64,000 bases of DNA from Mytilus trossulus (taxonomy: Eukaryota), in assembly GCF_036588685.1 (NCBI RefSeq), contig NW_026963317.1:2666001-2730000 (forward strand), written 5' to 3'. A program made the position numbers and the translations under genes. The first letter of the stretch is position 1. Every line of letters starts with the position of its first letter. The notes under the pieces are model-generated. The model worked only from the letters and a program-made list of their open reading frames with translations. It had not been told where the DNA came from and searched no databases. This document shows positions 1 through 64,000 of the stretch, piece by piece.

Positions 1-666
1 TTCGTACAGGTAGACATAAAAATAATTTTGTCGTTAAAAGTATGAACAAAACAAACATACTTGCATCACTATAAAAACAACAAACGTAACGAAGAAGCAC
101 AAAAAGGCATACATCAAATTTAATATACTCATTTTGCTTTTCTTATACCACTTAATTTATCTATATAAAGTCTACCCGGAAAGAATAGAAGGTTTTCATT
201 GCTGGTGTAAAATTGCGCGTTTGAAATTCGCACAGGTAGACATAAAAATAATTTTGTCGTTCAAAGTATGAAGTTATACATACATGCATAGTCAAGTTGA
301 TATAACAAACAACAGACTCAACAGTAAATGTAATAAAAATAAATAAATAAGATGTGGTTCAAAGTATGATGGGATACATACGTATAGTATCACGTCAAAT
401 GTATAAAATAAAAAAACAGACTTAACAGAAATTTAAAGTATATTAATGAATGAAATAATTTTATCATTCATAGTATGTAAAAATCCATAAGTAAGAGTAA
501 TTTAAGTAAATGAAATAATTTTGTCGGTCAAAGCATGATGTTTTTATATAACCACAGAGTCAATTCAAAAGAATATCTCAAAAATGTACAAGCAATATTA
601 ATAAAGACTAATAAAATAACACTATAACGCGTTATTAGGATGATAACCAACGTCAGTACGCAAAAT

Positions 667-2097
667 CTATACTTCAAGACCATCTTGTATTATTTGTGAA
701 GTTGATACGGAATATTTATCAACAAGTTCTGGGTATCTTCCGATGAACTTTTTTAGAAAAAGGACTAGACGTTCTTTGACATACCCCTGGTTCATCAACT
801 TTCTGCTCAGACACTGGTGACGTTGTACAAAGTCTGAATAGGAGCTGCAAGCTCTTGAATACCTAATAAGTTGGGAAATGTATATTCCATATGCAGGTGA
901 AGTTGGTATATTACTACTAAGGTGGGGGAAATTGATAATTTCAAAATTGAAATCGTCTCGTATGTCATAGATTCTGGTACTGAGATGACTGTGTATGTCA
1001 AATTCGAGGTATAAGTCTAAAAATGAGGCGGAGGAAGCCGTGTCTGTGGTCTCTTTAATTTCTAGTTCTGGTGGGTATATTAATGGAACCCAATCAGAAA
1101 AGTTCGGATTGTTAATGGAAAGAACATCATCAATATATCTGAAAGTGAAATTAAATAACCTGGCTTCTTTGATCTTCTTGTTTTTTACAAGTGTCTGAAA
1201 GAACTCCGATTCATATGAAAATAAGAAGAGATCGGCAAGGAGAGGCGCACAATTCGTTCCCATAGGAATGCCGACAATTTGTTGAAAAAGTCTACCTCCA
1301 AATTCAACAAATATATTGTCAATAAGAAACTCTAGCATACTGATCACTTGTTCCTCTGTGTAGCATGTTTTACCCTTTTGTTCCTTATTAACAAAATATG
1401 CCTTATGGTATCCCAACGTGATAAATTTATAGCGTATGCTACCATTTTTATGATGAAAAGCATTGTGGATTATTTCTTTTAGACGATTTTTCAATTTCAC
1501 ATGGGGATTTGTTGTATACAAGGTTGAAAAATCAAAAGTTTTAATAGATCTAATTTCAGAAAAAGATCGAGATTTAAAATTATCCAGAAGTTCTTTAGAG
1601 TTTTTAAGAATCCACATATGATTAATACCACTGCGTGAGTAAACAGTTTCACAGTATATCTGAAGTCCCTCTTTAACTGCTGACAGAATTTTAGTCAATC
1701 TTACGGACAATTCTTTAGTAGAACAAGCAGATGAGCCAGCAATGTACCGTTGTTTGTACGGAATTTTGTGAAGTTTAGGTATCCAATACAAACAAGGTAA
1801 GTCCTCCGATTTGTTGTTCAATGTAATGTTCATAGAAGCCATGAAGGACTTATGATTCGCTAAAATCTCATCCTTGTCAAATGATATGTTTTTGTATGTG
1901 GGATTACCTGAGTGCTCATTTATTCCTAATTCTTTTATAAGACATTCGTAGTAATACGATTTACATACAAAGACAATATTATTTGAAGCTTTGTCCGCAG
2001 GAACAACAACATACTTATCCTGAAGAGATGATAGACATTTTACAGCCTCTTTGTCACTAAAAATGGACTTGGGTCGATCATTCACACAGTTCTTCTT
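667..2097 (-). mobile_element. 5'-truncated Penelope-like retroelement RT, probably Naiad/Chlamys type (no C-terminal endonuclease)
   Basis: The 472-aa ORF has PLE RT motifs ADK, YWIPKLHK, TFDFSTLYT, GIPMGTNCAP and FRYIDD, then a thumb region ending at TAG 667 with no GIY-YIG. The frame ends near 2097-2100 where it abuts another repeat. 1-666 is probably its 3' UTR. Confidence 0.85.
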
Positions 2098-2213
2098 AAA
2101 TTAGCCCAGTAGTTTCAGAGGAGAAGATTTTTGTAAAAGTTAACGACGCCGGACGCCGGACGCAAAGTGATGAGAAAAGCTCACTTGGCCCTTTGGGCCA
2201 GGTGAGCTAAAAA
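2098..2213. repeat. Terminal fragment of a Helentron-like (HINE) repeat family
   Basis: (GACGCCG)n followed by the hairpin AGCTCACTTGGCCC-TTT-GGGCCAGGTGAGCT and an A-tract. The same end recurs at ~9870-9903 and ~30665-30700. Confidence 0.6.
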
Positions 2214-2276
2214 CCAGACGAGAAATTGTTCTATGGCCTCATAAGAGGGTGAAGCGAATGGAACATCATATGACAC

Positions 2277-4022
2277 TTATTTTGCTCATCTGGCCTTAAA
2301 AGTCCAAATGAGCTGTTCTCATCACTTATCGTCCGTAGTCGGTAACTCTTTACCGTGATTCTGAACTTTTTCTGGAGAACCTCTATATGGAATGAAACCA
2401 AACATTGCATGCATTATCCTTGTGATGTGCTGACCTAGTGTTGGTATTTTGAAGCTGATCTATCACCAAAGATTGCCTCCAGCAGGGACTTAGTTTAACA
2501 CCATATGGGAAATACATACAAATGTCTTCTTTTAGAGAACCATGAAACCAAACATTGCATGAATAATCCTTGAGATGTGCTGAACAAGTGTTGGTACTTT
2601 GTAGCTGATCCATCATACACAATGGTCGCCAGCGGGGACCTCGTTTAACATATGACCAATATGGACAATACACACAAATGTCTTCTTTTCGAGAACCACT
2701 AAATGAAACGGAATGGAAACGTTGCAGGCATGTTTCTTTAGAGTTGCTGACCAAGTGTTGTATCTTTGTAGGCGATCAATCATCCAAGATGGCCCCCAGT
2801 GTGGACTTAGTAATAGTTAACATAGGACCCTATTGAAAATACATACAAATATTTTATTTTATAGAGAAGCTGAATGGAATGAAACCAAAAACGGCATTGA
2901 CCTATAATGGTTTACTTTTTTAAATTGTTATTTGGATGGAGAGTTGTCTCATTGGCACTCACACCACATCTTCCTATATCTATGAATATCTTTAATGAGG
3001 TGCTGACCAAGTGCTGTTTCTTTTTAGGGAGCTACCATTTGATTTTTATGGGGGGGGGGGCAACGATTTAGGTAAAAAAAAGTCAGGACAAAATTTTTCA
3101 TCCTAGCCCCCCCATAAAAATCAAATGGTAGCTCCCTTAGCCAATAAATTATCCAAGATGGCTGCCAGCAGGGAACTTAGCTGAACAAAGGAGCAACTAA
3201 TATATTGAATATATACAAAGTCTTCTTTTGAAGAACCAATAAATGGAATGAAACAGAACAAGGCATGAATGTTCCGTATGTGGTGCTGATCAAGTGTTTT
3301 TACGTTGTAGCCAATCCATCATCCAAAATGACTTCCAATGTGGGACTTAGTTTCACAAAGGACCTTATGGGAAAACGTAAACAAATGTCTTCTTCCAAAG
3401 AACAGTCAACCTTTGAGTAGATTGAAACCAAACATGGCATAAATGTTTCTTTTGTTGTGCTGGCCAAGTGTTGTTACTTTGTAGTTCATCCATCCTCCAA
3501 GATGGCTGCCATCATTGAGATTAAAGTTTAACATAGGAACCTATGAGATACAATAAATGCTTCCTTCTAGAGGATCACTGAACGGAATGAAACCAAACAT
3601 GGCATAAATTTACCTTATGAGGTGCTAATGACGTTTTGCTACTTTGTTGCTGATTTACTGTTCAAGATGTCCACCAGGAAGATATTAGTTTAACATATAA
3701 CACTATGGGTAAATATGTAACCAATGTCTTCTTCTAAAGAACCTTTGAATGGATTGAAACCAAACATTGTATTAATGTTCCTTATGAGGTGCTTGCCCGG
3801 CACTAACCAAGTTTTGTAACTTGGTTACCGATTTGTCATCCAAGATGGCCACCAACGGCAAGCTTGTTATAAGGAATGACATAACAATGTTTTCTCATAT
3901 GAACCATTGAATGGAATGAAATCAAATATGTTTTGGAAACCATGTAAAAATAGATGTTTACATGATTCGAAAAACGCAAGTAGAACCAGGTTAGCCACAC
4001 ATGCTCTTACAAGTCTCTTGTT
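2277..4022. repeat. HINE-like element with internal diverged ~180-bp tandem repeats
   Basis: Starts with the reverse complement of the hairpin end (TTTTGCTCATCTGGCC...TGAGC). Carries ~8 degenerate units (GGAATGAAACCAAACAT...GTGCTGACCAAGTG...CCAAGATGG). Confidence 0.6.
3027..3136. mobile_element. PIF/Harbinger (Tourist)-like MITE
   Basis: TIRs GGGAGCTACCATTTGATTTTTATGGGGGG / CCCCCCATAAAAATCAAATGGTAGCTCCC, flanked by TTA on both sides. Confidence 0.8.
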
Positions 4023-5280
4023 CTGTTTTGCCTGAATCAGTTGTTTAGATTTTTAATGAACATTCACATTAAAAAAGTTTTACTGTCCATGTTGCTGTGT
4101 GTTTTTTTCTACATCGGCTAAAGGTGCAGGGGAGGGTTCAGATCTCAGTAAGAATGTTTAACCCCACCACATGTTTGTGCCTGTCCCAATTCAGGAGCCT
4201 CTGGCTTTTGTTAGTCTTGAAGGATTTTTTTTGGAAGTCTTAGATCACATTATGGTAGAAGCACATTGAAGCTATGAACAATATGCTTTAAGTTTATCCT
4301 TGTAGTTTGTTGATTTAACATTATATGTCTTGGATTTTATGGAATATTGATACCTGATGACCAACTACAGTCAATTTTGTTTGTACCTTGTTAGCTATCT
4401 AGCCTATATGTTGCTTCTTTCTGTTTTAGTTTAACATAGTTTTTCTTGTATTGGATGGTTGTTTGAGACACAAGTATCTATATTGAAGAAAATAAAGGCT
4501 GAAAATGCACTATTTACTTGTATTTCAATATGAATATGTACACTACTTCAGTTAACACATCAAATTCAATTATAAATGCTCCATGAAATTTGGAAAAGTC
4601 TCAACTGTATGACTTTCAACAATTTTGTAAGTGCAAGCAATTAAAATGCAGATTTATTTTAACTCTCATGTTAGTTAAATCATTCTTCATAATCATGGCA
4701 AATATTGAGAGTGCTTACAATGCAAATTTCCATACGATTGAATATTTTTCAGGGGGCATAACTCTTTTAAAAATAATTTATCAGCATTGATATTCATAGA
4801 TTTTGAGAGATATGCTGATATAAATCTATTATATAAGTTTCATAAAAATCTTGCAACATTTGTACATGTGACAGGGTTAATAAGAACAGACAAACAAAAA
4901 GATGGAAGGGTGCCAAGTATTTTTTAGGTCTCCTGCAGCACAACATTAGGGGACAATTACTGAATAAATCAGACAGCATATAGATATTTTATTAAAGCAA
5001 TAACAATGTATAACAATATAAAAATATATAATTAAAAAATAATTGAGAAAATCAACATATTCACATCAATTGTTTCAGAATGTAATTTTTTTCATCGTTA
5101 AATAATATCACAAATTAACATAATCAAGAAAATTAACACATTCACAATAATCATTTGATTTCATCATCTAATAATCTTAATCAGTTATCAATACAAATTT
5201 GTCCCTCTAAATAAATTATTGAATAAAAAAAGCAATCTGAACTATATTTAGTAAAATGACATCAACTTTGAGACAACAGT

Positions 5281-5578
5281 AACAAGAATGTGTCCACAGT
5301 ACACGGATGCCCCACTCACACTATCATTTTCTATGTTTACTGGACCGTGAAATTGGAATAAATTCTCTAATTTGGCATTCAAATTAGAATGATCTTATCA
5401 AAGGGAACATGTATACTAAGTTTCAAGTTGATTGGACTTCAACTTCATCAAAAACTACCTTGACCAAAAACTTTAACCTGAAGTGTAACAGACGGACGAA
5501 CGAACAGACGGACGGAGGAACGAACGCACAGACCAGAAAACATAATGCCCCTCTACTATCGTAGGTGGGGCATAAAAA
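5281..5578. mobile_element. Short Helentron-like non-autonomous element (pearl/MgE-like)
   Basis: AACAAGAATGTGTCC start, (ACGG/ACGA)n microsatellite and a terminal ATGCCCC...GGGGCAT hairpin plus A-tract. Near-identical copy at 16011-16312. Confidence 0.7.
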
Positions 5579-6606
5579 CTAAATGCTATAACCCAATTCA
5601 GATCATTCAATATATATTCTTAAAGTATTAGGGAGGATATAAATCGAGACTCTACACTCTTAAAATGTCCAAATATAGTTAAGTGTAGTAGTAACTGCTG
5701 AAGGGGTAGGGTTTTGTCAGACAATCCTGTAGATATCCTGTAAAATTTGCTATTTGTATGCTCTGTTGCAACCCCTTCCCCTACATCCATTAACAATATG
5801 TTTAAATCAACTATCGAAACTTTTACTTTTTTCAATCTAGGAGGAAAAAAATTTAAAAATAGACAGAGCTTATATACATGATGATGGCACTGAAAACCAT
5901 GATGTATATATACAAACACAAATCAAAAACTGGACTAGAAAATATTTGACTACACAACAATTTACAAGTGATAATCATAACTTGTACGTGTATTTCTCGT
6001 TTCCATTCTCTATTTTCTGGTGAAATTATTTCTCCTATAAATTGAAGCTTGATAATGCCAAAAAAATGTATAAATGTAATAAAAAAAAGCTTGCTGTGCT
6101 TAGAAATAAAAGTATGTATCAAACCTACAAAACACAAAATACTCTGAAAGTTAAAATATTCAATGTCAATGAAAAAATTAAAAAGGTCAATAAACAGGAC
6201 AATTGAAAAATGAAGAAAGGCAATATGAGGATTATATTAACAAGGATCCAAATATAAAATTTATTCTTGATTTGTGAAAGATGACTTTGGATGAAAAAGA
6301 AAAGGGGAAAAAAGATGGATAGTGGCTGAAATGTTTGAAAAATGGATTTCATTACAATAATATAAATCTTTCTGAATTATTAAAAAAGAAAATGGCCCAC
6401 ACAATGATACCCCCTGATCCTATATATAGGCTTGGCAAATTCCATGATATCTTTAGAACAAAAACTTAAACTGGTTTGATCAAACAAATTGGAGAAAGAT
6501 TAAATTTATCATATATAATACATTTCTTAATGAGGATAAAAATCACAACTAATTATCTATTAATGGAACAGTAAATGACCCACCACCATCCTAAAATAAG
6601 TAAGTA

Positions 6607-9600
6607 TTAACAAACACAAGATGAAATGTCCGTTCTGTACTCCCAACTGTTCCCCCAAAATCCAGTGCACAAAAATCCACCAGGACCTTTCAGACCATAC
6701 TCTGGACCAGTCACTACATAATCTGGCAGCAGGTTAGAAAACTATAATAAAGAAAAAATCATCACAATACATTTAATCTGACAGAATTTGTATTCACATA
6801 ATAGCAAACTGGTTGTTAAAATGAAATGAAAAAAAATAAAAAAATTTGATCTTGATACATCAACTGGAGGCTCTAAAGAGCCTGTGTCACTCACGTGCAC
6901 CTTAGTCTATGTGCTGCAGTGCATATTAAACAAAGGACACTATATAACATTAAAGACATGACAAAATTCTCTGTTTTCACGACAGTGATTTGTTTGTAGA
7001 TCTTACTTTATGGAACATTCTTGCTGTTTACAGTTATCTCTTAGTATCTATAATGAACTTGGTCCAGTTGTTTCAGAGGAAAAGATTTTTGTAAAAGATT
7101 ACAAAAATTTACAGAAATTGTGGAAAATTGACTTTAAAAGGCAACCAGATGCTCCGCAGGGCGTAGCTTTATACGACCGCAGAGGTTGAACCCTGAACGG
7201 TTGGGGCAAGTATGGACACAACATTCAAGCTGGATTCCGCTCTAAATTTGGATTGTGATTAAATAGTTGACACAGCATAGGTTTCTGACACAGAATGAAT
7301 GTATTCAAATGAACTTAAAATTTTTGTTTTCTCTTAGAGCAATTCACTATGCTGTTGAATATTAATCCTCTCAAAAAAATGTTTGAAGAAATTTTCTTTT
7401 TATTTATGAAATTTCAAATGAGAAAAATTGAACCCAATTTTTTATTCACATCCCCCTTTCCCTTATTCCAAAACTAATTTCAATTAAAATATTCTTATGG
7501 AGTTTGCAACAAATACTACTCATTTAAATACATCATAAAATATTAAGATGTAAAAAAACTGCTTGTTATCACTGAATGGTAAAGATTATTTAAATTTATC
7601 AGTTGGTAGTAAAAAGTGAATATACATTGTATATTGTATATATATAACAAAGATTTAAGTTGATTCTGGACAAAGAAAGATAACTCCAATTAAAAAAAAT
7701 TCTTGCAGATATTTCTTGCTTACTATACTGGACAAAGAAAGATAACTCTTAATTAAAAAAAAAATTGCTATTTCACAATATTGTGAAATTAAATATTTCT
7801 TGCCATTGCACAATACTGTGCAATTGAAAAGACTTGCTATTGCACAATACTTAATATAATAATTTTAGATCCTGATTTGGACCAACTTGAAAACTGGGCC
7901 CATAATCAAAAATCTAAGTACATGTTTAGATTCAGCATATCAAAGAGGCCCAAGAATTTAATTTTTGTTAAAATCAAACTTAGTTTAATTTTGGACCCTT
8001 TGCACTTTAATTTAGACCAATTTTAAAACTGGGCCAAAGATTAAGAATCTACATACACAGTTAGATTTGGCATATCAAAGAACCCCAATTATTCAATTTT
8101 TGATGAAATCAAACAATGTTTAATTTTGGACCTCGATTTGGGCCAACTTGAAAACTGGGCCAATAATCAAAAATCTAAGTACATTTTTAGATTCAGCATA
8201 TCAAAGAACCACAAGGTTTCAATTTTTGTTAAAATCAAACTAAGTTTAATTTTGGACCCTTTGGACCTTAATGTAGACCAATTTGAAAACGGGACCAAAA
8301 ATTAAGAATCTACATACACAGTTAGATTCGGCATATTAAAGAACCCCAATTATTCAATTTTGATGAAATCAAACAAAGTTTAATTTTGGACCCTTTGGGC
8401 CCCTTTTTCCTTAACTGTTGGGACCAAAACTCCCAAAATCAATACCAACCTTCCTTTTATAGTCATAAACCTTATGTTTAAATTTCATAGATTTCTATTT
8501 ACTTATACTAACGCTATGGTGCGAAAACCAAGAAAAATGCTTATTTGGGTCCCTTTTTGGCCCCTAATTCCTAAACTGTTGGGACCGAAACTCCCAAAAT
8601 CAATACCAACCTTCCTTTTGTAGTCATAAACATTGTGTTTAAATTTCATTGATTTCTATTCACTTTAACTAAAGTTATTGTGCGAAAACCAAGAATAATG
8701 CTTATTTGGGCCCTTTTTTGGCCCCTAATTCCTAAACTGTTGAAACCAAAACTCCCAAAATCAATCCTAACCTTTCTTTTGTGGTCATAAACCTTGTGTC
8801 AAAATTTCATAGATTTCTATTAACTTAAACTAAAGTTATAGTGCGAAAACCAAGAAAATGCTTATTTGGGCCCTTTTTGGCCCTTAATTCCTAAAATGTT
8901 GGGACCAAAACTCCCAAAATCAATACCAGCCTTCCTTTTATGGTCATAAACCTTGTGTTAAAATTTCATAGATTTCTATTCACTTTTACTAAAGTTAGAG
9001 TGCGAAAACTAAAAGTATTCGGACGACGACGACGACGACGACGACGACGCCAATGTGATAGCAATATACGACGAAAATTTTTTCAAAATTTGCGGTCGTA
9101 TAATAATTCCTGAAGGGGTCAACTGACCATTTTGATCATGTGACTTATTAGTAGAGCTTACTTTGATGAACATTTTAGCTGTTTACAATTTATCTCTATC
9201 TATTAAAATAGTCAAGAAAATAACCCAAAACTGTAAATTTCCTTGAATAACCAATTCAGGGGCAGTGACCCAGGGATCGAATTTAAGCTTTTTTGTGTAC
9301 TGGCCAGCCGGACCAGTGGCCTAAAAATCTACTTGTCCGGCTCCAAATCTACTGGTCCTGCAAAAAATGACATTCCTGTAGATTTTTTGTGCATTCTGAT
9401 TGTTCATGAGTAAGTACAGAATCTAACTTAAAATTTGAAGATCCCATTACAAAAATACATTTCTTTTATAGGTCTGTCACTGCAAATTTTTCATATACAA
9501 TTCATGACATTGTGATGCAGTATATAATTTAACCATTCAAGATCTGTTTCCCAGGATTTTTAATATTAGTGTTTCCTATGTGTCAATTTTATAAACTTTA

Positions 9601-12600
9601 TTCTGATCTTCCTTTTGAATGTCCCTTGTTTTATTTTTTTTGTTTCAAAGATATAAGCTGAACTGCATTTAACTCCACATGTTCTATATTTAGCCATGGC
9701 GGCAATCTTGGTTGATGGGCAGGGTAATAAGATACATTTTGTAAAGCAAGATACCCCAAGGATGATTTAGGCCAAGTTTGGTTTAATATGGCTGAGTAGT
9801 TTCAGAGGAGAAGATTTTTGGAAAAGTTCATGGACGACAATGACTACAGACACCAAGTGACGACAAAAGCTCACTTGGCCCTTCTGGGGCAGGTGTGCTA
9901 AAAAGTACTTTTTTTCGTGCTTTTACCCTCCTTTTGCATTTGCAACAGTGAATTCAGCAAGAAACCTTCTTTTTATAAGGTTGATTAAGGCATAGATAAA
10001 GTTTGGTGTTGTTTCTTTTTGCAAAATATTCTACAACTGGAAACAAAGCCAGTATTTTATGTAACTAGTACTACACCAAGTAAAATAATGATTAAGTCAT
10101 TATGCATTGTTTATCTCCCAAGGCTGTAAAATTCTCTAATTGCTCCTAAGCATGATACTCATACATGACCTAAAAATTGGCAAGACAAAGTATTTTTATT
10201 TATAGGAATACTTACAGGTGACCTTGTCATTGGTGGTATAGTGGGAGTGGCCAGTGATATGTCATCATATAGTCCTTCATAAGAGTTTGACATCAATATC
10301 AATACAATATAATGATACTTACAGGTGACCTTGTCATAGGTGGTATAGTGGGCGTGGCCAGTGATATGACATCATATAGTCCTTCATAAGAGTTTGACAT
10401 CAATATCAATACAATATAATGATACTTACAGGTGACCTTGTCATAGGTGGTATAGTGGGCGTGGCCAGTGATATGACATCATATAGTCCTTCATAAGAGT
10501 TTGACATCAATATCAATACAATATAATGATACTTACAGGTGACCTTGTCATAGGTGGTATAGTGGGCGTGGCCAGTGATATGTCATCATATAGTCCTTCA
10601 TAAGAGTTTGACATCAAAATCAATACAATATAATGATACTTACAGGTGACCTTGTCATAGGTGGTATAGTGGGCGTGGCCAGTGATATGACATCATATAG
10701 TCCTTCATAAGAGTTTGACATCAATATCAATACAATATAATGATACTTACAGGTGACCTTGTCATAGGTGGTATAGTGGGCGTGGCCAGTGATATGTCAT
10801 CATATAGTCCTTCATAAGAGTTTGACATCAATATCAATACAATATAATGATACTTACAGGTGACCTTGTCATAGGTGATATAGTGGGAGTGGCCAGTGAT
10901 ATGACATCATATAGTCCTTCATAAGAGTTTGACATCAATATCAATACAATATAATGATACTTACAGGTGACCTTGTCATAGGTGGTATAGTGGGCGTGGC
11001 CAGTGATATGACATCATATAGTCCTTCATAAGAGTTTGACATCAACATCAATACAATATAATGATACTTACAGGTGACCTTGTCATTGGTGGTATAGTGG
11101 GCGTGGCCAGTGATATGTCATCACATAGTCCTTCATAAGAGTTTGACATCAATATCAATACAATATAATGATACTTACAGGTGACCTTGTCATAGGTGAT
11201 ATAGTGGGAGTGGCCAGTGATATGACATCATATAGTCCTTCATAAGAGTTTGACATCAATATCAATACAATATAATGATACTTACAGGTGACCTTGTCAT
11301 AGGTGGTATAGTGGGCGTGGCCAGTGATATGTCATCATATAGTCCTTCATAATAGTTTGACATCAATATCAATACAATATAATGATACTTACAGGTGACC
11401 TTGTCATAGGTGGTATAGTGGGCGTGGCCAGTGATATGACATCATATAGTCCTTCATAAGAGTTTGACATCAATATCAATACAATATAATGATACTTACA
11501 GGTGACCTTGTCATAGGTGATATAGTGGGCGTGGCCAGTGATATGACATCACATAGTCCTTCATAAGAGTTTGACATCAATATCAATACAATATTATGAT
11601 ACTTACAGGTGACCTTGTCATAGGTGGTATAGTGGGCGTGGCCAGTGATATGTCATCATATAGTCCTTCATAAGAGTTTGACATCAATATCAATACAGTA
11701 TAATGATACTTACAGGTGACCTTGTCATAGGTGGTATAATGGGCGTGGCCAGTGATATGTCATCATATAGTCCTTCATAAGAGTTTGACATCAATATCAA
11801 TACAATATAATGATACTTACAGGTGACCTTGTCATAGGTGGTATAATGGGCGTGGCCAGTGATATGTCATCATATAGTCCTTCATAAGAGTTTGACATCA
11901 ATATCAATACAATATAATGATACTTACAGGTGACCTTGTCATAGGTGGTATAGTGGGAGTGGCCAGTGATATGACATCATATAGTCCTTCATAAGAGTTT
12001 GACATCAATATCAATACAATATAATGATACTTACAGGTGACCTTGTCATAGGTGGTATAGTGGGCGTTGCCAGTGATATGACATCATACAATCCTTCATA
12101 AGAGTTTGACATCAATATCAATGCTAGATTGTCTTTACTGTTCGGTGCTAATGTAAGAAGGCCTGATCGAGGATGACTGAATTTACATTTTGATAATGAA
12201 AATGAAGAATCTGCAAAAAACAAAAAGAAATATATTATAAGAAAAAACAATTGTCTAGTGATATTTCAAGCTCTGTTAACTGGACAATATATGCATTTTT
12301 TTCTTACTATACACTTCAGCTTATCAGGAATATTTAAAAAAAAAATAAATATAGACATTAAAAAGGATCAAAAACATTATTGCTCTACTTTTATGCAGGT
12401 GTTTACATAATTTTTTTAAAGGGAGAAATCTTAATTAATATGATCCAAACAAGGACTATAAGATAGAGCTCCTCCTAAGTTTCTAGTCCTTTAATTTTAA
12501 ACTCTTAGCTTTGAGCATTCCTGATTAAGGTTAACCTATACATGACGCTCTTTAAAGCATGTATTAGTCCCAAAGAATTTGTTTGTAAATCTTGCATAAA

Positions 12601-15600
12601 TTGTTATTTTTGTTTTTTACAATTTACTCCATCTATCATTGTTCTTAAATTATTGGCAAAACATGGAAACATTTAATACTGTTAATTTAGGACAATAATT
12701 GTTTTAGCAGTTATCCAATGGTTTCAGTCAACCACTATTTAGAAAGGAAATCATGCATGTTTTCTTATAAAATCATCATTTAAGGATAATAACTCAAAAA
12801 GGGAGACAATTCTGAAATAAATGGAAACATTGGAAGGCATGTTGATTGTTTTCAATCATTTTTTCCCCTTAATCTCTTAATTTTTTTTTTCAATACCTAT
12901 ATCTATCTATAAAAATTTGGTGATGGAACAAAATGTAACAAACAAGATACTCAAATGAACAGGCAAGCCCAGCAGTTTGTTAAGTTAACGCATGACAAAG
13001 ATTACAGAGCAGGGCAAATAGGTATAAAGTGATGGCAAAAGCTCACATGTACTTTGTGTTCCCTATATCACCTAGAAGTCAAGTAGAAGTAGTCTGTAGA
13101 AGTAATTTATAATATAAGTATATAATAATATAATAATATATCTATTTAGAAATATATCTATTTATAATCTATTTTATAATATAAGTATACAATAATATAT
13201 CTATTTAGAAATATATCTATTTATAATCTATTTTATAATATATAAATATTGGTAGATTTTATTCATACATTATTTAATGTATTCTAAAACCTTTTGTCAT
13301 ATTTAATTTGAACATACCATGAAAATTTCAGCAAAAAATGTAATCTAAGCTGTTAAAACCGTTGTCATGTTAGAGTGCATGATAAAAACTCATTAACCAT
13401 ATCCATTACATATTAATTGACAGCTGGTTTTCTTCAAGTCAGGCAATGGTACTATTACTAACACTATATAATAGAGTCACACCACAGAAACAATCAGTCT
13501 GTTCTTAGTCATCATCCAGCATCCAGATCAAGATGAGTTACTACACCACAGTATTGACACTATTGTTCTTGGCAGAAATAGTTATGGGATCATGTGACAC
13601 AAAATTAGGTAAATAAAATTATATTTTTTTTTACTTTATAAAATAATTAAAATAAAGAATTATTGAAATGAAATCAAAATATTACGCATACATGTTGGAT
13701 TATGAACTTGCAAAAAGAATGTTATCAAAGATACTCAAATAAAACATTTCATAATGCAATATTTATTTTCAGGGTGTTCGCTTCTTAGTGATCTCCTCGA
13801 AATGGCAATGAAACATAAGAGTCCAGGTAAGTTTCATATAATTACATTAGATGTATGTTTCATTATAATTAATGATTCTGATTGGCTACTCTGATATCTT
13901 GCCATATCTTTCAGCAACTTCATTACACAATAAAATTTTATCATTCATGATGACACTAGGTTCCACAATGAAGTGCACAGGTAAATTAAATTAAAACTTG
14001 ATAAAAAACATGTTTTCATGATCATAGCTAAAAAAGTAATTATAAGTATTGAATGCTTCTTTTTGTAACTTCATAGGGTTGCAAAAGCTTTGACCGTGTG
14101 CACATTTTTAGAATGAAATGCAGAAGCGCTTCATACAAAATGTACTTCGGTCAACGCTTTTACACCCCAATGAAGTTACAAAAAGAAGCATTAAATTCTT
14201 CAATATATTTACTTTTAGGCTAAAACTGTGTTATTTGTACATTCAAAATGCTGCAAAACATAAACTTTGGTTTTATATTTAATCTATACATATATTTTCT
14301 TCTTTTATTTAACAAGTTTACAAAAAATGTAGTAAAACCTTTTTACCACAACAAACATGAATAACTGTATACTGGTGAATTCAATCATTATAACTGCATT
14401 AAAGGAGATGTTATGTATTTGTCAATGAGAGCCAATGACAGAATAAACTGAGTTGACTGCATTGAAAAAAAAGTAACTTGATGATTGATAACATTTCCCT
14501 CATTCTGAGGCTGGTACAAATATCATGCGAACATTTACAATAAAATCACATTCTATGTTTCATTACACCTTTTATTTCATGTCCTTCCATGTATATTTTC
14601 AGTTTTTACACTAGCAATCATAATCCATTAAAGTTGACTTATAAAAAATGAAACACTATAAGGCTTACAAACAGCAATTTTGATAGCTTTCAAGTTTCGT
14701 ACATACATTTTATTTTTATGTTCTCATACTTTCATTTTAGATAAAGGCTGTCAGTGTCTGAGTAGAACCACAATCCCAGCCTTTCAATCAATGCTGACTC
14801 AACCACAAACCCCTGGAGACAAAGGTGTTATCAAGTTTGATAAAGTTGTCACCAATATACGAAAAGGCTATAACCCAACCACTGGTATTTTTACCGCTCC
14901 AATTGCTGGAGTTTATCAGTTTTCTTATACTGTAATGACTCAGCCTGGAAAGCATCTGATTGTCTACCTTTCTCATAATAATATAAAGCAACAAACCACA
15001 TGGCTGAAAGGTACTAGTCATGAGACTGGAACAGCAATTACTATTTTAAACCTGAAGAAAGGGGATCAAGTTGATGTAAAGGTCCTGGGCAGGGACACTA
15101 TTAACAGTAATAGTGCTGACATACTTAGCTGGTTTTCTGGCTATCTCATAGCACAATAAAATATAATATACCTTGTTTTTTTCCATTTTAACTAGACTCT
15201 TTGAAGAGTCTGAGTCTATGACAGATATTACTTTAACATCTTATCGATTGCATTACAATAACTTTTCTAATTTAATGTAATCGATTACATTACAATTACA
15301 CCTAATTTCAAATGTAATTGTTTACATTAGATATTTTCTTTAGATAACTAATGAATACATTATATACTGTGGTATAGACTCTATGTACAACAATAAACAT
15401 CAGTCAACCACTATTTAGAAAGAAAATTATTCATGTATTTCTTATTAAATCATCATTTAAGGATGATAACTCAAAAATGGAGTCAATTGATTATTATTCT
15501 GAAATAACTTGAAACATTGGAACAGCATGCTGATCCTTTTGATCGAATTTCTTTTTTTCTCTTCCATCTCTCATAATTTTTTAACATAACCTGTAAACCA

Positions 15601-18600
15601 AAAATGAATCCTGACACAATCTTTTCTATATCTATCTATGACAGTTTGGTGATGGAACAAAATGTAACAAACTAGAAAGCAAAATTGAGATGATGAGGCC
15701 CAGCAGCTTCAGAGCAGACAAATTTTAATAAAGCAGGGGGAGATTACAGAGAAGAAAAGATATAAACAGATGAAAAGTGATGGCAAAAACTCATATGGAC
15801 CTTTTGATTCATATAATCTTTAAAGTCAAGGGTTCAATCAACTAAAAATAGTTAAGTGACACTTTCATTTTGTGATTCATCTGGGTATTTTTGTCTCTGG
15901 GCTGCTGTCACATTGACATAGAATCCACATCTAAATAAAATGTATTCCAGCATCATTTATCAAGGACAAAACTTGTATACTTCCAAAGTAAGTTCTGTAA
16001 TCATACTAAAAACAAGAATGTGTCCCCAGTACACGAATGCCCCGCTCGCACTATCATTTTCCATGTTCAGTGGACCGTGACATTGGGGTAAAAACTCTAA
16101 TTTGGCATTAAAATTAAAAAGATCATATCATAGGGAACATGTGTACCAAGTTTGAAGTCGATTGGACTTCAACTTCATCAAAAACTACCTTGACCAAAAA
16201 CTTTAACCTGAAGAGGGACAGACGGACGGACGAATGCACGGACGAACAGACGAATGGACGCACAGACCAGAAAATATAATGCCCCCCCTACTATCGTAGA
16301 TGGGGCATAAAAATCAGCAGAAAGTAATGTAATCTCAACTGTTAATATTGCTGCCATGTTATAGTGCATGACAGAAACTCATTAACCATATCCATTTCAT
16401 ATTAGTTGATAGCTTGTTTTCATCAAGTCAGGCGATTCTACCATTACTAACACTATATAAAAGAGTCACATCACAGAAACAATCAGTCTGTTCTTAGTCA
16501 CCATCAGCATCCAGATTAAGATGAGTTACTACACCACAGTATTGACACTGTTGTTCTTGGCAGAAATAGTTATGGGATCATGTGACACAAAATTAGGTAA
16601 ATAAATTTATATTTTTTTTTGCTTTATAAAATAATGAAAATATAGAATTATTGAAATGAAATCAAAATATTAAGCAGACATGTTGAATTATAAACTTGCA
16701 AAAAGACATTATCAAAGATACTCAAATCAAACATTTTATAATGCATTATTTATTTTCAGAGTGTTCACTTCTTGGTGATCTCCTAGAAATGGCAATGAAA
16801 CAAAAAAGTCCAGGTTAGTTCATATATAATTACTTTTAGGCTAAAAATGTGGTATTTGAAGTCAAAATGCTGCAAATGCGTAAACTTTGGTTTTATAATT
16901 AATCTTTACATAATTTATAACATAATTTATTCTTTTATATTACAAGTTTACAAAAAATGTAGTTTAAACCTTTTTACCACGACAAACATGAATAATTTGT
17001 TGCTGCTGAAAAATGAATTAAAGGAGATGTTATGTTTTTTGTCAATGAGATAGCAACCCAAATGACAAAAAAAACCTGAGTAGACTGCATTGAAAAAACA
17101 GTAACTTGATGATTTATTAAATTAAATTTCATTTTGAGGCTGGAACAATTATAATGTGAATGTTTACAATAAAATCCCTTTCATTACACATTTTATTTGC
17201 TATATTCTATGTACATTCTTTACAATAGCAATTTGAATATTTTTCAAGTTTTATTCATAACTGTTATTTTCATTTTCATTTTCTCTTTCTTACATTTTAG
17301 ATAAAGGCTGTCAGTGTCTGAGTAGAACCACAATCCCAGCCTTTCAATCAATGCTGACTCAACCACAAACCCCTGGAGACAAAGGTGTTATCAAGTTTGA
17401 TAAAGTTGTCACCAATACACAAAAAGGCTATAACCCAACTACTGGTATTTTTACTGCACCTGTAGCTGGAGTTTATCAGTTTTCTTATACAGTAATGACT
17501 CTAAAAGGAAAACATCTGGTTGTCTACCTTTCTCATAATAATATCAGGCAACAAACTACATGGCTGAAAGGTTCTAGTTATGAGACTGGAACAGCAAATA
17601 TTATATTAAATCTGAAGAAAGGAGACCAAGTTGCAGTGAAGTCTGAAGGCAGTTATACCATTCACACTGATAAAAATTACCCATATAGCTGGTTTTCTGG
17701 CTATCTCATAGCATAATAAAAGATATTATACTGCTACTTTTCTTTTTTATTATCACAAGATGCTAGAAAGAACCTTTGTCGCTCACCTAGGTCTATTTAC
17801 ATCTTCAACAATGGATACTCTTCAACCTCGTCCACAAGGAAAATAAACAGCTGTGCCATGAGCGCATGATACGCCCGACGTCTGGTACGGAAGTTTAATG
17901 CAATAATCATAAATAGTTTCTGAGAAAAATTTAAGCAATAACCATATATTGTTTTTGAGATAAGGCGGGAAATGTGAAACCCCCCCCTTTTTTTTTTTTT
18001 TTTACAAAAAACTAAATATCACTAAAATAAAATTTTGAAACATCACCAAAAAGTATACAGATCTTAAGATTGATATAACAAAGAAGTGTGTAGGTGTAAT
18101 GCCACCATTGATTTTCCCCTATTAGTCTTTATTAAATTTGCACTTTTCAAAAAAATGTGCAGAATTTATCTTTGTTTCAAATAAAGAAATACTTGGCATG
18201 AGTAAAGTTTTATCCTGTCCAGTACTATAGAAAAAAATTCACATAACATTTCATTGCATATAAGAAAATAACCATCATTGGAAGTTAACCAATCAAATGT
18301 CTCCCCTTATTTTATCTGTGTACAAGGTTTAGTCACCACGTAACCTCAAGATTACAAAATTTTCTATAGAAATCCCAAATAAAAAATAATGGTGTTTTGA
18401 AATACCCAAGACATATATGTTTATGACACAGAAATGTTTTTACTGCAATAAAATGTAGGATTAATTACCAACAACTGTCAAATTCAAGGGAATATATTTT
18501 TAGACCTACTTTCGTATACAACAGTATGTGACGTACCATGATTTGGTTGTATTACATCTAAAGAAGACATTATTGTTCAATAAACTGAATGTAATTTTTT

Positions 18601-21600
18601 CCTTTGTTATACTGGTTATTTCAAGCATTTCTGTCAAGTTTTGACATAATCAGTTCAATAGTTTGAGAAAAAATCTAGTATAATGAAAGACGACATCTAC
18701 AGCGATTCAAGCAAAATTCTTCAATAAATCCAAACCAAGCCGCATCAAGATAGAATAAAGGGTGGACCAATAAATGATCAAATATCTATCTTATCAGCCT
18801 ACAAACAGTTAAATATGAAACACAAGATGATTTTAGGAAGATAATTACCACTAATGTGTTTTGGAGACTCGATCCACTCAGAATATTTCATTTTTTGTAA
18901 TATTTCACTTAAATAGCAAGAAATTTTAACACATGAGATTACTCACAAGGTCAAAGGTGTATGTACAGCTTCCCATATTAAAGACATTATTGTTCAATAA
19001 ACTGAATATAACTTTTTTCCTTTGTTATACTGGTTATTTCAAGCATTTCTGTCAAGTTTTGACATAACCAGTTCAATAGTTTGAGAAAAATCTAGTATAA
19101 TGAAAGACGACATCTACAGCGATTCAATCAAAATTTCTTCGATAAATCCAAACCAAGCCGCATCAAGATAGAATAAAGGGTGGACCAATAAATGATCAAA
19201 TATCTATCTTATCAGCCTACAAACAGTTAAATATGAAACACAAGATGATTTTAGGAAGATAAATACCACTAATATGTTTTGGAGACTCGATCCACTGAAA
19301 ATATTTCATTTTTTGTAATATTTCACTTAAATAGCAAGAAATTTTAACACATGAGATTACTCACAAGGTCAAAGGTGCATGTACAGCTTCCCATATTAGG
19401 TGTAATACCACCATTGATTTTCCCCTATTAGTCTTTGTTAAATTTGCACTTTTCAAAAAAATGTGCAGAATTTATCTTTGTTTCAAATAAAGAAATAATT
19501 GGCATGAGTAAAGTTTTATCCTGTCCAGTACTATAAAAAAAATTCACATAACATTTCATTGCATATAAGAAAATAACCATCATTGGAAGTTAACCAATCA
19601 AATGTCTCCCCTTATTTTATCTGTGTACAAGGTTAAGTCACCACGTAACCTCAAGATTACAAAATTTTCTATAGAAATCCGAAATAAAAAATAATGGTGT
19701 TTTGAAATACCCAAGACATATGTTTATGACACAGAAATGTTTTTACTGCAATAAAATGTAGGATTAATTACCTACAACTGTCAAATTCAAGGGAATATTT
19801 TTTAGACCTACTTTCGTATACAACCGGATGTGACGTACCATGATTTGGTGGTATAACACCTAAAGAAGACATTATTGTTCAATAAACTGAATGCAACTTT
19901 TTTCCTTTGTTATAATGGTTATTTCGAGCATTTCTGTCAAGTTTTGACATAATCAGTTCAATAGTTTGAGAAAAATCTAGTATAATGAAAGACGACATCT
20001 ACAGCGATTCAAGCAAAATTTCTTCAATAAATCCAAACCAAGCCGCATCAAGATAGAATAAAGGGTGGACCAATGAATGATCAAATATCTATCTTATCAG
20101 CCTACAAACAGTTAAATATGATACACAAGATGATTTTAGGAAGATAAATACCACTAACGGACCTCTTTGTCTTCTTTATAAGGTCTCTTTTGGTCTATTT
20201 ATACCTCATATTTCCTCAAATTTCAAATTTTCAGGCCAATAAATAAAAATAATGGGGTAACTTTCACTCATTTATGGTAGAAATGTTATAAGAAATGAGT
20301 AATTGAAGCATTTTAGCAGAATGAACAATCCATATAAAAGTTTACTGTCTCTGCCGCGTTCCAGACAGCGACATAAAAGGCTTCTCTGTTAGTGAATAAT
20401 TTGTTGTTACAGCTTTAAAAATAATTTCATGTACTTATAACTATATATTTATTTAAGTATTTCCAAGGATAATGTTCTATCATAGCAGAATATAAGAAAT
20501 AAGGAGAAAAAGCCCCCCCCCCCCCCCAAAAAAAAAAAAAAAAAAAAAAAAAAAGACTATCAACTTAATATTCATGGTAGAGTCCTATTTCAAGACAATT
20601 TTCTCATAAAATGTGTTTTGGAGACTCGATCCACTGAGAATATTTCATTTTTTGTAATATTTCACTTAAATAGCAAGAAATTTTAACAGATTACTCATAA
20701 GGTCAAAGGTGCATGTACGGCTTCCCACATTAGGTGTAATACCACCATTGATTTTCCCCTATTAGTCTTTGTTAAATTTGCACTTTTCAAAAAAAATGTG
20801 CAGAATTTATCTTTGTTTCAAATAAAGAAATAATTGGCATGAGTAAAGTTTATCCTGTCCAGTAGTCTAGAAAAAAAATTCACATAACATTTCATTGCAT
20901 ATAAGAAAATAACCATCATTGGAAGTTAACCAATCAAATGTCTCCCCTTATTTTATCTGTGTACAAGGTTTAGTCACCATGTAACCTCAAGATTACAAAA
21001 TTTTCTATAGAAATCCCAAATAAAAAATAATGGTGTTTTGAAATACCCAAGACATATATGTTTATGACACAGAAATGTTTTTACTGCAATAAAATGTAGG
21101 ATTAATTACCAACAACTGTCAAATTCAAGGGAATATATTTTTAGACCTACTTTCGTATACAACAGTATGTGACGTACCATGATTTGGTGGTATTACATCT
21201 AAAGAAGACATTATTGTTCAATAAACTGAATGTAATTTTTTCCTTTGTTATACTGGTTATTTCAAGCATTTCTGTCAAGTTTTGACATAATCAGTTCAAT
21301 AGTTTGAGAAATATCTAGTATAATGAAAAACGACATCTACAGTGATTCAAGCAAAATTTCTTCAATAAATCCAAACCAAGCCGCATCAAGATAGAATAAA
21401 GGGTGGACCAATAAATGATCAAATATCTATCTTATCAGCCTACAAACAGTTTAATATGATACACAAGATGATTTTAGGAAGATAATTACCACTAATGTGT
21501 TTTGGAGACTCGATCCACTCAGAATATTTCATTTTTTGTAATATTTCACTTAAATAGCAAGAAATTTTAACACATCAGATTACTCACACGGTCAAAGGTG

Positions 21601-23158
21601 CATGTACAGCTTCCCATATTAAAGACATTATTGTTCAATAAACTGAATGTAACTTTTTTCCTTTGTTATACTGGTTATTTCAAGCATTTCTGTCAAGTTT
21701 TGACATAACCAGTTCAATAGTTTGAGAAAAATCTAGTATAATGAAAGACGACATCTACAGCGATTCAATCAAAATTTCTTCGATAAATCCAAACCAAGCC
21801 GCATCAAGATAGAATAAAGGGTGGACCAATAAATGATCAAATATCTATCTTATCAGCCTACAAACAGTTAAATATGAAACACAAGATGATTTTAGGAAGA
21901 TAAATACCACTAATATGTTTTGGAGACTCGATCCACTGAAAATATTTCATTTTTTGTAATATTTCACTTAAATAGCAAGAAATTTTAACACATGAGATTA
22001 CTCACAAGGTCAAAGGTGCATGTACAGCTTCCCATATTAGGTGTAATACCACCATTGATTTTCCCCTATTAGTCTTTGTTAAATTTGCACTTTTCAAAAA
22101 AATGTGCAGAATTTATCTTTGTTTCAAATAAAGAAATAATTGGCATGAGTAAAGTTTTATCCTGTCCAGTACTATAAAAAAAATTCACATAACATTTCAT
22201 TGCATATAAGAAAATAACCATCATTGGAAGTTAACCAATCAAATGTCTCCCCTTATTTTATCTGTGTACAAGGTTAAGTCACCACGTAACCTCAAGATTA
22301 CAAAATTTTCTATAGAAATCCGAAATAAAAAATAATGGTGTTTTGAAATACCCAAGACATATGTTTATGACACAGAAATGTTTTTACTGCAATAAAATGT
22401 AGGATTAATTACCTACAACTGTCAAATTCAAGGGAATATTTTTTAGACCTACTTTCGTATACAACCGGATGTGACGTACCATGATTTGGTGGTATAACAC
22501 CTAAAGAAGACATTATTGTTCAATAAACTGAATGTAACTTTTTTCCTTTGTTATAATGGTTATTTCGAGCATTTCTGTCAAGTTTTGACATAATCAGTTC
22601 AATAGTTTGAGAAAAATCTAGTATAATGAAAGACGACATCTACAGCGATTCAAGCAAAATTTCTTCAATAAATCCAAACCAAGCCGCATCAAGATAGAAT
22701 AAAGGGTGGACCAATGAATGATCAAATATCTATCTTATCAGCCTACAAACAGTTAAATATGATACACAAGATGATTTTAGGAAGATAAATACCACTAACG
22801 GACCTCTTTGTCTTCTTTATAAGGTCTCTTTTGGTCTATTTATACCTCATATTTCCTCAAATTTCAAATTTTCAGGCCAATAAATAAAAATAATGGGGTA
22901 ACTTTCACTCATTTATGGTAGAAATGTTATAAGAAATGAGTAATTGAAGCATTTTAGCAGAATGAACAATCCATATAAAAGTTTACTGTCTCTGTCGCGT
23001 TCTAGACAGCGACATAAAAGGCTTCTCTGTTAGTGAATAATTTGTTGTTACAGCTTTAAAAATAATTTCATGTACTTATAACTATATATTTATTTAAGTA
23101 TTTCCAAGGATAATGTTCTATCATAGCAGAATATAAGAAATAAGGAGAAAAAGCCCCC

Positions 23159-23189
<31 letters not shown>

Positions 23190-26100
23190 AAAAAAAAAAA
23201 AAAAAGACTATCAACTTAATATTCATGGTAGAGTCCTATTTCAAGACAATTTTCTCATAAAATGTGTTTTGGAGACTCGATCCACTGAGAATATTTCATT
23301 TTTTGTAATATTTCACTTAAATAGCAAGAAATTTTAACAGATTACTCATAAGGTCAAAGGTGCATGTACGGCTTCCCACATTAGGTGTAATACCACCATT
23401 GATTTTCCCCTATTAGTCTTTGTTAAATTTGCACTTTTCAAAAAAAATGTGCAGAATTTATCTTTGTTTCAAATAAAGAAATAATTGGCATGAGTAAAGT
23501 TTATCCTGTCCAGTAGTCTAGAAAAAAAATTCACATAACATTTCATTGCATATAAGAAAATAACCATCATTGGAAGTTAACCAATCAAATGTCTCCCCTT
23601 ATTTTATCTGTGTACAAGGTTTAGTCACCATGTAACCTCAAGATTACAAAATTTTCTATAGAAATCCCAAATAAAAAATAATGGTGTTTTGAAATACCCA
23701 AGACATATATGTTTATGACACAGAAATGTTTTTACTGCAATAAAATGTAGGATTAATTACCAACAACTGTCAAATTCAAGGGAATATATTTTTAGACCTA
23801 CTTTCGTATACAACAGTATGTGACGTACCATGATTTGGTGGTATTACATCTAAAGAAGACATTATTGTTCAATAAACTGAATGTAATTTTTTCCTTTGTT
23901 ATACTGGTTATTTCAAGCATTTCTGTCAAGTTTTGACATAATCAGTTCAATAGTTTGAGAAATATCTAGTATAATGAAAAACGACATCTACAGTGATTCA
24001 AGCAAAATTTCTTCAATAAATCCAAACCAAGCCGCATCAAGATAGAATAAAGGGTGGACCAATAAATGATCAAATATCTATCTTATCAGCCTACAAACAG
24101 TTTAATATGATACACAAGATGATTTTAGGAAGATAATTACCACTAATGTGTTTTGGAGACTCGATCCACTCAGAATATTTCATTTTTTGTAATATTTCAC
24201 TTAAATAGCAAGAAATTTTAACACATCAGATTACTCACACGGTCAAAGGTGCATGTACAGCTTCCCATATTAAAGACATTATTGTTCAATAAACTGAATG
24301 TAACTTTTTTCCTTTGTTATACTGGTTATTTCAAGCATTTCTGTCAAGTTTTGACATAACCAGTTCAATAGTTTGAGAAAAATCTAGTATAATGAAAGAC
24401 GACATCTACAGCGATTCAATCAAAATTTCTTCGATAAATCCAAACCAAGCCGCATCAAGATAGAATAAAGGGTGGACCAATAAATGATCAAATATCTATC
24501 TTATCAGCCTACAAACAGTTAAATATGAAACACAAGATGATTTTAGGAAGATAAATACTACTAATGTGTTTTGGAGACTCGATCCACTGAGAATATTTCA
24601 TTTTTTGTAATATTTCACTTAAATAGCAAGAAATTTTAACACATGAGATTACTCACAAGGTCAAAGGTGCATGTACAGCTTCCCATATTAGGTGTAATAC
24701 CACCATTGATTTTCCCCTATTAGTCTTTGTTAAATTTGCACTTTTCAAAAAAATGTGCAGAACTTATCTTTGTTTCAAATAAAGAAATAATTGGCATGAG
24801 TAAAGTTTTATCCTGTCCAGTACTATAAAAAAAATTCACATAACATTTCATTGCATATAAGAAAATAACCATCATTGGAAGTTAAGCAATCAAATGTCTC
24901 CCCTTATTTTATCTGTGTACAAGGTTTAGTCACCACGTAACCTCAAGATTACAAAATTTTCTTTAGAAATCCTAAATAAAAAATAATGGTGTTTTGAAAT
25001 ACCCAAGACATATGTTTATGACACAGAAATGTTTTTACTGCAATAAAATGTCGGATTTATTACCTACAACTGTCAAATTCAAGGGAATATTTTTTAGACC
25101 TACTTTCGTATACAACCGGATGAGACGTACCATGATTTGGTGGTATTACACCTAAAGAAGACATTATTGTTCAATAAACTGAATGTAACTTTTTTCCTTT
25201 GTTATACTGGTTATTTCAAGCATTTCTGTCAAGTTTTGACATAATCAGTTCAATAGTTTGAGAAAAATCTAGTATAATGAAAGACGACATCTACAGCGAT
25301 TCGAGCAGAATTTCTTCGATAAATCCAAACCAAGCCACATCAAGATAGAATAAAGGGTGGACCAATAAATGATCAAATATCTATCTTATCAGCCTACAAA
25401 CAGTTAAATATGATACACAAGATGATTTTAGGAAGATAAATACCACTAATGGACCTCTTTGTCTTCTTTATAAGGTCTGTTTTGGTCTATTTATACCTCA
25501 TATTTCCTCAAATTTCAACTTTTCAGGCCAATAAATAAAAATAATGAGGTAACTTTCACTCATTTATGGTAGAAATGTTATAAGAAATAAGTAATTGAAG
25601 CATTTTAGCAGAATGAAGAATCCATATAAAAGTTTACTGTCTCCGCCACGTTCCAGACAGCGACATAAAAGGCTTCTCTTTTAGTGAATAATTTGTTGTT
25701 ACAGCATTAAAAATAATTTCATGTACTTATAACTATATATTTATTTAAGTATTTCCAAGGATAATGTTCTATCATAGCAGAATATAAGAAATAATATATT
25801 TATTTACGTCAGGCGTATGAATTTTCCAGTTCAGGTAGCGGGCTAATTGTAATAACAATAGAGTAAGAAGTTCCGTTAGTATTTAAAGTCGTGCGTGCAC
25901 GAGAAAAGTTATCGACAAGGGTGGAGACCATCTGACGAGTAGTGTATTTGTGTATAGGAAGATTAATCTTCAGTATAACAGTTCATGCCTTATATATATG
26001 TAGAGTTCATATTTTAATTATGCGCATTTCTTTTGTAGATCGTATGTTAATTGAATGAACTGATGCCATTGTGTATTATTTGAATGAACTGAAACCATAG

Positions 26101-29100
26101 TGGTGAAAACTATTTGAGGACATTTGTCTTGTGTTTTATTTGTTTAATAAATTATGAAGATGGTCACCGCACCTGACAGTCCCCCCCCCCCCCCCAAAAA
26201 AAAAAAAAAAAAAAAGAAAAAAAAAGACTATCAACTGAATATTCATAGTAGAGTCCTATTTCAAGACAATTTACTCATAAAATGTGTTTTGGAGACTAGA
26301 TCCATTGAGAATATTTCATTTTTTTGTAATATTTCACTTAAATAGCAAGAAATTTTAACACATGAGATTACTCACAAGGTCAAAGGTGCATGTACAGCTT
26401 CCCATATTAGGTGTAATACCACCATTGATTTTCCCCTATTATTGTCTTTGTTAAATTTGCACTTTTCAAAAAAATGTGCAGAATTTATCTTTGTTTCAAA
26501 TAAAGAAATAATTGGCATGAGTAAAGTTTTATCCTGTCCAGTACTATAGAAAAAAATTCACATAACATTTCATTGCATATAAGAAAATAACCATCATTGG
26601 AAGTTAACAAATCAAATGTCTCCCCTTATTTTATCTGTGTACAAGGTTTAGTCACCAAGTAACCTCAAGATTACAAAACTTTCTATAGAATTCCCAAATA
26701 AAAAATAATGGTGTTTTGAAATACCCAAGACATATGTTTATGACACAGAAATGTTTTTACTGCAATAAAATGTCGGATTAATTACTTACAACTGTCAAAT
26801 TCAAGGGAATATTTTTTTAGACCTACTTTCGTATACAACAGTATGTGACGTACCATGATTTGGTGGTATTACACCTGTAAAGTTTTAAGCAATAACCATA
26901 AATTGTTTTTGAGATACGGCGCGACATGTAAAAAAAAACTCCCCCTTTTTTTACAAAATACTCAATAACTCAAAAATAAAATTTTGAATCATCACCAAAA
27001 AGTATACAGATCTTAAGATTGATATAACAAAGAAGTCTGTAAAGTTTTAAGCAATAACCATAAATCATTTTTGAGATATGGCGCGACATGTAAAAAAAAC
27101 CTCCCCCTTTTTTACAAATACTCAATAACTCAAAAATAAAATTTTGAATCATCACCAAAAAGTATGCAGATCTTAAGATTAATATAACTAAGAAGTGTGT
27201 AAAGTTTTAAGCAATAATCAAAAATCGTTTTTGAGATACAGTGCAACATGTAAAAGAAAAAAAAAAACCTGTTTTAGTTACAAAGTGCCATAACTCAAAA
27301 AGTTTTAATTTTATTTTCACTAAAAAGTATACAGATCATTTGACCATCATAAGAAACAACTATATTAAGTTTCATTAAATTTGGATAAGTCATTCTCAAG
27401 TTACGGTNNNNNNNNNNNNNNNNNNNNNNNNNNNNNNNNNNNNNNNNNNNNNNNNNNNNNNNNNNNNNNNNNNNNNNNNNNNNNNNNNNNNNNNNNNNNN
27501 NNNNNNNNNNNNNNNNNNNNNNNNNNNNNNNNNNNNNNNNNNNNNNNNNNNNNNNNNTTTGTATACCATAATACGTCCCGTCAAAATTTTGACAGGCGTA
27601 TAAAAATTGTGACACATTTTTTTTTTTTTATCTTGTAAGGCACTTTTTTTTTTACAGTTAGTTCCTCTCTATCTTCTTTAGCTTTTGTCCAAAACACAAA
27701 AAATAAAAGGTTAAAAAAGTCATTTGAAGGCAATTATTCCTAGAAAGATTCAACAAAATTAGACTCATTTGTAGATCTTGTCTAACTGATAATTTTTGCT
27801 ATCTAAAGTGTCTTTTTATCTATTATAAGGTTCAGGAAAATGGACAAAACACTAGAAATAGATAAACATCATCATTATAGAGCAATAACTCTAATAAAGA
27901 TAAAGAGTCTTTCTGCCATTACCTATTTATAGTAGGTTTTGCTGAATATTTTTGCTAATTCAAGTTTCTATCTATCCACTGGTATTATAGTTTTAGATAA
28001 CACCTAACAGACAAAAACACAAAGAAAATGGTAAAAATCAGTATAAAAGGGTAAGAACTCCAATAAGGAAGCATCAGACATTTTAAGCAATTGTGACATC
28101 AATATCAATGTGAGATTGTCTTTACCATTTGGTGCTAATGTAAGAAGACCTGATCGAGGACCACTAAATGTACATTTTGATACTGAAAATGAAGAATCTG
28201 CAAAAAACAAGAAATATGTTATAAGAAAATATAATCATCTAGTAATATTTTTAGGATCATTTATTGGGGAATATATGTAACAGTTTTTTTTCACTATTTC
28301 ATGCCTGCCTGCCAACTGTCACTATTTGCGGGGGATTTCCCCCATGGAGGCTCCCAAATTGAAATTTTGAAAGAGCAATTTTGTCCACAATTTTAAACAA
28401 AACAATTAATTTTACAATGACTTTAGGCTTACAAAAGTATGAAGAAGCCAAACAATAAAATTAAAATGTATTTAAAGGCCCCCTTGAAGTTTTTTTAGGA
28501 CTATGACAGCCATCTTGCACGTAAAACCCCCATGGGCATTTTGAAAAGTTGGCAGGTATGCAGTGAGTAATTACCTAAAAAAAAGGTGACCAAAAACATT
28601 GTTTCTCTACTTATATGCAGGTGTTTACAATTTTTGTTTTTATGGAAGAAATCAGTCCACACACATATTCCTCAACAATCAAGGACTATGAGATAGATTT
28701 CTGCACAAGTTTCAGGCCCATACATACTTCACTTTTAAACTATTTGTATCTGAGCAATCTTGAGGAAGAATAATCCAAACAAGAGGCTCCTAAAGGCCTG
28801 AAAGGCACACTTACACATTTTTATGCAGGTCTTGCATTAATGATATTTTTTGTTGTCACAGTTTACACCATCTTTTCAAAATTAATTGGCAAACAACATG
28901 ATTATGTGAATACTGTCAAAAAAGAAAATAATAACTTTAGCAGTAGTCCAATTATTTCAGTCAACCACTTTTTTGAAAGAAAATTATTCATGTATTCCTT
29001 AAAAAATTCATCATTTAAGGATAATAACTCAAAAATGGAGTCAATTGATTATTCTGAAATAACTTCAAAACATTGGAAGGCATGCTGATCATTATGTTTG

Positions 29101-32100
29101 ATTTCTCTTTTTCTCTTCCATCTCTCATAATTTTTTAATATACCTGTAAACATAAAATGAATCCTGACACAACCTTTTCTATATCTATATCTATAACAGT
29201 TTGGTGATGGAAAAAATGTGACAAATTAGATACTCTAAAGAACATACAAGTTAAGTTTACATGATTAGGACCATCAGTTCAAAGTAGAAGAATTTACGGT
29301 AGGTAATGCATGGCAAAGATAACAGAGCATTGCAAACAGACATAAAGTGATGGCAAAACCTCATATGGACCTTTCGATCAATATGAGTTCAATCAACTAG
29401 TTTGTAGAAGATATTGGTCTATTTTATTCATTTGTAAAGCAATGTATTCCAGGACCTTTTGTCAAGGACAAAATTTGTATATACATCTAAAGTAAGTTCT
29501 TTAATCATACATAAAAATTTCAGCAGGAAGTAATGTATTCTAGGCCGTCATGTTATATAGCATGATAAACACTCATTAACCATATCCATTTCATATGAAT
29601 TGACAGCTTGTTTTCATCAAGTCAGGCAATTCTACCATTACTAACACTATATAAAAGAGTCATATCACATATATACAATCATTCTTGCCAAAGTCAGCAT
29701 TGATATCAAGATGAATTTCTACACCACAGTATTGACACTATTGTTATCTGCAGAGATAGTTATGGGGTCATGTGACACAAAATTAGGTAAATAAAATTAT
29801 TTTATTTTCAACTTTATAAAATAATAAAAATAAAGAATTATTGAAATGAAATTAAATTAAAATGAACTAATAACTGGCTAGAAGCTATTGTTTTGAAGAA
29901 ACTTTTTTGGCTTATAAGATAACAAACATATGTTTTCTTCTTATTTTGTTACATGCAATACAGTGGGTAAAAGATATTGCTTCAAATTATTTTTTTCAAA
30001 TTAAAAGAAAAAAAATCTTTTACTAGTAGTTGGTTCACTACAAGAGTAAGGGAAAATATTAAGCATACATGTTGAATTATGGAGTTGCAAAAAGAACATA
30101 TTAAATATACTTAAATCAAATATTTCATGATGCAATATTTATTTTCAGAGTGTTCACTTCTTGGTGATCTGCTTGAAATGTCAATGAAACAAAAAAGGCC
30201 AGGTTAGTTCATATTTGATTACTTTTATGCTTCTAATGGGTTTGCACAGTCAAAATGCTGCAAATGCATAAACTTTGATTTTATATAGACAAATACTAAA
30301 ATATTTTATTTGTTACAGTTTTCAGAGATGCAGTATAAAGAGAAGAACCATACATTTTCTCAAAATATATTATTTTTTACTTGGTTTGAAACAGGATAGA
30401 AATTTAAAAGCTTGATAATCAATTTCACTCCCTGTCAGATTTCCTCTAAATGCTTTGGTTTCAGAGTTATAAGCCAAAACCTATATTTTACCACAGTTCA
30501 ATCTTTAGCCATGACAGTCATCATGGTTCGTTGACCGGGTCACATTTCAAAGCTCGATACCCAAATGATGATTGTGGTCAAGTTTAGTTAAATTTGGCCG
30601 AGTAGTTTCAGAGGAGAAGATTTTTGTAAAAGTTAACGATGAAGCCTGATGCCAAGTGATGAGAAAAGCTCACTTGGCCCTTTGGGCTAGGTGAGCTAAA
30701 CATGACACACTACAAGGCTTATAAACAGCAATTTTAATAGTTTTCAAGTTTCCTACATTTTATTTTTATGTTTTCTTACTTTCATTTTAGATAAAGGCTG
30801 TCAGTGTTTGAGTAGAACCACAATCCCAGCCTTTCAATCAATGCTGACTAAAGCACAAACCCCTGGAAACAATGGTGCTATCAAATTTGACAAAGTTGTC
30901 ATCAATACACAAAAGGGCTATAACCCTACCACTGGTATTTTTACCACACCACTTGCTGGAATTTATCAGTTCTCTTATACAGTAATGAGTCTAAGTGGAA
31001 AACATCTGGTTGTCTACATTTCTCATAATAATGTCAAGCAACAAATGACATGGCTGAAAGGTTCTAGTTTTGAGACTGGAACAGCTAATAATATATTAAA
31101 TCTGAAGAAAGGAGACCAAGTTGCAGTGAAGTCCGAAGGCAGTTATACTATTCACAGTGATAGTACTAATCTGTACAGCTCATTTTCTGGCTATCTCATA
31201 GCAAAATAAAATATATAATACCATAAGTTTGGTGTTTTTCTTTTTCACTTAAACTAGAGGCTCTGGAAAGTCTGAGTTGCATTCCTAGGTCTATGACCGA
31301 GATGGAGTTGATTACTTTAAAATGTTATTGATTACATTACAATTACTATGGTACTTTAATGTAATCGATTACATTACAATTACATCTAATTCAAATGTAA
31401 TTGATAACTGCTACATTAGATTACTTTTTTTAATAGATAACTTTAAAATGATTACAATATATACTGTGGAATACTCTATGTACATCTTCAACAATGGACA
31501 CTCTAAAATATTGTGGTCAAGAATTGAATTAAATACAAAAATATTTGTTTTCATGATCTTCTTTTGATATTTTTTTCTGTATTAAGTTTCTTTCTAACTT
31601 CTTTACTTATTTTCGAAAACACAAAAAAAAAAAGGATGAAAATAAGATGTGGAGGAACAACACAAATGGTCCTGCTCGCAAAATTACAAAGACCAAAGCT
31701 AATAATAAATAAAATTAAAAAAATGTCACTTGAGCATTCCCGATTAAGGTTAACCCATACATGAAGCTCTTTAAAGCATAAATTACTCCCAAAGAATTTG
31801 TTTGTAAATCTTGCATAAATGATTATTTTTGTTTTTTTACAATTTACTCCATCTATCATTGTTTCTTAAATTATTGGCAAAACATGAAAACATTTAATAC
31901 TGTTAATTTAGGCCAATAATTGTTTTAGCAGTTATCCAATGGTTTCAGTCAACCACTATTTAGAAAGAAAATTATTCATGTTTTATTTATAAAATCATCA
32001 TTTAAGGATAATAACTCAAAAAGGGAGACAATTCTTAAGTAAATGGAAACATTGGAAGACATGTTGATTGATTTTAATCATTTTTTTCCCTTGATCTCTT

Positions 32101-35100
32101 TTTTTTTCAAAATCTGTTCATCTATACACAATTTGGTGATGGATCAAAATGTTACTAACAAGATACTCAAATGAACAGGCAAGCCCAGCAGTTTAATAAG
32201 TTAATGCATGACAAAAATTACAGAGCAGAGCAAATAGGTATAAAGTGATGGCAAAAGCTCACTTTTTGTTCCATATATCACATAGAAGTCAAGGGTTTAA
32301 TCAACTAGTCTGTAGAAGTTAATTTTGGTAGATTTTATTCATACATTATGTATAAATGTATTCTAAAAACTTTTGTCAAATTTAATTTGAACATTCCATG
32401 AAAATTTCAGCAAAAAATGAAATCTAAGCTTTTGAAACTGTTGTCATGTTAGAGTGCATGATAAAAACTCATTAACCATATCCATTACATATTAACTGAC
32501 AGCTGGTTTTCATTGTCAGGCAATTCTACCATTACTAATACTATATAAAATACTCGCATCACAGATACAATCTTTCTTGCCTAAGTCAGCATTGATATCA
32601 AGATGAATTTCTACACCACAGTATTGACACTATTGTTATCTGCAGAGATAGTTATGGGGTCATGTGACACAAAATTAGGTAAATACAATTATATTTATTT
32701 TTACTTTATAAAATAATACAAATATAGAATTATTGAAACGAGGCTAAAATGAACTAATAACTGGCTAAAAGCTATTGTTTTGAATAAAAATTTTTGGCTC
32801 ATAAGATAGCAAACATATGTTTTTCTTATTATGTAACATACAATACATTGGGTAAAAGTTATTGAGACAAAATGAGAGGAGAAAAATGATTTTAGTGCGT
32901 TCACTATAACAGGTAATGGAAACAATTTTAAGCATACATGTTAAATTATGAACTTGCAAAAAGACATTATCAAAGATACATAAATCAAACATTTTATGAT
33001 GCAATATTTATTTTCAGAGTGTTCTCTTCTTGGTGATCTTGTCGAAATGGCGTTGAAACATAAGAGTCCAGGTTAGATTCATATATAATTTATTTTTGGC
33101 TAAAAATGTGCTATTTGTGCAGTTAATATGCTGCAAATGCATAAACTTTTGGTTTTATAATTAATCTTTACATAATTTATGACAGAATTCATTCTTTCAT
33201 ATTACAAGTTTACACAATTGAAGTTTAATAAAATTGAGAAAGGAAATGGTGAATATGTCAAATCGACAACCACCTGACCATAGAGCAGACAACAGCCGAA
33301 GGCAACCAAAAACCTTTTTACCAAGACAAACATGAATAATTTGTTGCTGTTGAACAATGAATTAAAGGAGATGCCATGTTATTTGTCATTGAGACAGCAA
33401 CCCAAATGACAAAAAAACTGAGTTGACTGCATTGTAAAACAGTAACTTGATGATTTATTAAATATTTTTTATTTTGAGGCTGGTTCAAACATAATGTGAA
33501 TGTCTACAATAAAACCCCTTTCATTACACATTATTTTTGCTATCTTCTATGTACATTTTTTAAAATAGCAGTTTGAATATTTTTCAAGTTTTATTCATAA
33601 CTGTCATTTTCATTTTCATTTTCTCTTACTTTCATTTTAGATAAAGGCTGTCAGTGTCTGAGTAGAACCACAATCCCAGCCTTTCAATCAATGCTGACTA
33701 AAGCACAAACCCCTGGAAACAATGGTGTTATCAAATTTGACAAAGTTATCATCAATACACAAAAAGGCTATAACCCAACTACTGTTATTTTTACTGCCCC
33801 TGTTGCTGGAGTTTATCAGTTTTCTTATACAGTCATGAGTCTAAGTGGAAAGCATCTGATTGTCTACATTTCTCATAATAATATCAGGCAACAAACTACA
33901 TGGCTGAAAGGTTCTAGTTATGAGACTGGAACAGCCAATTTTATATTACATCTGAAGAAAGGAGACCAAGTTGCAGTAAAATCTGTAGACAATTATACTA
34001 TTCACACTGATAAAAATTATCCATTTAGCTTGTTTTCTGGCTATCTCATAGCATAATAAAAGATATTATACTACTAGTTTTCCTTTTCATTATCACAAGA
34101 TGCTAGAAAGAACCTTTGTCACTCACCTATGTCCATTTACATCTTGAACAATGGACATCTTCGACCTCGTCCACAAGGAAAAAATAAAAGGGACAACAAC
34201 TCATTTGAAGGCAATTATTCCTAGAAAGATTCAACAAAATTAGACTCATTTGTAGATCTTGTCTAACTGATATTTTTTCCTTGTTTTCAAAATTCCAATA
34301 GGGAACATACTTTATATAATTGTTTAAATAAACCAATTTTTCAAGACGTTTCGGCCAATGGCCTTCTTTAGTTCTTTATTTTTCCTCTCAACTACATGGC
34401 TGACATTACATTCAATCATTGATAAGATGTTTTAGCTAAATGTCCTTGGAAACGTCATGACGTCATAATACTTTAACGTCACAATAACATGACGTCACAA
34501 TACTTTAGCATGAATTAAAGTTAAATTTTATAAGTTTTGATCAATTAAAGTCATTCCTTTTTAACGTTAACTCCAAATGGTCTAATTGTATTAAGTTTTT
34601 GCATCCATTTTGCCTCAATATATCTCCTGTAATTTGATGATTTATCATAAATCTGTTGCAGAACCTGAACTGTGATGTCCTCTTTGCAATGATCCTCTTG
34701 GTTGAAATGTTCTGCCACAGCTGTTTCTCTATTATGTCTGATATCTGCAAGATGTTCTTTTATTCTTTCGTTGAGTGATCTTTCTGTAACTCCAACATAA
34801 ACATAGTGGTTACATTTTTCACAGTGAAGTCCATAAATAAGATTTACTAGTTGACATCCATGAATGTTCTATTTGAGGTTGAATGTTTTATCTCTGAGTA
34901 TAATTTTTTCTTCATTTCTTTCAATATCGCAAACTTCACATTCTTCTTTACATGTTTTGTTGTTGCTGTAGTTGGTACTTTTTTTGGTGATCTTATTTAG
35001 TTTTCCATGTACAATTATGTCTGCTAAGTTTCTATCTCTTCGATAAGCTACTAGTGGTGGTTCTGGAAATATTTCTTTCATCAAGTCACAGTTATGTAAA

Positions 35101-38100
35101 ATATTAATTCTTTTTTTCACAATGTCATGAATATCAGGTAATAAATCTGTAAAGGTTACAACAAGAGGTATGCGTTCTGATGTTTTTTTAATTTTATTTT
35201 TTCTCTGTAATAGCTCTTTTCTATTTAAGTTGTCTGCTCTTTTTAGTTGGTTTTCAATAAATTTTCCGTTGTAGCCTCTTTTTCGCAGTTGTAATTTCAG
35301 TTCTTGTCTATGTTTTTGATAGTCATCTTCATTTTCACAAATTCTTCTTAATCGTAATGCTAAACCATATGGAATTGCCCTTTTTACATTTTTTGGATGG
35401 CATGATTTGCTGTGAACATATATATGTTTATCAGATGGCTTTGTATAAAGGTCTGTCGTTAATTTACCATTTTTTATTTTCACAAGTGTATCCAAGAATT
35501 CAATTTGATTGCTGTTGTACCTAAGTTCCACCTTTATTCTGTCATTTATTGAGTTTGCAAAGTCCATAAATTCCTTGAGTTTTTGTTCGCCATGAGTCCA
35601 AATTCCAAAACCATCATCAATGAAGCGTTTATAAAACAATGGTTTCTCTTTGAATTTTTCCAGTGCTTTATCCCATTGTCGCATATAAGTACATGCAAAT
35701 TTTTTTCCTAGTTTTGACCCTATAGCCACACCTTCATTTTGCAGGAAATCTCTGTCAATTAATCTGAAGTTATTTCCCTCTAAAACTAATTTTATCATTT
35801 GTAGAATATCATTGGTTGGTATTTCTTTATTTTTCCTGGTGTCAAGAGCTTTTTTACATGCTTTTATTCCTTCTTCTCTAGGAATAGATGGGTATAATTT
35901 TACTACATCAAAACAAAACAATATGTTGTTTTTTGGTATTTGCTGTTTTACTTTTGAAAGTTTATCTAAAAAATCGGTAGTATCTCTAATATAACAGGCC
36001 TCTACATTATCATTTTTTCTTACTTGTCCCTTCGGACAAGTTGCAAGAAAATCAACTTGTCTGAACTCATGACTCACTTGTCCGAATTTATAATTGAAAA
36101 TTCTCCATATTGATTATACATGTTATATGCAATAATAACACTTGCCCTTTGGTTGTACCTAATAAAGATCAATAAAGGGAGCATTTTGTTATGTTATATG
36201 AATACTACATCAAAATTCATTTTATTATTTCAGACTGAAGGCTTATTTGCAAGACTGAGCTCTCTAACACATTGTCACTATCATGTGTCGTTCATTAAAT
36301 CATATCTCTTCCCATACCACCTAAGGTTCTCCTATTCATTGACCTATATTCATTCTGAAGTGGTGGTATGGTTTAAATATACCTGGCACCTTGTAAATAA
36401 ACCTTTTTAATTTATTGATGGTGCCAAACAAGATTTTACAATTTGTCTTGATTTTTACATACATTGATATATGATCATGAAGTACATAAAACATTTTAGT
36501 AAAAAATCTGCCTTTTTAGATTTTATCTAATTTTTCCATCTTAACTTATTATTTTAACTTATAGATCTTATTAAATAATACCTTTTTTAATTTAATATTA
36601 CTGTGGATTCATTAATATTCGTTGGATACCAATTTTCCTGGATTTCGTTGAAACAGGAGAACCACGAATCAAATGTTCAACAAATTACAAATTTTCTAAA
36701 GGAATGAGTGTAGACTTTGCCAAAAACCACGAATATGTAAGTTTTCTTCAAACCACGAAAATTGATACCCACGAAAATAAATGAATCCACAGTATGCCTA
36801 AAAGCAAAATCAAATGATACAAACTTTAATTTAAAATTTTAAAGTTAAGGTAAAAGAGGCTTATACTAAGAAGAAACATTTACATTTGATTTCCTTCCCC
36901 TTACTTATTTTCCCCTGGTCAATGGCTGCCAGCATGTTCAAATACGTTCAATCAGAGACATCATATACAAGTTTATATGTCTCTGGTTCAATCAATGAAT
37001 ATTTATTTCATTTTGTATGATCAATAAAACAATCATTCATATTTTTAGGAATGCATAAGTCTTGAATTTGATCTATTAACATCTGACATCGATTTTTTCA
37101 CTTGTCCCATCGGACAAGTTACGTATGATTAATCTACTTGCCCGACACCTATTTCCACTTGTCCCGGACAATTGGACAAACGGTAATGTCGAGCCCTGTA
37201 TAACTTGGTGAGTTGATAACATAGTTGTCTAGTTCCTTTTCTGCTATTTCTGCAATTTTTTCAGTGGCAGTACCTATCCCGTTAACTATTGTTCTGTATG
37301 GTTTGTTTTGTTTGTGGATTTTTTGGTTGCCTTTTAATTTTGCTGGATGTGGATGTTTTGGTATTAAATAAGTTTTCATTTCCCCAGAAATTGATCCCTC
37401 TTTTTTCATCCTATTTACTAACGATTTAACCTTTTTTGTAATTTGATGTGTCGTGTTTTGCTCTGTTTCAGAATAAGTATCATTGTTTGTTATTTCCTCT
37501 TCTAAGTTTCTTAAAATATTCTTCTTTGTTGATAACTACTATTCCTGATCCTTTATCTGCCGAATATTTTTGCTAATTTAAGTTTCTATCTATCCACTGG
37601 TATTATAGTTTTAGATAACAGACAAAAACACAAACAAAATGGTAAAAATCAGTATAAAAGGGTAAGAACTCTAAGAAGGAAGTGTCAGACATTTTAAGAA
37701 ATTGTGACCTATTTGTATATCTTGCTGATAATTTTTGCAATTCAAATGTTCTCTTTATGTTACATTATTTTCAAGATAAAACAAATGTAATTGTTAAAAA
37801 TGACAACAAATGGTTAAATATGTAATTTAAGGGCAATAACTCCTGTAAGAAATCGTCTGACAGTTTTGAAGAAAAAGGCAATAGGTAGATCTTAACATTC
37901 TAAACATGTGTACCCTATCAGATAGATTTTTCTACTTATAGCTGTTAGACAAATCTTGCATTACCCCTATGTTCTATTTGTAGCCAACTCTGCCATGTTG
38001 GTTGTAAAGTGGGTCATGACACAAAATATATATACCCTAATGATGATTGTGTCATGTTTGGCTAACTTTGGTCTCAGAGATTCAGAAGACAAGAGCATTA

Positions 38101-41100
38101 TTCTACAAAAAAACAAGAAACAACGATGTTGACTGACGATAGGTGACAACAAAAGCTCACTTGGCCATTTGGAAAATTTGAGCTATAAAGTGCTTCTAAC
38201 ACACATTAGTCATTATTCATTAAGTGTTATTTCTATATTCTGCAGTCCAAAAAATCACATTTGTTTTATCGCTGGTATATTATATCTAAGTAGTGTTCTA
38301 CTTACCTTGGACCTTTACAGGTATTTTCTTAAGGTACATCTCTGTCCTTGAATTCTGTTTTGGTGATCCAATAATTATCAAATTATAATTTTCTATAAAA
38401 AGGGAAAAAATACATTATTTAGGTGTTCTCAAAATAACCTATTTACATTTAACAATTGCTATCTAAATTTTGTTCATTTAAATATTTGCTATAGATACTA
38501 ATATATACCGGTAAGCGATGGCTGTTCCATTATAAAAATATCAATAACATATCAGATGTCAGAAAGAAAAGGTCCGCTATGTAAACAGCAAGACCCTCCA
38601 TACATATCTGATCATTCTCAAGGTACTCATTCCTTATTACTACAGTTGGTGTATCAGATGTTTAAAAGAAAAAGTTGGCTATTTGAACAGCACCTCACCG
38701 TCCCCATATGTGTAAACATTTATCTATCTGATCATTCTCAAGGTACTCGTTCCTTATAACTATAATTGGTGTATCAGATGATAAAAAGAACAAGTTGGCT
38801 ATTGAACAGCACCTCACATACTCAATATGAAACATTTACCTATCTGATAATTCTCAAACTACTCGTTCCTCATTCTCAAGCTTGTCATCCTTTACAACTA
38901 CAGCTGGTGTGTCAGATGTCAGAAAGAACAGGTTGGCTATGTAAACAGCAACCCCACCCACACCTATTTGTGAAAACAGTTACCTTTCTGACCATTATCA
39001 AGCTCGTCATCCTTTACAACTTAAACTGGTATATAAGGTGTCTAAAAGAACAAGTTGGCTATTTGAACAGCACCCCACCGTCCCCTTATGTGTAAACATT
39101 TACCTATCTGATAATTACATTGAATGTAATGTCAGCCATGTAGTTGAGAGGAAAAATAAAGAACTGAAGAAGGCATTGGCCGAAAGGTCTTGAAAAATTG
39201 GTTTATTTAAACAATTATATATCTGATAATTCTCAAACTACTTGTTCCTCATTCTCAAGCTCGTCATCCTTTTTAACTACAGTTGGTATATCAGCTGTCA
39301 AAAAGAACAAGTTGGCTATTTGAACAGCACCTTACTGTCCCCTCTATTTGTGTAAACATTTACCTATCTGATCATTCTCAAGCTCATCATCCTTTATAAC
39401 TACAGCTGGTGTATCAGATGTCAGAAAGAACAGGTTGGCTATGTAAACAGCAAACTTCTGAATGTATACTGCTGCTTTAGGATCTTGTGTACCTTCAATA
39501 TTAAATTATATTGTATCATTTTGTATCAACAATCTTTGTATTTCTGTTTATTTTGATGAAAAGCTAAAAAAAAAAAGACAAAATACATGCATATATATTT
39601 TCAAGGTTACACAGACACACTTTCTTTGTCCATATTCCATAATGATGCACTAATAACGAAAATGCAGCATTCACTATAAATTCTTCGGTTTGGCCATGCA
39701 TGGGACTGAAGTCTTGATCACCTAATTCAAGGCAAGTACAATACTATGACATATTTTGTACCTAGGAAATGGTTGATGATATCTAGATATAATGTATTTT
39801 GGATTTAACGTGTCTACTGATGGGCTGAGGTTATTTTGTTATCAGCCCATAGACATAATTTAGTCATGTGACTGTGACCCTTCCTTAAATAATGTATATT
39901 TGAGTCATTAGGTTGCTCAATCATTTGTATAAACCCCTAAACTCTGTATTGATTCCCTTAAAGGAAGAAGCATCCTTTTTTTTAACACTTTATTTTTTAT
40001 ATATTTTTCTCAATAGTTAAGATATTAATTCACCCTTTCAGCACCAATAACTAACCTTTTCTGGTATCAATGTTATGATTTATAAAATAACAAGCCTCTG
40101 TAATCTTAGATCTAGTTTAAATATTATCAATTGACTGTCAAACTACTAATTTTCTAAAAAGCATACCAATAACAATATAGAATTTCTTTTCAGCTACTCT
40201 CCTAGCAGGACCATAAGATGAAGGTCCTCTTGAATCTCCCAAATCTTCTGTGCAGACTTCCCAAGCATCTATAATAAATTATAAACAGAAATATATCAAA
40301 AGCCAATACTTGATCATTTCAATCAATAATTACTTTGCGTCATAATATTATTTTGATAAATGCATGTCATCCAAGCAAATATACCACTTTTGAGTTATGT
40401 CCTTCAAAAATATGTGCCTTTGTGATGTCATTTACCAGATGGAGAGGGTTGTCTCATTCTTGCATGTTAATGTTCATCAAGTGTCTTCCTGATTGTCATT
40501 ATGCATTATAAACTAAAAATAATGTTTGTTTTGTAGGTACTTAATCATAATTCCCTAATGCCAGCAGTGCTGATTATCAATTATAAGAATTTAATTTGGC
40601 GAATAAATAGTGCAATATACATGAATCATCAAACTTTTTCAACACTCGCTCATCATGGGAAGTGATGATATTCCTGAATGCACCAATGATGTTCTCTAAA
40701 CACAAAATTTTTGATGCAAATGCAATAAACACAAAAGTGGTCATACCTGTATTTCTACAAAAGTAAACAGTAGAAGAAATTTTCAGTTTGTCTTCTAAAT
40801 TCTTCACTGAAGATCCATCCACCTATAAAGAATCAAAACTCCATTACAGTACAAATAATATTTTATATACTTCTGTAAATAGGTTTACTTTGAATATCTT
40901 GATCAATGCTTTGATATCATACTGCAAATAGACTAAACAAAAATGTGTCCCTAGTACACGAATGACCAGAAAACATAATGCCCATAAATGGGGAATAAAA
41001 ACATCCTAATTTTTCTACATAAAATACAACTGCTTGAGCAACATGAAAGGTGTGTAAACATGAATTGCTTCCACTTCCTGAGCAGATGAGGTCACCCTTG

Positions 41101-44100
41101 GCTTTTTGTATGGTTTGTGTTGCTCAGTCAAAAGTTGTCTGTGTAATTTTTTGCTATTACTGTTTTTATTAATTGTTTGTAGCCACTGTGTTATCTTTTT
41201 TTATGAAAATTAAACGAGCCAAATTAATTAATAAAGGTGCCACCTTAAAAAGTTAAGGACTAACAAAATAATATCCAAAATATTTTATTGAGGAAAACAG
41301 AACACTGCATATAAATGCACTCTTACTAGCAATTTGGAATAAAACTGTCAAAGCAGAAAAGGTAGTTGTAGTTTTAATGTGATTTATTTCATGGAAAAAT
41401 TTCTCCACCAAATTAAAATCCCTACTAAATTTTAACCTACAAAGAATATTACTTTCTCATACTGGAATCTATGAAAATTAATAATCATGAAATTAAATGT
41501 AGAAAAACTAGAGGCTCTTAAGAGCCTGTGTTGCTCACCTTGGTCTAAGTGCATTTTAAACAAAGAACACAGTTGGATTTATGACAAAATTTTGTTTTGG
41601 TTATGGTGATGTGTTTGTAGATCTTACTTTACTGAACATTCTTGCTGCTTACAATTTTCTCTATTAATTATAAAGTTGGCCCTTTAGTTACATAAGAAAA
41701 TGTGTTTTTTAAATTTACAAAAGTAAACCAAATTAATGAAAATTGTTAAAAGTTGACTATAAAGGGAAATAACTCCTTAAGGGGTCAACTGACCATTTTG
41801 GTCATGTTGACTCATTTGTTGCTCCTTCTTTGCTGAACATTATTGTTGTTAACAGTTTATCTCTATCTATAATAACATTCAAGATAATAACTAAAACAGC
41901 AAAATGTCCTTAAAATTACCAATTCAGGGGCAGCAACCAAACAACCAGTTGTCTTATTCATCTGAAAATATCAGGGCAGATAGATCTTGACTTGATAAAC
42001 AATTTTAAAGTTTTCAAATTTGCTCTAAATGCTTTGGTTTCAGAGATTTAAGCCAAAAACTGCATTTTACCTCTTTGTTTTATTTTTAGCCATGTAGCCA
42101 TCACAGTTGGTTTGCCAGGTCACTGGACACATTTTTTAAACTAGATACACCATTGATGACTGTGGCCATGTTTGGTTAAATTTGACCCAGTAGTTTTAGA
42201 GAAGAAGATTTTTATAAAGGTTACAAAATTTTACGAAAAATTGGTAAAAAATTACTATAAAGGACAATTACTCCTTAAGGGGTCAATTGACCATTTTGGT
42301 CATGTTGACTTATTTGTAGATCTTACTTTGCTGAACATTATTGTTGTTTACAGTTTATCTCTATCTATAATAATATTCAAGATAACTAAAAACTGAAAAA
42401 TTTCCTTAAAATTACTAATTCAGGGGCAGCAACCCAACAACTGGTGTCCGATTCATAATAGGTAAAATAGGTAAAATTCTGTTCAGAAGAGAAAGCTTAA
42501 AAATTAATTTTCCTTTATCTTTATCAATAACATAGAGGAAGAAATTCTAACTGCAGATTAGGTGCTAACATTGCAAAAGATTTAAATGAAAGACTATTAC
42601 TTCGTTTATACCTGTAATGATTTAAACTGGGGCAACCTCAAGTTATTCTTTTTATATGAAAATCTCAGTACATTGTTTGTATCAACTTTCATTGTATCTT
42701 CTTTCAAGGAACCCTGAAAAATAAATTCAAACTTGTTGTTATATTATTGCAGGTCACATTACCATATGTACACACAATCTTTAACAAAGGTCAAAGCATA
42801 AAATATAAAGAATCTAAATTACCAAATGCGAAGAATCTCATACCACTGGGTAATTCTCCAATTTATGACTCCAGACAAGGATTGTGATTTAAGAGATTTT
42901 ATTTTTTTCTCTCTTGGAAGTGCTTTGCTTAAACATTTTATATCCTAATTTTAAACATTTTTTAAATGCATGAAAAATGAGTAGAACATAGTGTTTCTGT
43001 AACTTCATCAATTAATAATTAAGTTTTCATGAATCAAAATGTTTTTATCTATGAGAGAACCATTGAAATCTAAAGCATTTTCACATTGTTTTTATTTATT
43101 ACATTGGGTGCAATGAATAATATTGATTTCCCAGTTAAATAAAACCGATAATTTCACATGTGAAATAAATGTGGTTATTTCACTCTCTGACGTCGTACAA
43201 CAATAGGCGTTGTCAAGACGTTGAAAACGCGGATCAAAACAAATTGTGAATGCGTAGAAAAAAGATATAGTTCCTTACATGTTTTACATTAATTTCTTTA
43301 AAAAAAGCCATTTGCCAATCTAATAAAAAGAATAACTAATTAAAGAATTCACATATCGAAAAATATTCAAAACCTGACCGAACAACACTGATAATTAACT
43401 CATGCCCTATGCACATTCATGAATTAATGTGTTGGTCGGTCACTCGTTGAATATTTTTCTCTATTTGATTTTTTCAATTAGTCATTCTATAATTATCAAG
43501 TGTTTTGTTCCTTAACTTATTCATCTTGAAAAAAATTATGGAATAAAAATACAAAAGTTTTTGTTTCCTATGTTTAAAAAAAATATTGTAATAATAAAAA
43601 TTCACTACACTGTTGGAAAATACCTTTATCTGACTGAGTCTGAAAGGTGTAACTTGCTGAATGATTTGAAATCCTTGCAGACCTTCTCCGAACGCTGGAT
43701 TCACACATGTGTAAGTAAAACTGCCATCTTGTTTCCTGTATTTATTATCACTGGCTTGTTTACAGTTATCGTCATGACAGTAACCTAACTTCTGTTCCAG
43801 AGCTTTAGCTGTGAAATCTCTGATGTACTTGTCATTTACTACTCCTCCATCATTTGTCTCTCTGAAAAGTAGAAATCAGCATTAATCTGATTATGTCATA
43901 CATTTAGTAGTGGGGGTACTTAAGAGTTTACAATAGGGAATAGTTTTTTTTCAACTAATCAAAACATGCATAGATTTATTTCAATTTTCAAAAATGACTA
44001 ATGGTCATTAGTTTTCAATTTTTAAAATGTTTAACATTTATTGCCATGCTTGGTTAAGGTCTTTTATAGTTACTATAGGGTATGTGTTATGTTCATTGTT

Positions 44101-47100
44101 GAAGTATCTGTGACCTAAAACTTATTGACCAGAAAATCAAAAGGGCTCTCCCATACCTAAACCTTCTATTTAACATGTTATTCCATAAATAAAAAAACCT
44201 CAAATTGTCAAAACAAATTTTTGAAATGATTTGTTGTAACTGATTCATACTTAACACCAATAACTAATATATCCTACTTAGTATCCCACCACCAATGCTC
44301 CTTTCCTTCTGGTTCTGTATAATTAACCATAGCCCCTATCTCCCTTAATAGTCGATACATCCTTCTAAGGTAGAATGGAGGTACTGTCTTGTCAGCAGCA
44401 CCTGTTCTGATCAACACAGGAACATGCTACAATATAATTGTAACATGACTTATAGATAACTAGGTTTCCTTATAAATCTTCTTTAATGATCAAAACCTTT
44501 TTCTAAGATGGTGGAAAAGACAATTTAATCAATCGTCAAGTTACCGCTTTCCATCATGGACAAAATTATATTACAGTCGATTCCACTTAATTGCTCATTA
44601 GTCATTTCGGATATAAGCATACTCCGCTTTATTGCATAATTTCGTCTGACAAATAGGCTATGCAAATAACCGGAATGTACTGTAAATTCTATTCAACCCA
44701 GGAGGTCAACAAAATGTAGATCTCTGTAGCCTAGATCTTGTGCATTGTCAGCATGGAATTTATAATTTGGTCACATCAGATCCTTATAGTGTTGGATTTG
44801 AATACATGTATTAAATAAGTAATATGGATATTTTAAGAAATGAAAATAATTTCCTGTAATTTTAAATGTACAATTATATTTGACAGAAGTCTGATTTTAG
44901 GAGTTAACTTAAAAGAACATTCTTCATAATAACTGATCAAATTTTAAAACTAATGCTCTTCTATTTAGGTAAATATTTATAAAATATTATTTTGTTAAGA
45001 TAACATTGGCCTTTCTGTTTGACAAGTCAAAATCAAACACCAATTGTGCATTGTGTGAAATTTTGGTAATAATCTTATAATTTTGCATTTGAAACCAATA
45101 TAATCTCTTTAACCCTTCCTCTTTACACCTATATTTTTATCATACTAACCTTCAAGTTAGAAACATGTCTATCAACATCATTTTCTGTGATAGAGGATTC
45201 CATGATAAACTTGACACCTGGGTCTACATGGCTTGCAGCTATGTCATGTCTGAAGACAAAAATACAAAATACTTCAATAATTATATATCATGAATCTGAC
45301 AAATAGCAAAATGTTTCATATATTTTAAATAATTCTATTGGGTGAAACATTATTCACATGACATGAATAATTCAGTTGTTTTTCATTCAATTGCAAGGAA
45401 GGACAAATAACCTTAAAAAAATCCACCAGTGGTGAATAACCCTATTAATAACCCTATTATTCACCGGCGAATAACCCTATGAGTTTGTTGATTTGCACTT
45501 AAGTTACCTCCCATGAAAATGATGTCACAGACGTATATAAACAAAATGGCAGCGTTCACGTTTCCTGACTGGAAGCCCATTGCGACCCATCTGCACCCTT
45601 AATGAAATAACCTTCTAGTGTTGACAATTTTGGATATTCACCTCTTCAACGGGCCATAATTAAATATTATATCCAGTGCATTTGTATGATTGAATAACCA
45701 TTTTAAACAAAAAATTAGCCCTCAAATTGTCAGCAAACTAGGTTTTCTGTTTATTAAAATTAACCAGATGCTCCGCAGGGCGTAGCTTTATACGACCGCA
45801 GAGGTTGAACCCTGAACGGTTGGGGCAAGTATGGACATAACATTCAAGCTGGATTCAGCTCTAAATTTGGATTGTGATTAAATAGTTGACACAGCATAGG
45901 TTTCTGACACAGAATGAATGTGTTCTAATGAACTTAAAATTTTTTGTTTTCTCTTAGAGCAATTCACTATGCTGTTGAATATTAATCCTCTCAAAAAAAT
46001 GTTTGAAGAAATTTTCATTTTATTTATAGAATTTCATTTCAAATGAGAAAATTGAACCCATTTTTTTTAATCACATCCCCCTTTCCCTTATTCCAAATTA
46101 ATCTCAATTAAATTTCTAATGGAGTTTGCAACAATAACTCATTTAAATACATCATAAAATATTAAGATGTAAAAAAAACTGCTTTTTATCACTGAATGGT
46201 AAAGATTATTTTAATTTATCAGTTGGTAGTAAAAAGTGAATATACATTGTATATAACAAAGATTTGAGTTGATTCTGGACAAAGAAAGATAACTCCAATT
46301 AAAAAAATATATTGCTATTTCACAATATTGTGCAATTAGATATTTCTTGCTTACTATTCTGGACAAAGAAAGATAACTCTTATTAAAAAAAAATATTGCT
46401 ATTTCACAATATTGTGGAATTAGATATTTCTTGCCATTGTGCAATACTGTGCAATTGAAAAGACTTGCTATTGCACAATACTTAATATAATATTTTAGAT
46501 CCTGATTTGGACCAACTTGAAAAACTGGGCCCATAATCAAAAATCTAAGTACATGTTTGGATTCAGCATATCAAACAACCCCAAGATTTCAATTTTTGTT
46601 AAAATCAAACTAAGTTTAATTTTGGACCCTTTGGACTTTAATGTAGACCAATTTGAAAACAGGACCAAAAATGAGGAATCTACATACACAGTTAGATTTG
46701 GCATATCAAAGAACCCCATTTATTCAATTTTTAATGAAATCAAACAAAGTTTAATTTTGGACCCCGATTTGGACCAACTTGAAAACTGGGCCAATAATCA
46801 AGAATCTAAATACATTTTTAGATTCAGCATATCAAAGAACCAAACCGATTAATTTTTTGTCAAAATCAAACTAAGTTTAATTTTGGACCCTTTGGACCTT
46901 AATGTAGACCAATTTGAAAATGGACCAAAAATTAAGAATCTACATACACAGTTAGATTCTGTATATCAAAGAACCCCAATTATTCAATGCTTGATGAAAT
47001 CAAACAAAGTTTAATTTTGGACCCTTTGGGCCCCTTTTTCCTAAACGGTTAGGACCAAAACTCCCAAAATCAATACATACCTTCCTTTTAAGGTCATAAA

Positions 47101-50100
47101 CCTTGTGTTTAAATTTCATAGATTTCTATTTACTTGTACTAAAGTTATGGTGCGAAAACCAAGAAAAATGCTTATTTGGGTCCCTTTTTGGCCCCTAATT
47201 CCTAAACTGTTGGGACCTAAACTCCCAAAATCTATACCAATCTTCCTTTTGTGGTCATAAACATTGTGTATAAATTTCATTGATTTCTATTAACTTAAAC
47301 TAAAGTTATTGTGCGAAAACCAAGAATAATGTTTATTTGGGCCCTTTTTTGGCCCCTTATTCCTAAACTATTGAAACCAAAACTCCCAAAATCAATCCCA
47401 ACCTTTCTTTTGTGGTCATAAACCTTTTGTCAAAATTTCATAGATTTCTATTAACTTAAACTAAAGTTATAGCGCGAAAACCAAGAAAATGCTCATTTGG
47501 GCCCTTTTTGGCCCCTAATTCCTAAAATGTTTGGACCAAAACTCCCAAAATCAATACCAACCTTCCTTTTGTGGTCATAAACCTTGTGTTAAAATTTCAT
47601 AGATTTCTATTCACTTTTACTAAAGTTAGAGTGCGAAAACTAAAAGTATTCGGACGACGACGACGACGACGACGACGCCAACGTGATAGCAATATACGAC
47701 GAAAAATTTTTCAAAATTTGCGGTCGTATAAAAACTTAAGGGGGCAGCTGCAACATATTATGATTGAAATTAATTTGTGTTATGTATGACATTTTCAGGC
47801 TAGTTTAACAATTTTCAATATCAAACTTGACCTCTATTTAATCACCAGTAATAATGTATGAATAAAATTTGAAAAGCATTGCTTTATAATGGTAAGTTAT
47901 TGCACTAAAACAACAGAAAGTGCCATTTTCCAGCCCATAAAGGACCAGTGGACATATATTTCCTGAACAGTAAGAGTGAAAAATGTCAATTTCAAACTTG
48001 ACCAATTCCAATTTTTATAAGTATCCACAAACTAAAACAAGAAAAGCAAGGATTAAAAGGTTAATAAGTTACTGCACAAAAATGTTGGCAGCCTTTTACA
48101 GTATGCCATTTCCCAACACTGGGAATTGAACCCAGCTGCAGAAACAGATATTTTAAGCTATAGAAATTACTTCCAAGTAGGGATTTAAATCATCCATAGA
48201 TATAATTACCTAAAGAACAGGTTACTATCCCCATATTCTTCTTTTTTTATCCAACCAGCAAGAGAGATGAGTGCTAATGCTCTGTCTGGATAATGTGTAG
48301 CTAAGTTAAGTGCACCATGACCTCCCATGGAATGACCTTAAAAATATAAATGTATAATTTCTGAACCTAAATGCACCAGCATACTTCATATCACATCTTC
48401 ATCAAAAATAATTTGTGTTAGGAACAAAAACTTTATCTTCACCATAATTCAAATCAGGTAAGTATTTAATGGATAACAGCAACTTTTGTACAATAATCAG
48501 TGCAATAACTATTACATAAAAGTCGTCATGAAAAAAATGCAAGAAATATTTTCACTGATTATTCATTCTTCCCCTATTAAGTGAAACATAATATCAGACA
48601 AGTGGCAAGTGAAATATATTTACAGTTACAAATGCGGAATTCAATTTACTTTTTCCTTTTTTTTCTTATTTACAATCCAGCAAGTAGGGTAGAATAAATA
48701 GGAAGGCAGAGCTTACTTATTCCTTATCCTTAAAAAATGATAAAATATCAAAATAAATGATTTAAGAAAACTTGTAGAAAAAATTTTAACAACAAAAAAT
48801 ACTGTAAACCAACTTATTTTCACGAGCAATTTATTTTCGCTATTTTTGCAAGTAAAAAACATTCGCGAATATAAATTGTCGGGAATATGTAAAACTTGAT
48901 TATTTCTTAGTTAAGTTCCTCAGGTAAATTTGAGAATCGCGAATTTTAATAGCCGCGAAATGAACTAAAAATGGCTAAACCCGAAATAAAGTATCCACGA
49001 AAATAAGTTGGTTTACAATAAACTGGTAATTACCTGCAAAAATAACTCTTTCTTGATCAGCTTTCATTGTTAACCAAGAATACTCCTCTGTGAGTTTGGA
49101 GAGCGTGTCTAAAGCCGTCATAGCGGTCAGTACTCCTGGACCTTCCCAATTATGAGCGCCATGCCTAAAAAGCAAAATATGAAATATTAATTGTTATTTT
49201 CCATAATTTTATTGGTATCATTAACATATACCTACAAAGTATGAAAATTGCAAGTCTTATATAAATTTTTAATTTATTGGCCATATTTTTTCCAAACACT
49301 GTAATATTTTAACACTTGCAAGAACTTAAAATATATTTAAAAAAGAACAATCAAAATAAAGTTAAGATCAATCAAAAAAGCACTCAATAATCATTTGAAT
49401 TGGTATAACAGTATACCATAGCACAAATTTAAAACAGTATTAAATTCATAACTAGAGTGATATAAAACATGATCCTGTGAAATACATAAATCTTCTAGAA
49501 CTAAGTATTCACAATAGATTTCCCAAAGTGCACTGCACAATTTTTAACATAAAATACATCTAAGATATTTAACTCTATAAAGCGCCTTTTTTCTGATTCA
49601 CTTCTAGATATCTTTCCTTTATAACATACCGTAGTTATCTTTCCAATTTTGTTTTTGTAAATATAATTATACCTTGTAGGAGCCAACAACCATGCACCGT
49701 TAACCCCATACACAAACTCTTTATCAACCATGTATTTATAGCTATCTGCCTGGTTCTGTGGTGGTACAGTTGTTCCATGTAGAGTCAACACAACAGGACA
49801 AGATTCTCCCATACAGTCACTCAGTGGATATATAGCGGCAGCATGCTGAACAGAACCATCGTGATCCAGGAACGTAAACAGAAAGGATTCTTTTAATTTT
49901 CTACACCTCAAATTCACTAGAAAATCTTTATTTCCTTCTGAAGTCATTAATTTTAGTTTTAATTGTATATTTTCACATGGCAATATCTCTGACGATTCGA
50001 AAACAATATTTATAGGTAAAATCTGACCTGGTGCTATATGAACTTGGTTCAACAGTTCAAAGTTCATATCATTGCCATCTGATTGGTCAACTAGTTTAAT

Positions 50101-51433
50101 CTTTGATATTTTTATCCACTTTGAAAAATGGTAGTTGGCAACTGGTATAGCTATATGTTTACCAAATACATGCCCATCAACAATATCTGGTAGATAATGA
50201 GGATTCAAAATTTCAAAAGGGACTTGTTTAATCTGTAGGCTACACATCAAATTAGCACCAACTTTTCCTCTTAGTCTGACATAAATTGTATGTAAACCTC
50301 TATTGAGTTGAAGGCCGAAGAAAAACTGGTTCCTATGGTAAACATCTCCCGTGACTGGTATCCCATCAACATATATGGTGTGATGGCCAAGACATTGTAA
50401 AGCAACATTTTGTTTGTCGTCATTCAGAGAAAATTCTCCTACAACCCATCCTTGCCATTCTGTGATTCCCATAGAGCTTAATGTATTGATTAATTCATTC
50501 CAGTTCACGGTTGGGGCAATTTTCATCACATCTTTTGGCTGTCTTTGGTTATATACCTGCCATGTAATTTCCCCTCCCGGAGAAAATTCTGAGTAAAACT
50601 TTTGATTTTTGTGTTCCCTATACTTTGATACATTGTAGATTCCCCCAAATGCCTCTAAAGGGTCGCCATCAAATTCCGTCTTTCCTATGACAAAAGGACC
50701 CAAATAGTTCCATTGTTTGATAAACGGAGTTATCTTTCCTGTTATTCTGGCTGCTTGTTTGAAACAAAAGTTTGCATCTGTTGACTTATCTGCATTATCA
50801 TACAAAGTGCCAAGTACTGACCATAGAAATCCATCATTCTTGTTGTCTGTAAGAAGCTTGATAGCACAAGGAATCACCTCCTTAGCCTACAATAGAACCA
50901 GTGGAACTATGAACATTTGCTTATTTATCATACCCTGCTAAAAAGAACAATGAAGTATGTCATGTATGTGGTAAAATAAGAATTTGATGACTGGTGAATC
51001 TAAAACTTCATCACACAGTATACATGGTATAGAATGATCAAATGAAGCTACATTCCAATTTTTAGGAAGCTCTGATTTTTATTTCCTAAAAAATGAAACT
51101 TTATGAAATGGACAAACTGATGAAAAGATGAAAGTTTAGAAGAATTTGGTTGTTTCATGAAACTAATATTATCAAACCATTTGTTAAAGAACTTTAAGAA
51201 CAGTTATAAAGACCTGTTATGAGATTTCCACAACAAAATAGCATGCTTTGCCATATATATTGCAAAAATATTTTCTTTTTCAAAAATAAAAATAGGTAAC
51301 ATGTACATTATGTACTTACTGTTCTAGTCCATCTAATTTGGTTAACACTTTTCACATTTATCTTCTTCAGAGAACATTTACTGCCTTTAGTTTCTGCTTC
51401 CTTCAATTCATCTTCCAAGAAAATTTGAACATT
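6607..51433 (-). CDS. Multi-exon uncharacterised alpha/beta-hydrolase (peptidase S9/esterase-like; resembles the ARB_06907-like family), N-terminus unresolved
   Basis: Phase-consistent GT-AG exons: 51433-51320, 50886-49673, 49164-49034, 48336-48210, 45249-45150, 44426-44278, 43861-43624, 42713-42612, 40822-40747, 40268-40167, 39492-39364, 38392-38306, 12210-12035, 6741-6607 (2880 nt, 959 aa + TAA). Has a nucleophile elbow GHSMGG, candidate Asp (GAADKTVP) and His (EHWWWD), a TPR-like N-terminal segment and the C-terminus PDYVVTGP...GFWGNSW...CVC. Confidence 0.85.
6862..9270. repeat. HINE-like repeat (AACTAGAGGCTCT... family) interrupted by the 7143-9103 element
   Basis: Same start and internal sequence as 41507-42455; split at an AA dinucleotide by a younger insertion. 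Confidence 0.6.
7143..9103 (-). mobile_element. Non-autonomous Helentron (HINE/DINE-1-like), ~1.96 kb
   Basis: Subterminal inverted repeats TATACGACCGCA / TGCGGTCGTATA, a terminal hairpin, a (GAC)n microsatellite and internal tandem repeats; inserted at AA/TT without TSD. Second copy at 45762-47734. Confidence 0.85.
10208..12122 (-). repeat. 107-bp tandem array (18 units) = last 88 nt of a coding exon + 19 nt containing the GTAAGT donor
   Basis: CTTAC recurs every 107 bp from 10211 to 12030. The last unit is the true end of exon 12210-12035. Confidence 0.95.
13465..13471 (+). promoter_or_regulatory. TATA box of C1qDC gene 1
   Basis: TATATAA 68 nt before the ATG. The same position is conserved in the other three paralogues (16454, 29648, 32542). 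Confidence 0.7.
13533..15159 (+). CDS. Secreted C1q-domain-containing protein, copy 1 (182 aa)
   Basis: Exons 13533-13608 (signal peptide MSYYTTVLTLLFLAEIVMG), 13773-13826 and 14741-15159, with phase-1 GT-AG introns. gC1q motifs FDKVVTN, GYNPTTGIFTAP, GVYQFS, LKKGDQV and FSGYLI. Confidence 0.93.
16011..16312. mobile_element. Short Helentron-like element, copy 2
   Basis: Homologous to 5281-5578; inserted ~140 bp upstream of the gene 2 TATA box and absent from the matching gene 3 upstream region. Confidence 0.7.
16521..17716 (+). CDS. Secreted C1q-domain-containing protein, copy 2 (181 aa)
   Basis: Exons 16521-16596, 16760-16813 and 17301-17716; intact frame; TATA at 16454. Confidence 0.93.
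18093..26875. repeat. Higher-order tandem array of seven ~465-bp TIR elements alternating with two spacer types
   Basis: GGTGTAATACCACCA...TGGTGGTATTACACC units start at 18093, 19399, 20733, 22040, 23384, 24691 and 26410, with a ~2.64-2.65-kb period. The whole array is flanked by a TGTA duplication. Confidence 0.9.
27408..27557. other. Assembly gap (150 N)
   Basis: Run of N. Confidence 1.
28094..28197 (-). pseudogene. Duplicated 5' half (104 nt) of hydrolase exon 12210-12035 with intact acceptor
   Basis: TTTTTTGCAG|ATTCTTCA; reads DSSFSVSKCTFSGPRSGLLTLAPNGKDNLTLILMS versus DSSFSLSKCKFSHPRSGLLTLAPNSKDNLALILMS in the real exon. Confidence 0.85.
29711..31209 (+). CDS. Secreted C1q-domain-containing protein, copy 3 (182 aa)
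   Basis: Exons 29711-29786 (MNFYTTVLTLLLSAEIVMG), 30149-30202 and 30791-31209; TATA at 29648. Confidence 0.93.
32603..34056 (+). CDS. Secreted C1q-domain-containing protein, copy 4 (181 aa)
   Basis: Exons 32603-32678, 33018-33071 and 33641-34056; TATA at 32542. Carries G>V in the conserved TTGIF motif (TTVIF). Confidence 0.92.
35995..37198. mobile_element. Non-autonomous TIR element inserted in the Penelope RT
   Basis: Termini CAGGCCTCTACATTA / TAATGTCGAGCCCTG, subterminal CTTGTCC/GGACAA motifs and a TATAA duplication; splits SY|IRDTT. Confidence 0.8.
36601..36792. mobile_element. Tc1/mariner-like MITE nested in the previous element
   Basis: TA-CTGTGGATTCAT...ATGAATCCACAG-TA. Confidence 0.8.
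38550..39453 (-). repeat. Degenerate 100-140-bp tandem array = last ~89 nt of exon 39492-39364 + its GTAAATG donor
   Basis: AACAGCA recurs at ~38584, 38686, 38805, 38944, 39066, 39323 and 39446. Donor-like TTACC copies at ~38839, 38983 and 39103; the true donor is at 39363. Confidence 0.85.
39117..39219 (+). mobile_element. Solo Penelope terminal fragment with a minimal hammerhead-ribozyme motif
   Basis: Reverse-complement match to ~34315-34416; CTGAAGA-AGGCATTGGCC-GAAA-GGTC; flanked by a 12-bp duplication TATCTGATAATT. Confidence 0.8.
41507..42455. repeat. HINE-like repeat (AACTAGAGGCTCT family) with internal duplication
   Basis: Homologous to 6862-9270 and ~30400-30700. Confidence 0.6.
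44574..44682. mobile_element. Small TA-flanked MITE
   Basis: TA-CAGTCGATTCC...GGAATGTACTG-TA, imperfect TIRs. Confidence 0.55.
45762..47734 (-). mobile_element. Non-autonomous Helentron (HINE), copy 2
   Basis: Colinear with 7143-9103, including the subterminal repeats, (GAC)n and hairpin. Confidence 0.85.
48802..49018. mobile_element. Tc1/mariner-like MITE
   Basis: TA-CTGTAAACCAACTTATTTTC...GAAAATAAGTTGGTTTACAA-TA; ends ~15 nt from a splice donor. Confidence 0.75.
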
Positions 51434-51688
51434 CTAAAGAATATAAAAAATAAACTTAAAAAGTTATTGCTTACAAAAATATATAGTGTAAGGATGGATT
51501 TTAATCTTTTTTCCAAAAGGGGAACACTCGCACCATTCAGATACAAAAGGCAAATTCATATCTGTAAATAAAACAAACGTATAGAACCAGGTTTTTAAAT
51601 GAATGCCTCGTGGTTTCTTTACTATATAATAATAAACAGTTTGGTTGATTTTGACAGCATAGACAACATTAAGGTTCACTGCCTTTAA

Positions 51689-52101
51689 CCCTTTTGCTGC
51701 CAGAGGGACATTGATGTCCATGTTTTAATTCAAGAAAGCTTCTCCTCTTGCTGTATCTTTTTCAAATAAAAAACAAACAGGTCAACATTTTCTTCAATGC
51801 ATCCCAAATTATGTAACAGTTATTTTGACATGACGTCATCTATCGAACAATCTAATTAAAATTAAATCCTTTAATTGCTCTCATCTATCAAACAATCTAA
51901 TTAAAATAAAATCCTTTAACTGCTTCTGTTCTGATATGTCACGCATCAAGGTGGGCGACATATCAGAACAGGAGCAATTAAAGGATTTAATTCTAATTAG
52001 ATTGTCTATCGAATGACATCATTGTTGGACATCTGACGTCAACCTGTCATATTTTCTGGCACACAAAATGCAACCTTGAAAAACAACTGGCAGCAAGAGG
52101 C
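51689..52101. mobile_element. piggyBac-like MITE
   Basis: TTAA-CCCTTTTGCTGCCAG...CTGGCAGCAAGAGGC-TTAA. Confidence 0.7.
51848..52004. mobile_element. Foldback (Mutator-like) mini-element
   Basis: ~48-bp inverted arms around a short loop, a 9-bp TSD TCTATCGAA (51839-51847 and 52005-52013), and a partly duplicated left arm. Confidence 0.75.
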
Positions 52102-52464
52102 TTAAAGAGCTACTCTGGTTTTCTCCTAAAAAGTCATTATTTCTGGTGAATTACTGAGTGCAATTCATTATTGAATTGTATTTAATTTCTTTTGTATAGT
52201 CTCAATAGCACATAGCATATTTGAAGATTGTATTGAAGGTACCTTTATGAAGAATTCCAAATAATGTAATTTTAGTGGATGACAATGAAATGTACATTTT
52301 CTCATTTTATTTTTTTCAAAAATAACTGCAATGAATAATAATTTGAAACTCTAAAGAAATTTTAAAATCACAGTAGCCAAAAATTACTATTTAACACCTA
52401 ACAATGAAGGGATTCCTTCCCTCATGGTATTGTGAAGGGTAGGACCTTTAACAGGACTCCGGGA

Positions 52465-52521
52465 TAATAAAATTGAGAATGGAAATGGGGAATGTGTCAA
52501 AGAGACAACAACCCGACCAAA

Positions 52522-52577
<56 letters not shown>

Positions 52578-53293
52578 ACAACAGCAGAAGGTCACCAACA
52601 GGTCTTCAATGTAGCGAGAAATTCCCGCACCCGGAGGCGTCCTTCAGCTTGCCCCTAAACAAATATATACTAGTTCAGTGATAATGAACGCCATACTAAT
52701 TTCCAAATTGTACACAAGAAACTAAAATTTAAATAATACAAGACTAACAAAGGCCAGAGGCTCCTGACTTGGGACAGGCGCAAAAATGCGGCGGGGTTAA
52801 ACATGTTTGTGAGATCTCAACCCTCCCCCTATACCTCTAACCAGTGTAGAAAAGTAAAAGCATAACAATACGCACATTAAAATTCAGTTCAAGAGAAGTC
52901 CGAGTCTGATGTCAGAAGATGTAACCAAAGAAAATAAACAAAATGACAATAATACATAAATAACAACAGACTACTAGCAGTTAACTGACATGCCAGCTCC
53001 AGACTTCAATTAAACTGACTGAAAGATTATGATTTCATCATATGAACATCAGGCACAATCCTTCCCGTAAGGGGTTTAGTATCATACCATCATAACATAT
53101 ATGAGAAGAACATAACCCGTGTCATGCCAACAACTGTTTTTAGAATAAATGTGTTTAGTTCCCACGCAAAGACCTTATCAGTGACTCAATATTAACGCCA
53201 AAATATGCAATCTTTAATGACTTGACAACAGTATCGTAATTATATCCCTTCTTAATAAGTCTATTCAAAGGTTTTGTAAGTTTATGAGGTGAA
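52465..53293 (-). mobile_element. 3' end of an abundant non-LTR/SINE-like repeat
   Basis: AATAAAATTGAGAATGGAAATGGGGAATGTGTCAAAGAGACAAC terminus. Related fragments at ~2900-2983, 4080-4220, 33228-33310, 56065-56460 and 62090-62120. Confidence 0.6.
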
Positions 53294-53510
53294 TTTAAAG
53301 CTTGAATTTCTGGATTGACCCTTTATCGGGACTCCGGGATCAGATGTTTTTAAGCTCAAGATTTCAAGATAGACCCTTTCAGGGAATTTGGGGATGTCGG
53401 GATTTAAATTTGGGACTACTGGATTTCATGTTTTAAGCCCAGGATTTGGGGATCAGGACCCCTCCTACCCCCTCCCTATACACCTAATCGCTATTTATTC
53501 CATTCCGGAT

Positions 53511-54680
53511 AAGTTCTAAAATTACACAACTTTTTCATCCAGTTGAAGCTATCTGGGACCCTGTTTAAACAATTCACCATGCATGATACTTTTAAATGAG
53601 ACCTTTTAAACTACCGTAAATACTTCAAACAAAATATTTTTTAACTTCAATTTTAATTTCGAAAAAAGTGGATCATACTATATCAAAGTTTCTTGATGAT
53701 CACTTTCTAAAGTTTTTCCTCCCTCAGCTCACTGCTGATGACCTCCATTTTCGGCCCGTGTGACCTAAACAGGAAGTTGTATAAATGACTGTTTTTCCAG
53801 GAATGGACTAAATAGCGATAAGGTGTATTGTGAGGGAGGGTAGAAGGGGTCCTGATCCGGAAATCCCAAGCTTAAAAACATGAAATCCTGAAATCCCGGG
53901 ATTAAAAAACACGAAATCCAGAGGTCCCAAAATTCGAAAAAGGAATTCCCGGATCCCGAAATCCTGATCTGAAAAACACTCGATCCTGGAGTCCTGATAA
54001 AGGTCCTATCCCCCCTTTATTGTGCTGTTGCGTTTGTGTCAATAACATAATTGTATTTGTTCGCATGAAACAATAGTTATTTAAAGCAGCGAGTTTCTAT
54101 ACTAACTAAGTAAGTATAGAAACTCCATGCATTGAATTTGAGGTATTAACAGACAAACAGTAAACTGCCCCTGGAACTGGCAAGTGTTTTCATTTATACA
54201 TTTTCTTTTTTCTTTGAAAGTTTGCAGGATGTGATGTCCATTGTGATAAAGATTATTCCAACGAGTAGAAGCATTCTTTTAATGTCTGTTTCAGTGCAAT
54301 CAAAGGCCATTTTATCATGCGGTGGTCAGTTTTTCAAGCACCTGTTCAGGTGCAGACGAATTTCATTTTTACGACATCACTCGGTACCACATTAATCAAG
54401 TTCAAACTTTTGATTAATATTATTTTAATGCTAGAGTCGTGTTTAAAACATAATCTAATGACAAAAACAGTATTTCCAGTAAATAGTTTGTAATAATTTT
54501 TATTTTATATAGTCGTAAATCACTTTTTAGTCATCCAAGTATTGATTGTGTTTTAAAGTTTTGCATTTCGATTACAGAAATAAGTAAAATATTAACCCTG
54601 ATCGATCACGCCACCGGTATAACTGTATTCCGGTTTACTATTTGTCATAGTGTTATGCTGAAAGTTTATTTACAGAGAAC
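53511..54680. promoter_or_regulatory. Probable bidirectional promoter region between the hydrolase gene and GNPAT
   Basis: Head-to-head gene orientation, local CpG retention, a YY1-like CCATTTT at ~53745 and an ETS-like CAGGAAGT at 53770. Confidence 0.45.
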
Positions 54681-54757
54681 CAGAAAAAGCACCAACAACA
54701 TTTGCAGAACTTTGGAATTCGTACTGAAGGGTGCAAGACCATTAACTAACCTCAAAT

Positions 54758-57700
54758 ATGTCAGACCAGTCAAGGAATTCGTGGATTAAACAAGGTATCA
54801 AAGGAAAATTTAGTATTTCACATTCATCATGTTATTCTCTTATTTATTTTGGTCATAATTCATGTTTTTACAAGTTACATCCTACAAGTTATACATGTTG
54901 ATGATGTACTGATGTAGTACTTCATGACATTTGAAGGACATTGACAGTTATCACAAGTCAAATGAATCCTGGTCTGTTTGCACCCAATCACGTTCGCACC
55001 CACTAACATTGCCCTCTTTCATTTTTGCTCCCTACAGGTTCGCACCCAAAGTCCATTCGCACCCATCACGTTTCCGTCCAATTTTTATTGGTTTTTTGTT
55101 TGATGGTTTCAGAGACATATAATACCATATGTCTCTGATGGTTTGTTATCGAGTTTTGGTAAGTCACTTAGTGTATTGCTATAAGTGTATTAATTGTTTT
55201 TATTGTTTCTAAATAAAGTGAGATTCTGATGGGGTTTTTTTTGTGTCATGGTAAGTGCATTGCTAAATCGTTTTTTTTTCTTTCTATTGTTTAATAAGGA
55301 ATAAGGACTGACAAAAAAAAATAATGTTGTAAATAATTTGTAATCATGTTTTGGATAATGAAAATTTTTCTAAAATACATTTTTGTACCAATAGACAACT
55401 TTCTGGTTTGATGCATTTCCATCAAAAACTCTGGTTTTAGTGAACGTCATGTGTGCCTTTAGGGGAGCTGTCACTTCCATTCCAATGTTTAGTGAGTGGT
55501 TGGAAAACTATAATTCTATATTGTACAAATTATTTGGCAAATTGAATTTTCAAAATTGACAATCAGCATTGCTGTCAATAGGGAATTGTCATTAAGTACT
55601 TACAAAACAACCATTATTTCTAGTTTATTCTGCACAATGACAATCACTGAGATTTTAATAAGGGCCTTGTCTGTGAGTGATCCTTCTGTCTGTCCATCAG
55701 TCACAAATTGTGTCTGCTCAATATCTAGGCAACTGTTATCATTTCATACTATATACTTGATATGGATATTTACCAACTCCAGAGGCTGTGTCATAATATT
55801 TTTACAACTTACTAGGTCAAAGGGTAAGGTCAAAAACTGGTTTCAGTTGATATATGGTTGTGTCCACTTTATCTTGAGAATGGTTATGATTTTAAAGTTA
55901 ATATTAACCTACACCAGAGAGTATGTTATAATTTATATACAAATTCCTAGGTCAATAACTTTGGTTTCAGTTGACAACCCCATATCCTAATGTAAAGATA
56001 CAATTTTTTTTAGCACACATTATTCACAGAGGGCCCATATAGATGGCATCCATCTCAATAATTATAAAAAAAAAGTAGATGTAACAGTGGTATGATTGCC
56101 AATAAGACAACTCTCCACAAGAGAACATATTACACAAATTATCGACTATAGGTCACCATACAGCCTTTAACAATGAGCAAAGCCCATACTGCATAGTCGG
56201 CAATAAAAGGCCTCAAATGACAAATGTAACACAATTCAAACTAGAAAACCAACATTGAACCTAATTTATGTACAAAAAATATACGAAAAAAACAGATATG
56301 TAACACATTATCAAACAATAACCACTGATTTACAGGCTACTGACTTGGGATAAGCACATACATTTTGTACATTAAGAATGTGGTGGGTTTAAATATGTTT
56401 GTGGGATCCAAACCCTCCTCTAACCTGGCACCAGTAGTGCAAAAGTACAACAGAAGAAAGAACTAGTTCTTACAACATTCATCCTATTTAATGTTAGGTT
56501 ATAAAGTTGAACAACAGCCCAACAATAGGTACTTAACCAGATTGGCCCACTTAGCCATTTCTGTATTGTAGACAACTTGATTGCACTTCTCTTCTTACAT
56601 CTAACATTGTTAACTTATTATATTTAATTTGTCATTTAGTAATTAGACCTTTTTTCAGCCTTTTTCATAAACTAGTCTGCTATTTTGTTCTTGGCTATAT
56701 TATCATGGCCTGAAATTTAAGACATTGTTGTTAATATGCAGTATCTTTCAAGAAACTAATGTACCAAATATGGTAAAACGGGACAGATTTAACATGGCAA
56801 TGTAAAAAGGTCAGAAAAAACATTTATCGATAGATTATACCTCAATTTGAGATAGTCTATCATTTTATATTTATTATTAGTATTATGTTTTTTGAGATAG
56901 ACCAATTTTTTCTGTTGAGTGTTAAGGATGTATTCTTCTGACATTTCAGTCTCGTTCAGTCTCGTTGAAATCTCGTTCTTGAAATATTTCAAAAAAATGC
57001 TATGCAGGTGGAAAATATCAATGAATTCTAAAAATATTATAATCAAACATAACTCTTTGAAAAAATTGTGTACGTACAATGCATGGTTTTTGAGTAATCC
57101 AGTTTTCAAATTTTATGCCCAATCAAGTCAGTATTTTTAGCCAAAATGTTGAGAAAATGGGTGAGGGATACAAAAAATGATTTTACTAGAATCATGTACA
57201 TCCCATTTCATTTTGGTCTTTTCAAATTTCTTAGATATGTATTTTATCAATCATTTATAACAAAAAAGTTGAAATAATATGCATTTTGTTCTTTAAACTG
57301 AGAAAAATCACAAAAATAGAAAATTGACAGCATGGTAAATTTTACACAAAAAAGCGTCAAAATATGATAAAACTTTCTTATATTAACACCTACCTATAGT
57401 TTTTTTAAGTAAAATTTATTCAGATTGGTCCACTTAATCTTTATAGAAAGTATGAACAAAAGTTTAATTGTGGAACTGTAATTTTTTTCAAGATAATAGC
57501 CCAAAAATAGGTAAAATTCGATGAAAAATGGGAAATTCATCAAAATTGGGCATTTTCAAAGGGCCATAGCAAAAAAAGAAGTGCACCACCATATGATTTT
57601 TTCTTTGCCAATTATTTTGTTACAGTCTTTTAAACCCAAAAATCAGGCTAAGAAAAAAAGTTTAATTCTAGAAATGTTTGGCTCCTCAGAGGTGTACATC

Positions 57701-60700
57701 CTTAAATTGTCTTCATTTACAGATAATCCAAGGCTAGTGTCTGCTCGACAGAAAGACATTTATGAAGATATTTTGGAGGACAGAAGACATTCAAGTGATG
57801 TTGTTTGGTCATTTAGGACGAGAGAAGAACCAAAATATAAGTACAACAAACCAAGAACACCCGATGAGATCAGAAAACATGTTATGCATAGTGATCGTGT
57901 TAAATATGCCGTTGAAAAGGTATGTTTCTGTTTTAGTGTAATTGATTGAAACGTTTGTGTTACTATTACACAAAATTCAGACTCAGTACTTTTGGTTATA
58001 TCGTGACAACCTGTTTTTCAGGGTGCATAAGAAGTTCCACCAACCTTCATCTGATCATTTTAGTCATTTAAGATTTGATTCAAACAGACCTGCCACATGC
58101 TGGGTACAAACTCAGTGCTGACTGGCAAATAAAGCAATTTAACTACTAAAATAGACTTGGCCACAGAGGCCCCTTATTGTGCATAATTTACATGTGAATA
58201 ATTTTTGCTATGATAATTTATCAACAGTAGGCCTAGGGAAGCCATTTAAAAAGTGCAAAATTTACCCTTTACAAACATTTCACTGTATATTAAAATGCAA
58301 TTGCAAGGTAAAAGGCTGTAAAACAATGAACATGTGAAGATGAAACTGACTTTTTTTTGCTAAACCCACAAAAAAGACCAGACAAATAATGTATAGATTG
58401 ATATTTGTAATAATGTAAGAACTTCTTCAATTTAATGTTATTGTGGTCAACATGGTCAATCTATTTTATCTTCCAGGTTTGTTCAGAAAGTGGATTACCC
58501 ATTGAAGAGGTATGGAAGCAGGCAGAAGAAGTTATGCAGGAAATGTCCCACAATCTGAGCATGGGAGCAATTCGAGGATTTGCAATGTTTCTCGTCAAAG
58601 TTTTAAAATCACTGTTCAAAAGAGTTTATGTCAATACAGAAGGAATACAAAAGGTAGAATACTATAAATTTAGAAATTATTGCAAGGTTTTAATTATTGT
58701 GAAAAAATGCGACAGAGTTGTGAAACGCAATAATTTAAACTCGCATTTTGACATATTTTTTATGGATTAAACAGGATTTTTCTCAAAATCGTAAAAATTA
58801 AAATCGCATTTAAGTCTAAACTGACAAAATCGCAATAATATTAAAATGCATGCAATAATTTCTGAATTTACAGTACTTGTTTTTCTATCACATAATCAGG
58901 AGAAAAATGTATTATTTTGTATGTGATAGGAAAGTAAAATTAGGAGATAACTGTATTGTATTTAAAGCTTGGCCCTCGTAAAAACTTAGATTTTATTGTC
59001 ACAAATTGAGTTTACCTACAACGCAAAGTGAACTGGTAAAACGTGAAATTTACCCCTTCAAAACATTTATCAATGTCCAATGAAAATTGTTGTTACAAAA
59101 GAATTGCATTAGAATTTACCAAAAACATGCATGAAAACAATCAGAATATCATGAAAAAGAATGGGTTAATACCAATAACAATGAAACAGAAAGGATAGGC
59201 ATCTATTATCATGTTATTTTAAAAATGAAACAAATAGTTGAGAACTTCTAAGTGCTGTATGTTGGAATCTTAAAAAAAAAGCGAAGGCTATTAAAAATAG
59301 ATAAAAATGAATTGATGTTACTGTCAAAATAGTCTTATTAGATGTACATGTTACCTAGGTAAAAATAGAATGATTTATTTCTATTTTCGAGGGGGGGATG
59401 CTGAAAGAATACCCCCTATTACTGATGCCAGCCATAAAAGATATGTTAACATACTTTTCTTTATTATCAGGTCAGAGAGATGTTAGTAGAATACCCAGTT
59501 CTATTGATGCCTACCCATAGAAGTTATTTTGACTTTCTTTTGATGTCATATGTGTTCTATTCCTACGATCTTCCACTGCCTGTTATTGCTGCTGCTATGG
59601 GTTTGTAGATTTACATAGGGAAATATTTAAAAATTATTTTGTCACAAGGAAAAAAATTAAACACAATTTAAATGAGAAAAATAATAAAACAGCTTTAAGT
59701 TAATTGATAAATATACCACACTCTTTTAATTTACATGGCTAAAAACACTTGTATGATATCATGTAAAAATTATAACACAGCCTTAGCAAATATATTTATT
59801 TTATAAACTAACTTGAGATATTCATCATGGAATATAATTCAATATTCTTTTTCTTTTTCAATGTTCAACTAAAATATGTACTCAAATTTTCACTATAAAT
59901 AAAATATACCAGTTTATACAAAATAGTGTATTTGTTTCAGATTTCATGGGTATGAAATTTTTTGGATGGCTTTTGAGAAACAGTGGTGCATTTTATATTC
60001 GGAGAAGTTTTGGAGATGACATGCTATACTGGGCAGTATTTACTGAATATGTCCAGTCACAGCTGGTCAATGGAGATCATCCTATAGAGTTCTATGTTGA
60101 GGGAACCAGAAGCAGAACTTCAAAGTCATATGCTCCAAAATTTGGTAGGTTTTGATTAACTTTTGAAAGAGGAACTATATGCCACTTTTTGCCATGGCAT
60201 TGTCAGATGGTCTTTGAGTTTGAATATTTTTTTGTATCTTCCATCTCTTTTAAGAACAGTTAGTTGAATTCTTTGTGAATATGAGCAAAGATATGCAGTA
60301 AGCCAAGAGATGAGGAAATCATTTTGGTAAACTTAATTTGATCTTCTTTCACTTTCTATGTTTCAATTTTTGGGTAGTCAGTTGACTAATGAAGAAAATT
60401 GTAGTGTAAAGAGTCAACCATTAAATATTTGGTTAAGATATACTGATCTTTAAAGTCATAATAAACAAGTGACTGGTGAAAAATAATTTTATTCCAATTC
60501 TTAAATCAATGCATACAAACATCATAAACTTAGTCTTCTGTGCACGATTTTATCATTTTTTTCACATTAATTTCGTTTAAGGGGGCTCCGGGGTATAAAT
60601 GATTTTTTTTTTCTAATATAGGATTTCGCTATATTTTTTCATAAATAAACTTTATCATATACTTAAAAGAAAAATGAAATAAAAAAATGGGGTCACCGTT

Positions 60701-63700
60701 CATTTAAGCTAAAATCTGCCTCTAAAGGAAGCATACATTTTGTTAATGTCCTTTTTTTCTGTTGAACTAATAGGAGAAAAAGAGGAAATATCAAAATAAA
60801 AAAATAACCTAATATAAGAAATCGCTTAAATTTTACAATTATTTAGTTTATGTTCAGCTTATTTGAAAACAATAATAAAAAATATAGGTCACCGATGAGT
60901 TAAAAAAGATATTTCAAATTTAAGGCCTAAAAATGGCATTTTTGCACCAAAGGGAGATAATTTGGAGCTTTTTCATTTTTTAAAGTCATCTGGGGCCAAA
61001 CCAAATCATTTTTTGGGGTTGTTTTTTGTACCATATCATAAAGTAACAGCTAATAGTGTAATAAATAAAATTTGTAATGAAAAAATAAAGGTTTAATTTT
61101 TTGCTTAAATTATTGTACCCACAAGCCACCTTAATTGTCAATTTTAATTTTAATTGGTCAGTGTTGTTGTGAAAATATGGCAGGTAATTAAAGTTCATGT
61201 TTTGAAGCCGAAGTTTGACGAAAATTAACAAAAAAGCATGGATATTGAGCAGGTGTTAACATGTACAGTCAGATAATAGTTTATTTTAAGGATATCCATG
61301 GGTGTTGGGATCACCAGATTTTTATGAGATGGGTCACACAGAGGTCACTTTGCATATGGAAAATATGTTCGGGTATTGGTTCCTGGAAGGAAAGAAGCAA
61401 TTAAAAATAGTTAACTTCTTCTTAATATAATATGAACAAGTTTAAGAATTTTTTTCACAAAAAAGTATATGTACATAAGTTTTATAATGAAAACTATCCA
61501 TTGAGTATTAAAAAAACATATGCATTATTTTTTTTTTAATTTGAGGTTTCTTATGACTTTATAAGGTATATATTCTATTCAATCAATCATGTATATATAT
61601 ATATTAGTTTTGAATAACTCGTGAGTGGTTTTATTGGACTTCAAAACAAATTATATTTAAAAGTCATAAGTGTATATTACCACAATCATATATATTTCCT
61701 TATTTTTAGGAAAAGAAACATAGCACGACAGTAAATCTGAAGTATTTAGAGAATACCAAAAAGTATATCAACTATTTCATCATTAGAAAATTGACCAATT
61801 TTGTAAACTTTTATTTCAGGAATGTTATCTGCGTCACTAGAACCCTATTTTAAAGCCCACATTCCAGATATCATGGTTATACCTATAAGTATTAGTTATG
61901 ACAAGATTTTAGAAGAAGCTTTGTATGCTTATGAAATATTAGGTGTACCTAAGCCTAAAGAGTCCACATCTGTAAGTACAAGATATACATGTATACAAAT
62001 AACTGTACAAGGCAAATTACAAGATATATGCAGAATAACTGTACAAAAAGTCAAGTGATGTAAAATTAAATTCAAATAACCATAAGATTAAGAATGGAAA
62101 TGGAGAATGTGTCAAAGTAACAAGATATATACAAAATAACTGTACAGGTCAATTAACAAGAGTTACAATATATAGAAAATAACTACAAATCAAGTGAAAA
62201 GTTGTATACCAAATAACTGTAGAAGTCAAGTAACAAGAAATATACATAATAACTGAACAAGACAAGTCACAAGATATATAAACAAAATAATCGTAGACAT
62301 TTTGTATAAGTCAATAAGTTGGTCTAAAGCTAAAGTTTATTTGCTGCTCACAGTGGTCAGTGTTCTCTTTCCCACTCAAATTGCCTCAATTATTTTAGAA
62401 AGACTATAAGTTATGAAAGATGAATCTACTTTTAAAAGCAATTGTTTTTGATGTTGAAGATTTGAATGACCTATTTTCCTTTCCCCATAAAGTCAATGAA
62501 AAATAGTATCCTTCAAAGAAAATGAATCCTCATTAATGTCAAGATTTTTAATTGCTTTGAGTTTCAACATTTTGTAAATAGTTTTAATAGAAGTAAGTAA
62601 TACAATTAAAATTGTCTATTAAATATGTCTTCAAACAAACAAAATTGTCAATCAACCAATAGCATGCGCTATCTTACTAACAAAATAAAGTTTTACTAAT
62701 TCCACTTTTCAATATTTGTAGGGTTTATTCAAAGCTAGAAATTTACTTTCTGAAGATTTTGGAAATGTACATGTTCATTTTGGTGAGCCTCTGTCAATCA
62801 GAAAATATACAGATGGAAAAGTGGATAGGAGTGTTCATAGTCTAGCACCGAGGTAACTTGTTCACAGGAATGTTTAAAGTGTGATCGAAATTATTCGAAC
62901 TAAAAAAATTAAAGTGAGGTGTGCATTAAATTATCTGTATACTTTTGAATTCATAGGTGAATGCATCAAGACATGTACTAAAATTTGATCTGAGAAGTGT
63001 AAGGATAAAACAACACATAGCTTGGTCATGATTGAACACTCATATTCAAATTGTTTCTTACTGTTTCATTTTGACCTACAGACAAAGTGGATTTAACTTA
63101 ATATTGTTGTACTAGCTATTTCACACAGTTTGTGTTGTAAAAAATTTAAAGGAACAAATAATTATTAGGTGTATTTATCTTAAATTTTCACTGATTGTCT
63201 TTTTCCTTTATTTTTACAGGTATATTGCTAGTCTTTCAGATGAGGAAAATAAACTTATACAAAATTTAGGGTATAAAGTTCTGTTACTCCATCAAGAACA
63301 TATGGTTATTTCCCCTTGGTCATTAATGGCTGCTGTCCTTGTACAGAATAAAGATGGTATTAAAATCAAACAGCTTGTCAAGGAAGTGGAATGGATTAAA
63401 AGGCAGGCTACTAATCTGGGAGCTTATATTGACTGGCCAGGTATTTAACTTCTCATTCATCCATGTAAAAATTACTCATCAAAGATACCAGGCTTATAAT
63501 TTTGTATGCCAGATTTGTATTTCGTCATCTCGAAAGACCCATCAGTGACGCTATTATTAAATATGATGTCGAAGAGCATTCAGGACCCAAAATTCTGAAA
63601 GGTTTTACCAAATACACCTAAGGATTATGTATTCCTGGGTAGAAAATCCTCAATAATTTGAACAATTTAAAGTTTTGTAAAGGGTTATGTAAGTTGTCTT

Positions 63701-64000
63701 TTTCTGAGTGTTTAAATTAAAGTAGCAATCTAGCAAGTTACGTTTACAATTACTATTTAAACAGCATACTTTTTCCATTCTTTATATCAAAATAAGTTAA
63801 TATGGTATGATTGCTAATAGACAGCTATCCATAAACTACAATGTTGGGAAAGTTTCAGGTCACTGTATGGCCTTCAATGAAACTTTATTAAAATGGTAAC
63901 AAGGTCATAAATCATGGCATCATTTTTGATTCAAGTTGCAGTTAAATGTTGAAATATTCATGCTGATGTAGTAATTGCTTGTTACACATTTTTCAGAAAT
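54758..64000 (+). CDS. GNPAT: Dihydroxyacetone phosphate acyltransferase (glyceronephosphate O-acyltransferase), 3'-incomplete
   Basis: Exons 54758-54794 (probable), 57723-57919, 58477-58653, 59471-59600, 59941-60144, 61820-61971, 62722-62852, 63220-63440 and 63997-. Motifs HRSYFD (HX4D), [16 protein letters not shown] and the GNPAT-typical [29 protein letters not shown]. Confidence 0.92.
56926..57701. mobile_element. Kolobok-like MITE (TTAA TSD, GG termini)
   Basis: TTAA-GGATGTATTCTTCTGA...TCAGAGGTGTACATCC-TTAA. Confidence 0.75.
58662..58873. mobile_element. Tc1/mariner-like MITE
   Basis: TA-CTATAAATTTAGAAATTATTGC...GCAATAATTTCTGAATTTACAG-TA, inserted 8 nt after a GNPAT donor. Confidence 0.7.
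60581..61130. mobile_element. Kolobok-like MITE
   Basis: TTAA-GGGGGCTCCGGGTATAA...TTGTACCCACAAGCCACC-TTAA. Confidence 0.7.
61975..62290. repeat. Degenerate ~37-bp intronic minisatellite
   Basis: Recurring CAAGATATA...AATAACTGTACA units. Confidence 0.6.
63468..63690 (-). mobile_element. Decayed Penelope/retrozyme-like repeat with a degenerate hammerhead core
   Basis: The minus strand reads CTGATGG-GTC-TTTCGAGAT-GAC-GAAA (A9 of the core changed to G). Confidence 0.45.

Follow-up and report, generated by a model that had tools for sequence, protein, structure and literature searches.

How does a gene come to carry, at the very start of an intron, a long row of copies of its own exon end, each followed by a splice donor, and which of these donors does it use? 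The window (the whole 64,000-nt stretch of Mytilus trossulus DNA analysed here) raises this question at the penultimate coding exon of an uncharacterised hydrolase gene, a model of which we built by mapping the protein of LOC134709942 (P0001) onto the sequence. The features on which the argument turns are the following.

6607..54310, minus strand: host gene, 15 coding exons and 996 aa, an uncharacterised alpha/beta-hydrolase (S9/ARB_06907-like) and orthologue of Mytilus trossulus LOC134709942 (protein mapping, Pfam).
12035..12210, minus strand: exon 14, 176 nt, penultimate, its last 88 nt being the exonic part of unit 1; RNA-like contigs from runs X7, X11 and X14 cover the whole exon and join it to exon 13 and exon 15.
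10208..12122, minus strand: tandem array of 107 bp in 17.9 copies (88-nt exon end, donor GTAAGTAT and 11-nt spacer), supported by TRF, the donor positions, junction contigs in DNA runs X1, X2 and X10 and junction cover in X6.
12027..12034, minus strand: authentic first donor of intron 14, used in RNA-like contigs (those of X7, X11 and X14 pass from 12035 into exon 15).
10208..11927, minus strand: 17 reiterated pseudo-donors (11927, 11820 ... 10215, from the donor positions), the last exiting into unique intron, an exit also found as a loose end in X1.
12011..12013, minus strand: in-frame TGA reached when the first donor is read through, lying 83 nt upstream of the junction of donor 2.
6607..6741, minus strand: exon 15, the last coding exon, 44 aa and stop, conserved across animals (44/44 identical to P0001; homologous C-termini in most of 57 proteins among those listed).

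The coding exons of the model run from 54310 down to 6607, every intron is GT-AG, and 954 of the 996 residues are identical to P0001. The long open frame at 49501-50886 (97% identity to LOC134709942) has relatives in molluscs, echinoderms, cnidarians and others (70 matches among 1684 candidates), and Pfam places Abhydrolase_1 and Esterase matches above cut-off at residues ~510-560 of P0001; scanning the exon-3 and exon-14 frames alone against Pfam gave no match.

An earlier reading of the letters alone (referred to hereafter as the first-pass annotation) had proposed 18 units of 107 bp, each built from the last 88 nt of exon 14 and a donor stretch, and both the array and its composition are borne out. 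TRF reports a period of 107 over 10208-12122 with 97% matches and no indels; the 18 donors start at 12034, 11927 and so on to 10215, with all 17 spacings exactly 107, and comparison of the units resolves them into 88 nt of exon, 8 nt of donor and 11 nt of spacer. The units lie head-to-tail from the start of intron 14, occupying 1827 of its 5293 nt, such that the first unit spans the exon-intron boundary of a spliced gene (as placed by the gene model and by spliced contigs ending at 12035). The most distal unit was rightly said to run into unique intron, which follows directly after the donor of the 18th unit (the repeat ends at 10208), although this donor sits at 10215 and not, as first given, at 10211. 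The description of 18 near-identical strong donors stands as regards identity, there being no difference in any of them from -3 to +8 and the same exon end ahead of each; 17 of the 18 are extra copies. As regards strength, judged by complementarity to the U1 5′ end and match to the consensus, it stands on the intron side (+1 to +8 fully complementary) and fails at positions -2 and -1; the resulting match, at 9 of 11 positions, is the joint best among the 14 donors of the host gene.

Units this alike (units 2-17 are 95-100% identical, mean 97.8%) raise the suspicion that the assembler multiplied a single exon end, and the window does contain one gap, 15 kb away (27408-27557). We regard such an artefact as extremely improbable: units 2-17 fall into 12 distinct types, and the junction between units recurs in sequencing runs. 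Eight of the 20 listed runs (X1, X2, X6, X7, X10, X11, X14 and X15) were examined, all as assembled contigs. DNA run X1 holds a unit-junction contig at a depth of 262 versus 18.4 for the flank contig, the flank agreeing with the window without differences; X1 may be the assembly's own sample, hence possibly not independent. DNA run X2, from another study and under another organism label, has a junction contig (137 long, one period plus 30) at a depth of 57.7 versus 5.64 for the flank, and X6 shows a cover of 30 over the junction bin. A contig of X10, which bears a fourth label, runs from the flank through exon 14 and across the same junction at a depth of 5.8 (record 1). Junction-to-flank depth is then ~14 in X1, ~10 in X2 and ~1 in X10, contig depth being no copy number. 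Since contigs across the junction turn up in DNA runs from several studies, the array is no assembly artefact, which settles the concern that the first-pass annotation had itself voiced; it is genuine and present in more than one animal.

The X10 contig carries 15 differences and a 2-base insertion relative to the window, and so represents an allele diverged by ~6%. The presence of the same junction in this allele implies either an old duplication or one that moved between lineages; neutral persistence allows this without predicting it. Elsewhere in X10 the exon end has a depth of 18.6, close to the sum of two upstream alleles (9.4 and 10.3), so that these two show no amplification; the depth of the junction contig corresponds to a single allele. 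X10 suggests unamplified and short alleles, and array copy number probably varies between alleles, from none to many. X1 also contains a diverged exon 14 end (record 2, covering 12023-12104, with nine differences in 82 nt and a depth of 26.6), followed by a donor and then by non-window sequence; this may be another allele, or a paralogous fragment from elsewhere.

Donor choice was read from four RNA-like runs, the "RNA" label being a tool's guess and the contigs having depths of 2.9-6.4, with the further consideration that nonsense-mediated decay (NMD) would hide later-donor products. Exon 14 is joined directly to exon 15 in three of the four (X7, X11 and X14, by one contig each, entering from exon 13 and exiting at 12035); in the fourth, X15, the contig ends inside exon 14, at 12051. 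None of the four yielded a contig over the array junction, from animals that may or may not carry the array and as contigs that drop rare forms, and none of the four contig sets covers 11990-12034, where a read-through or later-donor product is expected, which is no proof of absence. Exon 14 of X7 shows no difference from that of the window, including at three letters private to unit 1; since 2 of the 30 exon-13 letters shown do differ, the two are not the same haplotype throughout. First-donor use in array carriers is likely. RNA structure masking the later donors was considered and rejected, as exon and first units fold worse than 100 of 100 shuffles (z = +3.0).

The choice of donor matters to the protein in the manner that the first-pass annotation had set out and the gene model confirms. 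A protein of 996 aa results when the first donor is used; a transcript spliced at any later one runs into the stop at 12013-12011 and encodes 959 aa ending in SPVSIIILY, with the 44 exon-15 residues lost and seven new residues gained. The stop lies between 83 nt (donor 2) and 1795 nt (donor 18) before the last junction. In vertebrates NMD acts on stops located over ~50 nt ahead of the last junction and, by that rule, these distances would invite NMD. The array might on this basis be a leaky by-product, neutral in origin, with donors 2 and 3 used at a low rate to give transcripts with a premature stop (959 aa, or NMD) and with long alleles behaving as mild hypomorphs. Such a leak would suit pseudo-donors that equal the authentic donor over -3 to +8 and a stop no less than 83 nt ahead of the last junction, and is described for CBS and 6-16 (PMC1557585) and for ABCA7 (PMC5954066). 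We nonetheless consider it unlikely, given that the junction is missing from the contigs of all four RNA-like runs, that use of donor 2 would stretch exon 14 from 176 to 283 nt, and that the precedents nearest in unit size, LMNB2 and PDGF, reportedly use the first donor only (PMC1557585).

Two further roles for the units were tried and discarded. A coding repeat or a set of extra exons is at odds with a unit length of 107, not a multiple of 3, and with read-through that stops at once; as extra exons, moreover, the units offer three AG sites each with only 47-53% pyrimidines upstream.

The variation among units informs on both the history of the array and any constraint upon it. Units 2-18 carry 11 distinct variants, nine in the exon-derived part, two in the spacer and none in the donor. 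Three of the nine are synonymous and six are not, as against 27% synonymous expected at random (P = 0.44); a donor free of variants has a chance probability of 0.43 (counting 8 nt) or 0.30 (11 nt), a weak test with 11 variants. With so few variants an untouched donor is to be expected, and hence is no sign of the donors being kept; donor invariance at chance level and a neutral variant spectrum together give no signal of selection keeping the donors, at the low power that 11 variants afford. Inner variants are common to scattered units (one, at unit position 41, to eight units). Unit 1 has three letters absent from every other unit, all of them synonymous differences from the array majority and two within one leucine codon. 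The array letters at 12068, 12089 and 12091 are those of the coding allele in X11, X14 and X15, and the array variants at 12050 and 12065 (synonymous) are also present in exon copies of X11 and X10. On these comparisons of sequence, the simplest reading would be an array founded on one common allele, with later crossing-over between alleles replacing its first unit and, probably, its last.

We searched all 15 exons against the window and found copies of exon 14 and exon 12 only, which adds three features.

38550..39363, minus strand: second, older array with a ~120-bp unit (last ~89 nt of exon 12, donor and ~30 nt of intron) in six degenerate or partial copies, 83-95% identical to exon 12.
39364..39492, minus strand: exon 12, source of the older array (gene model and exon search).
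28094..28217, minus strand: copy of the exon 14 acceptor and the first ~104 nt of exon 14, 89% identical, in intron 13 and 16 kb upstream, with matching contigs in X1 and X2; a mirror case, in that the acceptor is duplicated.

The six exon-12-end copies make up most of the 971 nt of intron 12. Their donors are intact at 39103, 38983 and 38839, changed from GT to AT at 38723 and diverged at 38603, and one copy is cut; the intron 12 array is older and decaying, with one donor lost. A stretch of 103 nt splits one of its copies and matches 34313-34416, in inverted orientation, at 97% identity. Both donor arrays include 88-90 nt of exon, a shared extent that may be chance (n = 2). The stranded acceptor copy ends at a 158-nt repeat, and RNA-like contigs use the authentic exon 14 acceptor sequence.

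The first-pass annotation had gone on to interpret the intron 14 array as a decoy-donor or U1-binding device that tunes output through NMD or intron retention. As a structure kept by selection for this purpose it would account for 18 of 18 donors being intact, for a junction common to several samples and a diverged allele, and for a design that is present twice in the host gene. On the other side, intact donors are expected by chance (P 0.30-0.43), alleles without the amplification appear to exist, and the older intron 12 array shows decay, including the loss of a donor. The alternative product is likewise not seen in the RNA-like contigs, three of four runs having the direct exon 14-15 join. 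The proposal is thus unsupported, and we hold such a selected device to be very improbable.

We consider it probable that the array is a near-neutral exon-intron boundary minisatellite, tolerated since splicing uses the first donor. Its founding step would have been a single duplication, in tandem, of the final 88 bases of exon 14 and the start of intron 14, creating the junction; unequal crossing-over or slippage could have expanded this to 18 copies. Recombination between alleles would have reshuffled the array ends, because the array consensus is a common coding allele, with unit 1 corresponding to a different one. Duplications across a donor would be prone to survive, in that the first copy leaves exon and donor whole and the remainder is harmless if the first donor wins; the same survival would also explain the older intron 12 array. 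A survivor bias of this kind would operate in a region rich in duplications, with arrays decaying over time. In carriers, the first donor would dominate and the copies would be removed with the intron (compare human F7).

The mussel array is an exon-intron boundary minisatellite, a class already described in human and lancelet genes. The class is defined by a first monomer lying across an exon-intron boundary (PMC1557585). LMNB2 (10-15 copies of 100 bp) and PDGF intron 4 (16-18 copies of 81 bp) resemble the mussel array in their boundary-spanning first monomer, long unit and similar copy number; these are human genes in which the authentic donor is reported as the sole one used (PMC1557585), whereas the mussel gene has two arrays, an older and a younger. 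The 37-bp VNTR of human F7 intron 7 similarly presents an authentic donor and then identical pseudo-donors, of which F7 uses only the most upstream; its unit contains just four exon bases in 5-9 copies (versus 88 exon nt and 18 copies in the mussel), and the first-donor rule there derives from minigenes (50 constructs; PMC1557585). Human CBS intron 13 has a 31-bp VNTR whose unit consists largely of exon end, followed by the opening bases of the intron, c.1444_1467+7(16_21), with 18 copies, the mussel number, as the commonest allele in the table (PMC2630376). The CBS unit is shorter, and in CBS, as in interferon-induced 6-16 (IFI6), the next two pseudo-sites are also used (PMC1557585), a use not seen in the mussel RNA-like contigs. 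In human ABCA7 intron 18 each 25-bp unit begins with a donor and retention of one unit gives a premature stop; the unit is without exon sequence, longer arrays go with lower expression, and NMD shows no length effect, the length effects on expression and exon skipping documented there having no counterpart in the mussel evidence (PMC5954066).

The invertebrate likeness is to the lancelet "mirages" of Adh3 and the globins BflGb6 and BflGb9, tandem copies of 5′ or 3′ exon-intron boundaries with units of up to 150-160 bp, unstable lengths, edge units that are distinct and left out of homogenisation, and apparently undisturbed splicing (PMC3087553). These belong to a cephalochordate and have fewer globin copies (3-6 in BflGb6), as opposed to the bivalve array described here (PMC3087553). 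First-donor preference has been shown in mammalian cells, not in molluscs, and a search of the open-access literature found no mussel report of such an array.

The window thus extends to a mussel a class known from human and lancelet genes. The exon share of the unit is unusually long (88 of 107 nt), and the gene carries an older array alongside a younger one, a pair that shows a likely life cycle of birth, expansion and decay. There seem to be alleles with no, few and many copies, so that the locus would offer a natural test of whether the first-donor rule extends to molluscs. Boundary arrays can, in addition, mislead gene annotation and read mapping. The importance of the locus is modest, and would be greater only if copy number altered expression. 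One could picture a splice-donor VNTR, polymorphic among mussel lineages and serving as a dosage dial, with long alleles spliced from later donors and cleared by NMD, and with sequence swaps between array and exon feeding new exon-end variants into the protein; we think this distinctly unlikely. Were it true, the pair of arrays in this gene would suggest that exon-end duplication recurs in bivalves.

The 11-nt spacer bears on how the junction arose. Allowing one edit, the opening 10 letters of the spacer agree with exon sequence near the start of the unit, a likeness equalled by only 99 of 20,000 random intronic 10-mers (a post hoc test), such that the resemblance on which the first-pass annotation had remarked is upheld. 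The template switching proposed from it is less secure: a second contig of X10 (record 2) has the donor, then the first seven bases of the spacer (with at most one difference), then unique distal intron, and the window's own distal intron shares four of those seven bases in register. The likeness to the exon fits a templated insertion, yet such an insertion is doubtful, and the spacer may be ordinary intron of the founder allele with four bases added by slippage at a short shared motif. Record 2 could instead be a recombinant exit from an array.

Several other features lie in the introns of the host gene and around it. Antisense within the 26-kb intron 13 are four similar C1q-domain frames on the plus strand (14662-15159, 17261-17716, 30706-31209 and 33601-34056), which sit in duplicated cassettes 74-92% alike; Pfam C1q is confirmed for the first frame. 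A 2.65-kb unit is repeated in tandem about three times over 18091-26876; the copies are 97-99% identical, every one contains a 418-bp double repeat as well as long runs of A or C, and the assembly gap follows. A 2-kb element that contains tandem repeats of 135 bp and 161 bp and has a GAC microsatellite at its end is present twice, with 92% identity, at 7143-9125 (intron 14) and 45762-47750 (intron 5); judged by its likeness, it is probably a non-autonomous mobile element. Reverse-transcriptase-like frames are found on the minus strand at 667-2100, which has no Pfam match, and at 34551-37535, which has a weak RVT_1 match below cut-off and whose upstream-downstream layout looks Penelope-like. 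Divergent from the host gene, a multi-exon neighbour on the plus strand spans 57515-63448, with a Pfam Acyltransferase match at 59838-60152.
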